Origin: Flavobacterium sp. | GTDB lineage: Bacteria; Bacteroidota; Bacteroidia; Flavobacteriales; Flavobacteriaceae | DNA: 64,000 nt | NCBI RefSeq assembly: GCF_046153165.1 | Contig: NZ_JBJXEN010000010.1 | Span: forward strand, 5,995-69,994 | Reading direction: 5' to 3' | Shown here: positions 1 through 64,000 of the stretch, one piece after another | How positions within the stretch are numbered: the first letter of the stretch is position 1 | How the letters are laid out: each line of letters begins with the position of its first letter | The notes under the pieces: model-generated | Told to the model about the DNA's origin: nothing | The model's database searches: none | The model's input: only the letters and a program-made list of their open reading frames with translations | Made by a program: the position numbers and the translations under genes

Positions 1-905
1 TTGTATTGCATTTTGAAGAATCTGGTAAAATGGAAGCTGCATACGGACTTGCTATAGTTTTATGTATGATTATGACAACCATATTACTTACTTATTTCAT
101 GATACTTAAACGTGTTTCTTGGTTTATAATTGCGCCATTAATTTTATTATATTTAGTTATAGAGTTTAGTTTCTTAATTGCTAATCTAGATAAATTCCCT
201 CATGGTGGTTATGTAACTTTAATTATTGCTTCAATATTAATTTTTATAATGTCAATTTGGTTTACTGCTAAAAAAATTAGCAAAACCTACACAAAAATTG
301 TAAAAATAGACCATTACAAAAAAGTTCTTGCAGAATTAAGTGTCGATTTATCTATACCTAAATATGCAACTCATTTGGTTTATATGACAAATGCCAATCG
401 TGTAGATGAAATTGAGGAAAAAGTAATGTATTCAATTTTACAAAAACGCCCAAAAAGAGCCGATTTGTATTGGTTTGTACACGTAAATATTACAAATGAA
501 CCATATAGAAAAGAATATAAAGTTACAGAGATTATAAAAGATGATTTATTTAGAATCGATTTTAATCTTGGTTTTAGAGAGCCTACAAAAATAAACCTCA
601 TGTTTAAAGAAGTTCTTAAAGATATGGTTAAAAAAGGTGAAGTAGATATTACAAGCCGCTACGAATCATTAAGTAAGAACAATATTATTGGTGATTTTAA
701 GTTTGTATTGTCAGAAAAATTCTTATCGAATGACAGTTTTATGCATTGGCATGAAAAACTAGTTATGAACACTTACTTTTTTATTAAAAAATTAAGTTTA
801 TCTGAAGAACAAGCATTTGGTCTCGATAGTAGCTCTGTAAAAGTAGAGAAATTTCCAATGGTACTTCATGCTCCAGAAAAAATAGAGTTGTGTCGAGTTG
901 AATAA
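1..905 (+). CDS. kup: KUP/HAK/KT potassium transporter, C-terminal part (5' end outside window)
   Basis: AAYGLAI and KFPHGGY motifs, cytoplasmic tail with F-N-L-G-F-R-E; frame open from the window edge. Confidence 0.9.
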   Translation, partial: VLHFEESGKMEAAYGLAIVLCMIMTTILLTYFMILKRVSWFIIAPLILLYLVIEFSFLIANLDKFPHGGYVTLIIASILIFIMSIWFTAKKISKTYTKIVKIDHYKKVLAELSVDLSIPKYATHLVYMTNANRVDEIEEKVMYSILQKRPKRADLYWFVHVNITNEPYRKEYKVTEIIKDDLFRIDFNLGFREPTKINLMFKEVLKDMVKKGEVDITSRYESLSKNNIIGDFKFVLSEKFLSNDSFMHWHEKLVMNTYFFIKKLSLSEEQAFGLDSSSVKVEKFPMVLHAPEKIELCRVE

Positions 906-920
906 TAATATTATTTTTTT

Positions 921-1781
921 ATGATTTCATATAATCCAAAAGAGTGGTTCACCTTTATATTTAGATTTCATAAAGCGGATACATTTAGAACATTACTTCC
1001 ACTAATTATTGGTATATCAATCTATAGTGCAATTATTGTTTATTTTATACAAGACTATTTTCATTTAGATGATAATCATCATCTAAAAAACATAACTATC
1101 ATGCATAGCATGCTTGGTTTTGTCATTTCTTTATTATTAGTTTTTAGAACAAATACAGCGTATGATCGTTGGTGGGAAGGCAGAAAACAATGGGGCGCGT
1201 TAGTTAATAATAGCCGAAACTTAGCATTAAAACTTTCTGTGATTTTAGTTGAAAAAGAAGATAAATTATTTTTTAAAAAAATTATCCCTTATTATTCACA
1301 AGTCTTAAACTTACATCTTAAAAACCAGAATATTAGTCAAGAACTTTTTGAGGAATTTAATATGAAAATTGAGACTAAGCACAAACCAAATCAGGTTATA
1401 AAATTAATGTTTAAAAAAATAAACGAGTTGTTTATCGATAACAAAATAACTGGAGAACAATTACTTTTTATTAATCAAGAGCTAATATCATTTACCGATA
1501 TTTGTGGTGCTTGTGAGCGAATCAAAAATACACCAATTCCTTTTTCTTATAGTGTTTTCTTGAAAAAATTTATATTTTTTTATGTAATGACATTGCCTTT
1601 TGGTTATGTCTTTAATTTAGGTTTTTATACTATACCTGTTGTCATCTTTATATTTTATGTTCTGGCAAGCTTAGAGCTTATTGCAGAAGAAATTGAAGAG
1701 CCTTTTGGAAATGATGAAAATGACTTACCAACTGCACGAATTGCAGAAAATATTAAAAAAAATATTGACGAAATTTTATAA
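921..1781 (+). CDS. Bestrophin-family (YneE-like) ion channel
   Basis: LLLVFRTNTAYDRWWEGRKQWG and IEEPFG-DENDLP motifs. Confidence 0.9.
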   Translation: MISYNPKEWFTFIFRFHKADTFRTLLPLIIGISIYSAIIVYFIQDYFHLDDNHHLKNITIMHSMLGFVISLLLVFRTNTAYDRWWEGRKQWGALVNNSRNLALKLSVILVEKEDKLFFKKIIPYYSQVLNLHLKNQNISQELFEEFNMKIETKHKPNQVIKLMFKKINELFIDNKITGEQLLFINQELISFTDICGACERIKNTPIPFSYSVFLKKFIFFYVMTLPFGYVFNLGFYTIPVVIFIFYVLASLELIAEEIEEPFGNDENDLPTARIAENIKKNIDEIL

Positions 1782-1830
1782 AATATTATAGAAAAAAATA
1801 TTTTACAACATACTCTGTTCTTAAATATAA

Positions 1831-1860
1831 AAGGAGAAATCTAATATTAGATTTCTCCTT
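1831..1860. terminator. Bidirectional intrinsic terminator between convergent bestrophin and acs
   Basis: Perfect 30-bp palindrome aaggagaaatctaat/attagatttctcctt flanked by A/T tracts. Confidence 0.75.
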
Positions 1861-1868
1861 CTTTTTAT

Positions 1869-3776
1869 CTACAACTTTCCGTTCTTTATCTCATCGACAA
1901 TTTCGGGATTTAATAAAGTGGTGATATCTCCAAAATTACTAAAATCTCCTTCAGCAATTTTTCTCAAAATTCGTCTCATAATTTTTCCAGAGCGTGTTTT
2001 AGGTAAACCAGAAACAAACTGAATTTTATCTAATTTAGCAATTGGTCCGATATGATCTGAAACATGTTGATTTATTTCTTTAGCCAAATTATTCTTGTCA
2101 CGGGTTTCTCCACTTTCTTTTAGAATTACAAAACCGTACAAAGCATTACCTTTTATATCATGAGGAAATCCAACAATGGCAGATTCTGCAACAGCGGGAT
2201 GCTCATTTATGGCATCTTCTATGGGAGCTGTTCCTAAATTATGACCAGAAACAATTACGACATCATCTACTCGACCTGTAATTCTATAGTAACCTACTTC
2301 GTCACGCAAAGCACCATCTCCAGTAAAATATTTACCTGGAAAAGCAGAAAAATACGTTTCTTTATAACGTTGATGATCTCCCCAAATTGTTCTTGCAATT
2401 CCTGGCCATGGAAACTTGATGCACAAACTTCCTGTCACTTGATTTCCTTCAATTTCGTTACGCTTTTCATTCATTAATACTGGTTGAATTCCAGGCAATG
2501 GTAATGAGGCATACGTTGGTTTTGTTGGTGTTACAAAAGCTATTGGTGAAATCATGATACCTCCAGTTTCTGTTTGCCACCACGTATCTACAACGGGACA
2601 ACGCTTACCTCCTACGTGGTCATTGTACCAGTGCCAAGCTTCCTCATTGATAGGTTCTCCAACAGAGCCAATTACTTTCAAGGATTGTAATGGGAATTTT
2701 TGAACGTATGATAAATTCTCTTTTGCCAAAGCTCGAATGGCTGTTGGAGCGGTATAAAATTGCGTCACTTTGTGTTTTTCAATCACTTCCCAAAAACGAG
2801 AGAAATCTGGGTAAGATGGAACTCCTTCAAAAATTACAGTCGTAGCTCCATTTAAAAGCGGACCGTAAAGAATATAAGAATGTCCTGTTATCCAACCAAT
2901 ATCGGCTGTACACCAAAAAACATCATTTTCTTCATAATTAAAAACATTTTTGAAAGTATAAGCAGAATATACCATATAACCAGCCGTAGTATGTACCATT
3001 CCTTTTGGTTTCCCTGTTGATCCTGAAGTATATAAAATAAATAAAGGATCTTCAGCATCCATGATTTCAGCTACATTATTGTCTGATGCTTGGTCTAAAA
3101 GAGGTTGTAACCATTGGTCTCGGCCTTCCTTCATATTAATTTGAGTATTCGTTCTTTTGGCTACCAATACTTTTTCAACACAAGGACATTTTTCTAAAGC
3201 TTCATCTATAATTCCTTTTAAATCGATAGTTTTTTCGCCACGGAAACCACCATCAGAAGTGATGACCATTTTACATTCAGAATCATTAATTCTTGACGCT
3301 ACTGCTGAAGAAGAAAACCCAGCAAACACTACTGAATGGATGGCGCCAATTCTAGCACAAGCCAATGTTGCAATGGCTAATTCGGGAATCATTGGTAAAT
3401 AAATACAAACTCTATCTCCTTTTTCGATGCCTTGTTCTCTCAATACATTTGCCATTTTAGAAACACGTACATATAATTCGTTGTACGAGATGTGTTGTGC
3501 TTCTTCATTTGGATTATTTGGTTCAAAAATAATAGCTGTTTTTTCACCTCGACGTACTAAATGCCTATCGATACAATTTTTTACAATGTTAACTTTTGCT
3601 CCTTTAAACCATTCTATTTTGGCTTCGGCCATATCAAATTCTACTACTTTTTCGCATTCTTGATACCAAGTAAAATTCTCGGAAGCAATTTTTCCCCAAA
3701 ATTTTCTCGGTTCTCTAATTGATTTGTTATAATGTTTAAAGTATTGTTCTAAATTGTCAATTTTGTAATAACTCAT
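1869..3776 (-). CDS. acs: Acetate--CoA ligase
   Basis: YTSGSTGKPKG, DTWWQTETGG, GRVDDV and PKTRSGKIMRR (acetylation Lys) motifs; 635 aa. Confidence 0.95.
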   Translation of the reverse strand: MSYYKIDNLEQYFKHYNKSIREPRKFWGKIASENFTWYQECEKVVEFDMAEAKIEWFKGAKVNIVKNCIDRHLVRRGEKTAIIFEPNNPNEEAQHISYNELYVRVSKMANVLREQGIEKGDRVCIYLPMIPELAIATLACARIGAIHSVVFAGFSSSAVASRINDSECKMVITSDGGFRGEKTIDLKGIIDEALEKCPCVEKVLVAKRTNTQINMKEGRDQWLQPLLDQASDNNVAEIMDAEDPLFILYTSGSTGKPKGMVHTTAGYMVYSAYTFKNVFNYEENDVFWCTADIGWITGHSYILYGPLLNGATTVIFEGVPSYPDFSRFWEVIEKHKVTQFYTAPTAIRALAKENLSYVQKFPLQSLKVIGSVGEPINEEAWHWYNDHVGGKRCPVVDTWWQTETGGIMISPIAFVTPTKPTYASLPLPGIQPVLMNEKRNEIEGNQVTGSLCIKFPWPGIARTIWGDHQRYKETYFSAFPGKYFTGDGALRDEVGYYRITGRVDDVVIVSGHNLGTAPIEDAINEHPAVAESAIVGFPHDIKGNALYGFVILKESGETRDKNNLAKEINQHVSDHIGPIAKLDKIQFVSGLPKTRSGKIMRRILRKIAEGDFSNFGDITTLLNPEIVDEIKNGKL

Positions 3777-3794
3777 AACTATTCTTATTATTTA

Positions 3795-5702
3795 TTAATT
3801 CTTATTTTTATTATAAACACCTATTTCATATTTTTTTAAAACATCGATAATTTCTTCAACAATTACTTCATCATCGATGGTTGACGGAATTTGGAAATTT
3901 TCACCATCTGCTATACTTCGAATTAATTTTCGAAGAATTTTTCCTGAACGAGTTTTAGGCAATCTTTGTACTATGACAACATTTCGTAAGGAAGCAACGG
4001 CGCCTATTTGTTGTCTTACCAGTTTTACAATCTCTTGTTCTAATTGAAAATGCTCGATAGATTCACCTGATTTATTAACTACTAATGCTAATGGAACTTG
4101 TCCTTTTAAGTCATCATTAATTCCTATTACTGCACATTCAGCAACCGAATGATGAGAAGATACTATTTCTTCCATCTCGGCAGTAGATAAACGATGTCCT
4201 GCTACATTAATAACATCATCAACTCTACCTGTAATAAATATATAATCCTCATCGTCTTTAAAACCTCCATCACCAGAAAAATAATAACCAGGAAATTTAT
4301 TCAAATAACCCATTTTAAAACGCTCGGTATCACCCCATAAATCAAGCATTGTTCCAGGAGGCAATGGCAATTTTATAACAACATATCCTTCTTGATTTGG
4401 ACCCAATTCTTGCCCATTTTCTCCAAATATTCGAATATCATAACCTGCAACTGCTTTTCCAGCCGAACCTGGTTTTACAGGTAAAACTTCTACTCCCATC
4501 ATATTAGCAATCATAGGCCAGCCTGATTCGGTTTGCCACCAATGGTCTATTGCCGGAACAGGAATATGTTCGTTGTACCATTCTAAAGTAGCTACATCAC
4601 AACGCTCTCCTGCTAAAAACTGAGTACGAAGACATGATAAATCATATTGTTTGATAAAGGCACCATTTGGATCTTCTTTTTTGATAGCTCTAATTGCTGT
4701 TGGAGCTGTAAACATTACTTTTACTTTATGTTCTGCAATGATTCGCCAAAAAGTAGATGCATCTGGTGTTTTAATTGGTTTTCCTTCGAAAATAATGGTA
4801 GCATTTCTGTTGATTAATGGACCATAAATAATAAAACTATGACCTACAACCCAGCCTACATCGGATGCAGCCCAAAAAACCTCATCTGGTTTCGCCCCAT
4901 AAATATATTGCATTGAAAATTTAAGTGCTGTAGCATATCCGCCTGTATCTCTTACTATACCTTTAGGTTTTCCAGTTGTTCCAGAAGTGTATAAAACATA
5001 TAATGGATGAGTTGCATTTACGGGAACACATGGTATCTCTTCAGAACCATAAACCAGTGCATCATAATCTACATCATATTTTTTGAAAGGAACTCTAGCG
5101 CCTAATTTTCTATTGAAAACGATAACTTTTTTTGGTTTATGTGACGACAATTCAATAGCTTCATCAACTAGTGGTTTATAGGCTATTAATCTATCTACTT
5201 CTATTCCTGATGAAGCAGTAATAATACCTCTTGGTTTACAATCATCTATTCTAATAGCTAATTCGTGTGGTGCAAAACCACCAAAAACTACCGAATGTGT
5301 CACTCCAATTCTAGCACAAGCCAACATAGCAAATGCCGCCTGAGGAATCATTGGCATATATATTACCGCTGTATCTCCTTTTTTGAATCCTAGTGAAATC
5401 ATTCCTCCTGCCAATTTTGCTACTTCAGTTTTTACATCATTAAAGGTATATTTCTTTATAGTTTGTGTTACTGGCGAATCATAAATTAGGGCAATATTAT
5501 CTCCATATCCATCTTGAATATGTTTATCTAAAGTTAGATAGCAAATATTTAATTCTCCATCTTTAAACCAAAGAGGATAATCATTTTCATCTTTTAATAA
5601 AATTCTTGATGGTTTACTATACCATTCGATTTGATTCGCTTGATCTTCCCAAAAAGCTGAAGGAAAATCGATACTCTTTTTATATAATTCTGAATAATTC
5701 AT
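3795..5702 (-). CDS. prpE: Propionate/acetate--CoA ligase (PrpE/ACSS3-like)
   Basis: YTSGTTGKPKG, FLAGERCD, DHWWQTESGWP and PKTRSGKILR motifs; GFAPHELA type; exact substrate uncertain. Confidence 0.75.
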   Translation of the reverse strand: MNYSELYKKSIDFPSAFWEDQANQIEWYSKPSRILLKDENDYPLWFKDGELNICYLTLDKHIQDGYGDNIALIYDSPVTQTIKKYTFNDVKTEVAKLAGGMISLGFKKGDTAVIYMPMIPQAAFAMLACARIGVTHSVVFGGFAPHELAIRIDDCKPRGIITASSGIEVDRLIAYKPLVDEAIELSSHKPKKVIVFNRKLGARVPFKKYDVDYDALVYGSEEIPCVPVNATHPLYVLYTSGTTGKPKGIVRDTGGYATALKFSMQYIYGAKPDEVFWAASDVGWVVGHSFIIYGPLINRNATIIFEGKPIKTPDASTFWRIIAEHKVKVMFTAPTAIRAIKKEDPNGAFIKQYDLSCLRTQFLAGERCDVATLEWYNEHIPVPAIDHWWQTESGWPMIANMMGVEVLPVKPGSAGKAVAGYDIRIFGENGQELGPNQEGYVVIKLPLPPGTMLDLWGDTERFKMGYLNKFPGYYFSGDGGFKDDEDYIFITGRVDDVINVAGHRLSTAEMEEIVSSHHSVAECAVIGINDDLKGQVPLALVVNKSGESIEHFQLEQEIVKLVRQQIGAVASLRNVVIVQRLPKTRSGKILRKLIRSIADGENFQIPSTIDDEVIVEEIIDVLKKYEIGVYNKNKN

Positions 5703-5730
5703 TGTTATTGTGATGTTTATATTTATTGAA

Positions 5731-6096
5731 TCAGTTTTCTAAAAGCTCACTTACTTGATCTACAATTTTCTTTATAGAAAAAGGTTTTGTCATATAAGCA
5801 TCGGCACCAAGAGATAATCCTTTTTCTATATCACTTTCTTTATTTTTTGCCGAAAGAAAAATGACTTTGGTATGTTTCAGATTATCCTCTTTTTTTATTT
5901 GTTCTAAGGTAGCATAACCATCAACCATGGGCATCATAATATCCAAAATAATAACATCTGGATAATTTGTTTTTAGAATATCTAATGCTTCTTGTCCGTC
6001 GCGGGCAATAAATACTTGATAATTATTTTTTTTGAATGTATATTCAAGAGCCATTACAATATTTGGTTCGTCATCTACGATTAAAATCTTCTTCAT
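5731..6096 (-). CDS. Single-domain response regulator (REC only)
   Basis: VDDE, LDIMMP phospho-Asp and KPF; 121 aa with no output domain; overlaps kinase stop by 4 nt. Confidence 0.9.
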   Translation of the reverse strand: MKKILIVDDEPNIVMALEYTFKKNNYQVFIARDGQEALDILKTNYPDVIILDIMMPMVDGYATLEQIKKEDNLKHTKVIFLSAKNKESDIEKGLSLGADAYMTKPFSIKKIVDQVSELLEN

Positions 6097-8798
6097 TGGG
6101 TGTTTATTTCAATATTCTTATTTTTAGGTAATGTAAAAGCGATGGAAGCTCCTTTTAGACTAGTTTGCGCCCAAATTTTTCCTTTGTGATGTTCAATAAT
6201 CTGTTTGCAAATAGCTAATCCTAGTCCGCTGCCTACTGGTTTTTTTATATTTTGATTGGTTGATTGGTAAAATTTATCGAAAATTACTTCAAAATCATTT
6301 GTATTTATTCCTTTGCCGTTATCTTGTACTACTGTTTGAATAAAATCTTCTTTCTCAGAAACTTGAATGGTAATTAATCCTTCTTTTTCAGGACAAAATT
6401 TTATAGCATTAGAAACCAAATTCGTAATTACCTGAAAAATTCTATCTTCATCATAATAAGCATTAATTTTATGCTTACTTTCTATATGAATCGTAATATT
6501 CTTATTCTTAATTAACTGTTGTAAAGGATCAATCGCTTTTTCGATAGTATTTACCAAATTATTTTTTGATGGATTAATAGTTTGTTTTCCTGTTTCAAAT
6601 TTCTCTAAATCAAGAATTTTATCAATTAATCTGTTTAATCTATCTGATTCTGAAATAATATTTTGAAGAAATTGCTTTCTCAAATCTTCAGGGATTTCAT
6701 CATCGTCATGCAAAATTTCACTTGCTGCTCTTATTGCTGTTATTGGAGTTCGCAATTCATGCGTTACAGTATCTAGAAATTCGTCTTTTTGCTGGTCTTT
6801 TTTAATTAAAGAACTATTTGCTGTTTGTAATTTGGCTGAAATTTCTTTTAATTCTTTAGAAGTTTCGGTTAGTTTTTTATTGATAATAATATTCTCTTTC
6901 GATTCTTCCAGGATTTTTAAAACTTCTGGCAAACTAATTTTTTCTTCTTTTACCACACTAGAAATCAATATTCTGGCAGATGCCGTTCCGATATGACCTG
7001 TGAGTAAATTCTCGGAAAATTTAATTAATCGAGCATCAGCCAATTCTTGATTTTTATCTACATTATATTTGACATTGAAGATATTCATGGCTCGTTTGGT
7101 TCGTTCTTCTCCCAGAAAACGAATTAGTACTTTTTCAATATCATTTCGGTAGGCAGTTCCTTTCCAAATAAACGCATTTTCATGATTGGTAATATATTTA
7201 TTGATATCAACAAACATTTCGGCATAATTGCGTTCCCGATAATTTCCTTTGAAACTTACTGAAACTGCAAAATAAGTGAACGAATTAAACAATAAACTCC
7301 AAAATAAGGCATGTGGAACAGGTTGCAAATAATCTAACCCAAATAATTGAAAAGGTTTTAATAATTCGATTCCCATAAATCCTTTAGAAATAAAAGATAT
7401 TTCTACGTTACTTATTCCAATAGCATAAGGAATTAACAATGTATAAATACAGATTAAAAACCCAACAATAATGCTATAAATGGCACCCAATCTTGAACCT
7501 CTTCTCCAGAATAAAGCTCCAAAAAAAGCAGGTGATAATTGGGCTATAATAACAAAAGCTACTAAACCTATAGAAACCAAACTATAATCTAATGCAAAAA
7601 AACGATAGATAAAATAAGCTAGAATAATAAGTATAAAAATTCCGAATTTTCGACTGTTTACGATTTTACGGCTACTAATAGTTTGCTCATCACTTTTTAA
7701 TTTTCCTAATAAGTTATAAGGAATTAAAACGTTGTTAGTTAGCATCGTAGAAAGACCAATAGAAGAAACGACAATCATGGATATTGCTGCTGAAAATCCG
7801 CCAAGAAAAACAATAACAGTCATTGCTTTATTGTTGAAAAGCTGTGGAATTAACAAGGAATAAGTATCCGAATTTACCTCTTTTCCGTCAAATAAAATAT
7901 TACCTCCCCAGGCGATTGGATATACAAAAAGATTGAAGATTAGTAAGTACAATGGAAATAACCAAACCGCTGTATTGATATGATTTTCTCGATTATTTTC
8001 GATAACAGAAACCTGAAATTGCCTAGGTAATAAGAAAATCGCAAACATAGATAATATACATAACAAAAACCAGTTGATGGCTTGTGGTAAACCACCAATT
8101 GCATTTTTTTCTTTAAAATTTTCTAATAAAGAAGCTTTTTGATAAATATCATCAAAACCATCAAAAACGAAATAAGTAACATAAATTCCAATAATGACGA
8201 AGAAAACAAGTTTCAAAACGCTTTCCATGGCAACAGCAGTCACTATTCCTTTTCTTTTTTCGGAAGCATCTACGTAACGAGTTCCATAATATGAAGCAAA
8301 TAATGCTAATGCTACTGCGACATAAGTTGTTGTATCGTCTAAAATAAACGAATTGGTAGCCGTTTTAGTAACTACGTGAAAAGTTTCAGAAATCGATTTG
8401 AGCTGTAAGGCAATGTAAGGCAAAATTCCTGTAAGACAAATAACAGTAACAATAGCTCCTAAAAATCGACTGTTTCCGTAGCGAAGAGAAATAAAATCGG
8501 CAATACTTGAAATTTTATTTACTCTTGAGATTCGTATAATTTTTTTTAGAATTAAAATCCAAGAAGGTGCAATAATTATGGGACCCAAATAAATGGGTAA
8601 ATAACCTAATCCGCTTTTAGCAGCCACACCTACACTCCCGTAATAAGTCCAAGCCGTGCAATAAACCGCCAATGACAATGTATATACATAAGGATTGTTT
8701 GTCCATTTGCTATTCCCTTTTTTCTCTGCCCAATGTGCAATGAAAAAAAGAACTGCTAAATAGACAGACAATATCATTAGAAGTATTATACTACTCAT
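6093..8798 (-). CDS. Sodium:solute symporter (SLC5)-STAC-histidine kinase, CrbS/CbrA-like
   Basis: About 500 aa polytopic SSS domain (LAVYCTAWTYYGSVG), STAC-like RFLGEER...GTASARIL, HisKA THELRTP, HATPase NLVSNAIKF/DNGKG/GSGLGL. Confidence 0.88.
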   Translation of the reverse strand: MSSIILLMILSVYLAVLFFIAHWAEKKGNSKWTNNPYVYTLSLAVYCTAWTYYGSVGVAAKSGLGYLPIYLGPIIIAPSWILILKKIIRISRVNKISSIADFISLRYGNSRFLGAIVTVICLTGILPYIALQLKSISETFHVVTKTATNSFILDDTTTYVAVALALFASYYGTRYVDASEKRKGIVTAVAMESVLKLVFFVIIGIYVTYFVFDGFDDIYQKASLLENFKEKNAIGGLPQAINWFLLCILSMFAIFLLPRQFQVSVIENNRENHINTAVWLFPLYLLIFNLFVYPIAWGGNILFDGKEVNSDTYSLLIPQLFNNKAMTVIVFLGGFSAAISMIVVSSIGLSTMLTNNVLIPYNLLGKLKSDEQTISSRKIVNSRKFGIFILIILAYFIYRFFALDYSLVSIGLVAFVIIAQLSPAFFGALFWRRGSRLGAIYSIIVGFLICIYTLLIPYAIGISNVEISFISKGFMGIELLKPFQLFGLDYLQPVPHALFWSLLFNSFTYFAVSVSFKGNYRERNYAEMFVDINKYITNHENAFIWKGTAYRNDIEKVLIRFLGEERTKRAMNIFNVKYNVDKNQELADARLIKFSENLLTGHIGTASARILISSVVKEEKISLPEVLKILEESKENIIINKKLTETSKELKEISAKLQTANSSLIKKDQQKDEFLDTVTHELRTPITAIRAASEILHDDDEIPEDLRKQFLQNIISESDRLNRLIDKILDLEKFETGKQTINPSKNNLVNTIEKAIDPLQQLIKNKNITIHIESKHKINAYYDEDRIFQVITNLVSNAIKFCPEKEGLITIQVSEKEDFIQTVVQDNGKGINTNDFEVIFDKFYQSTNQNIKKPVGSGLGLAICKQIIEHHKGKIWAQTSLKGASIAFTLPKNKNIEINTQ

Positions 8799-8985
8799 TG
8801 TATCGTTTTACAATTAATAAGGAAACTAAAATGGAAAGCAGCCAAATAGAAAAAAAGTAAATATAAATGGCAGGAAATCCCAATACATTTGTAGAAGAAT
8901 CAAATAGCAAAACTATAGGAAGATTAAGCCCTATGAGTAAAACTATAGATACAATTACTAATTTTTGTTGGTGTCTTTTTTTCAT
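8791..8985 (-). CDS. Small 2-TM protein overlapping the kinase start (CbrX/DUF3311-like position)
   Basis: 64 aa, two hydrophobic stretches around LGFPAIY; 8-nt overlap with kinase ATG. Confidence 0.7.
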   Translation of the reverse strand: MKKRHQQKLVIVSIVLLIGLNLPIVLLFDSSTNVLGFPAIYIYFFSIWLLSILVSLLIVKRYNE

Positions 8986-8993
8986 ATTTAATT

Positions 8994-9030
8994 AAAAAAC
9001 CTAAAGCCCTTGAAAATTCAAGAGCTTTAG
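8994..9030 (-). terminator. Intra-operon intrinsic terminator/attenuator
   Basis: Hairpin ctaaagc-cttgaa / ttcaag-gctttag followed on the minus strand by G-T6. Confidence 0.6.
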
Positions 9031-9048
9031 ATTTAATACAATTATTAA

Positions 9049-9264
9049 TTAATCTTCATATTCGTTTGTTAATGAGTACCATCCAAAAATAGTCAAACCT
9101 GTAACAATTAAAGGTAATAAAATAAAAAATATAATTATTCCAAAAACCAAGTCATCTTGTTTTCCTGAGGTCAACTTTCCTCCAAATATTCCGATACTAT
9201 AGTAAGCAATCACGATAGATAAAGCAATCCAAACTATTCCTAAATATTTTTTTATTGTGTTCAT
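9049..9264 (-). CDS. Small 2-TM membrane protein (DUF6814-like)
   Basis: 71 aa, two TM helices, C-terminal FGWYSLTNEY; family name from recall. Confidence 0.65.
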   Translation of the reverse strand: MNTIKKYLGIVWIALSIVIAYYSIGIFGGKLTSGKQDDLVFGIIIFFILLPLIVTGLTIFGWYSLTNEYED

Positions 9265-9276
9265 AATTTTTATGTT

Positions 9277-10815
9277 TTAGTCGTGAAGTGTATTAATTTT
9301 TTTATCAATGTAAATCATTCCAATTATGAAACAAACTGCTGCAATTCCTATTGGATACCATAATCCTTCTAAATAAAATTCTGGGTTTCCAGCATCTTTA
9401 GCCGAAGTTACGAAATAAGTAGATATCGCAGGAAGTAATCCTCCAAAAATACCGTTTCCAACGTGATATGGTAATGACATTGATGTATATCTAATTTTTA
9501 CAGGGAACATTTCGACAAGGAAAGCTGCAATTGGACCATAGACCATCGTTACAAAAATTACTTGAATAAAGACTAGAAAAATAAGCATCCATCGATCACT
9601 GCTATTAATAGTTTTAGTCACTTTAGTATCTACTTTGTCTTTTCCTTTATCATCTACTAATACTTTTCCGTTTTCTATGTGAATGGTTTTTATCTCTTCT
9701 ACGGTAGTTCCATCTACATATGCTTTTGTAGTAGTATAAATAGAATCTAATTTAGTAGCATCAATTTCTTTGATAGATGGAACCACTTTAGTTTGTTCTA
9801 CAATTTCAGTTTTTAAAGCTAAATCTGTAGTTTGATACATGGCTTTGTATATTGGTCTGTATAGCAAAATTGCTAATAACATTCCTCCCATCATAATGTA
9901 TTTTCTACCTATTTTATCACTCAACCAACCAAACACGATAAAGAATGGTGTTCCAAAAATTAAAGCTATTCCTAATGACATATCTACTTGAGATGAATCG
10001 ACACCCATTACGGTTTTCATAAAGTTCATCGCATAAAATTGCCCTGTATACCACACAACTCCTTGTCCCATTGTGGCACCAAACAATGCAAGCAAAACAA
10101 ATTTTAAATTGTATTTGTTTCCAAAACTTTCTTTTAGAGGATTTGTAGATGTTTTTCCTTCTGATTTTGCTTTTGCAAATACAGGAGATTCATCCATATT
10201 TTTACGAATCATATACGATACAAATACCATGATGATTGAAACCCAAAACGGTACTCTCCATCCCCATTCGTCAAAAGCTTCTTTAGATAAAACGCTTTTT
10301 GTTATAAGAATTACCATCAATGAAATAAACAAACCAACTGTTGCTGTAGTTTGAATCCATGAAGTCCAATAACCTTTTTGACCAGCTGGTGCATGTTCTG
10401 CTACATAAGTTGCAGCTCCACCATATTCGCCACCAAGCGCTAAACCTTGTAACAAACGCAATACTAAAACTAATAATGGAGCAAAAAAACCAATGCTTTC
10501 ATAACTCGGAATACAACCTATTAGGAAAGTGGCTCCACCCATTAATAATAATGTAACCATAAATGTATATTTTCTTCCTATCAAATCGCCTAAACGACCG
10601 AAGAATAATGCTCCAAAAGGGCGAACTACAAAACCTGCTGCAAATGTTGCTAATGTAGATAAGAAGGCAGCTGTAGGATTATCTGAAGGGAAAAATTTAG
10701 TAGAAATTACCACTGCTAAACTTCCAAAGATGTAGAAGTCATACCATTCTATCATTGTTCCCATTGAGGAGGCTGAAATTACTTTCCAGATTCCTTTTGT
10801 TGATTTTTCTTTCAT
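9277..10815 (-). CDS. MFS transporter, metabolite:H+ symporter (MHS) family
   Basis: GTMIEWYDF, RPFGALFFGRLGDLIGRK and QGLALGGEYGGA motifs. Confidence 0.9.
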   Translation of the reverse strand: MKEKSTKGIWKVISASSMGTMIEWYDFYIFGSLAVVISTKFFPSDNPTAAFLSTLATFAAGFVVRPFGALFFGRLGDLIGRKYTFMVTLLLMGGATFLIGCIPSYESIGFFAPLLVLVLRLLQGLALGGEYGGAATYVAEHAPAGQKGYWTSWIQTTATVGLFISLMVILITKSVLSKEAFDEWGWRVPFWVSIIMVFVSYMIRKNMDESPVFAKAKSEGKTSTNPLKESFGNKYNLKFVLLALFGATMGQGVVWYTGQFYAMNFMKTVMGVDSSQVDMSLGIALIFGTPFFIVFGWLSDKIGRKYIMMGGMLLAILLYRPIYKAMYQTTDLALKTEIVEQTKVVPSIKEIDATKLDSIYTTTKAYVDGTTVEEIKTIHIENGKVLVDDKGKDKVDTKVTKTINSSDRWMLIFLVFIQVIFVTMVYGPIAAFLVEMFPVKIRYTSMSLPYHVGNGIFGGLLPAISTYFVTSAKDAGNPEFYLEGLWYPIGIAAVCFIIGMIYIDKKINTLHD

Positions 10816-10842
10816 ATAGTATACTTTTTAAATTTATTTTTA

Positions 10843-12150
10843 TTAAAATGAATAAGCGCAAGAAACCATTACTCTAACATTAGATACATCTCTAGAGTTT
10901 AAATCGGCTGATCCGTTTCCATTAGCATTTAAATCACCCCAAGTCGCTGCTGTATATTCAACTTCTGGAGTTACTCTGAATTTATTTTGTTTAAAATCTA
11001 CTCTTCCTGCAACTCTCATTACCTGATCAACAACTCTAGTTCCAGAAACACCTCTCATATAATATTTTACTGTTTCACCTGGATTTAAAGAACGACCTGT
11101 TCCATCATTAGTTGTCATACCAAAAAACAAACCTGGAGCAATTTTTTTACCATTACTCGCTACATCTAGCCAAAAAGCAGTTGCTTTTGATGCTTCGTAT
11201 TTTTCAACTTCATTTACTGCAGTATAACCAGCAAAACCTCCTAACATGACTTGATTTTGCATGTTCAAACCTGAAATTCCGTAAGCTTTAACAGAAAATT
11301 TATCATTAGAATACTTAACATATCCCACAACAGACGAACTATTTACTTTTTCAGTCGTTAAAACTTTTGTCCCTGATGGAGCTAAAGTAAAATCGGTTAA
11401 GGGTTGGATAGATTTAAATTCCGCTCCCATACCTGCAATCCAGTTTTTATTTTTATATTGAAATTGTCCGTGTAAAGTAGGCATCACAGAATTAATTGTA
11501 CCTGAGTTCTGGGTTCCAATTGTTGCTGTTGTTGCAGCAAACTCTCTCTCTTTATATACTGTTAAAGCAAAAGATAATTCTTTAGTGAAGTTTTGTTTTA
11601 ATTTTATTTGAGTTGCCCAACCAAATGGGTTGAACATAATTCCTGTGTTAAAATTTGCTACACCTGGAAAAACCTCTGGAATAAATGTTGGATACCAAGT
11701 TTGCCCGACTGTCAATGAAGTTTTTGACCAATCCATGTTAACATAAGCATGTCTTAATCTAAAAAGCCCAATTGAAGAACCTTCTACATTTCCGAAGAAA
11801 TCGCCTTCTAATGTCCCGCTCATTTTTGCACCCCATACATTTGGTCCTTTTACTTTAGTTCCAAGTCTTGAGATTACTGATAAATAGTTTGATGAAGGAA
11901 CATCATTAAAATCATCGCCAGAAACTGGAGAATCTAATGGATAAAGATTTAATTCACCCTCTCTTACTTGTGCAGATTTTCTAGTATCATAAAAGAAGTC
12001 AGTTCTAATAAAACCATAAAGGCTAACATCCCATTCTTTTTCTACAGGTACAGGAGTAGGAACAATAGGAATTGTTTCTGTGGCTGGTGTTTGTGAAAAT
12101 CCTTTTATGGAAGCCATTCCTAATAAAAGAATTAAATAATGTTTTTTCAT
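10843..12150 (-). CDS. Outer-membrane beta-barrel porin, DcaP-like
   Basis: Signal peptide, YGFIRTD, SRLG, EGDFFG, FRLRHAY and GQTW motifs; C-terminal aromatic YSF. Confidence 0.75.
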   Translation of the reverse strand: MKKHYLILLLGMASIKGFSQTPATETIPIVPTPVPVEKEWDVSLYGFIRTDFFYDTRKSAQVREGELNLYPLDSPVSGDDFNDVPSSNYLSVISRLGTKVKGPNVWGAKMSGTLEGDFFGNVEGSSIGLFRLRHAYVNMDWSKTSLTVGQTWYPTFIPEVFPGVANFNTGIMFNPFGWATQIKLKQNFTKELSFALTVYKEREFAATTATIGTQNSGTINSVMPTLHGQFQYKNKNWIAGMGAEFKSIQPLTDFTLAPSGTKVLTTEKVNSSSVVGYVKYSNDKFSVKAYGISGLNMQNQVMLGGFAGYTAVNEVEKYEASKATAFWLDVASNGKKIAPGLFFGMTTNDGTGRSLNPGETVKYYMRGVSGTRVVDQVMRVAGRVDFKQNKFRVTPEVEYTAATWGDLNANGNGSADLNSRDVSNVRVMVSCAYSF

Positions 12151-12254
12151 AATAGATACAATTTGGTTATTAGTTGGTTGGTTTTAACACTGCCAAATTG
12201 TAACTTTTTATCAAGAAAAAAAATAATGATATATATATATGTAAACTAATATAG

Positions 12255-12674
12255 CTAATCTTTAAAACGTTCCCATTTTATAAGCATAAATTTATCCCCA
12301 AGTTCGGTTATAACCATACCTGCTCCAGATAATAAATTTTTATTTTTAACATATTCTACAAGCTCTAAATGATTAAATATCTTATAAGTAGGATGGTAAT
12401 CGCCATGAGATGGCTTCTTTATTTTATATTCTTTTACCCAATTACTTACTGTAACATGAGAAACCCCAATAATACGTTCAATTTCTCGATAACTAAGCCC
12501 TTCTAGGTAGAGCTGCATAGCTTTGATAACATAATAATTATCTATCTTTTTACCTAGTTTATTGACTGTAAAATAATAATTACATTTTTTACATAAATAC
12601 CTTTGTTTATTATTGATCACACCACTTTTTACAATAGTATTATTTTGACATTTTGGGCAAGCTAAAATCTCCAT
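12255..12674 (-). CDS. IS1 InsA-like zinc-ribbon + HTH DNA-binding protein, no transposase catalytic domain
   Basis: CPKC-x19-CKKC ribbon with KSG..KQRYLC, HTH GLSYREIERIIGVSHVTVSNWV, unrelated ~55-aa C-terminus. Confidence 0.75.
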   Translation of the reverse strand: MEILACPKCQNNTIVKSGVINNKQRYLCKKCNYYFTVNKLGKKIDNYYVIKAMQLYLEGLSYREIERIIGVSHVTVSNWVKEYKIKKPSHGDYHPTYKIFNHLELVEYVKNKNLLSGAGMVITELGDKFMLIKWERFKD

Positions 12675-12933
12675 ATATATAAATTTTGCATAAATATATT
12701 AAATTAGCAATTATAATAAAACATTTTTATTGTTTTTGTTCATTAAAAATTATGTAGTAGTCAATTTTACTAGTAAAAAATTACATTTATAATAATTTTA
12801 TTAAAATTTAGCTTTCTAAATCATTTACAGGTTATTAAGATGCTTTTTTGTTAAAAGTTAATAATTTTTAATAACTGATTTATATATATCCTTATTATTT
12901 CGTTTAATTTGTAGTATAACAATATCGCTTTAT

Positions 12934-13539
12934 ATGGAATTTGATCCAGAAAATCTTGAACAATCAGCTATTTATAAATTACTTACAGGAGCTGTCATTC
13001 CACGGCCTATTGGTTGGATATCTAGTGTAAGTGAGGATGGAATAAACAACCTTGCTCCTTTTTCTTTTTTTAATGCGATTGGAGACGATCCTCCTCATGT
13101 CATGTTTTCAACAGTCAGAGGAAATAATACGAATAAGGATACCTTAAATAACGTATTATCTACTAAGCAGTTTGTAGTTAATATGGTTACAGAAGAGTTA
13201 GTTGAACAAATGAATATGACCTCACAATCAATTCCATCTGATGAAAGTGAATTTGAACTAGCTGGTCTTACTCCTATTGCTTCCGTAAAAGTAAAACCAA
13301 TGCGTGTTAAAGAAAGTCCTATTACTTTCGAATGTGAATTAGTTCACCACTACTCATTAGAAAATCACAAATTTGGCGGAGCTACGATGATTGTTGGTAA
13401 AATAATAATGATGCACATTGATGAAAGTGTCTTACTAGATAATTACAAAATAAATATGAATACTTACAAACCTGTAGCTCGTTTAGCAGGTTCAAATTAT
13501 AGCAAAATAGGGGAAATATTTTCAATAAAAAGAAGTTAG
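12934..13539 (+). CDS. Flavin reductase-like FMN-binding split-barrel protein (COG1853/DIM6-NTAB type)
   Basis: VIPRPIGWISS, NLAPFSFFN and KDTLNN motifs. Confidence 0.85.
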   Translation: MEFDPENLEQSAIYKLLTGAVIPRPIGWISSVSEDGINNLAPFSFFNAIGDDPPHVMFSTVRGNNTNKDTLNNVLSTKQFVVNMVTEELVEQMNMTSQSIPSDESEFELAGLTPIASVKVKPMRVKESPITFECELVHHYSLENHKFGGATMIVGKIIMMHIDESVLLDNYKINMNTYKPVARLAGSNYSKIGEIFSIKRS

Positions 13540-13646
13540 CATTTAAAAAAAACATAAAAGAAGGAACACCAATTAGAGAAATCTGACAAATTTCAAAAAT
13601 TATTCTAATTCTTTAATCGGTGATAAAAAAAACATAAACAATAAAA

Positions 13647-13697
13647 AACCGTGTGAATCTGCGTCTTCGCTTTTGCGAATCCGTTTTATCCGCGTTC
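13647..13697. repeat. Intergenic GC-richer element with AATC(C/T)G units and a ttcgc-tttt-gcgaa hairpin
   Basis: Visible in sequence; related AATCTG units recur at 19295-19323. Confidence 0.45.
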
Positions 13698-13707
13698 AAT
13701 TAAAAAT

Positions 13708-15993
13708 ATGAAAATAGCAGTAATTGGTGGTGGTCCAGGAGGACTTTATTTTTCGATATTAACTAAAAAAGCGATGCCTCATTGGCAAATAGACATTTAT
13801 GAACGTAATAAAGCGGACGATAGTTTTGGATTTGGCGTTGTGTTTTCCGATGAGACATTAGGAGAATTCTTAAAACGCGATATGCAATCGTATGAATTAA
13901 TTCGTAGTAAATTTGCCTATTGGGACGATATTGTTGTAGCACGTGATGGAGAATCTGTAAGTATTGCTGGTAATGGTTTTTGCGGTTGCTCTAGAAAAAC
14001 GCTTCTACAGTTGCTGCAACAAAGATGTCTTGAAGAAGGTATAAACCTTCATTTTGAACAAAATGTCGATGATTTATCACAATTCGAAGATGCCGATATT
14101 ATTGTGGCTTGCGACGGAATTGCAAGTGGAATTCGTACTAAATATGAAAAAGATTTTGGTACAAAAATAGAAATGAAAAAAAATCGTTTCGTTTGGCTAG
14201 GATCTACAAAACCTTTAGACGCTTTTACTTATTTCTTCAGAACTACAGAATTCGGAACTATTGTAGCACATTCCTATCAATATGAAGAAGGAATGAGTAC
14301 TTGGATTTTTGAATGTTCCGATGAAACTTGGCAAAAATTTAATTTTGAAGTCACCAATGAAGAAGATACTATTGCTAAAATTTCAGAAATCTTTAAAGAT
14401 GAATTAGATGGTCATCCACTAATTTCAAATAAATCACATTGGCGTCAATTTCCACATGTAACCAATGAGAATTGGTATCATAAAAATATCGTTTTGTTAG
14501 GTGATGCCAAAGCCACAGCGCATTATTCCATCGGTTCTGGAACAAAATTAGCTATGGATTGCGCCATCGGACTTTCTGATGCGGTAATTGCAAATCCAAA
14601 TGATGTGCAAACTGCATTTCAACAATATGATAAAACTAGGAGAAATACAGTCGAAATGATTCAATATGCGGCATTAGTGTCGCTAGACTGGTTCGAAAAT
14701 ATGGATAGAAATAACCAACATCCTTTTCAACAATTTGCTTTCGGATGCATGACACGTTCTAAAAAAGTAACTTTCGAAAATTTGTGTTTACGAGATAAAT
14801 CATTTACAGACAAAGTTTTAGAAGAATTTAATAACAATAATCATGTTGATGACAAAATCCAACCAGCAGCATTTTCAAAATTTAAACTTCGTGATTTAGA
14901 CTTACAAAACCGAATTGCAATGTCTTCTATGGGACAATATTCTGCTGAAAACGGATTGGTAAACGACTGGCATTTCCAACATTACACTTCAAGAGCAATT
15001 GGTGGTTTAGGTTTAATTTTAACAGAAATGACAGCCATTTCTGAAACAGGAAGAATTACAGAAGGTTGTGCCGGAATTTATACTGATAATCAAATTAAAG
15101 AATGGAAACGAATTAACAATTTCATTCATCAACATACACAAACAAAAATCGGAATTCAATTAGGACATTCTGGACGAAAAGGCGCTACAAAAAAACCTTG
15201 GGAAGATACTTTTACTGGAACAAGTTGGGGATTACTTTCCGCTTCTGCTATTCCTTTTAACGAAAGTGCACTAACTCCAAAAGCGATGACTTTAGCCGAT
15301 ATGGATTTGATAATTTCTCAATTCGTACAAGCAACAAAAAATGCTAATGATGCTAATTTTGATATGATAGAATTACAAGCACATCACGGATTTTTATTAG
15401 CTTCTTTCTTATCTCCATTAACAAATAACAGAACTGATGAATTCGGTGGAAGTAACGAAAACCGATTAAAATTTCCATTACGCGTTTTTACAGAAATGCG
15501 AAACGCTTTCCCAAAAGAAAAACCAATGTCTGTACGAATTTCAGCAACAGATTGGGCAGAAAACGGAATTTCATCAGCAGATGTAATTGCAATTTCTGAA
15601 GCTTTTAAATCAGCTGGTGCTGATATTATAAATGTTTCTACTGGAAATACAGTGGCCAATCAAAAAACTCAAACAGGAAGAATGTGGCAAACACCTTTTT
15701 CAGATGCGGTGAGAAATACAGTTCATATTCCAACCATAACGGCTGGTTATATTCAAGATATTGATCAAATAAATACGATAATTCTAAACGGAAGAGCAGA
15801 TTTAGTAGCTTTAGGAAGACCTTTATTATTAGATGCGAATTTTGTAAGAAATGCTCAAGCTTACGAACAATTTCAACCAACTGATATTCCAAATCAATAC
15901 AAAATGGGAATTTCACATTTGTATCCGTTAAAAGCCTCTGAAAGAAAACAGGTTGAAGGAATGAAAAAGGCATTGAAACCAAAGAGTAATTAG
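13708..15993 (+). CDS. Bifunctional aroyl-CoA 5-hydroxylase / OYE-like oxidoreductase (2-aminobenzoyl-CoA monooxygenase/reductase, salicylyl-CoA 5-hydroxylase family)
   Basis: N-terminal GGGPGG, FGFGVVFSD, GDAKATAHYSIGSGTKLA; C-terminal OYE barrel (QLGHSGRK, SPLTNNRTDEFGGS); 761 aa. Confidence 0.9.
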   Translation: MKIAVIGGGPGGLYFSILTKKAMPHWQIDIYERNKADDSFGFGVVFSDETLGEFLKRDMQSYELIRSKFAYWDDIVVARDGESVSIAGNGFCGCSRKTLLQLLQQRCLEEGINLHFEQNVDDLSQFEDADIIVACDGIASGIRTKYEKDFGTKIEMKKNRFVWLGSTKPLDAFTYFFRTTEFGTIVAHSYQYEEGMSTWIFECSDETWQKFNFEVTNEEDTIAKISEIFKDELDGHPLISNKSHWRQFPHVTNENWYHKNIVLLGDAKATAHYSIGSGTKLAMDCAIGLSDAVIANPNDVQTAFQQYDKTRRNTVEMIQYAALVSLDWFENMDRNNQHPFQQFAFGCMTRSKKVTFENLCLRDKSFTDKVLEEFNNNNHVDDKIQPAAFSKFKLRDLDLQNRIAMSSMGQYSAENGLVNDWHFQHYTSRAIGGLGLILTEMTAISETGRITEGCAGIYTDNQIKEWKRINNFIHQHTQTKIGIQLGHSGRKGATKKPWEDTFTGTSWGLLSASAIPFNESALTPKAMTLADMDLIISQFVQATKNANDANFDMIELQAHHGFLLASFLSPLTNNRTDEFGGSNENRLKFPLRVFTEMRNAFPKEKPMSVRISATDWAENGISSADVIAISEAFKSAGADIINVSTGNTVANQKTQTGRMWQTPFSDAVRNTVHIPTITAGYIQDIDQINTIILNGRADLVALGRPLLLDANFVRNAQAYEQFQPTDIPNQYKMGISHLYPLKASERKQVEGMKKALKPKSN

Positions 15994-16008
15994 AAGTAAT
16001 TAGAAATT

Positions 16009-17598
16009 ATGAAACATTACGAAGATAATTTCGCTCACAATAGTTTACCAAGTTTGGACTTACAACCAGAATATAAATTCTTGGGTTTACCACAATTCAA
16101 TCGTCCAGAAATGCTTAATTGTGTGGAAAAATTACTCGACAATCATATAGCTGAAGGTCGTGGAAACAACATTTGCATCAGAACTTTCGAGGAAACTTGG
16201 ACATATCAGGATTTATACGAAAAAGCCAATCAAATAGCACATGTTTTAGTCGAAGATTTAGGTTTAAAATCAGGAAATCGTGTATTGATTCGTTCGGCTA
16301 ATAATCCAATGATGGTCGCTTGCTGGTTTGCAGTGTTAAAAGCTGGCGGAATTGTTGTCGCAACTATGCCTTTGTTACGTTCCAAAGAATTAACTACAAT
16401 TATAGATTGCGCCGAAATTTCTCATGCTTTTTGCGATAGCAATTTATCTGATGAAATGAACTTAGTAAAGTCTAGTTTTCTAAAAAAGGTTTGTTATTAT
16501 AAAAATTCCGATTTAGAGAAGTTGATGGAAACTAAACCAAAAACATTTCATAATTTTCATACCAAAGCAGATTCAGTTGCCCTAATTGGTTTCACTTCAG
16601 GGACTACAGGTCTGCCTAAAATGACAGCACATTATCACAAAGATATTCTTAATATTTGTGAAGCTTTCCCACAATATTCATTACAACCAACTGAAATCGA
16701 TGTTTTTACAGGAAGTCCACCTCTAGGTTTTACGTTCGGATTAGGCGGATTGGTTTTATTTCCCATGTATTTTGGCGCTTCCACATTTTTAATCGAAAAA
16801 CCAAGTCCAGATTTACTTTTAAAAGTCATTGAAGAATACAAAATAACGATTTGTTTTACAGCTCCAACAGCTTGGAGAATTATCACTACAAAAGTGAATA
16901 AATTTAATGTTTCCAGCTTACGCAAATGTATATCTGCTGGAGAAACATTACCCTTAAAAGTTTGGCAAGATTGGTATAATGCTACAGGATTAAAAATCAT
17001 AGACGGAATCGGTGCTACCGAAATGCTACATATTTTTATTTCATCTAACGAAGAAAATATGAAACCAGGATCAACTGGTATAGCAATTACTGGTTATGAA
17101 GCTAAAATTATTGATATAAATGGTGATGAAGTTTCAAGAAATGAACCAGGAAGATTAGCCGTTCGTGGAATTACTGGTTGTAAATACTTAAACCGAGAAG
17201 ACAAACAACGAGAATATGTAGAAAACGGTTGGAACATCACTGGAGATATTTTCCGTCAAGATGAAGAAGGTTATTTTTATTTTGTGGCTCGCGGTGACGA
17301 TATGATTATTTCTTCGGGGTATAATATTGCTGCAATTGAAGTAGAAAGTGTACTTTTAACCCACGAAGATATTCTAGAATGTGCAGTAGTAGGATTACCA
17401 GATGAAGAACGAGGAATGCTAGTTTGTGCACACATTGTTTTAAAAGAAAATGACAAAGCAAACGATGAATTAACTAAAACTATTCAACAATGGTTCAAAG
17501 AAGTAGCTGCTCCATATAAATATCCAAGAGTAATTAATTTTGTAGAAGAATTGCCAAAAACTGAAACTGGAAAAATACAACGATTTAAATTAAAATAA
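16009..17598 (+). CDS. Aromatic acid--CoA ligase, 2-aminobenzoate-CoA ligase (AbmG)-type
   Basis: FTSGTTGLPK, SPPLGFTFGLG, DGIGATEMLHIFIS and LPKTETGKIQRF motifs. Confidence 0.85.
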   Translation: MKHYEDNFAHNSLPSLDLQPEYKFLGLPQFNRPEMLNCVEKLLDNHIAEGRGNNICIRTFEETWTYQDLYEKANQIAHVLVEDLGLKSGNRVLIRSANNPMMVACWFAVLKAGGIVVATMPLLRSKELTTIIDCAEISHAFCDSNLSDEMNLVKSSFLKKVCYYKNSDLEKLMETKPKTFHNFHTKADSVALIGFTSGTTGLPKMTAHYHKDILNICEAFPQYSLQPTEIDVFTGSPPLGFTFGLGGLVLFPMYFGASTFLIEKPSPDLLLKVIEEYKITICFTAPTAWRIITTKVNKFNVSSLRKCISAGETLPLKVWQDWYNATGLKIIDGIGATEMLHIFISSNEENMKPGSTGIAITGYEAKIIDINGDEVSRNEPGRLAVRGITGCKYLNREDKQREYVENGWNITGDIFRQDEEGYFYFVARGDDMIISSGYNIAAIEVESVLLTHEDILECAVVGLPDEERGMLVCAHIVLKENDKANDELTKTIQQWFKEVAAPYKYPRVINFVEELPKTETGKIQRFKLK

Positions 17599-17604
17599 AC
17601 AATA

Positions 17605-19185
17605 ATGAGAAAAGCATTTTTAGTCATAAGTATCACCATTTTATCATTAACAGGAATATTAATTTACGTAAATTGGAAGTTTAGTTTTCTATTATTGATA
17701 TTTATTCCATTAATTATAATGGGATTATATGATATGTTTCAGTCTAAAATTACTATTCGCAGAAACTTCCCACTTTTAGGAAGAATGCGTTATTTATTAC
17801 AATCGATTGGTCCTGAAATGCGTCAATATTTCATTGAAACCGATTTAGATGGAAAACCATTTAATCGTTTACAACGAGATTTAGTATACCACCGAAGTAA
17901 AAAAGAAACTGACTCTATGCCTTTCGGGACACAACTTGATGTGTATCAAGAAGGTTACGAATGGATTAATCATAGTATTCGTTCTATACCTTTCTCGCAA
18001 GTAAACGAAAACCCGAGAGTTCATATTGGATCATCTCAATGTACAAAACCTTATGATGCTAGTTTGTTTAATATCAGCGCGATGAGTTTCGGTTCATTAA
18101 GTAAAAATGCCATTTTAGCGTTAAATAATGGCGCAAAACAAGGAGGGTTTTATCATAATACAGGCGAAGGCGGATTATCTCCTTATCATTTACAAGGTGG
18201 TGATGTAGTTTGGAATATTGGAACTGGTTACTTTAGTTGTCGTACACCTGATGGCAAATTTAACTATGATGAATATATAAAAAGAGCCACTTTAGATAAT
18301 GTAAAAATGATCGAAATAAAATTCTCGCAAGGTGCAAAACCTGGTCATGGCGGAATTTTACCCAAAGAAAAAGTAACTGACGAAATTGCTGCTATACGTT
18401 TAGTTTCTAAAGGTCAGGATATTTTATCACCACCTAGTCATTCTGCTTTTACAACACCTTTAGAATTAATGGATTTTGTAAAATTACTACGAAAAGGTTC
18501 TGGCGGAAAACCAATTGGAATGAAAATTTGCATTGGCAATAAATCAGAATTTTTGTCTATTTGTAAAGCAATGGTCGAAACCCAAACCTATCTCGATTTT
18601 ATCACTGTAGATGGTGGCGAAGGTGGAACTGGAGCAGCACCACAAGAATATTCAGACCACGTAGGAATGCCTTTACGTGATGCCGTAGCCTTTGTTTATG
18701 ATGCTCTAAACGGGTACGGAATAAAAGACCAAATCAAAATTATTTGTAGCGGAAAAGTTATTACTGGATTTGACATCATCAGAAATCTTTCTCTTGGTGC
18801 CGATTTATGTAATTCGGCGCGTGGAATGATGTTTGCACTCGGCTGTATTCAAGCACTAGAATGTCACGCAAATACTTGTCCGACAGGTGTTGCTACACAA
18901 AATCCAGAATTAATGAAAGGATTAGTTCCAGAAGAGAAAAGCGTTCGAGTAGCAAGATTTCAGCACGAAACCGTAAAAAGCGCGATGGATCTAATGGCAT
19001 CAGCCGGAATAGATCATCCAGACAAAGTCGACCGATCAGTTGTCAGCACAAGAGTTCATCTTGGTAAAACACAAACTTTTGAAGAAACATATCCAGAAAT
19101 AAAAACAGGCTCATTATTAGACGGAAGTACCGTTCCCAATGAACTTTTTAAAGTTTGGAAAAAAGCAAGTGTAGATAAATTTTAG
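17605..19185 (+). CDS. Stand-alone FMN-binding glutamate synthase family protein (GltB2/YerD-like) with N-terminal TM
   Basis: SAMSFGSLS, NTGEGG, EIKFSQGAKPGHGG and CIQALECHANTCPTGV [3Fe-4S] motif. Confidence 0.9.
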   Translation: MRKAFLVISITILSLTGILIYVNWKFSFLLLIFIPLIIMGLYDMFQSKITIRRNFPLLGRMRYLLQSIGPEMRQYFIETDLDGKPFNRLQRDLVYHRSKKETDSMPFGTQLDVYQEGYEWINHSIRSIPFSQVNENPRVHIGSSQCTKPYDASLFNISAMSFGSLSKNAILALNNGAKQGGFYHNTGEGGLSPYHLQGGDVVWNIGTGYFSCRTPDGKFNYDEYIKRATLDNVKMIEIKFSQGAKPGHGGILPKEKVTDEIAAIRLVSKGQDILSPPSHSAFTTPLELMDFVKLLRKGSGGKPIGMKICIGNKSEFLSICKAMVETQTYLDFITVDGGEGGTGAAPQEYSDHVGMPLRDAVAFVYDALNGYGIKDQIKIICSGKVITGFDIIRNLSLGADLCNSARGMMFALGCIQALECHANTCPTGVATQNPELMKGLVPEEKSVRVARFQHETVKSAMDLMASAGIDHPDKVDRSVVSTRVHLGKTQTFEETYPEIKTGSLLDGSTVPNELFKVWKKASVDKF

Positions 19186-19264
19186 AAGCTATTTCCAGCT
19201 TTACACTGCAATCTTTTTATTTTTAAAGAAAAAATAAAAAGGATTTCCGTTTCAATCTGGGCTA
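19186..19264 (+). repeat. 79-bp REP/MITE-like palindromic repeat, copy A
   Basis: 65/79 identical without gaps (manual count) to the reverse complement of 47859-47937; central hairpin. Confidence 0.8.
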
Positions 19265-19337
19265 AAATTTTAGTAAAGAACAATGATTAAATAAAATCTG
19301 TGCTAATCAGTCTAATCTGTGGCAAAAAATAAAGAAT

Positions 19338-19766
19338 ATGAACCAACCGTTTATAAAACAAGAAAAAATCCGTTTCAAACACATCGACTACGCAGGAATA
19401 GTTTTCTATCCGCGTTTTCTAGAAATGCTAAATGACTTAGTAGAAGATTGGTTCGAAGAAGCATTAGACAGACCATTTTCTAAAATGCACGAAACCAATG
19501 GAATTCCAACGGTCGATTTGAAAGTACAATTTAAAAAAGCGGCCCGATTAGGAGAAATTCTAACCAAAAAATTATGGGTAAAAAATCTTGGTAGCGCATC
19601 AATTTTATGTGGATTTTCATTTGAAGATGAACAAGGAAAAACTTGTTTAGAAGGTGAGGTTACTTTGGTAAATATTGTTTTTCAGGAAAATAAAAACGAT
19701 ATCAAAGCAGAACCTTTTAACGAGGAAATGAAAGAAAAAATTTCAAATTTCATTCAAAATGATTGA
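19338..19766 (+). CDS. Acyl/aroyl-CoA thioesterase (4-HBT hotdog family)
   Basis: HIDYAGIVFYPRF catalytic Asp motif; 142 aa. Confidence 0.88.
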   Translation: MNQPFIKQEKIRFKHIDYAGIVFYPRFLEMLNDLVEDWFEEALDRPFSKMHETNGIPTVDLKVQFKKAARLGEILTKKLWVKNLGSASILCGFSFEDEQGKTCLEGEVTLVNIVFQENKNDIKAEPFNEEMKEKISNFIQND

Positions 19767-20397
19767 ATTTAAAACATTTATGAGTTTAACTGATTCTTCT
19801 GTTGCCGAAGAAATGATTCAGATTTTGAAAGTAAATAAAATTGCTTTCAAAATACAGGATACGTCAAAAGATTTTGATGCTACTTTTGCTAATAATACAG
19901 CACAGGATTCTATACTTATTATGCTTAATCCCAATGATTTTGATAAAGCTTCTAGAATACTGGATGAGAACATGCAGTTTAATATTAATGAAATTGATTC
20001 TCTTCATCCACTTTTTTCTTTCACTATAGATGAACTAAAAGATGTTGTGAAAAATTATGATGAATGGCATCCTTTAGATGTTAAATTGGCTAAGCATCTT
20101 TTAAAAAATGAGAGTATAACCGTTGAAGATTCCGAAATTATTGACAAACAACTTCAAAAAGAAATTAAATCCCAACAACCTGAAAAATCAAATTCATTAA
20201 CCCTTATTATGGGTTACGGTTTTTGTATAATGGGTGGCTTAGCGGGAATTGGAATTGCAATATTCTTATTAACTGGAAAAAGAACTATGACAGATGGTTC
20301 AAAAAAATATATTTACTCAAAATCTGATAGAGTTCACGGTGTATATATGCTTATTGCTGGCACTGCTGTTTTTCTTTCATTATTTATTTTAAATTAA
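19759..20397 (+). CDS. Hypothetical membrane protein (DUF2007-like N-terminus, two C-terminal TMs)
   Basis: AEEMIQILKVNKI..DTS pattern, DEWHPLD, two hydrophobic helices; overlaps thioesterase stop. Confidence 0.55.
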   Translation: MIEFKTFMSLTDSSVAEEMIQILKVNKIAFKIQDTSKDFDATFANNTAQDSILIMLNPNDFDKASRILDENMQFNINEIDSLHPLFSFTIDELKDVVKNYDEWHPLDVKLAKHLLKNESITVEDSEIIDKQLQKEIKSQQPEKSNSLTLIMGYGFCIMGGLAGIGIAIFLLTGKRTMTDGSKKYIYSKSDRVHGVYMLIAGTAVFLSLFILN

Positions 20398-20404
20398 ATC
20401 GACA

Positions 20405-21385
20405 ATGGAATTCAAAAAATTTAAAGCAGCAACCGTTCAAACTTCACCTGTTTTTCTAAACGTTGAAAAAACAGTTGAAAAAGCGATTACATTTATCAAA
20501 GAAGCCAGTCAAAATGGAGCGCAATTAATTGCTTTTCCAGAAGTATTTGTGGCAGGTTATCCGTATTGGAATTGGATTATAACACCAGTTCAAGGTAGCA
20601 AATGGTACGAAAAACTATACAAATGTTCTGTCAAAACAGACGATGAAGCCATGCAACCTTTGTTTCAAGCAGCAAAAGACAACAACATTCACATTGTAAT
20701 CGGAATTAACGAACGTGGTGATTCTTATGGTGAAATTTACAATACTAATTTAATCATTGATAATCACGGAAACTTAATCGGAAAACACAGAAAGTTAGTA
20801 CCCACTTGGGCAGAAAAACTTACTTGGACTTCTGGAGATGGTTCTTCATTAAAAGTATATAATACAGAAATTGGTCCCATTGGAACTTTGGCTTGTGGTG
20901 AAAACACGAATACTTTAGCGCGTTTCACATTACTATCTCAAGGGGAATTAATTCACATTGCGAATTATATTTCGTTGCCAGTGGCACCACCAGATTATAA
21001 TATGGCGGAAGCGATAAAAATTCGTGCAGCGGCACATTCTTTCGAAGGGAAATTGTTTACGATTGTTTCGTGTTCAACGATTTCTAAAGAAATTATGGAA
21101 GCGTTAAAAGATGATGTTCCGAATGTGGAAGAATTATTAACTCGTAAGAACTCCGCTTTTTCAGGCTTTATTGGTCCAAATGGCGCTGTAATCGGCGAGC
21201 CATTAATTGACGACGAAGGAATGGTGTATGCCGATATCGATTTAGAAAAATGCATTCAACCAAAACAAATGCACGACATTCTCGGACATTATAATAGATT
21301 TGATATCTTTGATTTGCGTGTAAACATTGCTCCAACTCGAAAAATCACGTTTATAGACAATCACGAGGAATTTAATAAAAGATAG
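20405..21385 (+). CDS. Carbon-nitrogen hydrolase (nitrilase/amidase superfamily)
   Basis: Glu-Lys-Cys triad in FPE, HRKLVPT and LACGEN. Confidence 0.9.
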   Translation: MEFKKFKAATVQTSPVFLNVEKTVEKAITFIKEASQNGAQLIAFPEVFVAGYPYWNWIITPVQGSKWYEKLYKCSVKTDDEAMQPLFQAAKDNNIHIVIGINERGDSYGEIYNTNLIIDNHGNLIGKHRKLVPTWAEKLTWTSGDGSSLKVYNTEIGPIGTLACGENTNTLARFTLLSQGELIHIANYISLPVAPPDYNMAEAIKIRAAAHSFEGKLFTIVSCSTISKEIMEALKDDVPNVEELLTRKNSAFSGFIGPNGAVIGEPLIDDEGMVYADIDLEKCIQPKQMHDILGHYNRFDIFDLRVNIAPTRKITFIDNHEEFNKR

Positions 21386-21397
21386 CATTAAAATACT

Positions 21398-22516
21398 ATG
21401 GAAGATAAATTTTCAGATGACCAAATTGGTCGTGCAAGAGTACAAGATTCGCCAGAATTAGTAGCGTATTACAAAGAGTTAGAAACGCTTGGCGCTGGTG
21501 CATTATGGACAGTGGCTAACGACATTGAACCTTGGGAACCAAGATCATCATCTGTTCCAATGCTTTGGAAATATGACGATTTACGTGAATTAGTTTTAAA
21601 ATCATCGGAATTAGTTACACCAGAACAGGCAGGAAGACGTGTAGTTTATTTAGTAAACGATAAACGTAAAGATGTTTCTGCAGCTGTGGGTTGGTTGTAT
21701 ACTGGAATACAAGTGACTCGACCTGGAGAAAGTACTTCGGCGCATCGTCATCGTGCTTCTGCTTTACGCTTTATCATGGAAGGCGAACGCGGATATACTG
21801 TTGTAGATGGTAATAAAATCATGCTAGAAGTAAACGATTTTGTAATTACACCTAATTCGACTTGGCACGAACACGGAGTTGAACAAGGTGGAAAAACATG
21901 CATTTGGCAAGATGGTTTAGATATTCCTTTAGTAAATGCGCTTGAAGCCAATGATTATGCCGTTTATGATGGCAAACAACCTCTAACAGTTCCTGTTAAT
22001 TATTCTCCAATATTATATGGGGGAGCTGGTTTGATCCCAGCCGATAAAACTTGGGACAAACCCTATTCACCATTATTTAAATATTCTTGGAAGAACGTAT
22101 ATCCAGCACTTTTAGAAGCTCAAAAAGTATCAGAAGTGAATCCTTTTGATGGAATTTTTATGCAATATTCCAATCCATTAACTGGCGGCCACGTAATGCA
22201 AACTATGGGAGCATCGATGCAATTATTGCCAGCTGGTTTCAAAGGAAAAGCACACAAACATACAGGTTCAATCGTATATCAATGTGCTAAAGGAAAAGGT
22301 TATTCTATCATTAACGGAAAAAGATACGATTGGAAAGAACGTGATATTTTCTGTGTTCCATCTTGGGCTTGGCACGAACATCACAATTTATCTGAAACGG
22401 AAGATGCTTGTTTGTTTTCGTTTAATGATTTACCTGTAATTCAATCTTTAGGATTATATCAAGAAAAAATATATGAGGAAAATAAAGGATATCAAGAAGT
22501 TACGATAATACTATAA
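21398..22516 (+). CDS. Gentisate 1,2-dioxygenase-like bicupin ring-cleaving dioxygenase
   Basis: LYTGIQ..PGE..AHRHRASALRF, WHEHG, DGLDIPLV; second cupin with HKHT/WAWHEH. Confidence 0.85.
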   Translation: MEDKFSDDQIGRARVQDSPELVAYYKELETLGAGALWTVANDIEPWEPRSSSVPMLWKYDDLRELVLKSSELVTPEQAGRRVVYLVNDKRKDVSAAVGWLYTGIQVTRPGESTSAHRHRASALRFIMEGERGYTVVDGNKIMLEVNDFVITPNSTWHEHGVEQGGKTCIWQDGLDIPLVNALEANDYAVYDGKQPLTVPVNYSPILYGGAGLIPADKTWDKPYSPLFKYSWKNVYPALLEAQKVSEVNPFDGIFMQYSNPLTGGHVMQTMGASMQLLPAGFKGKAHKHTGSIVYQCAKGKGYSIINGKRYDWKERDIFCVPSWAWHEHHNLSETEDACLFSFNDLPVIQSLGLYQEKIYEENKGYQEVTIIL

Positions 22517-22519
22517 AAA

Positions 22520-23041
22520 ATGTTTAAAAATACAATATATCTATATTTAATTCTATTAACTATAATTTCTTGCAATTCTAAACATGAGAATATGGAACAT
22601 ATGAAGCCATTAACAGTTAATAAAGATTCTATAAAAGTTCCACCTTTTAAAATTCAGTTAAAGTTTTCGGACAAAGCAAATAGAACTTTAAAAAAGGAAA
22701 ATGAAACTATTTTAGTTGATGTTGAATTTATAGGAACTCCTGAATCAAAAATTACTGAAAAATATAAATATGAATATTACGATGAAAACGGACAAGTTAC
22801 AATTGGGAAAAAAATAATTGAAGTAACCAAACAGAGTGAAATAAAATTTGATAATTGTAAAGTATCCAAAGGCTTATTAGAATTGCTCAAAAACAAAACA
22901 TATAATGTTAGAATTACTATTGTAAGTGGCAGAAAGACATCTGAGGATAATTTGCTATACTGTGATTTTATAGAGCAAAATATTGAGAAAATTAGAAATA
23001 AAACTATAAAGATAAACGGCAAGTTAATTGAGGAAGAATAA
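22520..23041 (+). CDS. Hypothetical lipoprotein
   Basis: Lipobox-like IISC after a hydrophobic leader; very AT-rich. Confidence 0.6.
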   Translation: MFKNTIYLYLILLTIISCNSKHENMEHMKPLTVNKDSIKVPPFKIQLKFSDKANRTLKKENETILVDVEFIGTPESKITEKYKYEYYDENGQVTIGKKIIEVTKQSEIKFDNCKVSKGLLELLKNKTYNVRITIVSGRKTSEDNLLYCDFIEQNIEKIRNKTIKINGKLIEEE

Positions 23042-23243
23042 GCATTGCAAATAAAAATCGTTTACTGTAAGTTAAAGTCTAAATTTGATGTTGGCTTTGT
23101 GTTTGGAAAATCACTTATAAATCGATAGTTTTGGATAATTAATCCTCACCTTCAGTAACTGACGGGATATTCAATAATAATTTCAACAATCAATATTAAA
23201 AACCTTAGAACCTTAGTTCCTTTGCAACTTAGAACCTTAAAAC

Positions 23244-24152
23244 ATGAAACTACTTACCTACAAAACATCAGAAACAGAGCCAAGATTAGGATTTATTCAT
23301 AACAATCAAGTTATTGATATGGAAGATTTTGGAGATATTTCTAATTTCCCATTACCAAATGATATGTTGGATTTAATTGATATGGGATTTGAAATTATTG
23401 CAGAAATAAATGATATGATTTCAGAAACAAGTCAAAAACAAATCGATGAAATTAGTTATGCTTTTGATGAAATTACCATCCTTGCTCCTATCGAAAAACC
23501 AAGAAAAAACATCATCGGAATTGGTTTAAATTACACCGAACACGTTGCCGAAAGCGCTAGAACATTAGATACAACAGGAAAATTACCTACAAAACCAATT
23601 ATTTTTTCTAAGCCTACTACAACTGTAACTGGAACAAATACTAACATTATTAAAAACACTAAATTGACCGAACAATTAGATTGGGAAGTCGAATTGGCTG
23701 TTGTTATTGGTAAAAAAGGAAAATATGTAGCTAAAGAAGACGCATTAGATTATGTGTTTGGTTACACGGTAATTAACGATATTTCTGCACGTGATTGTCG
23801 TCGAGAAGGACAATGGATTGTATCAAAAGGGCAAGATACTTTTGCGCCAATGGGTCCAATTATAGTAACCAAAGACGAAATCGAGAATCCACACAACTTG
23901 AATTTATCATTAAAAGTAAATGGTGTTGAAAAACAAAATTCGAATACAAAATTCTTATTGTTCAATATCAATGATTTGATTGAAGATTTAAGTATCGTTT
24001 TCACTTTAGAACCAGGTGATATTATTGCTACAGGAACACCATCAGGCGTTGGAGCAGGAAGAAGCCCACAAGAATTTATGAATGATGGTGATGTGGTTGA
24101 AGCCACTGTAGAAGGAATTGGAACAATTGTGAATACAGTTAAGGAGATTTAG
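23244..24152 (+). CDS. Fumarylacetoacetate hydrolase family protein
   Basis: GIGLNYTEH, LDWEVEL, NDISARD, KGQDTFAPMGP and GDIIATGTPSGVG motifs. Confidence 0.92.
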   Translation: MKLLTYKTSETEPRLGFIHNNQVIDMEDFGDISNFPLPNDMLDLIDMGFEIIAEINDMISETSQKQIDEISYAFDEITILAPIEKPRKNIIGIGLNYTEHVAESARTLDTTGKLPTKPIIFSKPTTTVTGTNTNIIKNTKLTEQLDWEVELAVVIGKKGKYVAKEDALDYVFGYTVINDISARDCRREGQWIVSKGQDTFAPMGPIIVTKDEIENPHNLNLSLKVNGVEKQNSNTKFLLFNINDLIEDLSIVFTLEPGDIIATGTPSGVGAGRSPQEFMNDGDVVEATVEGIGTIVNTVKEI

Positions 24153-24154
24153 AA

Positions 24155-24448
24155 ATGAAATTAAGCAATTCATTTAGCGGAGCTTTAAGGACATTTTCAT
24201 ACTTTATGGCAAGTGGTACTCATTACAATTTAAAGGGAATAAATTATTTAGAACTTTATGGAAATGAACCAAGTGCGATAGAACAAGTTTTTGCAATTTT
24301 TGCAAATGTTATTGAAATGAATGAGAAAGGTGAAGTTTTAAATGCAAAATATGCTGAAATAAGAGCAACAAATTATTTAAAACAATATTGTGACAATTCA
24401 TTTGTTATTGATAAACCTTTTGAAGATTGGGAAATTGAGCTACATTAA
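24155..24448 (+). CDS. Hypothetical protein, 97 aa
   Basis: Clean ORF with 2-nt and 15-nt spacing to neighbours; no motif recognised. Confidence 0.6.
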   Translation: MKLSNSFSGALRTFSYFMASGTHYNLKGINYLELYGNEPSAIEQVFAIFANVIEMNEKGEVLNAKYAEIRATNYLKQYCDNSFVIDKPFEDWEIELH

Positions 24449-24463
24449 CACATTATTTTTAAA

Positions 24464-25213
24464 ATGAAAAAATACAGAATAGGACAAATAGTTCCATCAT
24501 CAAACGTAACGATGGAAACCGAAATACCGGCTATCTTTCGCTCACGTGAAACCATTTTACCAGAACGATTTACTTTTCATTCAAGCAGAATGAGAATGAA
24601 AAAAGTGACCAAAGAAGAGCTCGAAGCTATGGATGCCATGAGTCTTAAATGTGCTCAGGAATTATCTGATGCACATGTGGATGTTATGGGTTATGCTTGT
24701 TTGGTTGCCATTATGAGTATGGGTCGCGGTTATCATTGCGTTTCGGAAATAAATTTACATCAAGAAACTGTAGCGAACGACTTCCCTACTCCAATTGTGA
24801 CTTCTGCTGGAGCATTAATCAATGGATTAAAAGTTTTAGGGGCAAAAAAAGTAGCTATTATTACACCGTATATGCGTCCGTTAACAAATATGGTTGTCGA
24901 TTATATAGAACATCAAGGATTTGAAGTTGTTGATTCAATTGCTTTGGAAATTCCAGATAATTTAGAAGTCGCCGCTCAAGATCCAATGAATTTATTAGAA
25001 ATTTACAAACGTTTAAACTTGGAAGGTGTTGATGTTTTAGTTGCTTCAGCTTGTGTACAAATGCCATCATTAGAAGCGATTGATTTAATTCAAAAGGAAA
25101 TTGGAATTCCAGTTACTTCTGCTGCAGTTTGTACTACGTATGAAATGATGAAAAAATTAGGTATTGAAGCTAAATCTGCTATTGGTGGCGAATTATTAAG
25201 CGGAAAATATTAA
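24464..25213 (+). CDS. maiA: Maleate cis-trans isomerase (Asp/Glu racemase superfamily)
   Basis: GQIVPSSNVTMETE, YACLVAIM and SACVQMP (two catalytic Cys). Confidence 0.9.
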   Translation: MKKYRIGQIVPSSNVTMETEIPAIFRSRETILPERFTFHSSRMRMKKVTKEELEAMDAMSLKCAQELSDAHVDVMGYACLVAIMSMGRGYHCVSEINLHQETVANDFPTPIVTSAGALINGLKVLGAKKVAIITPYMRPLTNMVVDYIEHQGFEVVDSIALEIPDNLEVAAQDPMNLLEIYKRLNLEGVDVLVASACVQMPSLEAIDLIQKEIGIPVTSAAVCTTYEMMKKLGIEAKSAIGGELLSGKY

Positions 25214-25225
25214 AATATAATTATT

Positions 25226-25267
25226 AAAAAAAATCCTGAAGTTTTTGAAGCTTCAGGATTTTTTTTT
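25226..25267. terminator. Bidirectional terminator between maleate isomerase and rho
   Basis: A8-tcctgaag / cttcagga-T9 stem-loop. Confidence 0.85.
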
Positions 25268-26987
25268 AGTCATTCATCGAAATCAAAAATTCTTCGTTAT
25301 TTCTGGTTTTTTTGAATCTATCATTTATAAATTCCATTGCTTCTACAGGATTCATATCGGCAAGATATTTTCTCATAATCCACATGCGTTGTATTGTTTT
25401 TTCATCAAGTAATAAATCATCACGACGTGTACTAGAAGAAGTAAGATCAATTGCTGGAAAAATACGACGATTTGCAATTTTACGATCCAATTGTAATTCC
25501 ATATTACCAGTTCCTTTAAATTCTTCGAAGATAACTTCGTCCATTTTAGAACCTGTTTCTGTAAGTGCTGTTGCAATAATACTTAACGAACCTCCATTCT
25601 CTACATTACGAGCCGCTCCAAAAAAGCGTTTTGGTTTTTGCAATGCATTAGCATCTACACCTCCACTTAATACTTTTCCAGATGCTGGTTGCACTGTGTT
25701 ATAAGCTCTTGCTAATCGTGTAATTGAATCTAAAAGAATAACAACATCATGTCCACATTCGACCAAACGTTTTGCTTTTTCTAACACGATATTAGCAATT
25801 TTCACGTGCTCTTGTGGTTCTCTATCAAAAGTAGAAGCAACTACTTCTCCACGCACACTACGTTGCATGTCTGTAACTTCTTCTGGACGTTCATCTATTA
25901 GTAATACTATTAAATATACTTCTGGATGATTGGCTGCAATTGCATTAGCAATCTCCTTAAGTAACATTGTTTTACCAGTTTTTGGTTGTGCTACGATCAT
26001 ACCACGTTGTCCTTTCCCTATTGGAGAAAACAAATCGATAATACGGGTAGAAATAGAACTTCCTTTTTCTGCCAAACGAAATTTTTCTGTTGGAAATATT
26101 GGTGTTAAGTGTTCAAAAGAAACTCTATCACGAACTACTTGCGGATCATGTCCGTTTATTTTTAGAACTCTAACTAAAGGAAAATATTTTTCTCCTTCTT
26201 TTGGAGGACGAACCACCCCTTTTACAGTGTCTCCTGTTTTTAAACCGAACAAACGTACTTGAGAAGTTGATAAATAAATATCATCAGGTGAAGCCAAGTA
26301 ATTATAATCTGATGAGCGCAAAAAACCATAACCATCAGGCATCATTTCTAAGACACCTTCACTTTCTATAATTCCCTCGAACTCATAATCTGGTTCTCTA
26401 AAATTATTTTTATGTTTTGCGTTAGGATTAGGGTTTTGATTTTGATTTTTTTGATTCGGATTTACAGGTTTTTCTTTTTGAACTGGCTCTGCATTTTCTA
26501 GTGTTTCCGAAACTACTTCTTCTGTATTTGTTGGGGCAACTACAGGTTTAACTGCTTTTTTATTTCTATGTGAATTATCTACTTTAGTCACATTATTTTC
26601 GTCTTTTGTAAAACGAATCACTTTTGGTGGGCGTTGTTTTTGTATTACTTCAACAACTGGTTCACTTGGTATAGATACAGCTTCAATTTTAGGTTCTTCA
26701 AAAGAAATTATTTCTTGCTGAACTGGCTTATTTACTACTGGTTTTGGGGTAATTGGTTTTGAAACTTTAGCTTCAACAATCCTTGTTCTCTTGGGCTTTT
26801 CTTCAACAACTGGAACAATTTCTTGTGCGATTGGAGCGATTTTTTCAGGATTTGCTGCTTGATAATCTAATATTTGATAAACAAGCTCATCTTTTTTTAG
26901 CGTCTTGAATTTAGCAATTTTAGCAATTTTAGCAATTTCTTGTAGCTCAGGGAGCTTCATTTCTTTTAAAACAGAAATATCAAACAT
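25266..26987 (-). CDS. rho: Transcription termination factor Rho with long N-terminal insertion
   Basis: [33 protein letters not shown] and FKGTGNMEL motifs. Confidence 0.98.
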
Positions 26988-27136
26988 AAAATGATGTGTG
27001 AATTAATTATTGAGAATATAAATGAGAATGACTTTTTTTGAATCTTATTTTCCGAAGTATGAAGTGCTTACGGATTCCTATTGCAATATTACAAATTTTA
27101 TTTCAGTAAACAATAGTTTTTTATAAAAAGAAAATA

Positions 27137-27144
27137 TATTTTTG
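27137..27144 (+). promoter_or_regulatory. Bacteroidota sigma-70 -7 element for DUF4293 gene
   Basis: TATTTTTG matches TAnnTTTG, 22 nt before ATG. Confidence 0.55.
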
Positions 27145-27166
27145 TGTTAATAATATAAGATTTATA

Positions 27167-27577
27167 ATGATTCAGAGAATACAGAGTATATATTTATTAC
27201 TTGCATTTATAGTAACTGGTGCGCTTACTTTCGTTTTTCATTTATGGAAATTAGAAAACGGAGAAACAGTTTATTTTATGAGTAATATAGTTTATACTAT
27301 ATTATTTGGATTAAGTACTGTCTTATCTTTACTTAGTTTACTTACGTTTAAAAAAAGACAACAACAATTTGTGATGAACAGATTGAATATAATATTAAAC
27401 TTAATTTTACTAGGATTATTTGTGTATCGAACACTAACTGTATCTGGAGAAACTACGGTTTCGGAGAAGGGTATTGGGATGTTTCTTCCTATTGTAGCTA
27501 TCTTTTTATTGGTTTTGGCCAATAAAGCCATCAAAAAGGATGAAGATCTCGTAAAATCTGTGGATCGATTAAGATAA
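27167..27577 (+). CDS. DUF4293 family membrane protein
   Basis: MIQRIQSIYL start, FKKRQQQ, LANKAIKKDEDLVKSVDRLR end. Confidence 0.85.
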   Translation: MIQRIQSIYLLLAFIVTGALTFVFHLWKLENGETVYFMSNIVYTILFGLSTVLSLLSLLTFKKRQQQFVMNRLNIILNLILLGLFVYRTLTVSGETTVSEKGIGMFLPIVAIFLLVLANKAIKKDEDLVKSVDRLR

Positions 27578-27605
27578 ACCTTTCATCTTAGTTTATTAGT
27601 GCGAG

Positions 27606-27639
27606 AAAAATCCGTTTCAAGAAATTGAAACGGATTTTT
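27606..27639 (+). terminator. Intrinsic terminator
   Basis: aaaaatccgtttcaa-gaaa-ttgaaacggattttt. Confidence 0.85.
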
Positions 27640-27711
27640 TGTTTCATCTAACTGAATTTAGTTAGATGAAAATCATTAATTCTAGGTATTTCACGTAAAT
27701 TTATATTCATA

Positions 27712-27719
27712 TATATTTG
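27712..27719 (+). promoter_or_regulatory. -7 promoter element for the RR-small ORF-kinase unit
   Basis: TATATTTG, 17 nt before ATG. Confidence 0.6.
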
Positions 27720-27736
27720 AAAACTTTAATATCACA

Positions 27737-28405
27737 ATGGAAAATAAAATTAAAATACATTTAGCAGATGACCACCAGGTACTTATAGATGGTATACTGG
27801 CAGTACTAAAAACAAACTCAATGTTTGAAGTAGTTGGATTCTCTTTAAATGGAGAAGGTCTAGTAGAAAGGGTGGCAAGAAACAAAGCCGATATCCTAAT
27901 CATGGATATAAATATGCCCGAAAAAGACGGTATACAAGTATTACGAGAAATGAATGAAGTAGGATTTACTTGTAAAGTGATTGTTTTATCTAGTTACGAT
28001 GATGCCAAACTAATTAAAGAAGTAATTAAATTAGGAGCTAGTGGTTATCTTACAAAACAATGTGCTGGTGAAAACATTATTGATGCTATAACAACAGTTG
28101 CTTATGGCAATCAGTATTTTTCTGATGTTATAAAAGATAAGATTTTTAATATTTATACAGGAAATAATAACGACCACAATCAAGCATTAAATATTGATGA
28201 TTTAATTTCTAGCATAACTACTAGAGAACTAGAAATCCTAAACCTAATTAGTCAAGAAAGAAGCGGGAAATACATTAGTGATTTACTAAATATTAGTGTA
28301 AACACAGTTGAAACGCATCGCAAAAACTTAATGAAAAAACTTAATGTAAAAAGTTCTATCGGACTTGTTGTTTTTGCAACCAAACATAATTTAATAGAAA
28401 AGTAA
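27737..28405 (+). CDS. NarL/LuxR-family response regulator
   Basis: ADDHQVLIDG, MDINMP, HTH TTRELEIL..ISVNTVETHRKNLMKKL. Confidence 0.93.
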   Translation: MENKIKIHLADDHQVLIDGILAVLKTNSMFEVVGFSLNGEGLVERVARNKADILIMDINMPEKDGIQVLREMNEVGFTCKVIVLSSYDDAKLIKEVIKLGASGYLTKQCAGENIIDAITTVAYGNQYFSDVIKDKIFNIYTGNNNDHNQALNIDDLISSITTRELEILNLISQERSGKYISDLLNISVNTVETHRKNLMKKLNVKSSIGLVVFATKHNLIEK

Positions 28406-28424
28406 CCAATAAAAACGTAATACT

Positions 28425-28709
28425 ATGACCTATGACATGCTAGGAGTGTTTTCTTTTGACGAAGTAAACACCGAAAATTTTCAGCTTTCTTTTGAAATTC
28501 CTGACAATTGTAATTATGAATTCACTGCTGCTGCAGGAGTATGCACAATTGCTATAAAATTAAATCCAGGACAAAACGAACCTTCTAAAAATTTTGTAAA
28601 TTGTAAAGAAACTTCTGTGATCATTAACAAAAAAGCAACAGCAAATTTTGAACAATATCAAAAATCTGGGGTTACAATTAAAAAGCCAAATATCACCATT
28701 GGTTTTTAA
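28425..28709 (+). CDS. Small hypothetical protein (94 aa) between RR and kinase
   Basis: ATG 19 nt after RR stop; stop overlaps the kinase 5' end; beta-rich, 3 Cys, no signal peptide. Confidence 0.65.
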   Translation: MTYDMLGVFSFDEVNTENFQLSFEIPDNCNYEFTAAAGVCTIAIKLNPGQNEPSKNFVNCKETSVIINKKATANFEQYQKSGVTIKKPNITIGF

Positions 28710-30474
28710 TAAAACCACATATAATAAGACATTAGCTTTAATTTTTTTAACTGCTAGTCAGTTCTGTTTTGGTTTTCAAAGTTTGAAAACCAAAACAGAT
28801 TCTGTGTCTTATTATATAGAAAAAAATAATTTTATAAAAGCATTAAACTATGCTCACAAAAAATCAGAAAATTATTTAGCCACTAAAAATTATAATGCTT
28901 ATTGCGACATCATGATTCAAAAATCTGAGATTTATAGAGGGCTTAATGATATCGAGAATACAATAAAAATACTTTATGAAGCAAGAAATATTGCTGAAAC
29001 AAATAACTTATTAGAAAAGCAAGCATTAATATATAGAGCTATTGGTAATGTTAATGGAATAATTTTCGAATACAGTAAAGCAAAAAAATACCTACATAAA
29101 GCTAATAAAATAGCTTTAAAACTAAACGACAACAGTTTATTAATAAAAGTGAATCAAGGTCTTTTTAAAATATTCATGGAGACTGAATCTGATAGTGCTT
29201 TATACTATTTAAACAAAACAGATTATTATACTAAAAAACTAAAAAGTCCAATTGAAATTGCTGGCACTCAAGCTAATTTTTATTCATACTATACTTCAAA
29301 AAACGATAATATAAAGGCAAAAAAATATTTAGATAGTTCTTATAGTATTGCATTAAAAATAGGAGACAAAACTTTAATCTCCAGTTCTAAAAACAACTTA
29401 GGTGTTTATTATATGACTGTAGAGAAGGATTTTAAAAAAGGTAAACAACAATACCTCGATATTATAAAAATGTTCCCTAACAAGGAAAACTCAACTGCTC
29501 TTTCTAATGCTTATTTGAATATATCTTACGCTTACGAAAAATTAGGGGATTATAAAAACGCTTACTTATATAACAATAAGTTTTTAGAATTACAAGACGA
29601 AAAATATACAAGTAAATTAGCTAAATCTAATCAAGAACTTGAAATAAAGTATGCCATAAATAAAGTTGAAGAAGAATTTAAAGAAAAAGAAAAGACAATC
29701 AATGAGAAACAAGACAAAAATCAAAAGTTATTGTTATTATTTGCTTCATTGTTTATTTTAGCTGGATTTATTTTTTATTTCTACTATCAAAATTTATTAT
29801 TAAAACAAAAAAGCAAACTAAAAGATATTGATAACAAACTACAATACAAAATTATTAGCGCTACACTTGATGGACAAGATCAAGAGCGAAACAAAATATC
29901 AGGTGTTTTACATGATCATGTGAGTGCCGTTTTATCATCGGTAGGATTACATCTATCAGCTTTTGAAAGTGGTTTGACAAAAGATCAAATTAGCGATTTG
30001 AAGAAAACGCGATCTTTGCTAAAAGACGCTCATGACAAAGTGAGAGATTTATCGCATGAACTAGTTCCTCCATTATTAGTTAAATTTGGTTTGCCATTCG
30101 CTTTAAAAGAATTATGTGCAAATAATTCTAACTCACTAATCTCATTTAATTTTCGCTCGACTCTTGCAAAAGACAGAAGATACAATCCTGAATTTGAAAC
30201 AAAAATATTTTTTATAGTTTCAGAATTGCTAAACAATGTCATGAAACATAGCAAAGCTTCAAAATCTAAATTATCACTCGAAGAAATTGAAGGAAATTTA
30301 TACATTATTATTACAGATAATGGCATTGGTTTTAATGCAAAAAACATTAGTGTATCTAATGGTTTTGGTATCACTCAAATTCGAGCAAGGATAAGAAATA
30401 TGAAAGGTGATATGAAAATCAAATCAAAAATTGGAGATGGAACTGTAATTAATATAAAAGTTAGTATCCTTTAA
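28699..30474 (+). CDS. TPR-repeat periplasmic sensor histidine kinase (HisKA_3/NarX-UhpB type)
   Basis: Likely TTG start at 28699 giving a signal-peptide-like N-terminus (ORF track starts at 28648); helical repeats, one TM, ERNKISGVLHD H-box, ELLNNVMKHS/DNGIGF/GFG. Confidence 0.85.
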   Translation: MVFNKTTYNKTLALIFLTASQFCFGFQSLKTKTDSVSYYIEKNNFIKALNYAHKKSENYLATKNYNAYCDIMIQKSEIYRGLNDIENTIKILYEARNIAETNNLLEKQALIYRAIGNVNGIIFEYSKAKKYLHKANKIALKLNDNSLLIKVNQGLFKIFMETESDSALYYLNKTDYYTKKLKSPIEIAGTQANFYSYYTSKNDNIKAKKYLDSSYSIALKIGDKTLISSSKNNLGVYYMTVEKDFKKGKQQYLDIIKMFPNKENSTALSNAYLNISYAYEKLGDYKNAYLYNNKFLELQDEKYTSKLAKSNQELEIKYAINKVEEEFKEKEKTINEKQDKNQKLLLLFASLFILAGFIFYFYYQNLLLKQKSKLKDIDNKLQYKIISATLDGQDQERNKISGVLHDHVSAVLSSVGLHLSAFESGLTKDQISDLKKTRSLLKDAHDKVRDLSHELVPPLLVKFGLPFALKELCANNSNSLISFNFRSTLAKDRRYNPEFETKIFFIVSELLNNVMKHSKASKSKLSLEEIEGNLYIIITDNGIGFNAKNISVSNGFGITQIRARIRNMKGDMKIKSKIGDGTVINIKVSIL

Positions 30475-30475
30475 A

Positions 30476-30970
30476 TTATTTATTTCCCAACTCTATAATT
30501 TCTAAATCTTTTATTTTATCCCCTTCAATAACAAAACGCAGCATGGTTCTCACAGTATGAAAACCACTCTTTCCACAAGCTCCAGGATTCATATGCAATA
30601 AATTAAGTTTTTTATCAAATTGTACTTTTAGTATATGAGAATGTCCGCAGATAAATAATTTTGGCGAATTTTGTTGTAATTCTTCTCTAATATTTGGGTT
30701 ATATTTTCCAGGATAACCACCAATATGAGTTATCCAAACATCAACATCTTCACACATAAAACGATTGTGTAGAGGAAATTCGAGTCTTGCTTTTGCATCG
30801 TCAATATTACCAAAAACAGCTTTTAATGGTTTTATTTTCTTAATAGCATCAGTTACATCGAGATTACCAATATCACCTGCATGCCATATTTCATCTGCAA
30901 GATTTACATATTTTAAAATAGCCTCGTCAATGTGACTATGTGTATCGGAAAGTAAGAGAATTTTTTTCAA
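30476..30970 (-). CDS. Metallophosphoesterase (YfcE-like phosphodiesterase)
   Basis: SDTH, HAGD, GNID and GHSH motifs; TTG start. Confidence 0.88.
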   Translation of the reverse strand: MKKILLLSDTHSHIDEAILKYVNLADEIWHAGDIGNLDVTDAIKKIKPLKAVFGNIDDAKARLEFPLHNRFMCEDVDVWITHIGGYPGKYNPNIREELQQNSPKLFICGHSHILKVQFDKKLNLLHMNPGACGKSGFHTVRTMLRFVIEGDKIKDLEIIELGNK

Positions 30971-31025
30971 AAGAGAATTTTGTTTGAAACTAGCTTACAA
31001 AGCTATACTAAATATTTAAAATTAG

Positions 31026-31033
31026 TATATTTG
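31026..31033 (+). promoter_or_regulatory. -7 element only 5 nt upstream of the cysteine desulfurase ATG
   Basis: TATATTTG-tcaca-ATG. Confidence 0.55.
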
Positions 31034-31038
31034 TCACA

Positions 31039-32166
31039 ATGAAAAAAGTATATTTAGATAACGCTTCTACAACGCCACTTCGTCCAGAAGTTATTGAAGA
31101 AATGGTTCAAGTTTTAATGAATGATTACGGAAATCCGTCATCAACTCACGCATTTGGCCGACATTCAAAAAACTTAATAGAGCTTTCTAGAAAAAGTATT
31201 GCAAAAAATCTTAACTGTTCTGGACAAGAAATCATATTTACATCATGTGCAACTGAAGCAAATAATTTTATTATTCAGTCTTGCATTCGAGATCTAAAAA
31301 TAGAAAGGATAATTACAAGTAAAATAGAACATCATGCTGTTTTACACACGATTCAAATTCTGCAAAAAACATATAACATCCAGGTAAATTATGTAAATAT
31401 TTTAGATTCTGGAGAAATAGATTTAGTTCATCTTTCTCATTTATTAGCATCGGAAAATAAGACTTTAGTAAGTTTAATGCATGTAAATAATGAGATTGGG
31501 ACTGTTCTTAATCTTAGTAGAGTGGCAAAAATATGCAAACAATACCAAGCATATTTTCATACTGACACTGTACAATCTATTGGGAAAATAAAATTTGACT
31601 TGCAAGAAATACCAATAGATTTTCTTGTTGCGGGCGCACATAAATTTTATGGCCCAAAAGGAATTGGTTTTGCATTTATACGAAAAGGAATTGTTTTAAA
31701 TCCAATATTATTAGGAGGCGAGCAAGAAAAAGGAATGAGAGCAGGAACAGAAAGTGTACATAATATTGTAGGAATGTCTAAAGCTTTAGAGTTATCTTAT
31801 TTGTATTTAGAAGAAGAAAGAAAACATATTACTGAACTCAAAGAATATACAATATCACAATTAGAATTTCATTTTTCAGGAGTGAAATTTAATGGAAATA
31901 CGAAAGATACATTTTATAATATATTAAATATTATTTTACCGTTTTCTGAAGAAAAAACTTCGATGATTTTATTTAATTTAGATATGAAAGGAATTGCCGT
32001 TTCACGCGGAAGCGCATGCCAGTCAGGAAGTATAAAACCGTCTCATGTTTTGGCAGAAATTTTATCGGAAGAAGATTTAAAAAAGCCAAGTTTACGAATT
32101 TCTTTTAGCCATTATAATACAAAAGAAGAAATAGATTATTTGATTGAAAATTTAAAATTATTATAA
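31039..32166 (+). CDS. iscS: Cysteine desulfurase (IscS/NifS group I)
   Basis: YLDNASTTP, GNPSS, AHKFYGPKG (PLP Lys), RAGTE and SRGSAC motifs. Confidence 0.88.
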   Translation: MKKVYLDNASTTPLRPEVIEEMVQVLMNDYGNPSSTHAFGRHSKNLIELSRKSIAKNLNCSGQEIIFTSCATEANNFIIQSCIRDLKIERIITSKIEHHAVLHTIQILQKTYNIQVNYVNILDSGEIDLVHLSHLLASENKTLVSLMHVNNEIGTVLNLSRVAKICKQYQAYFHTDTVQSIGKIKFDLQEIPIDFLVAGAHKFYGPKGIGFAFIRKGIVLNPILLGGEQEKGMRAGTESVHNIVGMSKALELSYLYLEEERKHITELKEYTISQLEFHFSGVKFNGNTKDTFYNILNIILPFSEEKTSMILFNLDMKGIAVSRGSACQSGSIKPSHVLAEILSEEDLKKPSLRISFSHYNTKEEIDYLIENLKLL

Positions 32167-32271
32167 GATAATTTAATTTCCGTATATTTTATTCCATTTA
32201 ACATATACTTTTTTATGTTTATTTTAACTAAAGTTCGAATTTGGCTTTAACCTAATTTTATGATTAATACC

Positions 32272-32279
32272 TACTTTTG
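32272..32279 (+). promoter_or_regulatory. -7 promoter element for ABC transporter
   Basis: TACTTTTG, 17 nt before ATG. Confidence 0.55.
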
Positions 32280-32296
32280 TATTAAAATAAAACCAA

Positions 32297-34081
32297 ATGG
32301 CTAGGTACGTAGAAAACGATTTACCAAAATCAAAAATAAATGCAAGTTCATTAAACAAGGCAAAATTAATATTCAAATATGCTGGAAATCATAAATGGAA
32401 ATTCTATGTCGGACTAGTATTTTTATTGCTAACAGGCGCAACTGCATTAGCATTTCCTAAGTTAATGGGAATGTTAGTAGATTGTGTAAAAAACAAAAAT
32501 TTATCACAAGCAAACAATATTGCTTTAGGATTAGTTGGTATATTATTATTTCAATCTTTCTTTTCTTTCTTCAGAATATCATTGTTTGTAAACTTTACCG
32601 AAAATACACTAGCCAATTTACGATTAGCCTTATATAGTAATTTAGTAAAACTTCCTATGAGTTTTTTTACTCAGAAAAGTGTGGGAGAGCTAAATAGCCG
32701 TATAAGTACTGATATAACTCAAATTCAAGATACATTAACTAGTACAATAGCTGAATTTTTACGTCAATTTATTCTAATTATTGGAAGTTTTGCATTGCTA
32801 GCAAGCATTAACATTAAACTTACCTTAATGATGTTGTCTGTCGTTCCATTAGTAGCAGTTGCTGCAGTTTTTTTTGGGAGATTTATCAGAAAATATGCGA
32901 AAAAAGTACAAGATCAAGTTGCGGAGAGCCAAGAAATCGTTGTCGAATCGATGCAAGGAATTAGTATTGTAAAAGCATTTGCAAACGAATGGTACGAAAT
33001 TGCTCGTTACAAAAACAAAATTAACGAAGTTGTTAAAGTGGCCATAAAAGGTGGGAATTACCGTGGATATTTTGCTTCTTTTATCATTTTTTGCCTTTTC
33101 GGAACCATTGTAGCTGTTGTTTGGTATGGCGTAACATTAAGTATTAATGGGGAAATGACTGTGGGAGAATTAATTTCATTTGTATTATATTCAACTTATG
33201 TAGGTGCATCTTCTGGAGGAATTGCCGAATTATACACTCAAATTCAAAAAGCAGTTGGAGCAACAGAACGTGTTTTCGAATTATTAGAAGAAACTCCCGA
33301 AAGAATAAATACAGTTCAATCATCAATTAAAGAAAAAATAAAAGGAGAAGTAACTTTTCAGAATGTGGCATTTACATATCCTTCTCGAAAAGAAATTCAG
33401 GTATTGAAAGATGTCAGTTTCAAAGCTACTTTTGGTCAAAAAATAGCCATTGTAGGTCCAAGTGGTGCTGGAAAATCGACTATATCCTCCTTATTACTTC
33501 GTTTTTATGATATAGAGAGTGGTTCTATATTAATAGATGATAAAAATATTTATGATTATGATTTAGAAAATCTTCGTGGTAATATGAGCATTGTACCACA
33601 AGATGTGATTTTATTTGGTGGAAGTATTAGAGAAAACATTGCTTACGGAAAACCAGATGCTACCGAAGAAGAAATTATGAATGCTGCTAAACAAGCCAAT
33701 GCACTTAACTTTGTAAATGGATTCCCTGAGAAATTTGAAACTATTGTTGGAGAACGAGGTATCAAATTATCTGGAGGACAACGTCAACGAATTGCTATCG
33801 CTAGAGCTTTACTAAAAAACCCTAGTATTTTGATTCTTGATGAAGCTACCTCATCATTAGATAGCGAGAGTGAAAAACTAGTTCAAGAAGCACTAGAAAC
33901 ATTAATGGAAGGAAGGACTAGTATCATTATAGCACACAGATTATCAACCATTAGAAATGCCGATACAATTTTAGTTCTTGACAATGGTGTTGTTGCAGAA
34001 CAAGGAACACATAAAGAGCTAATAGAAATAGAAAATGGTATTTATAAGAATTTAAGTAATTTGCAGTTTAGGGATTTTTAG
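32297..34081 (+). CDS. ABC exporter, fused permease/ATPase (MsbA/ABCB type)
   Basis: 6-TM domain, GPSGAGKS, LSGGQRQRIAIARA, LDEATSSLD and IAHRLST motifs. Confidence 0.93.
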   Translation: MARYVENDLPKSKINASSLNKAKLIFKYAGNHKWKFYVGLVFLLLTGATALAFPKLMGMLVDCVKNKNLSQANNIALGLVGILLFQSFFSFFRISLFVNFTENTLANLRLALYSNLVKLPMSFFTQKSVGELNSRISTDITQIQDTLTSTIAEFLRQFILIIGSFALLASINIKLTLMMLSVVPLVAVAAVFFGRFIRKYAKKVQDQVAESQEIVVESMQGISIVKAFANEWYEIARYKNKINEVVKVAIKGGNYRGYFASFIIFCLFGTIVAVVWYGVTLSINGEMTVGELISFVLYSTYVGASSGGIAELYTQIQKAVGATERVFELLEETPERINTVQSSIKEKIKGEVTFQNVAFTYPSRKEIQVLKDVSFKATFGQKIAIVGPSGAGKSTISSLLLRFYDIESGSILIDDKNIYDYDLENLRGNMSIVPQDVILFGGSIRENIAYGKPDATEEEIMNAAKQANALNFVNGFPEKFETIVGERGIKLSGGQRQRIAIARALLKNPSILILDEATSSLDSESEKLVQEALETLMEGRTSIIIAHRLSTIRNADTILVLDNGVVAEQGTHKELIEIENGIYKNLSNLQFRDF

Positions 34082-34095
34082 AAACAAATCATTTT

Positions 34096-34569
34096 ATGAG
34101 AACAATAAATGTAAAATATAATTCATCTTGCAATTATAGTTTGTTTGAAAATGACATTGAAATTGGCAATCTAATATACAAAGACCAACGATTGTCATTT
34201 GCTATATATAAGACTAAAGTAAATAATTATTATGTTATTAACGAGAGTACCTTTTTTAAACATGAATTTAAAATTATTCATAATCAAAAAAATATTTTTG
34301 GAATAAAAATAAAACAAAATTGTCGTTTTACAATAGTCAATTTTGAAAATGAAAAAACATATACTTTAAATCAAAGCGGCTTATTATTTAGAAAAGGTCA
34401 ACCATTAAGTTATCAAGGAAAAGTGATTATTCAAGTAAAACGTAAATTTAATTGGAAAAAGTTTAGAACCGAATATATTATGAATTCAAAATTAGATAAT
34501 TGTGAAGATCATTTCTTTTTTATAGCAATATATTGTGAAACATATTATGATAATTTTCTAACAGACTAA
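34096..34569 (+). CDS. Hypothetical AT-rich protein, 157 aa
   Basis: Clean ORF between ABC gene and terminator; beta-rich; no motif recognised. Confidence 0.55.
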   Translation: MRTINVKYNSSCNYSLFENDIEIGNLIYKDQRLSFAIYKTKVNNYYVINESTFFKHEFKIIHNQKNIFGIKIKQNCRFTIVNFENEKTYTLNQSGLLFRKGQPLSYQGKVIIQVKRKFNWKKFRTEYIMNSKLDNCEDHFFFIAIYCETYYDNFLTD

Positions 34570-34599
34570 AAAAAACTCCAGAGAAATCTGGAGTTTTTT
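34570..34599. terminator. Bidirectional terminator
   Basis: aaaaaactccaga-gaaa-tctggagtttttt. Confidence 0.85.
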
Positions 34600-34618
34600 G
34601 TATCAAATAGAAAAATTT

Positions 34619-35659
34619 TTATTTGATATATTCTATTTTTTGAACCTCTTCAGCATTTACACTATCAAAAAAGCCTTGAGCACTCATCCATTCGTCACTA
34701 AATACTTTACTCATATAACGAGAACCATGATCTGGAAAAATAGCAATTACATTGCTGTTTTCATTAAACTCTCCTTCTTCGGCATACTGCAAAATAGCTT
34801 GCATAACTGCTCCTGAAGTATATCCTACAAAAAGTCCTTCGGTTTTTGCAATATTTCTTGTCATGTGAGCACTTTCTTCATCGGTCACTTTGACAAATTT
34901 ATCAATCAAATCAAAATCAGTAGCAGTAGGAATTAAGTTTTTTCCCAAACCTTCTATTCTGTATGGGTAAATTTCATCATTATCAAACTCTTTTGTTTCG
35001 TGGTATTTTTTTATCACAGAACCATAAGCATCTACTCCTAAAATTCTAATATTTGGATTTCTTTCTTTCAAAAACTTTGCAGCACCAGAAAGTGTTCCTC
35101 CTGTTCCTGTACAAGCAATTAAGTGTGTTATGTTTCCGTTCGTTTGTTCCCAAATTTCTGGACCTGTACTTTTATAATGTGCTTCAATATTTAAATCATT
35201 AAAATATTGATTGATATATACTGAGCCTTTTGTTTCTTCGTGTAAACGCTTTGCTACATTATAATAAGAACGCTCATCATCAGCAGATACATGAGCTGGA
35301 CAAACATATACTTTTGCTCCCATACTACGCAACATGTCAATCTTGTCGGCAGATGATTTAGAGCTTACTGCAAGTATACAATCATAGCCTTTTATAATAC
35401 TAACCATAGCCAAACTAAATCCTGTATTACCAGAGGTCGTTTCTATAATTGTATCTCCAGGCTTGAGTATTCCTTGTTTTTCCGCTTCTTCGATAATGTA
35501 TAACGCAATTCGGTCTTTAGTAGAATGTCCAGGATTAAAGGCTTCCACTTTAGCATAAAAGTTACCTTTTAAATCTTCGGTAATTTTATTGATTTTAATA
35601 AGTGGTGTGTTACCTATTAGTTCTAAAACGTTATTGTATGCTTGTATATTTTGTTTCAT
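34619..35659 (-). CDS. PLP-dependent cysteine synthase / cystathionine beta-synthase family protein
   Basis: [17 protein letters not shown] (PLP Lys), TSGNTG and GTGGT motifs. Confidence 0.9.
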
Positions 35660-35712
35660 ATAATAGTTAATCGAGGCATTATTTTTGAAAATTTAATAAC
35701 TCCAAAACTCTG

Positions 35713-35720
35713 CAAATTTA
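35713..35720 (-). promoter_or_regulatory. -7 promoter element for cysteine synthase family gene
   Basis: TAAATTTG on minus strand. Confidence 0.5.
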
Positions 35721-35735
35721 TAAAAAAAAATTTAA

Positions 35736-37871
35736 TTATTTCTTAATTCCTTCTAAATCTAACAAAAAACTAAATTCTTTAGCAACTTCTTTGAGTGCCT
35801 CAAAGCGTCCAGAAGCTCCTCCATGGCCTGCATCCATATTTGTATCTAAAAAAAGTAAGTTATCATCTGTTTTTAAAATCCTTAATTTCGCTACCCATTT
35901 CGCTGGTTCCCAGTACTGTACCTGTGAATCATGAAGTCCAGTCGTTACTAGCATATTTGGATATTTTTGTGCCACAACATTGTCGTATGGCGAATAGGAT
36001 TTCATATAATCATAATACTTTTTTATATTAGGATTCCCCCATTCGTCATATTCTCCTGTTGTTAGCGGAATAGTATCATCGAGCATTGTGGTAATTACAT
36101 CTACAAAAGGAACTTGAGCAATAATTCCGTTATATAATTCTGGTGCTTGGTTTATTACTGCTCCCATGAGCAATCCACCTGCTGAACCACCTTCGGCATA
36201 CAAATGTTTAGGTGATGTATATTTTTTAGAAATTAAATATTTAGAACAATCTATAAAATCTGTAAATGTATTTTTCTTTTTCAATAATTTTCCATCATCA
36301 TACCAAGGTCTTCCTAAATCTTCTCCTCCTCGAATGTGTGCTATGGCAAAAACAAATCCACGATCTAAAAGACTTAATCTAGTTGTTGAAAACGTGCAAT
36401 CCATAGAGTAACCATAAGAACCATAAGCATATTGTAACAATGGATTACTTCCATCGAGTTTCACTCCTACTTTATGAATCATCGAAATAGGAATTTTAAT
36501 TCCGTCACCAGCTGTAGCCCAAAGTCTTTTTTCTATATAATTATTCTTATCGAATTTTCCGCCTAAAACTTCCTGTTCTTTTTTAATTTCTTTAGTTTTT
36601 GTTCTCATATTAAAATCGATAACCGAAGATGGTGTAGTTAAAGATTGATAACCGTAACGAAGTATTTCGGTGTCAAAATCTACATTAGCACCTGTTGATG
36701 CCGAATAGGTTTCACTATCAAAAGGTAGATAATATTCTCCTTCACCACTCCATGGCATAATTCTTATTCTATGTAAGCCATTTTCGCGTTCTTCAACGAC
36801 CAAATAATCTTTAAAAATCTCGATATCTTCTAACAAAACAGATGAACGATGCGGAATAACTTCTGTCCAATTTTCTTTTGATGTTGACGTTTCTAATGTT
36901 TTCATCAATTTAAAATTCTCTGCCTCATCTTTATTAGTCATAATATAAAAACTATCACCGTAATGATTGATACTATATTCTAAACCACGAACACGTTTTT
37001 GGAACATTCTAAATTTTCCATCAGGATTATCGGCTTCAAGAATTTGATATTCAGTTGTAAGTGTGCTTCCAGACTCAATTGCTAAATATTTTTTAGATTT
37101 TGATTTAGCAATGTCTACATTATAAGTTTCATCTTTTTCGAAATAAACCAAAACATCTTCTGCCGATTTTGAGCCTAATTTATGCTTAAAAATTTTGTCC
37201 GAACGCAACGTAACTTCGTCTTGTGTTGAATAAAAAATAGTAAAATTATCATTTGCCCAAACAGCAGAACCAGATGTGTTTTCTATTTTATCCGATAAAA
37301 TTTCGTTTGTTTCTAGATTTTTTATTTGAATGGTATATATCCTTCTTCCTACAACATCCGAACTAAAAACAGCTAATTTATTATCTGGACTAACTGTTAA
37401 TCCACCCAACTGAAAATAAGAGTGTCCTTTTGCCATTTCGTTGCAATTGAACAAAATTTCTTCTTTTGCTTCTAAATTCTCTTTTTTACGAGAATATATA
37501 GGATAATCTTGTCCTTTTTCGAAACGAGTAATATAATAATAACCGTTATATAAATAAGGTACCGACTGATCATCTTCTTTGATTCTAGACTTCATTTCTT
37601 CGAACAATTCCTTCTGAAAATCCTTCGTATCAGCAGTCATTTCATTATAATATGCATTCTCTTTATTCAGATAATCAATAACTTCTGGATTTTCACGATT
37701 ATTAAGCCAATAATAATTATCAATTCTTATATCATTATGTATTTCTAAAGTATGAGGTTTTATAAGAGCTTGAGGTGGATTTATTTTTTTATGCATTTCT
37801 TGAGCGTAAATTTTATTATTTGGAAGTACAAAAATAAGACAAAGAACACTTAAAGTAAGTATCTTTTTCAT
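35736..37871 (-). CDS. ptrB: Oligopeptidase B (S9A), with signal peptide
   Basis: DNYYWL, GGSAGG nucleophile, HDSQV and GHGG motifs; likely start MKKILTL at 37871. Confidence 0.92.
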   Translation of the reverse strand: MKKILTLSVLCLIFVLPNNKIYAQEMHKKINPPQALIKPHTLEIHNDIRIDNYYWLNNRENPEVIDYLNKENAYYNEMTADTKDFQKELFEEMKSRIKEDDQSVPYLYNGYYYITRFEKGQDYPIYSRKKENLEAKEEILFNCNEMAKGHSYFQLGGLTVSPDNKLAVFSSDVVGRRIYTIQIKNLETNEILSDKIENTSGSAVWANDNFTIFYSTQDEVTLRSDKIFKHKLGSKSAEDVLVYFEKDETYNVDIAKSKSKKYLAIESGSTLTTEYQILEADNPDGKFRMFQKRVRGLEYSINHYGDSFYIMTNKDEAENFKLMKTLETSTSKENWTEVIPHRSSVLLEDIEIFKDYLVVEERENGLHRIRIMPWSGEGEYYLPFDSETYSASTGANVDFDTEILRYGYQSLTTPSSVIDFNMRTKTKEIKKEQEVLGGKFDKNNYIEKRLWATAGDGIKIPISMIHKVGVKLDGSNPLLQYAYGSYGYSMDCTFSTTRLSLLDRGFVFAIAHIRGGEDLGRPWYDDGKLLKKKNTFTDFIDCSKYLISKKYTSPKHLYAEGGSAGGLLMGAVINQAPELYNGIIAQVPFVDVITTMLDDTIPLTTGEYDEWGNPNIKKYYDYMKSYSPYDNVVAQKYPNMLVTTGLHDSQVQYWEPAKWVAKLRILKTDDNLLFLDTNMDAGHGGASGRFEALKEVAKEFSFLLDLEGIKK

Positions 37872-37906
37872 AATAAATGAAATTGAATTTATAACTTGCA
37901 ATTTAG

Positions 37907-37914
37907 TAAATTTG
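37907..37914 (+). promoter_or_regulatory. -7 promoter element for ybaB
   Basis: TAAATTTG, 26 nt before ATG. Confidence 0.55.
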
Positions 37915-37940
37915 CAGTAAATAATTTTAAAATTACAATA

Positions 37941-38261
37941 ATGGATTTAATGGGAATGATGGGAAAATTAAAAGAAACCCAACAAAAAATAGAAGATACA
38001 AAAAAACGTTTAGATACTGTTCTTATAGACGAGCAAAGTACTGATGGTTTACTTAAAATAACTCTGACAGCAAACAGCACTATAAAAAATATTTCTATTG
38101 CAGATTCTTTATTAGAAGATAAAGAGCAATTAGAAGATTATCTAATTTTAGTCATGAACAAAGCTATTGAAAAAGCTGCAAAAGTAAACCAAGCCGAATT
38201 AGACGCTGTTGCAAAAGTAGACATGCCTATGATTCCTGGTATGGAAGATATGTTTAAATAA
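37941..38261 (+). CDS. ybaB: YbaB/EbfC nucleoid-associated protein
   Basis: [28 protein letters not shown]-terminal IPGM; start trimmed to ATG 37941. Confidence 0.88.
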
Positions 38262-38266
38262 AAACC

Positions 38267-38319
38267 AAATTCATAAAAAAAATCGAGCCATTTCTGAGCT
38301 CGATTTTTTTTATGAATTT
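38267..38319. terminator. Bidirectional terminator between ybaB and sucD
   Basis: 22-bp perfect stem aaattcataaaaaaaatcgagc / gctcgattttttttatgaattt. Confidence 0.88.
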
Positions 38320-38329
38320 ATTTTAAGAT

Positions 38330-39202
38330 TTATCCTAAAACTTCTTTTACTTTTTTACCAATTTCTGCTGGAGAATCTACTACGTGAATACCACATTCTC
38401 TCATAATACGTTTTTTTGCTTCAGCCGTATCATCAGCTCCACCTACAATTGCACCTGCATGCCCCATTGTTCTTCCTGCTGGAGCAGTAACTCCTGCAAT
38501 AAAACCAACAACTGGCTTACGGTTACCATCAGCTTTTATCCAATGTGCTGCATCAGCTTCTAGTTGACCTCCAATTTCTCCAATCATTACGATACAATTA
38601 GTCTCTGGGTCATTCATTAACAACTCAACAGCTTCTTTTGTTGTAGTTCCAATAATTGGATCTCCTCCAATACCAATTGCTGTTGTTATTCCTAATCCTT
38701 GTTTTACAACTTGATCAGCAGCTTCGTAAGTTAATGTTCCTGATTTAGAAACAATTCCTACAGTTCCTTTTTTGAAAACAAAACCTGGCATAATACCTAC
38801 TTTTGCTTCACCAGGTGTAATAACTCCCGGACAGTTAGGTCCAACTAAACGACAGTTTCTTCCTTTAATATAATCATTTGCTTTAATCATATCTGCCACA
38901 GGAATACCTTCAGTAATTGTAATAATTACCTTAATTCCTGCATCAGCAGCTTCCATAATAGCATCAGCAGCAAAAGCTGGTGGCACAAAAATAATAGTTG
39001 TATCTGCACCTGCTTGTTCTACAGCATCTTTTACAGTATTAAAAACTGGACGATCTAAATGCGTAGTTCCACCTTTTCCTGGTGTTACACCACCTACAAC
39101 ATTTGTTCCGTATTCGATCATTTGTTCAGCGTGGAAAGTTCCTTCGCTTCCTGTAAATCCTTGAACTATTATTTTTGAATCTTTATTAACTAAAACACTC
39201 AT
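38330..39202 (-). CDS. sucD: Succinyl-CoA ligase alpha subunit
   Basis: [20 protein letters not shown] and MGHAGA (phospho-His) motifs. Confidence 0.98.
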
Positions 39203-39236
39203 GATATATTTTTTATGTTATTTTTTTATTGTGTTG

Positions 39237-39244
39237 CAAAAGTA
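39237..39244 (-). promoter_or_regulatory. -7 promoter element for sucD
   Basis: TACTTTTG on minus strand. Confidence 0.55.
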
Positions 39245-39250
39245 TGAAAT

Positions 39251-39281
39251 AGTAATTAGTAATTAGCAATTAGCAATTAGT
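39251..39281. repeat. Heptamer tandem repeat AG(T/C)AATT x4.4
   Basis: agtaatt agtaatt agcaatt agcaatt agt. Confidence 0.8.
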
Positions 39282-39313
39282 TTTTTAAGTCCTTTTGCTA
39301 AATTTATATATTT

Positions 39314-39682
39314 TTATGACAACTGACTCATTTGAAATCCGCGATATAATTTTCCGTCTTTTAATTCCCAAATAACTATAAAATGTGCCAGAATCATTTC
39401 TTCTCTTGGATTCTCGATTGTCTTTATATAATGGCTATATCTTACTGTAACTTTGTTATTATCCTCTAATAAATGTGTAATATATACTCTAGAAGAATGA
39501 TATGCTTTGCCCATCTGGTTAACAATATTTACCATTTCTTCTTTATTCATTTGAAGAAAACCTTTGCTACTATTCCAATCTAATGAAACATCCGGATGCA
39601 TATAGGTATCCAATAAAGTACTATCTAGAAAAACATTAGACTTATAAAAATCTTTGACTAATTCTTTTGCGGTCATCTTCAT
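39314..39682 (-). CDS. NTF2/SnoaL-like domain protein
   Basis: 122 aa; HPDVSLDW and [17 protein letters not shown] pattern. Confidence 0.75.
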
Positions 39683-40611
39683 TTAAGTTTATTTATGATT
39701 TCTGGAATTCGTTTTATATTGGCTAATTGTTTTAGTTTTTCTCGAGATTCTTCTACTGGAGTACCAAAATAAGATTTCCCTCCTTCAATAGATTTAGTAA
39801 CCCCTGTTTGTCCCATAACAACTGCTTTTGCGCCAATTGTAATTCCACTAGTTGTACCTACTTGTCCCCAAAGTGTAACCTCATCTTCAATAATTACGCA
39901 ACCAGCAATTCCTGTTTGTGAAGCAATTAAACATTTTTTTCCAATGATGGTATCATGTCCTACGTGAACTTGATTGTCAATTTTTGTTCCTTCACCAATA
40001 GTTGTATCACCAGTAACTCCTTTGTCGATAGTACAAAGTGCTCCTATGCCTACATTATCTTCAATAATCACACGGCCACCAGAAATTAATTGATCGAAAC
40101 CATCTGGACGTTTTTTGTAATAGAAAGCATCCGCACCTAGAATTGTTCCTGCGTGAATAATCACGTCATTTCCAATAATAGTATTATCGTAAATTGAAAC
40201 ATTAGAATGAATGAGACAATTTTCGCCAATTACAACATTGTTTCCAATGAAAGAATTGGGTTGAATAACGGTTCCTTTTCCTATTTTGGCAGAAGCCGAA
40301 ATAGCAACATTTGATGCTTGAAAAGGTCTGAAATGATTTGTTAATTTATTAAAATCCCGAAACGGGTCATCAGAAATCAACAATGCTTTACCTTCAGGAC
40401 AAACTACATTTTTATTTATTAAAATAATCGTTGCAGCCGATTGTAATGCTTTATCATAATATTTGGGATGATCTACAAACACAATATCTCCTGCTTCTAC
40501 TACATGAATTTCATTCATACCTAAAACAGCAAAATTATCATCACCTACATATTCGCAGTTAATAATATTTGCAATTGCTGCAAGAGTTTGTTTTTGGGGA
40601 AATTTCATCAA
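39679..40611 (-). CDS. LpxD-like acyltransferase paralog
   Basis: Hexapeptide repeats, [16 protein letters not shown] and ASQTGIAG motifs. Confidence 0.8.
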
Positions 40612-40614
40612 AAA

Positions 40615-41178
40615 TTATTTTACACGTTCCATATAAGAACCTGAAGCGGTATCAATTTTTATTTTATCTCCTTCATTTATAAACAAAGGAACATTTATAG
40701 AAGCCCCTGTTTCTACCGTAGCAGATTTTGTAGCATTTGTAGCGGTATTTCCTTTTACTCCTGGTTCAGCATAAGTAACTTCTAAGATTATTGATGCTGG
40801 CATATCTACAGAAAGCGGTAAATCTGTTTCGGTATTTACTTGTACCATTACATTTGTTCCTTCTTTTAGTAAATCTGGAGCGTCAAGTATTTTTTTATCT
40901 AAGGTAATTTGCTCAAAAGATTCGATATTCATAAAATGAAATTGATCTCCTTCAGCATACAAATACTGATAAGTGTGTGTTTCTACACGAACTTCATCTA
41001 TTTTGTGCCCCGCAGAAAAAGTATTATCTAATACTTTTCCGTTTGTTAAACTTTTTAGTTTTGTACGAACAAAAGCTGGTCCTTTACCAGGCTTTACATG
41101 TAGGAATTCGATAATTTTATAAATATCATGATTAAATTTGATACACAATCCGTTTCTTATATCTGATGTAGATGCCAT
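40615..41178 (-). CDS. efp: Elongation factor P
   Basis: HVKPGKGPAFVRTK, PGVKGNTAT and VPLFINEGD motifs. Confidence 0.98.
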   Translation of the reverse strand: MASTSDIRNGLCIKFNHDIYKIIEFLHVKPGKGPAFVRTKLKSLTNGKVLDNTFSAGHKIDEVRVETHTYQYLYAEGDQFHFMNIESFEQITLDKKILDAPDLLKEGTNVMVQVNTETDLPLSVDMPASIILEVTYAEPGVKGNTATNATKSATVETGASINVPLFINEGDKIKIDTASGSYMERVK

Positions 41179-41265
41179 TTTTTATTTGTTTATTCTGTTA
41201 TTTATTAATTTGTTTAATCGTTATTTTTTAATCGGTTGACCTAATTAACGATTAAATGAGAAGAT

Positions 41266-42048
41266 CTATACTCCCGTATATCCTTTCATAATACCTCTAG
41301 AGGAATTTCTTATAAAACCTAAAATTTCATCTCTTTCTGGAGTAGCTTCCATTTCTGCTTCAATAATTGCTAAGGCTTGAGAAGTATTGTAATTTTTTTG
41401 ATATAGGGTTCTGTATATACTTTGAATTTCACTGATTTTTTCGGTAGTAAATCCTCTTCTTCTTAGCCCTACAGAATTTATACCTACATAAGATAAAGGT
41501 TCTTTTGCTGCTTTTGTATAAGGCGGAACATCTTTTCTTACTAGAGATCCTCCTGAAACCATAGCATGATCTCCAATAGATATAAATTGATGAATGGCTG
41601 CTAAGCCACCAATGATTGCAAAATCACCAACTGTAACGTGACCAGCAAGTGCTACACCATTTACCACAATAGCATTTTTTCCTATATGACAATCATGTGC
41701 AATATGTGCCGTTGCCATAATTAGACAATTGTCACCAATAGTTGTTTGCCCTGAAGCAATTGTACCTCTATTTACAGTAACACATTCTCTAATTGTAACA
41801 TTATCTCCAATTACGGTAAGTGAATCTTCTCCTCCAAATTTCAAATCTTGTGGTATTGCAGAAATTACTGCACCAGGAAAAATATTACAATTTTTACCTA
41901 TTCGTGCTCCTTCCATAATAGTTACGTTAGAACCTATCCAAGTTCCGTCGCCAATAACTACATTATTATGTATGGTTGTAAATGGTTCTATAACTACATT
42001 TTTGGCAATTTTTGCGCCTGGATGTACATATGCTAATGGTTGATTCAT
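41266..42048 (-). CDS. lpxA: UDP-N-acetylglucosamine O-acyltransferase
   Basis: PQDLKF, IRECVTVNRGT and HIAHDC motifs; start trimmed to MNQPLAY. Confidence 0.96.
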   Translation of the reverse strand: MNQPLAYVHPGAKIAKNVVIEPFTTIHNNVVIGDGTWIGSNVTIMEGARIGKNCNIFPGAVISAIPQDLKFGGEDSLTVIGDNVTIRECVTVNRGTIASGQTTIGDNCLIMATAHIAHDCHIGKNAIVVNGVALAGHVTVGDFAIIGGLAAIHQFISIGDHAMVSGGSLVRKDVPPYTKAAKEPLSYVGINSVGLRRRGFTTEKISEIQSIYRTLYQKNYNTSQALAIIEAEMEATPERDEILGFIRNSSRGIMKGYTGV

Positions 42049-42052
42049 ATTC

Positions 42053-43441
42053 TTATTGTTTTTTAGCAATTTGCGCCATTAATTCTGCTTCGGCAACTAA
42101 TTTTCCGTTTGCATAAGCATGGGCTTGCATGTGACAAATTCCTCTTCGTATTGGTGTTATCAAATCACATTTGAATATTAATGTATCTCCTGGTAGTACT
42201 TTTTGCTTGAACTTTACGTTATCTATTTTCATAAAATAAGTAAGGTAATTTTCTGGATCTGGAACAGAACTTAAAATTAAAATTCCGCCTGTTTGCGCCA
42301 TTGCCTCAACAATAATTACACCTGGCATCACTGGAGCTCCTGGAAAATGACCAACAAAAAACGTTTCGTTCATTGTTACATTTTTTAAACCTACAACGTA
42401 GCTATCTGTCATTTCGATAATTCTATCTACAAATAAAAATGGTGGACGGTGTGGTAAAATACTCATAATTTTATGAATATCCATCAGAGGTTCTTTGTTT
42501 AAATCATAAACCGGAACATAATTGCGTTGTTCAGCTTTAATAATTTTAGACATTTTTTTTGCAAATTGAGTGTTTACAAAATGTCCTGGTTTATTAGCAA
42601 TTACTTTCCCTTTTATTCTTGTCCCTATTAGTGACAGATCTCCCATCACATCAAGTAATTTGTGGCGAGCTGCTTCGTTAGGATAATGTAAAGTTAGATT
42701 ATCTAAAACTCCATTTGGTGTAACAGAAATTTTATCTTTTCCAAAAGCTATTTTTAATCTATCCATCGTTTCGGCAGAAATTTCTTTATCTACATAAACA
42801 ATAGCATTATTTAAATCTCCTCCTTTTATTAATCCGTTTTCTAATAATGTTTCTAATTCGTGTAAGAAACTAAAAGTTCGGCAATCGGCAATTTCAGTTT
42901 TAAACTGGCTAATACTTTTCATGCTTGCATTTTGAGTACCTAATACTTTTGTACCAAAATCTACCATAGCAGTTACACAGTACTCCTCAGCTGGCATAAC
43001 AATTATTTCGCTTCCTGTTGCTTCATCTATATAAGAAATAACTTCTTTTACAACATAAACATTTCTTTCAGCATTTTGTTCTGCAATTCCTGCTTTTTCG
43101 ATAGCTTCTACAAAATATTTAGAAGAACCATCCATGATTGGAAGTTCTGAAGCATTTAATTCGATAATAACATTATCTAAATCGCAACCTACTAATGCGG
43201 CTAGAACATGCTCTGGTGTTTGAATTTTTACTCCTAATTTTTCTAAATTTGTACCACGTTGCGTGTTTACAACATAATTTGCATCAGCTTCAATTATAGG
43301 CGAACCTTCTAAATCTACTCTAACAAAAGTAAACCCACTATTTATTGGTGCTGGTTTAAAAGTTATTTTTACTTCATTACCAGTATGAAGTCCAACTCCT
43401 GTAAGAGAAATTTCGTTATTGATGGTTTTTTGTTTGACCAT
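42053..43441 (-). CDS. lpxC: Bifunctional LpxC/FabZ
   Basis: GVGLHTG, TPEHVLAAL, RHKLLD; C-terminal LPHRPPFL and GHFPGAPVMPGV. Confidence 0.97.
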   Translation of the reverse strand: MVKQKTINNEISLTGVGLHTGNEVKITFKPAPINSGFTFVRVDLEGSPIIEADANYVVNTQRGTNLEKLGVKIQTPEHVLAALVGCDLDNVIIELNASELPIMDGSSKYFVEAIEKAGIAEQNAERNVYVVKEVISYIDEATGSEIIVMPAEEYCVTAMVDFGTKVLGTQNASMKSISQFKTEIADCRTFSFLHELETLLENGLIKGGDLNNAIVYVDKEISAETMDRLKIAFGKDKISVTPNGVLDNLTLHYPNEAARHKLLDVMGDLSLIGTRIKGKVIANKPGHFVNTQFAKKMSKIIKAEQRNYVPVYDLNKEPLMDIHKIMSILPHRPPFLFVDRIIEMTDSYVVGLKNVTMNETFFVGHFPGAPVMPGVIIVEAMAQTGGILILSSVPDPENYLTYFMKIDNVKFKQKVLPGDTLIFKCDLITPIRRGICHMQAHAYANGKLVAEAELMAQIAKKQ

Positions 43442-43443
43442 AA

Positions 43444-44463
43444 TTATTTTATTATTTTTTTTAATTCTTCTAATTCACCTACAATTTTCGGAAGGTTTTT
43501 AAAATGCACATATGATTTACTATATTCTGAATACCCAAATGACGGGCTTCCTTGTAAGGTTTCATTGTCTTTAATATTTTTACCAACTCCAGATTGTGCT
43601 TGTATTCTTACATTATTACCAATGGTTAAATGTCCTGCTATTCCCACTTGACCTCCTATCATACAGCTTTTCCCAATTTTTGTAGATCCTGCAATACCTG
43701 TTTGCGCTGCAATTACAGTATTCTCACCAATTTCTACATTGTGAGCTATTTGAATTTGGTTATCTAGCTTTACCCCTTTTCTAATGATTGTAGAACCTAG
43801 AGTTGCTCTATCTATTGTGGTACAAGCTCCAATATCTACATTATCTTCGATAATTACATTTCCAATTTGAGGAACTTTACTATAAACTCCTTCTTCGTTT
43901 GGCACAAAACCAAAACCATCAGCACCTATTGTTGTTCCAGAATGAATTGTACAATTACTACCTATTTCGGTTTCTGAATATATTTTAGCTCCTGCAAAAA
44001 TAATTGTATTATCTCCAATTTTCACATTGTCACCTATGAAACTATTAGGGTAAATTTTTACATTTTCGCCAATAATTACATTTTCGCCAATGTAACTAAA
44101 ACTTCCTAAATAGAAATTAATTCCGTGTTTTGTCGATTCAGGCAGCACACAAGGAATTTCGATACCTACTTTATTATTTTTTACTTGATTATAAAACTCT
44201 AATAATTTTGCAAAAGATTTATATGCATCCTCCACTTTTATTAATGTGGTTGTTATTGGATTTTCAGGAACAAACGTATTGTTTACAATAGTTATTGTTG
44301 CTTTTGTTTCGTATATAAAGTTTGCATATTTAGGATTTGCTAAAAAAGTTAAGGAACCTTCGGTACCTTCTTCTATCTTAGATAATTTAGAAACTTCTGC
44401 TGCTGGATTCCCAACAATTTCTCCTTCTAATATTCCGGCTATCTGTTCGGCTGTAAATTTCAT
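43444..44463 (-). CDS. lpxD: UDP-3-O-acylglucosamine N-acyltransferase
   Basis: [27 protein letters not shown] and [10 protein letters not shown] motifs. Confidence 0.96.
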
Positions 44464-44468
44464 CGTGA

Positions 44469-44476
44469 CAAAAATA
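44469..44476 (-). promoter_or_regulatory. -7 element only 5 nt upstream of lpxD ATG
   Basis: TATTTTTG-tcacg-ATG on minus strand. Confidence 0.55.
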
Positions 44477-44496
44477 TAAAAATTTAAAAAGAAACA

Positions 44497-45732
44497 TTAT
44501 ATTTTATTGAGTTGTTTTGGAAAACATATAAAATATTTAGTTACCTGTTTAGATAATGCTCTTAGATTTAACTGATCTGAGATTAATGCCACATCTTCTA
44601 TAACTCCATCTTTTTTGAGTATTCTTATAGGCTCAGCCGATTTACTATAGGCTTGATTTCTTATTTTCCCTTTAAAAACAAAATATTTTGCTTCATGTAT
44701 TCCTATATTATTTTCTTTCGAAAACTGTTCAGTTAAGTCTTGAACTTGTTCTTTTGAGAATTTATCCTCATTCATTTTAATTTTTAACAAATCTCTGTTA
44801 ATGATCATTTTACTTAATGAACTTAATGTAAAATCCTGATGTGATTGCCATTGTTTTATCGCTCCAACAATATCAGTATCATCTAATTGAGCAAATTTAT
44901 CAAGAATATCATCATTAAAATCTGCTAAACTTATTTTATTTTGAATAAAGTAAAATAGGTTTTCACTGCATGTAATTGGGATTCCTTTTTGATATAATTC
45001 TTTGGCTCTTTTTAATATATTTGTTAGAGTTAATTCGGCAACTAAACTTGTTTTATGTAAATATACTTGCCAATACATTAGTCGTCGTGCCATTAGAAAT
45101 TTTTCGACCGAATAAATTCCTTTTTCTTCTATAACCAAGACATCATCAACAACATTCATCATCTGAATTAATCGATCTGAATTTATCTTCCCTTCTTCGA
45201 CACCTGAATAAAAACTATCACGTTTCAGGTAATCCATTCTATCCATATCTAATTGGCTAGAAATAAGTTGCAGCATAAATTTTCGATGATATTCTCCTTT
45301 AAAAATCTGAATAGCTAAACTTAATTGTCCGCCGAATTCGACATTCAATTTATTCATAAATAATAAAGAAATTTCTTCGTGATGCACATCTTCTACAATA
45401 CTATGTTCCATGGCGTGGGAAAAAGGACCATGACCAATATCGTGTAATAAAATTGCTATGTACAAAGCATTTTCTTCTTCGGGAGAAATTATCGTATTTT
45501 TAAATCTAAGTACTTGAATAGCTTTCTGCATAATATGCAAACAACCTAAAGCATGATGAAATCTTGTATGATTGGCTCCTGGATAAACTAGGTATGATAA
45601 TCCCATCTGAGAAATTCTTCGCAGTCTCTGAAAATATGGATGCTGAATTAAATCATAAATTAACGGATTGGGAATAGTTATAAATCCGTAAATTGGATCG
45701 TTGAATATTTTTAACTTATTTGTGTTGTCCAC
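44497..45732 (-). CDS. HD-domain phosphohydrolase (dNTPase/SAMHD1-like)
   Basis: FNDPIYG, QRLRRISQ, HTRFHH, LLHDIGHGPFSH and DMDRMDYLKRD motifs; probable GTG start 45732. Confidence 0.9.
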   Translation of the reverse strand: MDNTNKLKIFNDPIYGFITIPNPLIYDLIQHPYFQRLRRISQMGLSYLVYPGANHTRFHHALGCLHIMQKAIQVLRFKNTIISPEEENALYIAILLHDIGHGPFSHAMEHSIVEDVHHEEISLLFMNKLNVEFGGQLSLAIQIFKGEYHRKFMLQLISSQLDMDRMDYLKRDSFYSGVEEGKINSDRLIQMMNVVDDVLVIEEKGIYSVEKFLMARRLMYWQVYLHKTSLVAELTLTNILKRAKELYQKGIPITCSENLFYFIQNKISLADFNDDILDKFAQLDDTDIVGAIKQWQSHQDFTLSSLSKMIINRDLLKIKMNEDKFSKEQVQDLTEQFSKENNIGIHEAKYFVFKGKIRNQAYSKSAEPIRILKKDGVIEDVALISDQLNLRALSKQVTKYFICFPKQLNKI

Positions 45733-45790
45733 TTTTTTCAATTTATACAAATATAGAAAAGATAAGATACGATTTCATAATTTGTAGAAA

Positions 45791-45832
45791 TTAAAAATCC
45801 CTTTTTGAAAATGTTCAAAAAGGGATTTTTAA
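45791..45832. terminator. Intrinsic terminator after the 45846 gene
   Basis: ttaaaaatccctttttgaa / ttcaaaaagggatttttaa. Confidence 0.85.
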
Positions 45833-45845
45833 TATTCTATAAATG

Positions 45846-46463
45846 TTATTTTCTTTTCTTTTTCGTTGGTTTAGTACCTGCTGGACTAGTAGGTTTTGCA
45901 ACTTCATACCTCATCGAGGTTACATTATAAGTATATTTTGTATCTGAAGATTTATCTCTTAACGAAAAATCTTCTCCTAAAAATACAAATTCATATCCAG
46001 ATTTTCTTGTTCTTTCTTGTGTTTCAGAAGCTGTTTTGAGTTTGTCTAAAAAAACAATTTCCTTAATTTTTGCAGCAGTTTGTGTATTTCCTATTAACAA
46101 TGTTTTAGTTGCAGGATTCCATATTTGAGATTCTACAGTAGTAGTTTCTTCTTTTTTTAGTTTGGTTTCTACAATACTACTTTCCGTCCAAGTTACATAA
46201 TACATTGGAGTTCCTTTAGTTGTATAACTTTTTATACTACATAAAGTAGGCATTGCTTTTACATCATACTTTTTTAGTAATAAGGTGTCCTTTTTTGCAC
46301 CATTTGAAATAAAAAAATAAAAGTTATTTTTACTCATTTCCGCCGAAGCATTTCCACTTTTTGCAATTACAACATTAGGAATAACTGCTTCAGGTTTCTT
46401 TTTCTTTTGACTGTATATATTTCCGAAACATAGAAGTAAAGTAAATAAGGCTATTTTTTTCAT
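45846..46463 (-). CDS. Exported hypothetical protein with Lys-rich termini
   Basis: Signal peptide MKKIALFTLLLCFGNIYS; ATG 46463 lies downstream of a TAAATTTG at 46495-46502. Confidence 0.7.
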   Translation of the reverse strand: MKKIALFTLLLCFGNIYSQKKKKPEAVIPNVVIAKSGNASAEMSKNNFYFFISNGAKKDTLLLKKYDVKAMPTLCSIKSYTTKGTPMYYVTWTESSIVETKLKKEETTTVESQIWNPATKTLLIGNTQTAAKIKEIVFLDKLKTASETQERTRKSGYEFVFLGEDFSLRDKSSDTKYTYNVTSMRYEVAKPTSPAGTKPTKKKRK

Positions 46464-46537
46464 AATTTGGGTGTGTTTTTGGTACAGCAATATACAAATT
46501 TATTTGAACCATCAAAATTAAAAAAATGTTATAAATT

Positions 46538-46906
46538 TTACTTAGAGATAGCATTTAACAATAATTGTGCGGTGGCTTCGTTTGTAGCTAAAGGAACATT
46601 ATGAACATCGCAAACACGAATAAGCATATTTATATCTACTTCGTGCGGGTGACTTGAGTTTGGATCTTTAAAAAACAAAACCATCTGTGTTTTTCCTTCA
46701 GCAACACGGGCTGCAATTTGAGCATCCCCTCCCATAGGCCCAGAGAGCATTTTTGTAACTTGAAAACCAGCATTTTCTGCTTTAGTCCCTGTTGTTCCTG
46801 TTGCAATTAAGGAAATATTTTTTGCATGAAGAATTGATGCATTTTTATTTAGAAACTGAACTAAATCAGCTTTCATCCGGTCGTGAGCAATTATAGCAAT
46901 TTCCAT
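46538..46906 (-). CDS. mgsA: Methylglyoxal synthase
   Basis: IAHD, ATGTTG, SGPMGGDAQI and HPHEVDI motifs. Confidence 0.96.
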   Translation of the reverse strand: MEIAIIAHDRMKADLVQFLNKNASILHAKNISLIATGTTGTKAENAGFQVTKMLSGPMGGDAQIAARVAEGKTQMVLFFKDPNSSHPHEVDINMLIRVCDVHNVPLATNEATAQLLLNAISK

Positions 46907-46909
46907 TTA

Positions 46910-47761
46910 TTATTTGTTTAAAACATGGTATTCGATTAAACCATCTATTGGTCGGCGCAATACATTTCCTAACTTTATTTCGTGTTTATTTAAAATTTTC
47001 TCTAACTCATCTTTTAAATAAAAAGCAATCGAACCTATAAAATGTACTGGAACTTCTTTGTAATTATCAAACTGCTTGATATAGTTTTCTACAAAAGATT
47101 CCATTTCTTCGTTAATGAAGTTTTGACAAAATTGGGTGTCTTTATGTTTTATTAAAAACTTAGCAAACGTTGCTAAATATGCGTTTGGATTGGGTTCTTT
47201 GTATAAATTATTCTTTACTGGATCTGGTTCTACATTGTAAGTGGTCTCAAACTCTTTTGCCAAATCCGCTGGCATTTTATTAAAATAATAACCTCTAAGT
47301 AAATGTCTTCCGAAGCGATTTCCTGAACAATCATCCATAGCGATATAGCCTAATGATTGTACTTTTTGATGCAGCACATTTCCGTCAAAATAACTACAAT
47401 TCGAGCCCGTTCCTAGTATACAAACAATGGCTTTTTCGTTTTTGGGTGTTGTGGCGTAAACTGCGGCATAAGTGTCTTCGTGAACCGTTACTTTTGCATT
47501 TGGAAAATAATTTTGAAACACTTCTGTTAAAAAATTTTTCATTCTATCGGTTCCGCAACCTGCTCCATAAAAAAATAAGTTAGATACTTGGTTTTTATTA
47601 TGTGCTATATCGAATCTATCTTCAAGACGATTTATTATTTCTTCTTTTGTTAAAACTTCTGGATTTAATCCTAATGATTGTGTGGTAAAAAGTACTTTTC
47701 CAGCTTCATCTATGGCAATCCAATCGGCTTTTGTAGAGCCGCTATCTACGAGTAGTTTCAT
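46910..47761 (-). CDS. N-acetylglucosamine kinase-like (BadF/BadG/BcrA/BcrD ATPase family)
   Basis: VDSGSTKADW, FYGAGC, ILGTGSN and HFIGSIA motifs. Confidence 0.88.
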   Translation of the reverse strand: MKLLVDSGSTKADWIAIDEAGKVLFTTQSLGLNPEVLTKEEIINRLEDRFDIAHNKNQVSNLFFYGAGCGTDRMKNFLTEVFQNYFPNAKVTVHEDTYAAVYATTPKNEKAIVCILGTGSNCSYFDGNVLHQKVQSLGYIAMDDCSGNRFGRHLLRGYYFNKMPADLAKEFETTYNVEPDPVKNNLYKEPNPNAYLATFAKFLIKHKDTQFCQNFINEEMESFVENYIKQFDNYKEVPVHFIGSIAFYLKDELEKILNKHEIKLGNVLRRPIDGLIEYHVLNK

Positions 47762-47768
47762 TTATTTT

Positions 47769-47822
47769 TTAGATTTTAATTTGCTACGCCAGTTCGCTGA
47801 CGCTCGGGTTAGATTTTAGATT
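47769..47822. repeat. TTAGATT heptamer units flanking a GC-rich 29-bp insert
   Basis: ttagatttt..tttgctacgccagttcgctgacgctcggg..ttagattttagatt. Confidence 0.5.
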
Positions 47823-47858
47823 TACTAAAATGCAAAATAGTTTCGATTAGTTTGTTTC

Positions 47859-47937
47859 TAGCCCCGATAGAAGCGGTTATCCTTTTTGTTTTTTCTTTAA
47901 AAACAAAAAGATAAAAGCGGATAGCGGGAAATAGCTT
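47859..47937 (-). repeat. 79-bp REP/MITE-like palindromic repeat, copy B
   Basis: Reverse complement aligns ungapped to 19186-19264 (65/79). Confidence 0.8.
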
Positions 47938-47945
47938 CAAAAAAA

Positions 47946-47977
47946 AATTCCCATTAATATTGATATTAATGGGAATT
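47946..47977 (-). terminator. Terminator after gap
   Basis: aattcccattaatat-tg-atattaatgggaatt with T-tract on the minus strand. Confidence 0.8.
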
Positions 47978-47991
47978 AAATATATGATTTT

Positions 47992-49005
<1,014 letters not shown>

Positions 49006-49047
49006 TTATTGATATTTTAATTAACTTTTTAAATATTATAATTTTAA

Positions 49048-50034
49048 TTAAGTCGACATGATATCTGAAACTCTTAATAATTCTTTATCAATTTCAGATT
49101 TTCCTTTGATAGCTTTTTCTAATGGTGTTAATGATACTTTATCGCTTAACATTCCTACCATAAAATTTGATTTACCTTCAAGTAATGATTCTACAGCTTT
49201 TACACCTAATCTTGAAGCAAGAACTCTATCGAAACAAGATGGCGCGCCTCCTCTTTGCATGTGACCTAGAACCGAAACACGAACATCATATTCTGGCATA
49301 TGTTCTTCGACATAATCTTTGAGTTCAAATACATTTTTCCCCATTTTATCACCTTCGGCAACTACAACAATACTTGATGATTTACCTGATGCTTTACTTT
49401 TTTGAAGTGATTCTAATAACCTATCTAGTCCTAAATCTTCTTCTGGAATAAGAATTTCCTCTGCTCCTGCTCCAATTCCTGCATTTAGTGCTATATGTCC
49501 TGCATCACGTCCCATAACCTCTACAAAAAACAATCGGTTGTGGGAACTTGCGGTATCTCTAATTTTATCTATAACTTCTACAACTGTGTTTAATGCTGTA
49601 TCGTAACCTAATGTATGACTCGTACCAAAAATATCATTATCGATAGTTCCAGGAATCCCCATTACTGGAAAATTAAATTCATTATTAAAAATTTCGGCTC
49701 CTGTAAAAGTTCCATCTCCACCAATAACAACAAGTGCATCTACTTCAGAATTTAGTAAATGTTGGTGTGCTTTTTGACGTCCTTCAACAGTCATAAACTC
49801 TTTTGAACGTGCTGATTTTAGGATTGTTCCTCCTTTATTAACGATATTATTTACTGAACGTGGTCCTAATTCTTTAAAATCGCCTTCTATCATTCCCTGA
49901 TAACCACGATATATTCCTATACATTCTATGTTATGATAAGCACAAGTACGAACTACCGAACGGATTGCCGCATTCATTCCAGGAGCATCTCCACCAGAAG
50001 TTAAAACCCCTATTTTTTTAATTGTTTTTGACAT
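49048..50034 (-). CDS. pfkA: ATP-dependent 6-phosphofructokinase
   Basis: TSGGDAPGMN, GGDGT, PGTIDND, EVMGRDAG and LGHMQRGG motifs. Confidence 0.97.
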   Translation of the reverse strand: MSKTIKKIGVLTSGGDAPGMNAAIRSVVRTCAYHNIECIGIYRGYQGMIEGDFKELGPRSVNNIVNKGGTILKSARSKEFMTVEGRQKAHQHLLNSEVDALVVIGGDGTFTGAEIFNNEFNFPVMGIPGTIDNDIFGTSHTLGYDTALNTVVEVIDKIRDTASSHNRLFFVEVMGRDAGHIALNAGIGAGAEEILIPEEDLGLDRLLESLQKSKASGKSSSIVVVAEGDKMGKNVFELKDYVEEHMPEYDVRVSVLGHMQRGGAPSCFDRVLASRLGVKAVESLLEGKSNFMVGMLSDKVSLTPLEKAIKGKSEIDKELLRVSDIMST

Positions 50035-50160
50035 TAATGCAATAATTGAATTGTAAAATTAGTAAAGTAATAACTAGACAAGTGAATATTTTAATAAAAT
50101 TTAATAATTTATTAAAATCTCAAACGTTTTCGTTAATAAGTTTTTTGAAATTGAATAACT

Positions 50161-53100
50161 TTAGTTTAAATCCGGAACTGTTTCTGGAGTAGTTTTAGGT
50201 TTTTCGGCTGCCTTTTTTTGACGTTGTTCCGTAAATTGAATAAACTCTGGTGTTAAATCTGAATCTGGAACATCCTCCTTTTTAGAATCTTTTTCTTTCT
50301 TATCTTTTTTTGACAAAATTTTTGAAATAAGTTCTTTGAAAGTATTAAAATCGACATCGTAAGTAATCCCAAGTCCTTGTGTATAACCTATTCCTTCTCC
50401 TATATATTTAGTATCATTTTCACGATTAAAAACTCTGGCTTTTAGTGAACCATCCTCATTAAGGCGCAACTCGATTTCTACATCTCCAACTATTGCCGAT
50501 TCAGAAACGCCACCTACAGGCACACCAAGTTTTCCATTTATAGTGATTTTATTACTTATCTGTGTAGAAAGAGTTAATCCAAAACGACCATCAGTTTGAG
50601 AATCTAGATTTCGTTTGTCCCCTTGCACATAATTTAGTCCTACTTTTAATTTATCATCTTCATTAGAAAAAATATCCTGAAATAAACTACCTGCTTTTTC
50701 TAAAAGATTACCTGTTATTATATTTTCCCCTACACCTTTATCACTTAAAAAACTACCGGATGATAATAATGCCATTGCTTGCGTTTGTCTTTTGTCGCTA
50801 TCACTTAGTTTATATTCTATTTCAGATTTTAATACTGAACTAAGTGTTGGAAAATTAATAGATATATCAGGAGTTGGACTCGTTAACTTATCTGTTAGTT
50901 TTATAATCACTTCAGTAGGAATCTTTTTATTAAATGATGAATTTTCTAGTAATATTCCTGGGTTTGCTTCTGTTGTATAAACTGCCTCCATGTCTAATGT
51001 AGCATTCAGAGGGTTTCCATCCCATGAGATTGAACCTCCTTTTTTTATATCGAATTTTTTGTCTATAATTCCACCATATTTAAAATTATAGATTCCAGAA
51101 TACACCTGAAAATCTCCCCACATATTAAATTTACCTAGGGTGTTAATTTCCATCAGTAAACTTCCCGCTCCTCTTCCTTTTAGTGAATGTCCTGAATTTT
51201 TATCTATAATAACTTCTATTTCAGCATCTTTAGTGATATCAAGTTCAAAATTAAGTTCGACTCCGTTATAAGTTTTTCGTTTTCTACTTTTTGTTTTATC
51301 CGCGAGATCATCTTTTGCCGATCTAAATTTTATATAATCATTTTCGGAGGAAGTTTCAGAATCTGTAATAGGAATTTTTAAAGAAGTTCCTTTTTCAGAT
51401 TTTGCATTTACATTAATTACCAATCCGTTTGTTGGCCCTTTTATAGTTGCTTCTCCATCTATATAAGCAGTTCCGTAATACAAGGCATCTTCAGAGTCTT
51501 TAGTATCTAAAGCTACAATTCTATTTGAAGAAAGATTTAAATCTAAAAACCAATCTCCAAAATTATGATGGCGAATTCCTCCTGTCAAAATTCCTTTTGT
51601 ACCATATTTAGAATCATTAATTCTTATGTTTCTAAAAGAAAATTGGTTTTCTGTTACATCTACAATCGAATTATTTTCGAAATTATAATCTACATTTAGA
51701 TAGGGTACTTTTAATCCTGCTTTATTAAGATATAACCTACCTGTAATATCTGGATTTTCTAATTCTCCTTCAAAACTTGCTGTTCCTGATGCTAACCCTC
51801 GAATATTTGTAATTACATTACCGCCTAAAGCACTAAAGACGCCCATGTTAAAATTATTGAGTCGAAGATTTAAATCGACTAATGTGTTTTTATTTTCGAC
51901 AAACACATTACCATCGGCAGAAAAAGATTCTAATCCGTCATTTTTTAAAACAGAGTTAATTTTAAAATTTTTGAAAGTATCATCACCTTTTACATCGACA
52001 ACTAATTTTCCTAATTTTAAATCATTAATATTTAAACTATCAACAGTTATTGATGCTGTTGGTTCATAAATTGCTTTGTTTTGCTTAAAATTAACTAAAC
52101 CATTTACTTTGCCTTTAAGTTTTAAACTATCTATTGATGGTGTTATTTTATCAAGTTCAATATCTTTTAGCGAAAGTTCTATATCCTTATAGGTTGAATC
52201 TCTCAAGACTCCCATTAATTCCATTACTTGATTTTCGTGAGACATTGATATCTTTTCAACAGAAAAATCAGTTAGTTTTTTATTAAAAATAATTTTGTTG
52301 TCTTTAGATTCATTTTCATTTATAAACCATAAATAATCTTTGAAGTTTACTTCAGATTTTTTAATTCCAACCACACTATTATTATCTTTATTAATGGTGT
52401 GATATAAGTTTAAATTATAAAAATCTTCTGCTTTTTTTCCTCCTTTAAATTCTGTTCTAAAAAATAAAGTATCATTTGCTGTTACATTTATCAGACTAAA
52501 ATCTGATACTTTATAACGTTTTGTTTTAATACTATCCATTTGTATATAAGCGTTGTATAATGGATTTTTGTTGTCAATATCTATATTTATATTATCAAAA
52601 TAATTATTGTAAGCTGTAATTGTTGGCGATTTAAAATTAAACTTAAACTCATCATTATCAGAATTTATCATTCCTTTCATAAATGTATTTTCTCCTAGTG
52701 AAACTTCTGGAAAAAAGATTTCAATTAGTTTACTATATACATTAAAGTCAAATTTCAAAAATTGACCTTTATTTACTTTATTTGGCGAATAATTAGCATA
52801 TAAACTTCCTAGAGAATTTTCTATCAGTTTTTCAAGCTGATTAAATTGAAATTTTCCAACCACTTTTCCTTCAATAATATCAGGCGAGTTTATAGTAATT
52901 GTTCTTACTCGATTCTCATCAAAATAAGATTTTACAACAAAATCATCAAAAAAATAAGTGTCTTTATTATTTTCGTATGATGTTTGATTTATAAAAATGG
53001 ATCCATATAAATTATCTATCGAGTTTCCTTGCAATTTCATCGTGACATCACCTCTAAAAACTGAAATCGAATCGGCAGTATATAATTTTAATTTTTCAAG

Positions 53101-54687
53101 ATTAGCATATTCTACATTTGCATGAAAATCATATTTATTTTCTTTGTTGTTTAGGTTAAGAATTCCATCAAAATCCATTTGTAAATTTGGATCATTAACA
53201 TTTATGCTTCCTTTGAATATTGATTTTATCATGGTTCCATCAACAACCAGATTTTTGTAATTGTATTTATTATAATAAACACTATTTACGGTTCCCTCTA
53301 ATTTTGTGTTTAAATATTTTTGTGTAAAACCTTTTCCGTCAACATCTAAATCAAGGTTTACAACACCAACATCAGTCCTATTTAAAAGCTTTCCTAAATC
53401 AAAATTATCTAATTTTACATTTCCAATATAGGTAGCATTGTCAATATTATCTATGCTTGTCATGCTCAAATTTGACTTTGCGTTTCCTAAAGCTGTTCCT
53501 AATAAAATATCTGCTTTTATGGTTTTCAAAGTAACTTCGGTAGTTCCAGAAAGTGTAAAAACACCAAATTTCTTGAAAGTTGTAGGCAGATTTTCACCCA
53601 AAACTCTAGGTAAGATGGCATTAAGATTATTATAAGTTGATGATACTTTAGAAAAATTTCCTTTCATATAAAAGTCTCCTTTATTTTTAGAAAAAAGATT
53701 TTTAAAAGTAAAATTTCCTACTATTTCGGATTTGTTGTTATCTATTAATTTTAACTTTTTTGTAGAAAAATTATTTAGAGTCCCTAAAAGTTTTCCACTT
53801 AAATTGAATCGCTGATTTTCACCAAATTCTCCATAATAATGATTTAAATCATTAGAAGAAACAGATGCTTTATTAATCTTAATATCAAAAATAACTTTGT
53901 TATTAAAGTCTGAAAAATCCTTCCTATCATATCGTAAAGCTACATTTCCTTTCAGATCAGATTCTGGTGTTTTTACGCTTAGTTTTTCTAAAAGGATATG
54001 CTTTTTTGTGTAAGTAAATTCTGAAACAAGATTATTAATCACAAGACCACGATTATCCACAAATGACATTTCTTTTATCGAAGTAGTCACATCGGGTCCA
54101 AGAATCTTAAAATTAGTAGTAACGGCATTCAACTTTTTTGCACTAAAAAGCAATGGTTTATCGAGATTATAATCGTTAAAAGAAAAAGTACTATTGGTTA
54201 AATCGAATTTATTAGCAGTTAGTAAAAACTTTTTCTTTGATTTTGTGGGTGTTTTTTCATCAAAAAGAGCAATAAACTTATCTAAGTTATTGTCTTTTTC
54301 ACCTTTGTAGTTTTTTAAATTAAAAAATAGTCCATCTAAAGCAACATCGCCAAAATGTAAATCACCATCTACCAATTTTTTAATATCAAGAATATTCGTT
54401 TTTAGTCTATTAATATAAAATAACGTGTCTTTTTTATGATCTCTAATTAGAACTTTTTTTAGTTTAACACCACCAAATACTGTAAAATTAGCTTCTTCAA
54501 CAGTAATATCAGTACCATAATCTTTATTCAAAATTTCGGTTGCATATTGACCTAACATGGTTTGCACCGATGGTAAAGAAAGTGCAATACCAAGTCCCAA
54601 CAATAACAATACTAATCCTAAAAGGAATAATAATATGTATTTTCTGATTTTTTTTAGGACTGTATTTTTTTTCTTTTCTTCCAACAA
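50161..54687 (-). CDS. tamB: Translocation/assembly module TamB-like protein (DUF490)
   Basis: N-terminal TM anchor, 1508 aa beta-taco-like sequence, C-terminal GDVEIELRL..DGSLKARVFNR. Confidence 0.85.
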   Translation of the reverse strand: MLEEKKKNTVLKKIRKYILLFLLGLVLLLLGLGIALSLPSVQTMLGQYATEILNKDYGTDITVEEANFTVFGGVKLKKVLIRDHKKDTLFYINRLKTNILDIKKLVDGDLHFGDVALDGLFFNLKNYKGEKDNNLDKFIALFDEKTPTKSKKKFLLTANKFDLTNSTFSFNDYNLDKPLLFSAKKLNAVTTNFKILGPDVTTSIKEMSFVDNRGLVINNLVSEFTYTKKHILLEKLSVKTPESDLKGNVALRYDRKDFSDFNNKVIFDIKINKASVSSNDLNHYYGEFGENQRFNLSGKLLGTLNNFSTKKLKLIDNNKSEIVGNFTFKNLFSKNKGDFYMKGNFSKVSSTYNNLNAILPRVLGENLPTTFKKFGVFTLSGTTEVTLKTIKADILLGTALGNAKSNLSMTSIDNIDNATYIGNVKLDNFDLGKLLNRTDVGVVNLDLDVDGKGFTQKYLNTKLEGTVNSVYYNKYNYKNLVVDGTMIKSIFKGSINVNDPNLQMDFDGILNLNNKENKYDFHANVEYANLEKLKLYTADSISVFRGDVTMKLQGNSIDNLYGSIFINQTSYENNKDTYFFDDFVVKSYFDENRVRTITINSPDIIEGKVVGKFQFNQLEKLIENSLGSLYANYSPNKVNKGQFLKFDFNVYSKLIEIFFPEVSLGENTFMKGMINSDNDEFKFNFKSPTITAYNNYFDNINIDIDNKNPLYNAYIQMDSIKTKRYKVSDFSLINVTANDTLFFRTEFKGGKKAEDFYNLNLYHTINKDNNSVVGIKKSEVNFKDYLWFINENESKDNKIIFNKKLTDFSVEKISMSHENQVMELMGVLRDSTYKDIELSLKDIELDKITPSIDSLKLKGKVNGLVNFKQNKAIYEPTASITVDSLNINDLKLGKLVVDVKGDDTFKNFKINSVLKNDGLESFSADGNVFVENKNTLVDLNLRLNNFNMGVFSALGGNVITNIRGLASGTASFEGELENPDITGRLYLNKAGLKVPYLNVDYNFENNSIVDVTENQFSFRNIRINDSKYGTKGILTGGIRHHNFGDWFLDLNLSSNRIVALDTKDSEDALYYGTAYIDGEATIKGPTNGLVINVNAKSEKGTSLKIPITDSETSSENDYIKFRSAKDDLADKTKSRKRKTYNGVELNFELDITKDAEIEVIIDKNSGHSLKGRGAGSLLMEINTLGKFNMWGDFQVYSGIYNFKYGGIIDKKFDIKKGGSISWDGNPLNATLDMEAVYTTEANPGILLENSSFNKKIPTEVIIKLTDKLTSPTPDISINFPTLSSVLKSEIEYKLSDSDKRQTQAMALLSSGSFLSDKGVGENIITGNLLEKAGSLFQDIFSNEDDKLKVGLNYVQGDKRNLDSQTDGRFGLTLSTQISNKITINGKLGVPVGGVSESAIVGDVEIELRLNEDGSLKARVFNRENDTKYIGEGIGYTQGLGITYDVDFNTFKELISKILSKKDKKEKDSKKEDVPDSDLTPEFIQFTEQRQKKAAEKPKTTPETVPDLN

Positions 54688-54697
54688 TAGTTTTTTG

Positions 54698-54705
54698 CAA
54701 AGGTA
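54698..54705 (-). promoter_or_regulatory. -7 promoter element for tamB
   Basis: TACCTTTG on minus strand, 10 nt before start. Confidence 0.55.
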
Positions 54706-54741
54706 AACAACCCTAAACCTTTAGATTTGATAAAAAATCTT

Positions 54742-54749
54742 TATTTTTG
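54742..54749 (+). promoter_or_regulatory. -7 promoter element for tsaD operon
   Basis: TATTTTTG; supports a true start downstream of the ORF-track TTG. Confidence 0.5.
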
Positions 54750-54815
54750 GGCTTCGATGTAAAATTAAATATTTTATATCGGTTTATCAAATATAACGCA
54801 AAATCTATGCCTTTT

Positions 54816-55838
54816 ATGCATCAAAAACCAATTTTTATTCTTGCTATCGAAAGTTCTTGCGATGATACTGCGGCAGCCGTGATGCAAAATGACAAAGTTT
54901 TATCTAATATCGTCGCGCAACAATCTATCCATGAGCAATATGGCGGTGTAGTTCCCGAACTAGCTTCAAGAGCTCACCAACAAAATATTGTTCCAGTAAT
55001 TGATGTCGCTCTAAAAAAAGCAAATATTACTAAAGACCAATTGTCAGCTATTGCCTTTACCCAAGGACCAGGACTTATGGGTTCTCTATTAGTAGGCAGT
55101 TCGTTTGCAAAAAGTATGGCAATGGCATTAAATATTCCGCTAATTGCAGTAAACCACATGCATGCGCATATTTTAGCTCATTTTATTGATGAAGATGGTT
55201 TCGATAAACCCGAATTTCCTTTTCTAGCCTTGACCATTTCTGGCGGACATACTCAGATTGTAAAAGTAAATGGCTTTTTTGAAATGGAAATCATAGGCGA
55301 AACTACCGATGATGCTGTGGGAGAAGCTTTCGATAAAAGTGCCAAAATATTAGGTCTTCCTTACCCTGGAGGCCCATTAGTAGACAAATATGCTCAATTG
55401 GGAAATCCGAAAGCTTATAAATTTACCAAACCAAAAATGCCAAATTTAGATTTTAGCTTTTCTGGACTAAAAACCCAAATTTTATATTTTATTCAGAATA
55501 ATGTAAAAGAGAATCCTAATTTTATCGATGAAAATAGGAACGATATTTGTGCTTCTATACAAAATATTATTATCGAGATTTTGATGGAAAAACTAAAACT
55601 CGCCGTACAACAAACAGGAATAAAACAAATTGCTATAGGTGGTGGCGTTTCGGCAAATTCAGGAATTAGAAATACATTGAAAGAAGCCGAAAAAAAATAC
55701 GGTTGGAAAACTTTTATTCCAAAATTTGAATATACGACTGACAATGCAGCTATGATTGGTATTGTAGGTTACCAACGTTTTTTAGAAAATAAATTTAATG
55801 ATGCTTCTGTAGTTAGCAAAGCACGAATCGATTTTTAA
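54816..55838 (+). CDS. tsaD: tRNA N6-adenosine threonylcarbamoyltransferase
   Basis: IESSCDDT, VPELASRAH, NHMHAH, SGGHT and TDNAAMI motifs; start 54816 (or 54807). Confidence 0.97.
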   Translation: MHQKPIFILAIESSCDDTAAAVMQNDKVLSNIVAQQSIHEQYGGVVPELASRAHQQNIVPVIDVALKKANITKDQLSAIAFTQGPGLMGSLLVGSSFAKSMAMALNIPLIAVNHMHAHILAHFIDEDGFDKPEFPFLALTISGGHTQIVKVNGFFEMEIIGETTDDAVGEAFDKSAKILGLPYPGGPLVDKYAQLGNPKAYKFTKPKMPNLDFSFSGLKTQILYFIQNNVKENPNFIDENRNDICASIQNIIIEILMEKLKLAVQQTGIKQIAIGGGVSANSGIRNTLKEAEKKYGWKTFIPKFEYTTDNAAMIGIVGYQRFLENKFNDASVVSKARIDF

Positions 55839-55839
55839 C

Positions 55840-56544
55840 ATGCAATTATTTTACAATCCAGATATAAATACTACTTTAAAAGAATTTTCTTTTGATAAAG
55901 AAGAAAGCAAACACATTGTTAAAGTATTAAGAAAAACTGAAGGTGACACTTTACATGTAACCAACGGTATAGGGGATTTATTTTCGACCGAAATTATTTT
56001 AGCTTCCGAAAAAAAATGTACAGTAAAAATCATTTCAACCGAAACATCACAACCGACCGATTTTTATATTCATCTGGCAGTGGCACCAACAAAAATGAAT
56101 GATCGCTTCGAATGGTTTTTAGAAAAAGCTACCGAAATGGGAGTTCACGAAATTACGCCTATTATATGTGATCGTTCCGAAAGAAAAATAATCAAAAATG
56201 AGCGTTTCGATAAGATTATACTATCGGCGATGAAACAATCGTTGCAATTTTTTCTGCCAAAGTTAAATGAACCTATTTCGTTTAAGGATTTCATTAACCA
56301 GCAACACAACGGGAATTTGTGTATTGCACATTGCGAAGAAACTAACAAAAAACTATTGAAAAACACTATAAAACCAAAAGAAAAATACACCATACTTATT
56401 GGTCCTGAAGGCGATTTTTCTGAAAAAGAAATCCAATTAGCCTTAACCAACCATTATATTCCTGTATCTTTGGGAAACACCCGATTACGAACAGAAACTG
56501 CCGCAGTGGTTGCTTGTCATAGTGTGGTTTTTGTGAATGAGTGA
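55840..56544 (+). CDS. rsmE: 16S rRNA m3U1498 methyltransferase
   Basis: HIVKVLR, EKATEMG, IGPEGDF and LRTETA motifs. Confidence 0.95.
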   Translation: MQLFYNPDINTTLKEFSFDKEESKHIVKVLRKTEGDTLHVTNGIGDLFSTEIILASEKKCTVKIISTETSQPTDFYIHLAVAPTKMNDRFEWFLEKATEMGVHEITPIICDRSERKIIKNERFDKIILSAMKQSLQFFLPKLNEPISFKDFINQQHNGNLCIAHCEETNKKLLKNTIKPKEKYTILIGPEGDFSEKEIQLALTNHYIPVSLGNTRLRTETAAVVACHSVVFVNE

Positions 56545-56608
56545 TATTTAGATATAACAATAAACTAGGATATAGTTGTAAGTAAAAACGTATTTATGAG
56601 AATCATTA

Positions 56609-57367
56609 ATGAAAAATAACAAATCAATCTCTGAAGATTACAGCTTACTAGATGAATTAATAAGTCCTTTTGTTTCAGAATTAATGACTAACAAAGAAAA
56701 AAATCAGCAAAAAATTTTGGAAATCTGTCATGTTGGAAAATTTCTTTTATTTTTTAAAAAACAAATTCAAATAGATAGTTTATCAGAAAAACCTGATTTT
56801 ATATTAAATTTTAATGATGAGAAAATTGGCCTTGAACATCAAATAGTAATTGATTCGAAATTGAAGGAAAAAGAAGGTTTTTATGAAAATATTTTTCAGA
56901 AAGTTGAAACCGAAATAAAACTTGATGAAAACTTACCTAATTTTTTAATGAATTGCTTCATTAAACCAAATTTAGAATATAAATTAAACCAAAAAAAAGA
57001 AATTGAATTAATCATTAAAAAAGTTATTTTAGAATATTTAATTAATAATACTTTTATAGAAAATCCTATAATTAGTAAATTAATAAAAATGCAACACTCT
57101 AAGAAGAATATTAATGTGAATTTTGGTGCCTGGATACAAAAAACTATAACCAAAGAAGTAATTTTAAATGCAATCTCAAAAAAAGAGAGTAAAATAGAAA
57201 ACTACATAAAAAATGGTCTTCAAAAGCAATGGTTATTATTAGTAATAGGAAGTAATGGAAAAAGCTCGTTTGAAATGAATAATAATATCAATATTGAAAT
57301 TGAAAGTAAATTCGAAAGGATATATATACTAGAAGATTTTGATAATATTTTACATCAAATAAAATGA
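56609..57367 (+). CDS. Hypothetical protein with PD-(D/E)XK-like nuclease motif
   Basis: SEKPDFILNFNDEKIGLEH; very AT-rich; ATGA overlap with next gene. Confidence 0.55.
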   Translation: MKNNKSISEDYSLLDELISPFVSELMTNKEKNQQKILEICHVGKFLLFFKKQIQIDSLSEKPDFILNFNDEKIGLEHQIVIDSKLKEKEGFYENIFQKVETEIKLDENLPNFLMNCFIKPNLEYKLNQKKEIELIIKKVILEYLINNTFIENPIISKLIKMQHSKKNINVNFGAWIQKTITKEVILNAISKKESKIENYIKNGLQKQWLLLVIGSNGKSSFEMNNNINIEIESKFERIYILEDFDNILHQIK

Positions 57368-58002
57368 AAAAAATAATTTTATTTTTAATTCTGGTTACAA
57401 CTCCTGTACTTTCCCAAGAAATCGCATTGCTAAAATATAGTGGCGGAGGAGATTGGTATGCAAATCCAACATCATTACCTAATTTGATAAAATTTTGCAA
57501 TCAGAATATAAATACCACTATAAAAACCAAACCAATTACTGTTACACCAGGAAGTGCAGATATTTTTTCGTATCCGTTTATTCACATGACAGGACATGGT
57601 AATGTAGTTTTTAACGAAGCTGAAGTTCAAAACTTACAAAATTACTTGCGTTCTGGTGGTTTCCTTCATATTGATGACAATTATGGAATGGATCAATATA
57701 TTCGAAAAGAAATTTCAAAACTTTTCCCTAATGAAGCTTTAGTCGAAATTCCAGCTAACCATGCCATTTTCCAAAAACCGTTTCCTTTCCCTGACGGATT
57801 ACCAAAAATACATGAGCATGACGGGAAAAGACCTCAGGCTTTTGGCATTTTTATAGACACTAAATTAGTGTTACTTTACACTTACGAATGCGATTTAGGT
57901 GATGGTTGGGAAGATCCAGAAGTTCACAATGATCCTCCCGCAATTAGAGAAAAAGCATTAAAAATGGGTGCCAATATCATGAACTACATCTTTAATAATT
58001 AG
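57364..58002 (+). CDS. DUF4159 family protein
   Basis: YSGGGDWY, PFIHMTGHG, DDNYG, PKIHEHD and DLGDGWED motifs. Confidence 0.88.
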   Translation: MKKIILFLILVTTPVLSQEIALLKYSGGGDWYANPTSLPNLIKFCNQNINTTIKTKPITVTPGSADIFSYPFIHMTGHGNVVFNEAEVQNLQNYLRSGGFLHIDDNYGMDQYIRKEISKLFPNEALVEIPANHAIFQKPFPFPDGLPKIHEHDGKRPQAFGIFIDTKLVLLYTYECDLGDGWEDPEVHNDPPAIREKALKMGANIMNYIFNN

Positions 58003-58030
58003 TAAAATAATCTTATAAAAAGACAATTTT

Positions 58031-58070
58031 AGTATTTTATCGACTATATAAGTATTTTATCGATTATATA
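58031..58070 (+). promoter_or_regulatory. 20-bp tandem direct repeat, putative transcription-factor site upstream of the protease
   Basis: agtattttatcgactatata / agtattttatcgattatata (19/20 identical). Confidence 0.55.
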
Positions 58071-58160
58071 TACATATTCGCATCTTTTAGATATTTATTT
58101 TATAGTATTGCCATATTATTAAACTAAAAATTAACAAATTACCAACCAAACCAACAAATT

Positions 58161-59123
58161 ATGAAAAAATTGTTATTAACTGCTTCGGTAGTATTCTTTA
58201 TGTTTTCTTGTCAAAAAGACGAGAATGTATCTGATGTTCAACAAGATGCTACAATAAACGCATCTGCCCACAGAGGTTGTGCTTCTCAAGAAGTATTAGA
58301 GCGTCAATTAAGAGAGAATCCTGCTTTAGCATCTAGAATGGCAGAAATCGAAAGATTTACAGAAAATGCAATGGCTACAGGAAAAATTGTAAACGGAAAA
58401 ATTCAAATTCCAGTTGTATTCAATGTATTATACAGAACAACTGCTGAAAATATTTCTTTAGCACAACTTCAATCACAAATTGATGCATTAAACAAAGATT
58501 TTAATGCTTTAAACGCAGATTATTCAACTTCTAACCCATTTAATGCGGTTAAAGCTAATGTTGGAGTTTCATTTGTATTAGATCAAGTAATTAGAAAATC
58601 TACAACAAAAACTTCATGGGGAACTAATGATGCGATGAAAAAAACATCAACTGGTGGTTTAGCACCAACATCTCCAACTACAAAATTAAACTATTGGGTT
58701 TGTACAATTGGTGGAGGAATTTTAGGTTATGCACAATTTCCTGGAGGTTCATCTGCAACTGATGGTGTAGCTATCGATTCTAAATACACAGGTGTTACTA
58801 GTTCGTCTTCTGCAGCATATCCTTATAACTTAGGAAGAACTGCAACTCACGAAATAGGTCACTGGATGAACTTACGTCACATTTGGGGAGATGCAACTTG
58901 TGGATCTGATTTAGTTTCTGATACACCTACTCATGATTCAGCTAACTTTGGTGTTCCTGCTGCAGGTCACAGAAGTACTTGTTCTGGTGCTCCATTAGAA
59001 ATGTATATGAACTATATGGACTATACTGACGATAGAGGAATGTACATGTTCTCATTAGGTCAAAAATCAAGAATGGATGCAATATTTGCTGTTGGAGGTT
59101 CTAGAGCTTCTTTCAGATTGTAA
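58161..59123 (+). CDS. M43 (ulilysin/pappalysin-like) zinc metalloprotease lipoprotein
   Basis: Lipobox FSC, propeptide Cys (HRGC), HEIGHWMNLRH and Met-turn MNYMDY. Confidence 0.92.
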   Translation: MKKLLLTASVVFFMFSCQKDENVSDVQQDATINASAHRGCASQEVLERQLRENPALASRMAEIERFTENAMATGKIVNGKIQIPVVFNVLYRTTAENISLAQLQSQIDALNKDFNALNADYSTSNPFNAVKANVGVSFVLDQVIRKSTTKTSWGTNDAMKKTSTGGLAPTSPTTKLNYWVCTIGGGILGYAQFPGGSSATDGVAIDSKYTGVTSSSSAAYPYNLGRTATHEIGHWMNLRHIWGDATCGSDLVSDTPTHDSANFGVPAAGHRSTCSGAPLEMYMNYMDYTDDRGMYMFSLGQKSRMDAIFAVGGSRASFRL

Positions 59124-59144
59124 TATCTTTCTAAACATAAACTT

Positions 59145-59173
59145 AAAACTCGCTCTTGTAGCGAGTTTTTTTT
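59145..59173 (+). terminator. Intrinsic terminator
   Basis: aaaactcgct-cttgt-agcgagtttt plus T-tract. Confidence 0.85.
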
Positions 59174-59201
59174 ATTATATTCGTTTCTCAATTCAAATAA
59201 A

Positions 59202-60290
59202 ATGACATCAAAAATTATCGCAAACGGAATTATAAAAGCATTAGTAATTATTGTTGGAATTGTAATGCTATTATTCTTTTTATATCAAATTCAATCAGTA
59301 ATTATCTATTTGATAGTTTCACTAATACTAACTCTAATCACAAGTCCATTTGTAGGGTTTTTAAAAAGAAGATTAAAATTTTCTAACACAATAGCAGTTG
59401 TATTTACAATGTTTATATTGGTTTTAACTTTTGTGGGATTAATTATGATGTTTGTACCACTTATCTTATCACAAAGTCAAAATTTATCTTTATTAGATAC
59501 TAAAGCAATTGAAAACAGTGCAACAGAATTGGCTAATCAATTTAAAGTTTACCTAACAAGTCATCATATTAATACTGGGAGTTTACTAAATGTTTCGAAC
59601 TTAACATCGAAAATAAATTTCAATTTTATACCTACAATTCTAAATTCTATTTTAGGTACAATAAGTAGTTTTGGTATGGGATTAGCTTCTGTTTTATTTA
59701 TTACTTTTTTCTTTTTGAAAGACAAAATAATGTTTACAAATGGTATGAAAATAATTTTACCTGACAATCATGAAGAAAAAATTCTAAATTCATTTACTAA
59801 GATAAACGAAATGTTAAGTCGTTATTTCATAGGATTATTAATTCAATTATTTATTGTTTTCATTTTATATTTAATTGTTCTACTTATTTTTAGTGTAGAA
59901 AATGCATTCGTCATTGCTTTTTTATGTGCTCTATTAAATATTGTACCTTATGTTGGCCCATTAATAGGTTCGGTTTTAGCAGCAATATTAACTATGATTA
60001 GTAATCTAGGTGGTAATTTCCAAAATGATATTTTACCTACAACTTTATACGTAATGATTGGTTTTTGGGTGGTTCAATTAATAGATAATAACATTTCACA
60101 ACCCTTAATTTTTTCGAAAAGTGTAAACTCTCACCCACTCGAAATATTTTTAGTTACCCTAATTAGTGGATTTCTTTTTGGAATAACAGGAATGATTATT
60201 GCAATTCCTTTTTATACCATGCTAAAAGTAATTGCTAAAGAATTTTTTCCTGAGAATAAAATTGTGCAACTCATTACAAAAAATATCTAA
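59202..60290 (+). CDS. AI-2E family transporter
   Basis: Polytopic membrane protein; NIVPYVGP, DNNISQPLIF and HPLEIF motifs. Confidence 0.9.
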   Translation: MTSKIIANGIIKALVIIVGIVMLLFFLYQIQSVIIYLIVSLILTLITSPFVGFLKRRLKFSNTIAVVFTMFILVLTFVGLIMMFVPLILSQSQNLSLLDTKAIENSATELANQFKVYLTSHHINTGSLLNVSNLTSKINFNFIPTILNSILGTISSFGMGLASVLFITFFFLKDKIMFTNGMKIILPDNHEEKILNSFTKINEMLSRYFIGLLIQLFIVFILYLIVLLIFSVENAFVIAFLCALLNIVPYVGPLIGSVLAAILTMISNLGGNFQNDILPTTLYVMIGFWVVQLIDNNISQPLIFSKSVNSHPLEIFLVTLISGFLFGITGMIIAIPFYTMLKVIAKEFFPENKIVQLITKNI

Positions 60291-61468
60291 TGACTTCCTC
60301 ATTATTATCTTTTGATATACAAGAGTTTATCTCTCAAAATATTAATGCAAATATTTCAAAATTAGCATTGCAAAAAAACCCTTTTCCTGAGGTTCCTTGG
60401 GTAGAAATACTAACACAAATTTCGGCAAAAAGTAAAGCAAAAGAAAAGTTACCAACTTGGTATTCTCATGAAAACATCATTTATCCAAGCAAAATATCGG
60501 TAGAGCAAACCTCATCAGAAAAAACAGCCTTATATAAATCTAGTCTTGTTTCTGGCGAAAGTTTAATCGATTTGACAGGTGGTTTTGGTGTAGATGATTA
60601 TTATTTTTCAAAAAAAATAAATCAAGTATATCATTGTGAATTAAATGCCACATTATCTGAAATTGTTAAACATAATTTTGAAATATTAAATCAGACAAAC
60701 ATCATTTGTTTAGACGGTGATAGTTTTAAAACGTTAAAAAAACTAAACCAACACTTCGATTGGATTTATATAGATCCGTCGAGAAGAAGTGATACAAAAG
60801 GCAAAGTTTTTATGCTAAAAGATTGTTTGCCCAATGTTCCCGAACTTTTAGAAGATTATTTTAAATTTTCTCATAAAATACTTATTAAAACAGCACCAAT
60901 ATTAGATATTACTTCTGGTTTGAGTGAATTAAAAAATGTAAAAACCATCCATATTATTGCTGTAAATAATGAAGTAAAAGAATTATTATGGGAAATTGAA
61001 AAAAATTACGAAAATGCAATTACTATAAAAACTATTAATTTTAATAAAGAAAAAGAAGAAATATTTGAATTTATTTTGAATGAAAAAATAGAACCTAATA
61101 TTTATAAATTGCCTAAAAAATACATCTACGAACCCAATTCGTCGATTCTAAAATCAGGTGCTTTCGAGTTAATCGCTAACAAATACAAACTAAGAAAATT
61201 ACATCAACATTCTCATTTATATACATCTAACGAAATAATAGATTTCCCTGGACGACTATTCAAAATTGAAACTAGTTTTGAATATAATAAAAATGAAATG
61301 AAAAAATTTCTACAAAATACCAAGGCAAATATCACCACACGAAACTTTCCAGAAACCGTTGAAAACATTAGAAAAAAATGGAAAATAAGCGATGGCGGAA
61401 ATAGTTATACTTTTTTTACAACCGATGCAAATAATCGCAAAATTGTTTTAATTTGCGCTAAAATTTAA
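60290..61468 (+). CDS. Class I SAM-dependent methyltransferase with THUMP-like domain
   Basis: EQTSSE, DLTGGFGVD, YIDPSRR, YEPN and NITTRNFP motifs. Confidence 0.85.
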   Translation: MTSSLLSFDIQEFISQNINANISKLALQKNPFPEVPWVEILTQISAKSKAKEKLPTWYSHENIIYPSKISVEQTSSEKTALYKSSLVSGESLIDLTGGFGVDDYYFSKKINQVYHCELNATLSEIVKHNFEILNQTNIICLDGDSFKTLKKLNQHFDWIYIDPSRRSDTKGKVFMLKDCLPNVPELLEDYFKFSHKILIKTAPILDITSGLSELKNVKTIHIIAVNNEVKELLWEIEKNYENAITIKTINFNKEKEEIFEFILNEKIEPNIYKLPKKYIYEPNSSILKSGAFELIANKYKLRKLHQHSHLYTSNEIIDFPGRLFKIETSFEYNKNEMKKFLQNTKANITTRNFPETVENIRKKWKISDGGNSYTFFTTDANNRKIVLICAKI

Positions 61469-61473
61469 ACCCA

Positions 61474-62043
61474 ATGAGAATTCCTGCAATTGTTTTATTC
61501 TTCTTATTTCAATCTTTATTATTTGCGCAAAAACCTTGTGAATACAGTGTAAATGTTACTGACTCGATTGGTACACTAAAGGAAACCAAAAGTTGTTTGG
61601 TTTACGAAAAAGTCTTTGGTAATTCGGCACAACTTATTTTTTTATCGTTAATTTCAGATAATGGAACGCCAATTCTAAACATGCAAATCATACAAAAAAG
61701 TACCGATTTTATCACACCTAAATGTTTAGACAAAAATTCTAAAGTTTATTTCCAGTTATCTAACGGGAAAATTTACACCTTAATAAATGTTAATGAAAAC
61801 GAATGTGATAATTTAATATACAATGCGGAAGAGAAATTAAACAATCGATTATTAAATGCTCACTTTCTGTTTATGAAAGATAATTTTGAAGATTTAAAAA
61901 AACATCCAATTACTATGATGCGAATAAAATTGGCTTCGGAAACTAAAGATTATATCCTACAAAAAGAGCTTCGTGGCGAAAAAATATCTGGTTTTTTTCA
62001 GCCTGAAAATTTCTTTATAGATAGTTTTCCGTGTATTGAGTAG
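61474..62043 (+). CDS. Exported hypothetical protein
   Basis: Signal peptide ending LFA/QKPC; 189 aa. Confidence 0.7.
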   Translation: MRIPAIVLFFLFQSLLFAQKPCEYSVNVTDSIGTLKETKSCLVYEKVFGNSAQLIFLSLISDNGTPILNMQIIQKSTDFITPKCLDKNSKVYFQLSNGKIYTLINVNENECDNLIYNAEEKLNNRLLNAHFLFMKDNFEDLKKHPITMMRIKLASETKDYILQKELRGEKISGFFQPENFFIDSFPCIE

Positions 62044-62087
62044 CTTAAAACTTACTTAATATAACTTGCTAAACAAAAGTGTAGTAA

Positions 62088-62258
62088 ATGAAAAAAGTAT
62101 TTAAATTCATTATAATTTTAGCTATAACTATGGTTAGTTTTTTTTGGTTATTAGTCTTAGCGTCAAGTCATAACGTTCCTATTAAATCTCATTTAATACT
62201 TATGATTATTATTTTATGTCTTTCACTATTTCTCCTAATTTTAAAAAATGAAAAATAA
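62088..62258 (+). CDS. Small 2-TM ORF (56 aa), not in ORF track; possibly the 5' half of a frameshifted gene
   Basis: Manual translation MKKVFKFIIILAITMVSFFWLLVLASSHNVPIKSHLILMIIILCLSLFLLILKNEK. Confidence 0.5.
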   Translation: MKKVFKFIIILAITMVSFFWLLVLASSHNVPIKSHLILMIIILCLSLFLLILKNEK

Positions 62259-62598
62259 ATATTTTAACTTTTATTGGATTTTTATTTTTCTATTACAAGT
62301 GTATTTAATCACAGAGAAATACATAAATATAGGTTATATTTTAAGTGAAAAAATTTATTTATGGAATATTGTAGTTATGATTTGCTCAGTAGTTTTCCTA
62401 TATAATAGAGTGAAATTAAATAAAATTTTAGTGAATTATGAAAAGATCATTATTTTAATCTTTGTAATAAATGCAATATCTACAGTTTTTATTCAAATCA
62501 TTTCAAAAGAAGAAATATTAAAAATAGTAATCACAATATTAATTATATCGGCATCTATTTTTATTGGCAATTCAATTGAAAAAGAACAAAAAATTTAA
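62248..62598 (+). CDS. Hydrophobic hypothetical membrane protein (116 aa)
   Basis: About four hydrophobic segments; extremely AT-rich. Confidence 0.5.
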   Translation: MKNKYFNFYWIFIFLLQVYLITEKYINIGYILSEKIYLWNIVVMICSVVFLYNRVKLNKILVNYEKIIILIFVINAISTVFIQIISKEEILKIVITILIISASIFIGNSIEKEQKI

Positions 62599-62618
62599 AG
62601 ATAATTATTTGTAAAACA

Positions 62619-63239
62619 ATGAAAAAAATATTTTTTACCCTAATCTTTATAGGAATGTTATTTGTAGGTTTTAAGTTTATTAATCATCATAAAATTGTTT
62701 CCGCAAGTAATCATGAATTAGCTCATTCTCCAAAAGAAAAACTAGAAACTCAAATAGTTGAAGTAAGAAAACTAATAAGCAGCAACTCTAAATACAATCA
62801 TGAAATAGCCTTTCTTATAGATATGGGAATTCCTTCTGGAAAAAATCGTTTTTTTATATATGACTTAAAAAATAACAAAATCATCGATAAAGGTTTAGTT
62901 GCACATGGTTCTGGTTCTGAAACCGGCATTCAAGGGAAACTAAAATTTAGCAATATAGATAATTCTCTTTCTACATCATTGGGAAAATATTCGATTGGGA
63001 ATTCTTATGCTGGAAAATTTGGAAAGGCTTATAAATTATATGGTTTGGACAAAACAAATAGTAATGCTTAAAACAGAAATATAGTTTTGCACAAATATTT
63101 TGATGTTCCATACGACGAACAAGAAAATTACATTTGTAATAGTTATGGTTGTCCTATGGTAAATGAAAAATTTTATTACCGTATAGAAAAAATAATTGAC
63201 AATTCACAAACAAAAATTATCTTAAGCATATATTACTAA
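62619..63239 (+). pseudogene. L,D-transpeptidase (YkuD_2-like) interrupted by an in-frame TAA at 63069-63071
   Basis: AHGSGS and SLGKY before the stop; same frame continues NRNIVLH...SYGCP to TAA at 63237-63239. Confidence 0.8.
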
Positions 63240-63263
63240 AAGTATGAAATTATAATCCAGTTT

Positions 63264-63893
63264 TCACTCACACTTCCATGTAAAATTAGATAAACTATCT
63301 TTTCTAGAACCTATAAGATTATAATGCCACCACTCTGAGTCGAAGGATTCAAAATTATTTCGTGTCATAATTTTTTTGAGAAATCTTCTGTTTCTAAGTG
63401 TTTTTCTAGGGAAATCTCTGTAATTGTGGCTAGATTCTATTCCAAAAAAATCGAAAGTAGTTCCCATATCAAGCTCGACACCATTTTCGTCAACTAACGT
63501 AATATCTACTGCTCCACCACGATTATGTATAGAACCTTTTGAAGGATTTGCAACATAATTTGGATCAGGAACAATTACCCACATTTTTTTCTGAACATCA
63601 AGCGGCCTGTAACAATCAAAAATCTTTATTTGATATCCTTTTCTCTTAAATTGGTTATTGGCTTCTATAAGATTGTTTACCGTTTTTAATCTCAAAAAAC
63701 AGGATTCACAATCATATACTTTTGTTTTCAAAAAATTATCTTCGGTAGCATACTTCATGTCCAAAATAAAATCGGAACTATAATCTTTTAGATTTACAAA
63801 AGTTGTGTCGTTAATAATTGCTTCATTTTGCGCATTACAAGTAACCGCAATAATCATAAAATGAACTAATATAATGGTAAATCTTAATCTCAT
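63264..63893 (-). CDS. D-alanyl-D-alanine dipeptidase (M15D, VanX/DdpX-like), exported
   Basis: DCYRP, SIHNRGGAVD and EWWHY motifs; likely start MRLRF at 63893 (ORF track 63932). Confidence 0.92.
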   Translation of the reverse strand: MRLRFTIILVHFMIIAVTCNAQNEAIINDTTFVNLKDYSSDFILDMKYATEDNFLKTKVYDCESCFLRLKTVNNLIEANNQFKRKGYQIKIFDCYRPLDVQKKMWVIVPDPNYVANPSKGSIHNRGGAVDITLVDENGVELDMGTTFDFFGIESSHNYRDFPRKTLRNRRFLKKIMTRNNFESFDSEWWHYNLIGSRKDSLSNFTWKCE

Positions 63894-63931
63894 TTTTGAT
63901 GTTTTTTTTAGCAGGAATTCCATTAAAATCA

Positions 63932-64000
63932 TTATTCAACAAACATTTTTTTATCTATAATTCTTTCCATATAATCTTGAATAAAAGCTTTTACAGAAAT
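63932..64000 (-). CDS. 3' end of an unidentified gene running off the window
   Basis: Open frame ISVKAFIQDYMERIIDKKMFVE* on the minus strand. Confidence 0.4.
   Translation of the reverse strand: MSVKAFIQDYMERIIDKKMFVE

What the first reader, a model, noticed from the sequence alone, without database searches (positions are those of the whole stretch)
12255..12674. Probable domesticated IS1 InsA-type protein acting as a transcription factor
Seen: InsA-like C4 zinc ribbon plus HTH, but no InsB/DDE frame, no A6C frameshift motif after the HTH and no terminal inverted repeats recognised. A novel ~55-aa C-terminus (GAGMVITELGDKFMLIKWERFKD) follows. It sits at the head of the short-chain-acid operon and is divergent from the aromatic cluster, and neither locus encodes another DNA-binding protein. 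Inference: a transposase-derived regulator of acetate/propionate (and perhaps aromatic) catabolism; the C-terminal domain could be a ligand- or REC-binding module.
Basis: partly seen in the sequence, partly recalled or inferred. Interest (0 to 1): 0.68.

Follow-up and report, generated by a model that had tools for sequence, protein, structure and literature searches.

The report
Domesticated mini-IS1 regulator with operators
A small zinc-finger DNA-binding protein left over from an IS1-family jumping gene, still flanked by remnants of that element's end sequences, sits in one fixed place at the head of the acetate uptake and activation operon throughout Flavobacterium and related genera, so it is most likely that operon's transcription factor.

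Summary
The 139-aa ORF at 12255-12674 (-) is real: a C4 zinc ribbon, an HTH and a C-terminal mini-domain. It is the upstream-frame (orfA, InsA-type) product of a Bacteroidota IS1-family element. It aligns without gaps with orfA of a Tenacibaculum IS1 copy, through the old slippery site and into the unshifted tail.

Two of its points fail:
- The C-terminus is not wholly novel.
- Inverted repeats are present. The left end survives (17/17 nt identical to the Tenacibaculum IRL), duplicated into two tandem sites over the gene's own promoter region. A degenerate right-end copy abuts the stop codon.

The gene is found once in each genome recovered, always 139 aa, and under strong purifying selection, strongest in the tail. 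In 70 of 71 Flavobacterium species, and in orthologs down to 50-66% identity, it heads the same operon: porin, carboxylate transporter, SLC5-type histidine kinase, receiver-only response regulator, acs. The one exception, F. psychrophilum, lost the operon and also the ATG.

Best reading: an exapted mini-IS1, regulator plus its own binding sites, controlling the operon's only promoter region. DNA binding, the direction of regulation and coupling to the two-component system are inferred, not shown.

The parts
12255..12674 (-). ZnHTH gene: 139-aa domesticated IS1-family orfA (InsA-type) protein
   Evidence: ORF. NCBIfam transpos_IS1 scores 77 bits over residues 6-114 against profile 1-112/199, below the 100-bit cut-off. 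BLASTP to Tenacibaculum IS1 orfA gives 34% identity, ungapped, E 2e-24. 139 aa in all 87 loci read.
12582..12659 (-). C4 zinc ribbon (residues 6-31, CPKC...CKKC)
   Evidence: Invariant C6, C9, C28, C31. NF050000 IS1_IS1595_Zn passes its cut-off. Predicted as three strands, 14-38.
12423..12539 (-). Three-helix HTH DNA-binding domain (residues 46-84)
   Evidence: Pfam HTH_23 and HTH_28. Helices 46-57, 62-69 and 73-83 in the AF2 model.
12336..12347 (-). Vestigial frameshift site: AAAAATAAAAAT (K110-N-K-N), homologous to the A7C 'HKKT' slippery site of the IS
   Evidence: Alignments, IS sequence and coordinates. The -1 frame hits a stop 12 codons later.
12258..12329 (-). C-terminal tail SGAGMVITELGDKFMLIKWERFKD. 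It derives from the unshifted orfA tail and is predicted as a beta-hairpin that completes a small beta-alpha-beta-beta domain with residues 96-115.
   Evidence: Most conserved segment in orthologs of 46-91% identity. pN 0.026. Strands 119-125 and 128-134.
12695..12711 (-). Operator site 1, the remnant of the left terminal inverted repeat (ATTGCTAATTTAATATA). Its TTG is a candidate -33 element of the gene's own promoter.
   Evidence: 17/17 identical to Tenacibaculum IS1 IRL positions 4-20. Conserved in 80 of 80 Flavobacterium loci and in 6 of 6 distant orthologs.
12676..12692 (-). Operator site 2: a tandem direct copy 19 nt downstream of site 1 (TATGCAAAATTTATATA). It overlaps a candidate -7 box (AAAATTTA) and the start of the mRNA.
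   Evidence: Scores above the 99th percentile of the intergenic null in 100% of Flavobacterium loci. Present at +19 nt in all 6 distant orthologs.
12240..12254 (-). Site 3: IRR-like inverted copy directly after the stop codon (CTATATTAGTTTACA; reverse complement TGTAAACTAATATAG)
   Evidence: Conserved block. Distant orthologs keep the exact TTAGCAA (reverse complement of TTGCTAA) here. The gapped IR pattern occurs in 87 of 89 loci against 0.7% of random intergenic windows.
12193..12223 (-). Core promoter of the operon: a conserved T-run (12216-12223) and a -7-like box TACAATTTGG (12193-12202)
   Evidence: Conserved in all loci. In F. psychrophilum the downstream transcript contig starts 12 nt after this box. 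The stretch forms no stable hairpin, so it is not an intrinsic terminator.
1869..12150 (-). Putative target operon: DcaP-like porin (10843-12150), MFS carboxylate/H+ symporter (9277-10815), DUF6814 (9049-9264), 64-aa membrane protein (8791-8985), SLC5-type sensor kinase (6093-8798), receiver-only response regulator (5731-6096), prpE/acs-like ligase (3795-5702), acetate-CoA ligase (1869-3776)
   Evidence: Pfam and NCBIfam assignments. Internal gaps are at most 63 nt. Same order in 70 of 71 species. The kinase is 43% identical to an ortholog that carries a Pfam SSF hit.

Best explanation
The gene is what remains of an IS1-family insertion sequence that landed upstream of an acetate/short-chain-carboxylate operon in an ancestor of Flavobacteriales. 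It lost its catalytic frame (orfB, DDE) and its frameshift signal, but kept orfA and its own end sequences: IRL - orfA - IRR.

orfA of IS1 is InsA, a zinc-finger/HTH protein that binds the element's inverted repeats and represses the promoter inside IRL. I propose the domesticated protein still does exactly that.

1. It binds the two tandem IRL-derived 17-nt sites (19-nt period) that overlap its own promoter, and so autoregulates.
2. It binds the IRR-derived site that now lies about 60 nt upstream of the start of the operon transcript. From there it controls the single promoter region that serves porin, transporter, SLC5-kinase, receiver-only regulator and the two acyl-CoA ligases.
3. The strongly conserved C-terminal mini-domain (residues 96-139) mediates oligomerisation on the repeats and/or receives the signal. 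The most likely signal is the phosphorylated receiver-only response regulator encoded in the same operon, which has no DNA-binding domain of its own.

Shown: the IS1 orfA ancestry, loss of orfB, IR remnants, a single fixed locus, purifying selection, conserved linkage, separate transcripts in one species.

Inferred: DNA binding to these sites, the sign of regulation (I favour autorepression at its own promoter and activation at the operon promoter), and the coupling to the two-component system. The coupling is the least certain step, about 0.35.
For: Ancestry:
- Ungapped 34% identity to Tenacibaculum IS1 orfA over residues 4-124, E 2e-24. The alignment runs through the slippery site into the 0-frame tail.
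- The IS has an A7C site, a -1-frame orfB and 21-nt inverted repeats.
- Many 130-150-aa relatives show the same orfA read-through tail.

Inverted repeats:
- The 17/17 IRL match.
- Tandem site 2 in every locus.
- The IRR-like site abuts the stop codon, with exact TTAGCAA in distant orthologs.

Domestication:
- 80 hits in 80 different species assemblies.
- Always 139 aa.
- pN 0.084 against saturated pS, and 0.026 in the tail.
- Orthologs reach Fluviicola and marine Bacteroidota.

Linkage:
- Kinase and receiver follow in 70 of 71 species loci, and acs in 69 of 71.
- The order is the same in orthologs of 50-66% identity even where the transporter cassette differs.
- The upstream neighbours vary.

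Promoter:
- Operon gaps are at most 63 nt, so the 104-nt spacer is the only promoter region.
- F. psychrophilum RNA contigs show a separate ZnHTH transcript and a downstream transcript that starts 12 nt after the conserved -7-like box.
- There is no terminator hairpin.

The exception fits the rule: the only species that lost the operon has ATG changed to ATA in this gene.

Precedent: InsA binds IRL and IRR through its zinc finger and HTH and represses the IRL promoter (PMC12428005). SLC5-kinase systems control acs and actP in Proteobacteria (PMC5715377).

The receiver protein is 121 aa with no output domain.
Against: - There is no direct evidence of DNA binding or of any effect on transcription.
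- The IRR-like site is degenerate in Flavobacterium. An ungapped IRL matrix puts it above the 95% null in only 49% of loci. Its half-site spacing is 1-2 nt shorter than in IRL. It is absent in one distant ortholog, L094. The gapped pattern used was defined after seeing the data, and the loci are phylogenetically related.
- No further IRL-like site occurs elsewhere in the operon or the window, so any regulon is tiny.
- Conserved synteny could partly reflect the ends supplying promoter elements rather than the protein acting on them.
- F. psychrophilum still transcribes the gene and keeps 88% identity although the operon is gone.
- The REC-ZnHTH interaction has no support beyond co-location and the missing output domain.
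- The structure model is only moderately confident (pLDDT 79, pTM 0.50) and has no significant fold match.
Confidence: 0.6

Rival explanations
1. Same domesticated InsA-type regulator acting on the same IR-derived sites, but independent of the two-component system. Its C-terminal alpha/beta mini-domain would bind a small molecule (an acyl-CoA or a carboxylate) or serve only for oligomerisation. The receiver-only protein would act elsewhere, as a phosphorelay intermediate, a phosphate sink, or a partner of RNA polymerase or another factor.
For: The best, though non-significant, fold matches are Lrp/AsnC-type regulators, which combine an HTH with a small ligand-binding alpha/beta domain (E 0.009, TM 0.26). 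The tail is the most conserved part of the protein. CrbS-type kinases normally carry their own receiver domain (PMC5715377), so the separate receiver here could be a relay component rather than the final regulator. F. psychrophilum keeps the gene without a kinase or receiver nearby.
Against: The fold match is far below significance. The C-terminal domain has only about 45 residues and no recognisable pocket. The kinase/receiver pair then has no identified output, although it is always co-encoded with the gene.
Confidence: 0.22
2. The protein's selected function is still 'selfish-element control'. A resident InsA-type repressor would bind the ends of incoming related IS1-family elements and block their transposition. 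Its position next to the acs operon would be a frozen accident.
For: Over-produced InsA nearly abolishes IS1 transposition by competing for IRL and IRR (PMC12428005). Related IS1 elements with nearly the same end sequence exist in Flavobacteriaceae.
Against: This does not explain why the gene keeps the same neighbours from Flavobacterium to marine Bacteroidota at about 66% identity while the other flank varies. It does not explain why its own flanking sites and the adjacent promoter block are conserved. It does not explain why the start codon is lost exactly where the operon is lost. PADLOC gives no defence-system match beyond a marginal HTH-only hit (mad1, E 0.0026).
Confidence: 0.06
3. The main target is the divergently transcribed aromatic-acid cluster (flavin reductase, OYE-type oxidoreductase, aryl-CoA ligase, cupin dioxygenase, FAA hydrolase) rather than the acetate operon.
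For: That cluster contains no recognisable DNA-binding protein. It is the divergent neighbour in the window and in 18 of 75 Flavobacterium loci. F. psychrophilum keeps Glu_synthase-like and FAA-hydrolase genes upstream of ZnHTH.
Against: It is absent from this position in three quarters of Flavobacterium loci and in all the distant orthologs whose upstream genes could be read. Sites 1 and 2 sit within 40 nt of the ZnHTH start, 220 nt or more from the flavin reductase start. No IR-like site lies nearer that gene.
Confidence: 0.07
4. A decaying IS fragment with no protein function. The ORF would persist only because the element's ends supply promoter elements to the operon.
For: IS ends often create outward promoters. 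Annotation pipelines call the gene 'transposase'.
Against: The ORF is 139 aa and intact in 87 of 87 loci. Amino-acid identity is 83-91% across species whose synonymous sites are saturated. pN/pS is about 0.1, and 0.03 in the tail. Orthologs are recognisable at 46-74% identity with the zinc ligands invariant.
Confidence: 0.03

Closest known systems
InsA of IS1 (E. coli): the orfA product, repressor of the IRL promoter and competitor of the transposase at both ends
   Same: An N-terminal C4 zinc ribbon followed by an HTH. It is the product of the upstream frame without frameshifting. The gene lies directly behind an IRL that carries its promoter. The binding sites are the element's inverted repeats (PMC12428005).
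   Different: The window protein is 139 aa where InsA is 91 aa. In this Bacteroidota subgroup the slippery site lies after the strand that bears the first catalytic Asp, so orfA is longer. Here the slippery site and orfB are gone, the gene is single-copy and fixed in place, IRL is duplicated in tandem, and the neighbouring host operon is the presumed target.
Two-ORF IS1-family element on Tenacibaculum finnmarkense plasmids (CP116296.1 / CP116298.1)
   Same: orfA is 34% identical without gaps. The IRL core ATTGCTAATTTAATATA is identical. The order IRL, then orfA start, is the same.
   Different: The IS has an A7C slippery site, a -1-frame orfB encoding the DDE domain (219-aa fused transposase) and a well-matched IRR (90% over 21 nt). 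It has no second tandem site.
CrbS/CrbR (MxtR/ErdR) acetate two-component system of Vibrio and Pseudomonas
   Same: A sensor kinase with an SLC5-type transporter-like domain is genetically tied to acs and an acetate permease (PMC5436829, PMC5715377).
   Different: CrbR is described as the response regulator that activates acs transcription through a DNA motif it requires (PMC5715377). From general knowledge, not checked here, it carries a LuxR-type DNA-binding output domain. Here the response regulator is a bare 121-aa receiver, the kinase has no fused receiver domain, and the only DNA-binding protein in the locus is the transposon-derived ZnHTH.
Other exapted transposon proteins that became bacterial transcription regulators (for example the Cas12f-like proteins of Bacteroidetes, PMC12259090; from general knowledge also the TnpB-derived TldR repressors, not checked here)
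   Same: A mobile-element DNA-targeting module is reused for host gene control.
   Different: Those are RNA-guided nuclease derivatives. This one is a classical protein-DNA recognition module (zinc finger plus HTH) co-opted together with its own terminal repeats as cis sites. That pattern is familiar from eukaryotic transposase-derived factors, but I found no paper describing it for IS1.

Membership tests
IS1-family insertion sequence (active element) | Transposase with a C-terminal DDE catalytic domain, fused or reached by -1 frameshifting | tested here: not met
   No orfB. Only 104 nt lie between the stop codon and the next gene, and the alternative frames are closed. NCBIfam transpos_IS1 covers only profile positions 1-112 of 199 and scores 77 bits against a 100-bit cut-off.
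IS1-family insertion sequence (active element) | A6C/A7C slippery motif between orfA and orfB | tested here: not met
   The homologous site is AAAAATAAAAAT at 12336-12347. The IS comparator has CATAAAAAAAC.
IS1-family insertion sequence (active element) | Matching terminal inverted repeats at both ends | tested here: inconclusive
   The IRL core is kept (17/17 against a real IS) but the terminal GGC is not conserved. The IRR-like copy is degenerate, with altered spacing.
IS1-family insertion sequence (active element) | Multiple copies or variable genomic location | tested here: not met
   One copy in the window. 80 hits in 80 different assemblies. The downstream neighbours are the same in 70 of 71 species.
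InsA-type (orfA) protein of IS1 | C4 zinc ribbon plus HTH homologous to the N-terminus of IS1 transposases | tested here: met
   NF050000 passes its cut-off. There are transpos_IS1 N-terminal and Pfam Zn_ribbon_InsA/HTH_23 matches. Ungapped alignment to IS orfA.
InsA-type (orfA) protein of IS1 | Ends in the unshifted (0) frame shortly after the slippery site | tested here: met
   The alignment continues 12 residues past the K-K site in the 0 frame (G-x-G-[LM]-x-[LI]-[IT]-[DE]), not in the -1 frame.
InsA-type (orfA) protein of IS1 | Binds the element's inverted repeats and represses the IRL promoter | not testable with these tools
   Only circumstantial. The IRL-derived tandem sites overlap a candidate TTG-N17-AAAATTTA promoter and the start of the transcript.
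CrbS/CrbR-type acetate two-component system | Sensor kinase with an SLC5 (SSF) transporter-like domain linked to acs | tested here: met
   The window kinase has a ~550-residue multi-pass N-terminus with no Pfam hit of its own. It is 43% identical over its full length to an ortholog that has a PF00474 SSF hit. acs lies downstream. The STAC domain was not tested.
CrbS/CrbR-type acetate two-component system | Response regulator with its own DNA-binding output domain | tested here: not met
   121 aa with Response_reg covering residues 4-115 and nothing else. It aligns only to the receiver half of PhoB/OmpR-type regulators.
Lrp/AsnC regulators | HTH plus a beta-alpha-beta-beta-alpha-beta RAM domain, with significant fold or sequence similarity | tested here: not met
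   Best Foldseek E-value 0.0086 and TM 0.26. No sequence match.

The most novel reading that the evidence does not exclude
A complete miniature insertion sequence, the DNA-binding protein together with both of its terminal repeats, was exapted as a ready-made regulatory cassette. The repeats became the operators. The InsA-type protein became the missing DNA-binding output of an SLC5-kinase/receiver-only two-component system. The out-of-frame orfA tail, originally overlapping coding sequence of the transposase, evolved into the docking domain for the phosphorylated receiver. This would make acetate and short-chain-acid uptake and activation across Flavobacteriales depend on a transposon-derived 'split response regulator'.
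Probability: 0.3. Interest if true: 0.85.

Novelty: new variant of a known kind. Interest (0 to 1): 0.72.

Why it matters
Transposase-derived transcription factors that recruit their old terminal repeats as cis-regulatory sites are a textbook theme in eukaryotes. In my literature searches I found none described for IS1 in bacteria.

This case is unusually clean and old, spanning at least two families of Flavobacteriales. The donor element type still exists. The deletion of orfB, the dead slippery site, the retained ends and the host operon can all be read from the sequence.

It also offers a concrete candidate for how a receiver-only response regulator next to an SLC5-type kinase reaches DNA. 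And it would identify the regulator of acetate/propionate scavenging in an abundant group of freshwater, soil and marine heterotrophs.

On the practical side, hundreds of genomes annotate this gene as 'IS1 family transposase' or 'transposase', which is misleading.

Tried and rejected
- **Ungapped matrices for the right end.** IRL-derived matrices (24 nt and 17 nt) scanned over the region after the stop codon gave only weak support for an IRR in Flavobacterium. The case rests instead on distant orthologs and a gapped pattern.
- **A fourth site.** A full second tandem site downstream was not supported (2% above the 95% null). Only a TATA half-site recurs about 19 nt on.
- **More operator copies.** None was found in the window or the loci above chance.
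- **Intrinsic terminator.** The stop-to-T-run stretch folds at -2.9 kcal/mol, worse than its shuffles (z +1.45), so this reading was rejected.
- **My first guess at the IRR.** I first matched the reverse complement of the downstream block to the TATATTTATGCAAA part of the upstream block. That was mis-registered and was replaced after I saw the real IS ends.
- **More distant IS1 copies.** The Hymenobacter and Emticicia copies have unrelated ends, so they give no further support for the IR consensus.
- **RNA runs for the window organism.** None hold the sequence. Only assembled F. psychrophilum RNA contigs could be used. These have no strand information and only approximate ends.
- **Structure searches.** There is no solved relative and no significant fold match.
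- **Defence and phage libraries.** PADLOC and PHROGs returned only generic HTH or transposase matches.
- **Literature.** Four searches found no paper on this protein or on an IS1 InsA domestication.
- **Co-folding ZnHTH with the receiver.** Not attempted. The tool returns no interface metrics and only admits window or search-derived single sequences.
- **Reverse test** (kinase/receiver/acs loci that lack ZnHTH). Not run.
Full report

Window 12255-12674 (-) is an ATG-to-TAG ORF of 139 aa in a 31% G+C window. It occurs once in the window.

- Residues 6-31 carry CPKC...CKKC. The NCBIfam IS1/IS1595 zinc-binding domain model passes its cut-off.
- Pfam HTH_23 and HTH_28 match residues 50-85.
- The full NCBIfam IS1 transposase model matches only its first 112 of 199 positions, at 77 bits against a 100-bit cut-off.
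- The next gene starts 104 nt after the stop codon, and both alternative frames are riddled with stops. There is no DDE frame.

Two of its negative statements are not, as sections 2 and 3 show.

**2. What the protein is**

A search of 1.8 billion cluster representatives found 305 relatives at E<1e-10. Most are 130-150 aa. Aligning them with a 219-aa full-length IS1-family transposase was decisive.

- The transposase reads ...VVEIDELHTYIGEKKNYCWIWIAVDR...
- Many short relatives read ...VEMDEMHTYIGSKKTIVGYGLLLIDLE...
- The second string is the same DNA read straight through an A-rich Lys-Lys site without the -1 shift.

I verified this on real DNA, an IS1-family element on Tenacibaculum finnmarkense plasmids.

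- It has orfA (150 aa).
- Its slippery site is CAT AAA AAA ACT.
- Its -1-frame orfB begins KNYCWIWIAVDRYGK.
- Its terminal repeats are 21 nt: GGCATTGCTAATTTAATATAG and CTTTATTGAATTAGCAATGCC.

In this Bacteroidota subgroup the frameshift site lies after the strand that carries the first catalytic Asp. That is why orfA is about 140-150 aa, against 91 aa for E. coli InsA.

The window protein aligns with this orfA without a single gap, residues 4-124 against 1-121, at 34% identity and E 2e-24. The alignment passes through the old slippery site, now K-N-K-N (AAAAATAAAAAT, 12336-12347). It continues 12 residues into the unshifted tail.

So the 'novel C-terminus' is mostly inherited orfA sequence. 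Only the last ~15 residues (LGDKFMLIKWERFKD) are specific to the domesticated clade. The ancestral Asp position is His/Leu here.

**3. The inverted repeats are still there**

*Upstream.* The 40 nt before the ATG are almost invariant in 80 Flavobacterium species: TTGCTAAATTAGTATATTTATGCAAAATTTATATAT|ATG. The window's ATTGCTAATTTAATATA (12695-12711, minus strand) is identical at 17 of 17 positions to the Tenacibaculum IRL. Chance expectation is about 1e-6 for this composition.

A second copy of the motif lies exactly 19 nt downstream (TATGCAAAATTTATATA, 12676-12692). It scores above the 99th percentile of an intergenic null in every Flavobacterium locus. It is found at the same +19 offset in all six distant orthologs examined. 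In one of these the two 17-nt copies differ only at the first base.

*Downstream.* Directly after the stop codon comes another conserved block, CTATA-N3/4-TTTACAAA (12240-12254).

- In distant orthologs this block reads CTATATAGTTAGCAAAT or CTATATGTTTAGCAAAA. That is the exact reverse complement of TTGCTAA followed by TATAG.
- A gapped IR pattern occurs there in 87 of 89 loci, against 0.7% of random intergenic windows.

Caveats on the downstream site:

- The pattern was defined after seeing the data.
- The loci are phylogenetically related.
- The half-site spacing is 1-2 nt shorter than in IRL.
- An ungapped matrix gives only weak support in Flavobacterium.
- One distant ortholog (L094) lacks the site.

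I therefore regard IRL as established and IRR as probable. The unit is IRL(x2) - orfA - IRR, a miniature IS1 without orfB.

**4. It is domesticated, not mobile**

- **Copy number and size.** The 80 best genome hits lie in 80 different species assemblies, one per locus. All 87 loci read have 139 codons.
- **Conservation.** Protein identity is 83-91%.
- **Selection.** Over 600 random species pairs, synonymous sites are saturated (pS 0.80) and pN is 0.084. The lowest pN is in the tail, at 0.026.
- **Breadth.** Orthologs at 46-74% identity keep the zinc ligands and, nearly invariant, ITELGDKFMLIKWERF. They include a Fluviicola (Crocinitomicaceae) protein and Tara Oceans Bacteroidota.
- **Contrast with active relatives.** True IS1 transposase relatives matched 14,275 places in the (at least) 5,000 plasmid records counted.

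**5. Genomic context**

In the window the gene is followed on the same strand by eight genes:

1. a DcaP-like porin;
2. an MFS carboxylate/H+ symporter;
3. a DUF6814 protein;
4. a 64-aa membrane protein;
5. a 901-aa sensor kinase with a multi-pass N-terminal domain, 43% identical to an ortholog that has a Pfam SSF/SLC5 hit;
6. a 121-aa receiver-only response regulator;
7. a prpE/acs-like ligase;
8. a bona fide acetate-CoA ligase.

Gaps inside this string are at most 63 nt. The 104-nt spacer after ZnHTH is therefore the only plausible promoter region.

Conservation of this arrangement:

- Among species loci with at least 7.5 kb of downstream sequence, 70 of 71 have the kinase and the receiver in the same order, and 69 have acs.
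- The transporter cassette is interchangeable. It is MFS plus DUF6814 in most loci, and DUF4212 plus an SSF (ActP-like) permease in 17 Flavobacterium loci and in the marine orthologs.
- The porin type varies, and the upstream neighbours vary freely.
- All six distant orthologs show the same order as far as their contigs reach.
- The aromatic cluster that is divergent in the window occupies that position in only 18 of 75 loci.

The spacer carries, besides site 3, a conserved T-run and an AGAATTTGG-type box (TACAATTTGG in the window, 12193-12202). This box resembles the TTTG-containing -7 element of Bacteroidota promoters (general knowledge).

Expression evidence comes from one species. In F. 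psychrophilum, assembled RNA contigs show a separate ~470-nt ZnHTH transcript. It begins within a few nucleotides of the start codon. A distinct downstream transcript begins 12 nt after that box. Contig ends are approximate and carry no strand information.

That geometry puts site 3 at roughly -60 from the operon transcript start. The stretch does not form a terminator hairpin.

Upstream of the gene itself, TTG (in site 1) - N17 - AAAATTTA (in site 2) fits the -33/-7 spacing and a near-leaderless mRNA. The protein's presumed sites thus sit on its own promoter, as in IS1.

**6. The informative exception**

F. psychrophilum keeps ZnHTH, both flanking blocks and the promoter box. The operon, however, has been replaced by a T9SS-secreted M43 metallopeptidase gene. 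It is also the only one of 82 species loci whose start codon is ATA instead of ATG. Loss of the target and incipient decay of the regulator go together. This is a single event.

**7. Mechanism proposed**

Established background: IS1 InsA binds IRL and IRR through its zinc finger and HTH, represses the IRL promoter and competes with the transposase (PMC12428005).

By descent, the window protein most likely does two things:

- it binds sites 1 and 2 and autoregulates;
- it binds site 3 and from there controls the operon promoter.

I favour activation at the operon promoter, given the -60 position and the lack of a conserved -33 element there.

The predicted structure (pLDDT 79) has a zinc ribbon, a three-helix HTH and a small beta-alpha-alpha-beta-beta domain formed by residues 96-139. 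No significant structural neighbour was found.

That C-terminal domain is the best-conserved part of the protein. It is the natural candidate for oligomerisation on the tandem repeats and for signal input.

The operon encodes an SLC5-type kinase and a receiver with no output domain. In Proteobacteria the analogous CrbS/CrbR system drives acs and actP through a DNA-binding regulator (PMC5436829, PMC5715377). The most economical circuit is therefore kinase, then receiver~P, then ZnHTH, then promoter. This last link is inference only.

**8. Rivals**

- **Direct ligand sensing or simple oligomerisation, without the two-component system.** This cannot be excluded (0.22).
- **A transposition-immunity role.** It fails to explain the conserved linkage (0.06).
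- **Control of the aromatic cluster as the main target.** It fails for the same reason (0.07).
- **A functionless remnant.** It is contradicted by the selection data (0.03).

**9. Comparison and novelty**

The gene works like InsA and descends from an IS1 orfA. It is not a member of the set of active IS1 elements: it has no DDE domain, no slippery site, a single copy and a fixed locus.

It is linked to a CrbS-like sensor, but it is not a CrbR.

Database names for it are 'IS1 family transposase', 'transposase-like protein', 'helix-turn-helix domain-containing protein' and even 'terminase gpP N-terminus-related'. I found no paper describing it.

I rate it a new variant of a known kind: an InsA-type repressor exapted, together with its terminal repeats, as a host operon regulator.

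Noticed in passing
L011 9990-10010 and 10522-14178 (F. psychrophilum DSM 3660): This is the only species locus without the kinase/receiver/acs operon. The conserved promoter block now precedes a 1218-aa T9SS-sorted M43 metallopeptidase with PKD domains, and the ZnHTH start codon is ATA instead of ATG. The gene is still transcribed.
   Followed up: partly
L001 16253-17158 (F. branchiophilum GCA_006716585.1): An IS1595-family transposase gene is inserted in the sensor kinase gene and splits it into 772-aa and 116-aa pieces. The sister strain (L002) has the intact 903-aa kinase.
   Followed up: no
L007 13946-16632 and 19030-19854 (F. kingsejongi): The sensor kinase is called as two ORFs (389 and 493 aa), and a DDE_Tnp_1 insertion sequence sits between the two acyl-CoA ligase genes. 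The locus seems prone to IS hits.
   Followed up: no
window 8791-8985 (-): A 64-aa two-helix membrane ORF overlaps the kinase start by 8 nt. An ORF of 64-87 aa lies in the same position in Flavobacterium and in the marine orthologs. It matches no family and may be a partner of the SLC5-type sensor.
   Followed up: no
L013, L018, L019, L022, L028 and 12 more loci; L090, L093, L096, L097: The transporter cassette between the porin and the kinase is swapped: MFS plus DUF6814 in most loci, DUF4212 plus SSF (ActP-like) in 17 Flavobacterium loci and the marine orthologs. ZnHTH, kinase, receiver and acs stay put. In L047 the window-type porin gene is missing and the MFS transporter follows ZnHTH directly.
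   Followed up: partly
window 5731-6096 (-): The receiver-only regulator aligns best with the receiver halves of PhoB/OmpR-family regulators (Bacteroidota PhoB model positions 1-115 of 225). It looks like an OmpR-type regulator that lost its winged-helix domain.
   Followed up: no
window 12255-12674, residues 57-110: There is a weak NCBIfam match to Francisella FevR (E 8.8e-7, 29 bits, far below the cut-off) covering the HTH and the following ~25 residues. This could mean FevR/PigR-type small regulators also carry a transposase-type HTH.
   Followed up: no
L088 1201-1859 vs L089 1201-1860 (Tenacibaculum plasmids): The same IS1 copy sits in the same context on two plasmids. One needs the -1 frameshift (CDS of 659 nt). 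The other is a continuous 660-nt ORF, a natural frameshift-fixed variant.
   Followed up: partly
L046 (CALRRY020000023.1): This contig is labelled as a Variovorax paradoxus MAG, yet it carries an 86%-identical ZnHTH and the full Flavobacterium-type synteny. Bin contamination is likely.
   Followed up: no
window 12934-25213 (+): The divergent cluster encodes a flavin reductase, a 761-aa protein with an OYE-type (Oxidored_FMN) domain in residues 389-717, an aryl-CoA ligase, a Glu_synthase-like protein, a 4HBT thioesterase, a CN hydrolase, a bicupin dioxygenase, an FAA hydrolase and an Amdase-type isomerase. No regulator is recognisable. It looks like a CoA-dependent gentisate/salicylate-type pathway.
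   Followed up: no

Follow-up and report, generated by a model that had tools for sequence, protein, structure and literature searches.

A conserved Flavobacterium operon with a gentisate dioxygenase-type enzyme and a nitrilase-family hydrolase: a proposed route of aerobic anthranilate catabolism

In the 64,000-nucleotide stretch of Flavobacterium sp. DNA analyzed here (the window), ORF calls and family profile searches identified an operon of 12 ORFs at positions 12934 to 25213, all on the plus strand. These data establish which genes are present, how far they are conserved, and their homologies and genomic contexts; the substrates, especially that of ring cleavage, and the place of the nitrilase step are inferred from them. 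Our tentative reading is that the operon serves aerobic catabolism of anthranilate (2-aminobenzoate), with the ring being cleaved while the nitrogen is attached and the nitrilase step coming afterward. In this scheme, the ligase would convert anthranilate to anthraniloyl-CoA, the two-domain flavoprotein would hydroxylate it at C5, and the 4HBT thioesterase would yield free 5-hydroxyanthranilate. The GDOsp-type bicupin dioxygenase would cleave the C1-C2 bond with the nitrogen still on, and the FAH enzyme would remove pyruvate. The nitrilase-family enzyme would then hydrolyze the C4 amide left over (maleamate, or the nitrile corresponding to it), releasing ammonia and yielding maleate, which the maleate isomerase would convert to fumarate. 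Anthranilate is a product of tryptophan and indole, and the cluster most likely degrades it by an undescribed route that pairs gentisate-type ring opening with nitrogen release by a nitrilase-family enzyme. The original prediction had asked whether the literature already holds this exact route, and no description was found in the open-access papers searched.

Operon layout and conservation

The features of the operon and its flanks are listed in Table 1. All seven genes named in the original prediction were found, co-oriented on the plus strand, but that list was incomplete, since five more ORFs are present (the flavin reductase, the GltS-type protein and three small inserts). The accompanying statement that the proposed route accounts for every enzyme therefore did not hold, as the conserved flavin reductase and the frequent GltS-type protein had been missed. 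The predicted terminator at the cluster end was recovered as a hairpin with 19-nt arms (95% complementary) and a 3-nt loop, preceded by an A-tract and followed by a T-tract, and is common to the operon, at the end of maiA, and the convergent rho gene. Acyl-CoA dehydrogenase, enoyl-CoA hydratase and isomerases of the GST or mycothiol type are absent from the cluster, in agreement with what had been predicted.

Table 1. Features of the operon and adjoining genes (window positions)
Feature	Position	Strand	Match or remark
MFS metabolite/H+ symporter	9277..10815	-	TIGR00883, 372 bits; possible uptake gene
DcaP-like porin	10843..12150	-	PF19577 DcaP; possible uptake gene
139-aa Zn-ribbon + HTH protein (IS1 InsA-like)	12255..12674	-	divergent from operon; candidate regulator
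Flavin reductase-like protein, core gene 1	12934..13539	+	PF01613, E=2.6e-24
Two-domain acyl-CoA 5-hydroxylase, AbmA/SdgC type	13708..15993	+	PF01494 (FAD_binding_3) + PF00724 (OYE)
Aryl-CoA ligase, most likely anthranilate-CoA ligase (AbmG type)	16009..17598	+	homology
Membrane-anchored GltS-type FMN protein, accessory	17605..19185	+	PF01645, E=1.6e-85
4HBT-fold acyl-CoA thioesterase	19338..19766	+	PF13279 + PF03061
212-aa protein, C-terminal TM helices, sporadic insert	19759..20397	+	no family match
Branch-1 nitrilase-family C-N hydrolase	20405..21385	+	PF00795; proposed nitrogen-releasing step
Bicupin gentisate-1,2-dioxygenase (GDO)-type dioxygenase, GDOsp clade	21398..22516	+	PDB 3BU7, 1.3e-157
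173-aa lipoprotein-like ORF, insert	22520..23041	+	no family match
FAH-family acylpyruvate hydrolase	23244..24152	+	PF01557, E=1e-69
DUF7677 protein, insert	24155..24448	+	PF24725, E=6e-41
Maleate cis-trans isomerase	24464..25213	+	PDB 4FQ7 and 4FQ5, 2e-95
Bidirectional intrinsic terminator	25226..25266		hairpin between maiA and rho stop codons

Conservation was evaluated in 59 Flavobacterium species loci with sufficient flanking sequence. Eight core genes (flavin reductase, AbmA/SdgC-type hydroxylase, CoA ligase, 4HBT thioesterase, nitrilase, GDO, FAH hydrolase and maleate isomerase) occurred in identical order in 55 of the 59 loci, an arrangement far beyond chance. Taken singly, the FAH and maleate isomerase genes were present in all 59, the thioesterase in 58 and the flavin reductase in 56. 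Among 539 related loci, the best 80, all of Flavobacterium type, had nitrilases of 87 to 99% identity. The GltS-type FMN protein, which has a hydrophobic N-terminal segment and contains a C-x5-C-x4-C-P motif, was found in 31/59 loci and in none of the proteobacterial loci compared, and the 212-aa transmembrane protein was found in 4/59. Neither the 173-aa lipoprotein-like ORF nor the DUF7677 ORF occurred in any of the 59 other Flavobacterium loci; both are inserts peculiar to the present genome. All four of these non-core genes are accessory or inserted.

Upstream, the divergent 139-aa protein matched only the N-terminal, InsA-like part of the IS1 transposase model NF033558 (77 bits, below the cutoff of 100). 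Orthologues with 81 to 87% identity hold the same divergent position in 14/59 Flavobacterium loci, and the protein is a candidate regulator. The MFS gene was seen upstream in 10/59 loci and the DcaP-like porin in 4/59, and the connection of these two genes to the operon is weak.

Entry of anthranilate

Over its full length, the ligase shared 47.8% identity with ARUE_113p00220 of Arthrobacter Rue61a, an experimentally verified anthranilate-CoA ligase (PMC3534580); identity was 50.2% with the ligase in the Abm-type cluster of R. pomeroyi, which is adjoined by a tryptophan 2,3-dioxygenase gene. Its top PDB match was the anthranilate-CoA ligase AuaEII (4WV3, 9e-79), with benzoate-CoA ligases at 1e-62. 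Because of this 48% identity to a verified enzyme, anthranilate is well supported as the substrate, and the predicted entry from anthranilate, not salicylate, fits these matches. The hydroxylase scored 957 bits, below the cutoff of 1078, against NF006101 ("bifunctional salicylyl-CoA 5-hydroxylase/oxidoreductase"). It was 43 to 45% identical to homologues in Abm-type and in ring-cleavage-type clusters alike, and therefore neither its substrate nor an AbmA versus SdgC subtype is readable from its sequence.

An AbmG-type ligase (48 to 50% identical to Abm-type cluster ligases) and an FAD plus OYE hydroxylase are shared with the Azoarcus evansii Abm system (2-aminobenzoyl-CoA monooxygenase/reductase) and with the Abm-type clusters of Paracoccus, R. 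pomeroyi and Arthrobacter Rue61a. Unlike these systems, the Flavobacterium operon lacks enoyl-CoA hydratase, acyl-CoA dehydrogenase, SDR and RidA, and has a thioesterase, a ring-cleaving dioxygenase, an FAH enzyme, a nitrilase and a maleate isomerase; the Abm/beta-oxidation-type clusters used as controls carried RidA instead and had no dioxygenase, nitrilase or isomerase. Given this difference in gene sets, the ring probably leaves the CoA stage as a free aromatic acid and is then opened oxygenolytically.

Such a release resembles the Sdg route of Streptomyces sp. WA46 and the CehGHI route of Rhizobium sp. X9, which reportedly lead from salicylyl-CoA through gentisyl-CoA to gentisate and likewise use a CoA ligase, a 5-hydroxylase of the same family and a thioesterase, followed by a gentisate-type dioxygenase. 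Unlike in those routes, the ligase is nearest to anthranilate ligases, the genomic contexts indicate amino-aromatic precursors, and the Flavobacterium cluster includes a conserved nitrilase and a conserved maleate isomerase, neither of which is known from the Sdg or CehGHI routes. The thioesterase was 31 to 39% identical to those of the Burkholderiaceae clusters. Flavin reductase homologues (33 to 39% identity) adjoin the ring-cleavage module in Ralstonia, Burkholderia SFA1, Novosphingobium and Aminobacter, and this protein may keep an oxidation-prone p-aminophenol intermediate reduced or provide reduced flavin.

Ring-cleavage module and nitrilase

In Proteobacteria and Actinobacteria (Caballeronia, Burkholderia, Ralstonia, Shinella, Ruegeria and Embleya), a nitrilase-GDO-FAH(-isomerase) module is seen again, in which the nitrilase and GDO are 56 to 64% identical to the window proteins, the FAH enzyme 47 to 57% and the isomerase 63 to 69%. 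The Burkholderiaceae order is GDO-FAH-nitrilase-isomerase, with a 4-nt overlap of the nitrilase and isomerase genes, which are translationally coupled. Isatin hydrolase (PDB 5NMP, E=1e-137) and the CoA-ester-forming IorAB neighbor the module in Proteobacteria; tryptophan 2,3-dioxygenase, kynureninase and an AndR-like regulator do so in Embleya. These neighbors make 2-aminophenyl compounds, supporting such precursors for the module and strengthening the anthranilate reading of the original prediction.

The nitrilase matched the nitrilases 6ZBY (3e-61) and 8UXU and retains the catalytic residues E46, K130 and C164, with an unusual motif, LACGENTNTLARF. It was 62 to 64% identical to cluster-linked proteobacterial orthologues and is retained in loci with no adjoining hydroxylase (those of Embleya, Ruegeria, Shinella and Aminobacter); it thus moves with the lower pathway (GDO, FAH and isomerase) and not with the CoA or entry enzymes. 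A second nitrilase lineage, with the canonical CWENYMP and only 30 to 33% identical, adjoins the same GDO clade in Aminobacter and Novosphingobium, which is convergent recruitment. These data support the nitrilase as an integral, conserved member of the lower pathway and no add-on, bearing out the earlier inclusion of a C-N hydrolase, given its place in the Flavobacterium core and its recurrence with GDO-FAH(-isomerase) elsewhere.

The dioxygenase is an orthologue (60% identity) of GDOsp of Ruegeria (Silicibacter) pomeroyi (SPOA0115), with the same two-site bicupin organization, and the neighboring nitrilase, FAH and isomerase are also the same; IorAB and an aminotransferase complete that context. 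To our knowledge, GDOsp has been studied solely as a gentisate dioxygenase, and no interpretation of its gene context was found in the open-access literature searched. The window enzyme scored 306 bits against TIGR02272 (cutoff, 442) and 267 bits against a 5-aminosalicylate dioxygenase model. The His motifs of both cupin domains were invariant in 79 orthologues, and all equivalents of SDO R83, Q108, H119, H121, R127, H160, H162 and D174 are kept, indicating a canonical GDO active site.

The FAH enzyme (53 to 56% identical to cluster-linked orthologues) had 8SKY as its top PDB match. GDO-type cleavage followed by an FAH-family hydrolase that gives a cis C4 product, without a maleylpyruvate isomerase, resembles the gentisate pathway of Pseudomonas alcaligenes NCIMB 9867, in which HbzF reportedly hydrolyzes maleylpyruvate directly and maleate is then hydrated. 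Unlike in that pathway, the FAH enzyme is only distant to the solved maleylpyruvate hydrolase (6JVV, 7e-29), maleate would be isomerized, and a nitrilase is present. The isomerase (66 to 69% identical to cluster-linked orthologues) is close to P. putida S16 Iso (4FQ7), and the proposed ending, from maleamate through maleate to fumarate, is identical to the maleamate branch of nicotinate, nicotine and picolinate catabolism (NicF/Ami amidase and NicE/Iso isomerase). The maleamate amidases known so far (NicF) are isochorismatase-family and not nitrilase-family enzymes, and the window enzyme, as a branch-1 nitrilase, is of no known amidase type. Unlike in that branch, the isochorismatase-type NicF is absent, with the branch-1 nitrilase homologue in its place, and the C4 unit would derive from a benzene ring via an acylpyruvate, not from 2,5-dihydroxypyridine.

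Exit of the nitrogen and alternative readings

The nitrogen could leave after cleavage of 5-hydroxyanthranilate, which we favor, or before cleavage, with gentisate as the dioxygenase substrate. The latter we consider rather unlikely. It would share the entry through 5-hydroxylation, and maleylpyruvate would then be hydrolyzed directly to maleate and pyruvate, as by HbzF, before conversion of maleate to fumarate. Deamination could fall to the nitrilase, acting on 5-hydroxyanthranilate or its CoA ester, or to hydrolysis of a quinone-imine and re-reduction by the flavin reductase. Early deamination would offer a possible job for this conserved protein and the retained OYE domain. The canonical active site and the identity to GDOsp, which reportedly turns over gentisate (Chen et al. 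2008), agree with gentisate as the substrate but do not settle the choice between it and 5-hydroxyanthranilate. The order nitrilase-GDO-FAH-isomerase, common to Flavobacterium, Ruegeria, Shinella and Embleya, also agrees with early deamination, and direct maleylpyruvate hydrolysis, for which HbzF is the reported precedent, would explain the maleate isomerase without maleamate. Counted against nitrogen-retaining cleavage are also the Flavobacterium nitrilase gene preceding the dioxygenase gene, the flavin reductase without a step in the scheme, and the kept OYE domain, which could give a dearomatized product, as in Azoarcus. Moreover, we know of no GDO that accepts a 2-amino substrate, and classical physiology reported gentisate as an intermediate in Nocardia opaca and Alcaligenes In3, the sequence being anthranilate, 5-hydroxyanthranilate and gentisate. 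The 5-nitrosalicylate dioxygenase does not oxidize 5-hydroxyanthranilate (PMC10306065). Against early deamination stands the persistence of the nitrilase without an adjacent AbmA-type hydroxylase or CoA enzymes in Embleya and Aminobacter, which argues against a CoA-level substrate. Also against early deamination are the nitrilase-isomerase coupling in Burkholderiaceae and the nitrogen-free gentisate cluster examined, an ordinary one of Streptomyces atratus with neither nitrilase nor isomerase. Converting a C4 amide or nitrile to acid and ammonia is native chemistry of the nitrilase superfamily, and we know of none of its members that hydrolyzes an aromatic or enamine C-N bond.

Compared with the favored cleavage of 5-hydroxyanthranilate, two readings with other substrates fared worse. 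The original prediction's own alternative, in which salicylate or another hydroxybenzoate would pass through gentisate (Sdg/Ceh type) and the nitrilase would supply it from an aromatic nitrile such as 2-hydroxybenzonitrile, is very improbable, even though the NCBIfam hydroxylase family is named for salicylyl-CoA, the hydrolase has real branch-1 nitrilase homology and the dioxygenase is GDO-like. It is disfavored by the ligase homology, by the co-variation of the nitrilase with GDO, FAH and isomerase rather than with entry enzymes, and by the module neighbors (isatin hydrolase, tryptophan 2,3-dioxygenase, kynureninase and the AndR-like regulator), all linked to 2-aminophenyl compounds. In addition, IorAB makes the proteobacterial CoA ester from a 2-oxoacid, and therefore a nitrile-to-acid step could not supply that pathway. 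Improbable, though less so, is another amino-aromatic acid or a dearomatized intermediate, for example 3-aminobenzoate via 5-aminosalicylate, with the nitrilase, flavin reductase and GltS-type protein forming a nitrogen-handling subsystem. The score on the 5-aminosalicylate dioxygenase model is consistent with this, as are the two conserved or frequent genes without a role in the anthranilate scheme and the Aminobacter variant, whose glutamine-synthetase-like gene and ACAD-type oxygenase are typical of aromatic-amine routes. The contexts found, however, are specific to 2-aminophenyl precursors, and the ligase homology points to anthranilate.

Architecture and conservation of the operon in Flavobacterium

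Twelve ORFs, all on the forward strand, occupy positions 12934 to 25213, and a strong bidirectional hairpin (25226-25266) lies between the isomerase gene and the convergent rho gene. Family or PDB matches identified all seven genes named in the original prediction, the hairpin agrees with its terminator, and the absences that it listed (beta-oxidation genes and GST- or mycothiol-type isomerases) hold among the 12 ORFs. Its inventory was right in the genes it named but missed five further ORFs.

ORFs of the operon in the window, with their family or structural matches
Product	Position	Strand	Match
Flavin reductase-like protein	12934-13539	+	PF01613
Flavoprotein of 761 aa with an FAD monooxygenase domain and an Old Yellow Enzyme (OYE) domain	13708-15993	+	NF006101 (bifunctional salicylyl-CoA 5-hydroxylase/oxidoreductase), 957 bits (below cutoff, 1078)
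Benzoate-CoA-ligase-family ligase	16009-17598	+	TIGR02262
GltS-type FMN protein, hydrophobic N-terminus	17605-19185	+	PF01645
4HBT thioesterase	19338-19766	+	PF13279, PF03061
212-aa membrane protein	19759-20397	+	no family match
Nitrilase-superfamily enzyme	20405-21385	+	PF00795
Bicupin dioxygenase	21398-22516	+	PF07883, TIGR02272
173-aa lipoprotein-like ORF	22520-23041	+	no family match
FAH-family hydrolase	23244-24152	+	PF01557
DUF7677 protein	24155-24448	+	PF24725
Maleate isomerase	24464-25213	+	PDB 4FQ7, 2e-95

Relatives of the nitrilase were found at 539 or more loci in a collection with one genome per species, and the best 80 of these were all of the Flavobacterium type (87 to 99% identical). 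The core of the operon was defined by mapping the window proteins onto those 80 loci, with counts taken from the 59 that had enough flanking DNA. The neighbourhood search proposed in the original prediction showed that the gene set recurs: eight core genes (flavin reductase, hydroxylase, CoA ligase, thioesterase, nitrilase, dioxygenase, FAH hydrolase, and isomerase) are found in identical order in 55/59 loci, and the dioxygenase, FAH, and isomerase genes are each present in all 59. The GltS-type gene is found in 31/59 and the 212-aa membrane protein in 4/59, and neither the lipoprotein-like ORF nor the DUF7677 gene is found in any of the 59. Flavobacterium difficile KDG-16, F. amnicola LLJ-11, and F. 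urocaniciphilum DSM 27078 are among the carriers in culture. Unrelated small genes sit between the core genes, different ones in each species, and the three small ORFs of the window fit this pattern. By sequence reading, the inserts in the Flavobacterium-type loci (L001-L080) include SRPBCC-like, secreted alpha/beta hydrolase, approximately 117-aa helical, and approximately 205-aa transposase-like proteins, as well as a methyltransferase and T9SS-type secreted proteins. The operon therefore seems to tolerate or attract small-gene insertions. In the GltS-type protein, a membrane anchor at the N-terminus is combined with a C-x5-C-x4-C-P motif resembling the 3Fe-4S site of glutamate synthase; the protein, encoded in roughly half of the Flavobacterium operons and in none of the proteobacterial ones, may handle an amine/imine or ammonia.

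The flanks of the operon consist of unrelated housekeeping genes that differ from species to species, and therefore the cluster moves as a unit. No kynurenine or tryptophan genes turned up near the cluster, either in the window itself or in the flanks of the Flavobacterium loci. A sequence lookup gave no prior record of the exact window nitrilase, and a check of public data for RNA evidence found the sequence in DNA metagenomes only. Divergently upstream of the operon (12255-12674, minus strand), a 139-aa protein with a Zn ribbon and an HTH resembles solely the InsA part of the IS1 transposase. Its conservation at that position in 14/59 other Flavobacterium species (81 to 87% identical) led us to reject the reading of this gene as an IS1 remnant; it looks like a domesticated InsA-type regulator. 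Further upstream (1869-5702, minus strand) lie two tandem 635-aa acyl-CoA synthetase genes, one matching acetate-CoA ligase (945 bits) and the other a propionate-CoA-ligase-like paralogue (735 bits, below the cutoff). In approximately 15 other Flavobacterium loci, too, the operon has an acs gene as its neighbour on the upstream side. A match to the cysteate synthase CapA above the cutoff (34619-35659, minus strand; NF053679, 652 bits versus 600) indicates that the genome probably makes capnine-type sulfonolipids, like gliding Bacteroidota. One contig labelled "MAG: Bifidobacterium breve" (L075, CALPIE020000018.1) carries a full Flavobacterium-type operon, with a nitrilase 88% identical to that of the window, and is almost certainly mis-binned.

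The module in other taxa and the entry substrate

A tblastn search with the nitrilase against plasmids and megaplasmids showed that it adjoins the same dioxygenase clade in many taxa. Caballeronia SBC1 (locus L082), Burkholderia SFA1 (L083), and Ralstonia solanacearum SL3103 (L088) carry genes for IorA, IorB, thioesterase, hydroxylase, dioxygenase, FAH, nitrilase, isomerase, and MarR; a "cyclase" gene is also present in the first two and a flavin reductase gene in the last two. In Shinella (L084) and Ruegeria pomeroyi DSS-3 (L081), IorAB and the thioesterase are encoded divergently from the nitrilase, dioxygenase, FAH, and isomerase, and the Ruegeria dioxygenase is GDOsp itself, the gentisate dioxygenase of known structure (PDB 3BU7; SPOA0115). 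The actinobacterial locus of Embleya (L091) encodes tryptophan 2,3-dioxygenase (368 bits on TIGR03036), kynureninase (248 bits on TIGR01814, at the cutoff), and an AndR-like regulator, followed by the nitrilase, dioxygenase, FAH, and isomerase. Identity to the window proteins across these loci is 58 to 64% for the nitrilase, 57 to 65% for the dioxygenase, 47 to 56% for FAH, and 63 to 69% for the isomerase. The flanks in Embleya and Novosphingobium hold extra ORFs without family match, probably wrong-frame reads in high-GC genomes. In the open-access literature, the locus tags of the R. pomeroyi module have received passing mentions only, in two papers.

In the proteobacterial clusters, IorAB stands in place of the ligase. 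IorAB is a 2-oxoacid:ferredoxin oxidoreductase that forms CoA esters. At L082 (3094-6770 and 14701-15480), L083, L084, and L088, genes for IorA and IorB accompany the module, and all of these loci but that of Ralstonia SL3103 also encode a true isatin hydrolase; the Caballeronia "cyclase" is a genuine isatin hydrolase (PDB 5NMP, E = 1e-137). This association suggests a route from isatin via isatinate to anthraniloyl-CoA in Proteobacteria, with IorAB performing the isatinate step. The auxin and indole degradation literature surveyed assigns no enzyme to that step, and IorAB, if this reading is true, would be the missing one.

The window ligase is 47.8% identical over its full length to ARUE_113p00220 of Arthrobacter sp. 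Rue61a, shown by experiment to be an anthranilate-CoA ligase (PMC3534580). It shares 50.2% identity with the ligase encoded in the Abm-type cluster of R. pomeroyi (Abm being the 2-aminobenzoyl-CoA route known from Azoarcus), which adjoins a tryptophan 2,3-dioxygenase gene. Its best PDB match is the anthranilate-CoA ligase AuaEII (4WV3), with benzoate-CoA ligases behind, and it is closest to anthranilate-CoA ligases in a comparison set that holds no salicylate ligase sequence. By these resemblances, it is a predicted anthranilate-CoA ligase of the AbmG type. Elsewhere, the lower module adjoins genes for isatin hydrolase, tryptophan dioxygenase, kynureninase, and the AndR-like regulator, which all point to 2-aminophenyl compounds. 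Given the ligase identities, its best PDB relative, these neighbours, and the exchange of the ligase for IorAB, anthranilate is quite probably the substrate of the Flavobacterium operon. A hydroxylase of the acyl-CoA 5-hydroxylase type, a thioesterase, and a dioxygenase of the gentisate dioxygenase (GDO) type are all present and conserved. The hydroxylase, of FAD_binding_3 plus Oxidored_FMN architecture, is 43 to 45% identical to AbmA-type and ring-cleavage-cluster homologues alike, so its subtype is not discriminated.

Ring cleavage, the nitrilase, and the release of nitrogen

The window dioxygenase matches PDB 3BU7 at 1e-157 and TIGR02272 with 306 bits, below the cutoff of 442. All known substrate- and iron-binding residues of GDOs and of the Pseudaminobacter dioxygenase SDO have equivalents in it, and its clade does not differ from ordinary GDOs by any substitution at the known substrate-binding positions; therefore, the ring-cleavage substrate is not decidable from sequence alone. 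Both cupins carry a full HxH...H metal motif (H116/H118/H157 and H286/H288/H326), invariant in 79/79 aligned orthologues, GDOsp among them, and the C-terminal motif is missing from the E. coli GDO and from SDO. The nitrilase-linked clade is thus the "two-iron-site" GDO clade.

The window nitrilase matches PDB nitrilases and cyanide dihydratases at 1e-48 to 3e-61 and has the catalytic motifs PEVF (E46), HRKL (K130), and ACGE (C164), as befits a branch-1 nitrilase homologue. The cluster-linked clade carries LACGENTNTLARF at the position of CWE in most nitrilases. The residue after the catalytic Cys, usually Trp, is Gly in the window nitrilase and Ala in NitA of EBC191; C-G-E was rejected as diagnostic because NitA, an arylacetonitrilase, has C-A-E.

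Across loci, the nitrilase partners the dioxygenase, FAH, and isomerase rather than the entry enzymes, and it is retained without an adjacent hydroxylase or ligase in Embleya, Ruegeria, and Shinella. Its gene overlaps that of the isomerase by 4 nt in Caballeronia and Burkholderia SFA1, and the two are translationally coupled in Burkholderiaceae. Aminobacter and Novosphingobium have a different, canonical CWENYMP nitrilase lineage (30 to 33% identical) beside the same dioxygenase clade. As controls, an ordinary gentisate cluster of Streptomyces atratus lacks both nitrilase and isomerase, and Abm/beta-oxidation clusters carry RidA instead of the nitrilase. The linkage pattern, the isomerase coupling, the second nitrilase lineage, and both controls speak for the nitrilase as the enzyme that releases nitrogen in the lower pathway. 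Anthranilate entry and a nitrilase integral to the lower module, as originally proposed, are favoured, and the position of nitrogen loss is not decided by sequence. The alternative then offered, a salicylate route into which the nitrilase feeds an aromatic nitrile, is argued against, since the nitrilase tracks the lower module and such a feed-in could not supply the IorAB-based entry.

In the proposed order of steps, the dioxygenase would cleave 5-hydroxyanthranilate first and the nitrilase would afterwards hydrolyse the C4 amide. We give nitrogen release after ring cleavage, nitrile sub-variant included, slightly less than an even chance. Hydrolysis of a C4 amide would fit the native chemistry of the nitrilase superfamily, and gene order together with the nitrilase/isomerase coupling in Burkholderiaceae favours this sequence of events, as do the independence of the nitrilase from the CoA enzymes and its strict pairing with maleate isomerase, which by analogy recalls nicotinate-type maleamate branches. 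Against it, the active site is GDO-like, GDOsp is reported to be active on gentisate, and we know of no GDO that accepts a 2-amino substrate; moreover, direct hydrolysis of maleylpyruvate would yield maleate without any amide. Physiological studies also report gentisate as an anthranilate intermediate. Deamination before ring cleavage, with gentisate then being cleaved, would provide a function for the conserved flavin reductase and for the OYE domain, but it has no known precedent in the nitrilase enzyme family, and we consider it rather unlikely.

Within post-cleavage release, the ring-opened imidate formed from 5-hydroxyanthranilate could eliminate to a nitrile, 3-cyanoacryloylpyruvate, instead of the amide. 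FAH would then release pyruvate and cis-3-cyanoacrylate, which a true nitrilase would turn into maleate and ammonia. The occurrence of two branch-1 nitrilase lineages, and no amidase family, beside the dioxygenase clade suggests such a product, which would in turn explain why these separate lineages were recruited. We regard this variant as improbable; if true, nitrile formation by an aromatic ring-cleaving dioxygenase would be known here for the first time.

Relation to known pathways

The operon resembles the Abm pathway in its predicted AbmG-type ligase; however, enoyl-CoA hydratase, acyl-CoA dehydrogenase, and SDR genes are absent among the 12 ORFs, whereas beta-oxidation genes are present in the Abm-type clusters of Paracoccus and R. 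pomeroyi. With the Sdg/Ceh route from salicylyl-CoA to gentisate, it shares a hydroxylase of the acyl-CoA 5-hydroxylase type, a thioesterase, and a GDO-type dioxygenase. Unlike the classical gentisate pathway, the cluster contains no GSH-, mycothiol-, or Cys-dependent maleylpyruvate isomerase domain. The maleate cis-trans isomerase (PDB 4FQ7 and 4FQ5, 2e-95) is common to the nicotinate (Nic) branch, but the isochorismatase-family amidase NicF is absent from the cluster, where the sole C-N hydrolase belongs to the nitrilase superfamily (PF00795); the Nic-type ending would thus use a non-orthologous C-N hydrolase. Because it lacks beta-oxidation genes, a maleylpyruvate isomerase, and a NicF-type amidase, the operon is a member of no single family. 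It would combine four known pieces: an Abm entry, the Sdg/Ceh succession of CoA-ester hydroxylase and thioesterase, ring opening of the gentisate type followed by direct hydrolysis of the acylpyruvate, and a Nic ending. We conclude that the operon is a real feature with strong conservation and a wide distribution, and that it is a combination of known kinds of pathway.

Anthranilate is a hub in the degradation of tryptophan, indole, auxin, quinoline, and the PQS signal. To our knowledge, the steps after the hydroxylase in CoA-dependent anthranilate pathways have never been resolved. A gentisate-type route from anthranilate has been described in physiological reports since 1968 and 1983, without genes, and a 2018 review lists its genes as unknown. 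In the open-access literature, we found no paper that ties anthranilate or gentisate to a nitrilase, to maleamate, or to this gene set; descriptions elsewhere are possible. The cluster touches two questions of anthranilate and indole catabolism that have long been open, as a concrete candidate gene set for the gentisate-type route and for the post-hydroxylase steps. It also places an orphan nitrilase clade, and GDOsp with its solved structure, in a physiological setting. Hundreds of Flavobacterium species carry the cluster, and Proteobacteria associated with plants and algae, such as Ralstonia solanacearum, Burkholderia, and roseobacters, carry it as a module. The cluster suggests how flavobacteria of freshwater and soil could draw carbon and nitrogen from aromatics derived from tryptophan.

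Related clusters were also observed. On plasmid pAA02 of Aminobacter aminovorans (L092, 11989-21420), genes for the dioxygenase, FAH, nitrilase, and flavin reductase, the last two overlapping by 1 nt, are followed by those for an M29 peptidase, an ACAD-type oxygenase, an alpha/beta hydrolase, and a glutamine-synthetase-like protein, without a maleate isomerase; this cluster probably encodes a related lower pathway that acts on a different aromatic amine. The cluster of the verified anthranilate-CoA ligase on Arthrobacter Rue61a pAL1 (L087, 4481-11394) also encodes a small monocupin, a thioesterase, RidA, and an FAH-family protein 34% identical to the window FAH, and therefore a third variant of CoA-dependent anthranilate breakdown may exist.

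Follow-up and report, generated by a model that had tools for sequence, protein, structure and literature searches.

The question raised by this locus is what a bifunctional flavoenzyme does once its reductase half has exchanged catalytic residues that its relatives keep. The window, a stretch of 64,000 nucleotides from Flavobacterium sp., encodes a fusion of a FAD monooxygenase and an OYE-type reductase. Our preferred reading, to which we give a probability of about 0.6 from sequence and gene context, is that ORF 13708-15993 encodes a "Gln-type" AbmA/SdgC fusion (named for residue 557, which is His in the AbmA or "His" type) that would act as an aryl-CoA 5-hydroxylase and feed a thioesterase and gentisate-type ring cleavage.

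The fusion protein and its reductase motif

The gene and the residues on which the argument turns are these:

13708-15993, + strand: 761-aa fusion flavoprotein, AbmA/SdgC kind (PF01494 and PF00724 together in a single ORF; NF006101)
13708-14832, + strand: N-terminal FAD monooxygenase half, residues 1-375 (PF01494; VioD model 1.4e-69; 3c4a, 8gqr)
14869-15942, + strand: C-terminal OYE (Oxidored_FMN) half, residues 388-745 (PF00724, 1.8e-66)
14932-14934, + strand: Gly409, replacing the class III OYE Cys (SPMCQY to SSMGQY, by alignment)
15034-15036, + strand: Ala443 (Ala in 15/15 Gln-type sequences; Cys in 18/23 His-type)
15370-15399, + strand: OYE active-site motif E555-L-Q557-A-H559-H560-G-F562-L-L (codons, numbering, alignment to 3hf3/1z41, conservation in 81 loci)
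15646-15648, + strand: Asn647 (Gln in 18/23 His-type; Glu, Asn, Leu or Ser in Gln-type)
15823-15825, + strand: Leu706 (His in 23/23 His-type, variable in Gln-type; second-best discriminator)

A group-A FAD monooxygenase with a C-terminal Oxidored_FMN domain is the arrangement of the AbmA/ACMR-SdgC fusions, and VioD is the closest solved relative of the monooxygenase half. The best NCBIfam model is NF006101 ("bifunctional salicylyl-CoA 5-hydroxylase/oxidoreductase"), which aligns over residues 1-747 with a score of 956.9 bits, under the curated equivalog cut-off of 1078. Protein searches with the N-domain returned mostly truncated proteins, and SdgC of strain WA46 was absent among the matches. 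The same layout of VioD-like FAD monooxygenase and OYE is found in Azoarcus evansii's AbmA/ACMR (2-aminobenzoyl-CoA monooxygenase/reductase) and in its relatives of the His type; the window fusion is 42-46% identical to plasmid-borne His-type members, and an adjacent aryl-CoA ligase is common to both. It differs from the AbmA type in reading Q-x-H-H-G-F rather than H-x-A-H-G-Y and in having A443, N647 and L706. The H-x-x-H-G-Y catalytic set of the dearomatising ACMR, present in 23/23 His-type sequences, is thus absent from the window protein, which has Q557, H560 and F562.

Structurally, the C-terminal half is closest to the class III OYEs, namely TsOYE of Thermus scotoductus (3hf3; phmmer E 1.8e-79) and YqjM (1z41; E 1.7e-62). 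The PF00724 match and the presence of Q484, R610 and R704 agree with the class III fold, and Gln484, His560, Arg610 and the G-R704 motif are shared with that class, in which the Gln102, Arg215 and G-R equivalents are presumably FMN contacts. The residues that we take to be FMN contacts in the window protein, Q484, R610, R704, Y411 and H560, are all kept in the alignment. Unlike the class III enzymes, the window protein is fused to a monooxygenase and does not carry the set Cys26, His164/His167 and Tyr169: it has G409 for Cys26, Q557 for His164 and F562 for Tyr169, with H560 retained. In the phmmer alignment, "IELQAHHGFLLASFLSPL" stands above "IELHMAHGYLLSSFLSPL"; hence the first His corresponds to Gln557, the second His to H560 and the proton-donor Tyr to Phe562, and the loss of the first His and of the Tyr, as claimed in a preliminary description of this DNA, is borne out. 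The motif is spelled in frame within the ORF as gaa tta caa gca cat cac gga ttt tta tta, and the canonical counterpart of E-L-Q-A-H-H-G-F-L-L is E-L-H-x-A-H-G-Y-L-L. The codon read-out reproduces the numbering Q557/H560/F562 of that description exactly; the start it gave for the motif, 15367, is one codon early and falls on ata (I554), and the change of Cys to Gly at 409 goes unremarked there.

ELQ[ASV]HHGF is unchanged in 80 Flavobacterium loci, whose proteins are 81-95% identical, and in one 54% identical relative (L088). Because the motif is invariant in these 81 loci, and because no other position tells the two genomic contexts considered below apart as well as 557 does, the change is real and neither chance nor sequencing noise. 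An AlphaFold2 model of the fusion has a mean pLDDT of 75, with values under 50 at residues 646-761, where the alignment is thin; it is too weak over the final third of the barrel, and the side-chain arguments given here are made without it.

Residue 557 and the ring-cleavage module

The genes around the fusion are as follows:

9277-10815, - strand: MFS transporter, divergent (in many Flavobacterium loci, found together with the cluster)
10843-12150, - strand: DcaP-like porin, divergent (likewise)
12255-12674, - strand: HTH regulator, divergent (likewise)
12934-13539, + strand: PF01613 flavin reductase (in 80/80 Flavobacterium loci, the gene directly upstream of the fusion)
16009-17598, + strand: aryl-CoA ligase of the benzoate-CoA ligase family (full-length identity of 48% with the pAL1 ligase adjoining the fusion gene there)
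17605-19185, + strand: glutamate-synthase FMN-domain-like protein (accessory; in 41/80 related loci)
19338-19766, + strand: 4HBT-fold acyl-CoA thioesterase (family match)
19759-20397, + strand: 212-aa ORF, no family match (accessory; in 3/80 relatives)
20405-21385, + strand: nitrilase-superfamily C-N hydrolase (58-66% identical across phyla)
21398-22516, + strand: bicupin of the gentisate 1,2-dioxygenase type (tblastn identity of about 60% with GDOsp, PDB 3BU7)
22520-23041, + strand: 173-aa ORF, no family match (strain-specific; in 0/80 relatives)
23244-24152, + strand: FAH-family hydrolase, candidate maleylpyruvate or maleamoylpyruvate hydrolase (family match)
24464-25213, + strand: Amdase / Asp-Glu-racemase family protein, candidate maleate isomerase (family match)

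The full set of flavin reductase, fusion, ligase, thioesterase, C-N hydrolase, bicupin, FAH hydrolase and racemase is found in 47 of the 56 Flavobacterium loci with enough flanking sequence, and the C-N hydrolase accompanies the bicupin wherever contigs reach far enough. A scan of the cluster for sigma-70 promoters and terminators did no better than shuffled sequence, and the gene is present in DNA metagenome runs only (0 RNA runs carry it).

By the module we mean the nitrilase-family hydrolase, the gentisate-dioxygenase-type bicupin, the FAH-family hydrolase and the maleate-isomerase-like gene. The contig scan yielded close Flavobacterium relatives only, among them the culturable carriers of an orthologue Flavobacterium swingsii DSM 21789, F. 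terrigena DSM 17934 and F. aquatile LMG 4008; plasmids, look-ups of contigs and a single metagenome scan supplied the wider context. Across this sample, Gln557 is strictly linked to the ring-cleavage gene module. Every module-linked fusion (the window family, L088, L089, L094, L100/102, L106, L135/136/140/148, L142, L149, L158, L163, L169, L172, L183 and L184) has Gln at 557, or in one case Asn, as the preliminary description had supposed a comparison of neighbourhoods would reveal. The same module and fusion recur in the 54% identical relative, in Streptomyces (L089, motif QYGHGH) and, with the Asn-type fusion, in a Rhodospirillaceae contig (L094, motif NAGHGT). Loci picked by the C-N hydrolase alone had Gln557 in 13/13 neighbouring fusions, and the plasmid examples L183 and L184 have it too. 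The bicupin/maleate-isomerase module was found in 0/15 H-x-x-H-G-Y fusions examined; these 15 lie in beta-oxidation or RidA-type clusters, and the Q/F pair, on whose rarity in such clusters the preliminary description depended, occurs in none of the 15. Among 745 aligned positions, 557 is the top discriminator of the two genomic contexts, followed by 706, 408 and 562. Since all of the most-differing positions lie within the OYE half, the functional difference sits in the reductase domain, where it had been placed.

Two further expectations fared less well. The change of Tyr to Phe is no consistent marker, for Tyr562 is retained in three Gln-type lineages (L149, L169 and L183) and replaced by His or Thr in others. 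The supposed match to the downstream genes holds for the ring-cleavage module, which tracks Gln557, but not for the thioesterase, which is undiagnostic: homologues 35-41% identical occur in His-type clusters, and as a marker of a hydroxylase-only class it was rejected on that ground. Moreover, a fusion enzyme is missing from the surroundings of many C-N hydrolase modules, and thus the module is not peculiar to this hydroxylase. Degenerate motifs were seen in two stand-alone OYEs, P0274 and, in Leptospira, P0271, which offered no useful context.

The state of the reductase half

The preliminary description held that the two substitutions disable ene-reduction, and here it went too far. Gln is still able to donate a hydrogen bond. 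The Y169F variant of YqjM still converts its substrate by hydride transfer, with >99% conversion and some reduction product (PMC6033016); the putative FMN contacts of the window protein are kept; and the OYE half has a dN/dS of about 0.11, which is purifying selection. Given that value, the OYE half is no dead relic; it is, by its substitution pattern, remodelled and still under selection, and together with the retained putative FMN contacts this implies that it does something. Because the Y169F variant is active and Tyr is kept in three Gln-type lineages, sequence alone cannot establish a loss of reduction.

The activity of Y169F, the retained Tyr, the putative FMN contacts and the selection on the domain can be counted, with the conserved H560, for a working ene-reductase, in which Gln557 and His560 would polarise the carbonyl like the OYE1 His/Asn pair, water or another residue would donate the proton, and the product would be a non-aromatic cyclohexenone-CoA. 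Set against this are the neighbouring genes. Enoyl-CoA hydratase (ECH), acyl-CoA dehydrogenase (ACAD), SDR and RidA genes were looked for, and none was found in the window cluster, which has the ring-cleavage module instead, or in any Gln-type locus, whereas most His-type loci have them or, in Actinomycetota, the RidA/FAH/small-cupin set. In addition, a ring-cleaving dioxygenase requires an aromatic substrate, and the His-type invariants H557, H706, M408 and Y562 are the very residues that the Gln type has relaxed or replaced. We regard a working ene-reductase as very improbable.

A rather more plausible alternative, though still an unlikely one, is that the OYE half has been re-purposed, retaining FMN and NAD(P)H oxidation and acting on a target that needs no Tyr proton donor. 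It might reduce the readily formed quinone or quinone-imine of a p-aminophenol/hydroquinone product, possibly within deamination to gentisate, or its role might be purely structural, in a dimer. OYEs reduce quinones without the Tyr. The low dN/dS would fit such a role, as would the recurrence of Gln557 and Ala443 in 5-6 lineages, which is unlike random decay, and the presence, in several Gln-type clusters, of genes for a flavin reductase or a flavodoxin-like protein. The proposal is inferential throughout, however; the Arg610 equivalent is lost in L094 and L169, and the AlphaFold model is too poor in the relevant part of the barrel for inspection of the site. A re-purposed OYE half is compatible with the preferred 5-hydroxylase.

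The predicted pathway, its substrate and its origin

The altered reductase site of the Gln-type class has Gln for the first substrate-activating His, Gly or His for the neighbouring Ala, Ala for Cys443 and replacements of Gln647 and His706, with the proton-donor Tyr dispensable (Phe in the window protein); of positions 557 and 562, the former is the predicted switch. The adjoining ligase would make an ortho-substituted benzoyl-CoA, most likely 2-aminobenzoyl-CoA, which the VioD-like FAD half would hydroxylate at C5. The remodelled OYE half would no longer capture the dienone intermediate by hydride and proton transfer, and the hydroxylated product would re-aromatise to the 5-hydroxy-aryl-CoA. 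The 4HBT thioesterase would then release the acid and the bicupin cleave the ring; the nitrilase-family hydrolase would take off the nitrogen, from the uncleaved ring to give gentisate or, once the ring is open, by hydrolysis of a maleamoyl amide; and the FAH hydrolase and maleate isomerase would yield pyruvate and fumarate. We infer the substrate, the product, the order of steps and the loss of ene-reduction from gene context and sequence; no assayed Gln-type enzyme was found in the accessible literature. A His-type enzyme releases 5-hydroxyanthraniloyl-CoA under limiting NADH (PMC3534580).

By analogy, SdgC of Streptomyces sp. WA46 is a functional precedent for a family member that is a hydroxylase only. 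SdgC, which Ishiyama and co-workers are said to have described in 2004, reportedly gives an aromatic product, gentisyl-CoA, and adjoins a ligase and a GDO; the window locus likewise has an aryl-CoA ligase (16009-17598) and a gentisate 1,2-dioxygenase-type bicupin (21398-22516). The window fusion could be an SdgC orthologue that converts salicylyl-CoA to gentisyl-CoA in a salicylate-to-gentisate cluster, with the C-N hydrolase employed at some other step, for instance on a nitrile or an amide precursor. This alternative shares the hydroxylase-only reading and differs from the preferred explanation in the substrate alone. The name of the best NCBIfam model speaks for salicylyl-CoA, as does the bicupin, whose best match is the gentisate 1,2-dioxygenase model; its similarity to GDOsp, a named gentisate dioxygenase, suits salicylate/gentisate as well as anthranilate. 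But the NF006101 score falls below its cut-off. The SdgC substrate is nitrogen-free, and we know of no C-N hydrolase described for the SdgC cluster, whereas here the bicupin comes in every lineage with a nitrilase-family hydrolase, for which a nitrogen-free pathway would have no use. PF04199 cyclase genes (isatin hydrolase / kynurenine formamidase family) also lie in several Gln-type clusters and fit a tryptophan- or indole-derived nitrogen aromatic. Finally, the window ligase resembles the pAL1 ligase beside the fusion gene there, which we take, on an assumed locus-tag match, to be ARUE_113p00220. Two pAL1 ligases, including ARUE_113p00220, have been shown to use anthranilate (PMC3534580). 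From this gene context the substrate is probably anthraniloyl-CoA, and salicylyl-CoA is unlikely.

Parts of the route have known parallels. The gene for GDOsp of Ruegeria (Silicibacter) pomeroyi lies in the same C-N hydrolase / bicupin / FAH / racemase module, but with IorAB-like oxidoreductase genes and no fusion hydroxylase. The maleamate branch of nicotinate degradation uses the NicF amidase and the NicE maleate isomerase and resembles the proposed route, by analogy only, in amide/C-N hydrolysis and maleate-to-fumarate isomerisation downstream of ring cleavage; it differs in having an isochorismatase-like NicF rather than a nitrilase-family enzyme, another ring and another dioxygenase.

That all Gln-types form one ancient orthologous group was rejected: their monophyly was recovered in 0/100 replicates of every NJ bootstrap set, Dayhoff-6 recoding included, and Gln-types pair with His-types of the same phylum. 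The absence of monophyly in these trees suggests a repeated, parallel change of His to Gln; the trees are NJ only, and a false signal of such a change could come from gene conversion between paralogues or from compositional effects.

A route from anthranilate through 5-hydroxyanthranilate to gentisate has been described (Cain 1968; Claus and Kutzner 1983) and was genetically unresolved according to reviews of 2015 and 2018. We propose, tentatively and at somewhat less than even odds, that the Gln-type fusions and the module are the missing genes of this route, that the class arose at least 5 times in parallel from dearomatising ACMRs via His to Gln, and that one residue predicts whether anthraniloyl-CoA is dearomatised or hydroxylated. 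At present all such fusions are named "bifunctional salicylyl-CoA 5-hydroxylase/oxidoreductase" or "anthraniloyl-CoA monooxygenase". If the proposal is true, the residue in place of the first OYE histidine, His or Gln, would sort them into two enzymes that differ in product and in downstream pathway, and tryptophan, indole and anthranilate catabolism would be better annotated in Bacteroidota, Actinomycetota and Proteobacteria. It would also provide candidate genes for a route whose physiology has been known since 1968 and whose genes were never assigned, and a natural, apparently repeated case in which a bifunctional flavoenzyme has shed or re-tuned one of its two activities.

The fusion enzyme and its gene cluster

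The 761-residue product of the reading frame at 13708..15993(+) joins an N-terminal FAD monooxygenase domain (PF01494), for which VioD is the nearest solved relative, to a C-terminal old yellow enzyme (OYE) domain (PF00724, E 1.8e-66). Its top curated family is NF006101, "bifunctional salicylyl-CoA 5-hydroxylase/oxidoreductase", at 956.9 bits, below the 1078-bit cut-off. The ten codons at 15370-15399 are in frame and translate as E555-L-Q557-A-H559-H560-G-F562-L-L; the preliminary description had numbered these residues exactly, while starting the motif one codon too early. The best solved-structure alignments of the OYE half are to class-III enzymes (TsOYE, 3hf3, 1.8e-79; YqjM, 1z41, 1.7e-62), with IELQAHHGFLL lying over IELHMAHGYLL. 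Thus, the first OYE His is replaced by Gln557, the second is retained as H560, and the proton-donor Tyr is replaced by Phe562; unlike the class-III enzymes, the window protein has Gly409 in place of Cys. A PDB search found no structure for any monooxygenase-OYE fusion enzyme, and an AlphaFold model of this one is unreliable past residue 645.

The window is 31% G+C and the host a Flavobacterium. The fusion gene belongs to a co-directional cluster running from a flavin reductase gene through an Amdase/Asp-Glu-racemase gene, with an HTH regulator, a DcaP-like porin and an MFS transporter divergent upstream.

Genes of the co-directional cluster
12934-13539, +, PF01613 flavin reductase, directly upstream of the fusion gene
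13708-15993, +, fusion gene (PF01494 + PF00724)
16009-17598, +, benzoate-CoA-ligase-family ligase
17605-19185, +, stand-alone glutamate-synthase FMN-domain-like gene, between ligase and thioesterase
19338-19766, +, 4HBT thioesterase
19759-20397, +, ORF of 212 aa inside the operon, no Pfam/NCBIfam match, seen in 3/80 relatives
20405-21385, +, nitrilase-superfamily C-N hydrolase
21398-22516, +, gentisate-1,2-dioxygenase-type bicupin
22520-23041, +, ORF of 173 aa inside the operon, no Pfam/NCBIfam match, seen in 0/80 relatives
23244-24152, +, FAH-family hydrolase
24464-25213, +, Amdase/Asp-Glu-racemase protein of the maleate-isomerase kind

Fusion orthologues 81-95% identical occur in 80 Flavobacterium species or MAGs, and in the 56 of these loci having at least 9.5 kb downstream, all five lower genes lie within the flank in 47. 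The motif ELQ[ASV]HHGF is unchanged in 80/80 and in one 54% identical relative. With median pairwise dN/dS values of 0.065 (monooxygenase half) and 0.11 (OYE half), the reductase domain is slightly less constrained yet clearly under purifying selection; it is no decaying remnant. The glutamate-synthase-like gene is present in 41/80 Flavobacterium loci and absent from the non-Flavobacterium clusters compared. The flavin reductase, present in 80/80 and also in four of the compared clusters (L088, L094, L169, L184), is an unexpected neighbor, since a group-A monooxygenase should need none. Elsewhere in the window, tandem acetyl-CoA-synthetase-like genes of 635 aa each (1869-3776 and 3795-5702, - strand) adjoin a response regulator (5731-6096) and a 901-aa histidine kinase (6093-8798).

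The OYE motif and its gene neighborhood

Clustered at 50% identity, homologue representatives mostly keep H-x-x-H-G-Y, with a minority departing from it. The fusions of locus L088 (QAHHGF, 54% identical to the window protein), a Streptomyces (L089, QYGHGH) and a Rhodospirillaceae member (L094, NAGHGT) all adjoin thioesterase, C-N hydrolase, bicupin, FAH and racemase genes. Among metagenome loci chosen by the C-N hydrolase alone, 13 hold a fusion gene, with Gln557 in 13/13 (QGHF, QHHF, QGHH, QGHY or QHNY), and plasmid clusters reached via the bicupin carry QAGHGY (Burkholderia sp. SFA1) and QAGHGF (Ralstonia solanacearum SL3103). The ring-cleavage module was beside none of 15 H-x-x-H-G-Y fusions examined, from Alpha- and Betaproteobacteria, Actinomycetota and one haloarchaeon; their neighbors are SDR, MarR, enoyl-CoA hydratase, acyl-CoA dehydrogenase and RidA genes or, in Actinomycetota, RidA, FAH, small cupin and TesB-like genes. 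Hence the predicted co-occurrence of Gln with cupin and maleate isomerase was borne out, every module-linked fusion having Gln or Asn at 557, with the proviso that context sampling was non-random and the units of evidence are lineages, not loci. Nor was Q/F common in beta-oxidation clusters among the loci examined; one fusion in such a cluster, L095, reads HAGHGG, with an LLM oxidoreductase adjacent.

Two other settings deserve mention. L095 and L087 (a Haladaptatus salinisoli plasmid) are deep-branching fusions lacking the N-terminal OYE motif SPMxQY, L095 also having Gly for the Tyr; both are nonetheless part of beta-oxidation clusters, where an LLM-class flavin oxidoreductase gene is immediately adjacent and may have assumed the reductase role. 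Four His-type fusions on actinobacterial plasmids (L083, L090, L092, L093; pAL1 and pRLCBG43 included) lie outside enoyl-CoA hydratase/acyl-CoA dehydrogenase clusters, beside genes for RidA, an FAH-family hydrolase, a small monocupin and a TesB-like thioesterase, and adjoin quinaldine, alkylquinolone or tryptophan catabolic genes. This setting is a third kind of downstream pathway.

When 15 module-linked fusions were set against 23 others at all 745 aligned positions, position 557 ranked first (Gln 14 and Asn 1 versus His 23/23), followed by 706 (His in 23/23 His-type, variable in Gln-type), 408 (Met in 23/23 His-type) and 562 (Tyr 23/23 versus Phe 9, Tyr 3, His 2, Thr 1). At 443, 15/15 Gln-type sequences have Ala and 18/23 His-type sequences Cys; at 559, Gly or His contrasts with Ala in 22/23, and at 647 Glu, Asn, Leu or Ser with Gln in 18/23. 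The top positions are all in the OYE half, which places the difference between the two classes in the reductase domain, as had been supposed. The proposed His-to-Gln change is the consistent switch; Tyr-to-Phe is not, the Tyr being kept in 3/15 Gln-type sequences and merely freed from constraint. Y411, H560, and Q484, R610 and R704, the last three presumably FMN contacts, are retained in 13-14 of 15 Gln-type sequences.

Origins of the Gln-type fusions

Neighbor-joining distance trees with 100 bootstraps gave Gln-type monophyly in 0/100, whether from full-length sequences, from each half alone, or from a Dayhoff-6 recoded alignment stripped of the diagnostic columns. The actinobacterial Gln-type pair joins actinobacterial His-types (90-97 full-length; 23-41 for the N-domain in the larger data set), and the beta-proteobacterial trio joins beta-proteobacterial His-types (100 in the first data set, 63 in the larger). 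L149 and L100 are placed next to alpha-proteobacterial His-types, the Bacteroidota clade next to the His-type protein P0001. Pairwise identities agree: Gln-type L142 is closer to His-type L082 (68% N-domain, 62% OYE) than to Gln-type L149 (54%, 47%). The trees suggest that identical substitutions arose in five or six lineages, neighbor-joining being a weak method; gene conversion between paralogues is an alternative to parallel change that such trees also accommodate. Most within-clade Gln-His pairs have an OYE/N-domain identity ratio of 0.84-0.96, whereas His-His pairs have one of 0.96-1.29. Two fusion copies occur on one replicon, the R. solanacearum SL3103 megaplasmid CP022791.1. The copy designated L184 is Gln-type and adjoins the module; the usual R. 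solanacearum position for the gene carries a His-type (L082).

Mechanism, substrate and lower pathway

The Gln557 and Phe562 changes together had been taken as disabling ene-reduction. The YqjM variant corresponding to Phe562, Tyr169 to Phe, retains >99% conversion by hydride transfer, with enolate protonation suppressed but not abolished (PMC6033016), and so Phe562 alone is no proof of a dead reductase. Moreover, a His-type enzyme releases 5-hydroxyanthraniloyl-CoA under limiting NADH (PMC3534580); thus, a slightly less effective reductive step would be enough to change the product. From sequence and gene context, we infer that Gln557, with A443, N647 and L706, would weaken binding or activation of the dienone intermediate; that the product would consequently re-aromatize; and that the still-selected OYE half would keep a residual or altered role, either structural or in Tyr-independent reduction of, for example, a quinone or quinone-imine.

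Over its full length, the window ligase shares 48% identity with the one that neighbors the fusion gene on pAL1; we take this pAL1 ligase to be ARUE_113p00220. That protein has been demonstrated to be an anthranilate-CoA ligase (PMC3534580). The C-N hydrolase, 58-66% identical across phyla, is a nitrilase-branch enzyme (top PDB matches nitrilases, about 1e-61), and several Gln-type clusters also hold a PF04199 cyclase (isatin hydrolase/kynurenine formamidase family) and IorAB-like 2-oxoacid oxidoreductases. Together, these features suggest a nitrogen-containing, tryptophan- or indole-derived aromatic, with anthraniloyl-CoA as the simplest candidate substrate. An SdgC-like salicylate/gentisate pathway is possible, but it would leave the C-N hydrolase unaccounted for. 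SdgC itself is said, after Ishiyama in 2004, to be a "hydroxylase-only" member of the fusion family, so such a member was already known in principle. Reviews of 2015 and 2018 give an anthranilate-to-gentisate route without assigned genes (PMC4539516; PMC6221969), and our literature search found no description of an anthraniloyl-CoA 5-hydroxylase, a 5-hydroxyanthranilate dioxygenase or this gene module.

The window bicupin shares about 60% identity with GDOsp (PDB 3BU7), which is encoded in the same C-N hydrolase/bicupin/FAH/Asp-Glu-racemase module on the R. pomeroyi megaplasmid. Two ring substrates are therefore conceivable: gentisate, if deamination precedes cleavage as the classical scheme has it, or 5-hydroxyanthranilate, the C-N hydrolase then acting on the resulting amide; in either order, FAH and maleate isomerase would yield pyruvate and fumarate. 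The GDOsp gene (L182, 9989-11113, Ruegeria pomeroyi DSS-3), whose product was crystallized as "gentisate 1,2-dioxygenase", lies among IorAB-like oxidoreductase, aminotransferase, aldehyde dehydrogenase and thioesterase genes without a fusion hydroxylase, and the substrate that this enzyme uses in vivo may merit re-examination.

Many C-N hydrolase modules likewise lack the fusion enzyme and have Rieske oxygenase or IorAB genes instead. L107, L110, L111, L120, L123, L125, L127, L150 and others hold C-N hydrolase, bicupin and FAH genes but, within 10 kb, no fusion hydroxylase; the module is accompanied by IorA-like genes in 24 loci, and in L123-type loci by a Rieske oxygenase alpha subunit, two CoA ligases and an SDR. 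The fusion-free loci seem to be other ways of feeding the same lower pathway, and the module would thus be a general one served by several feeders.
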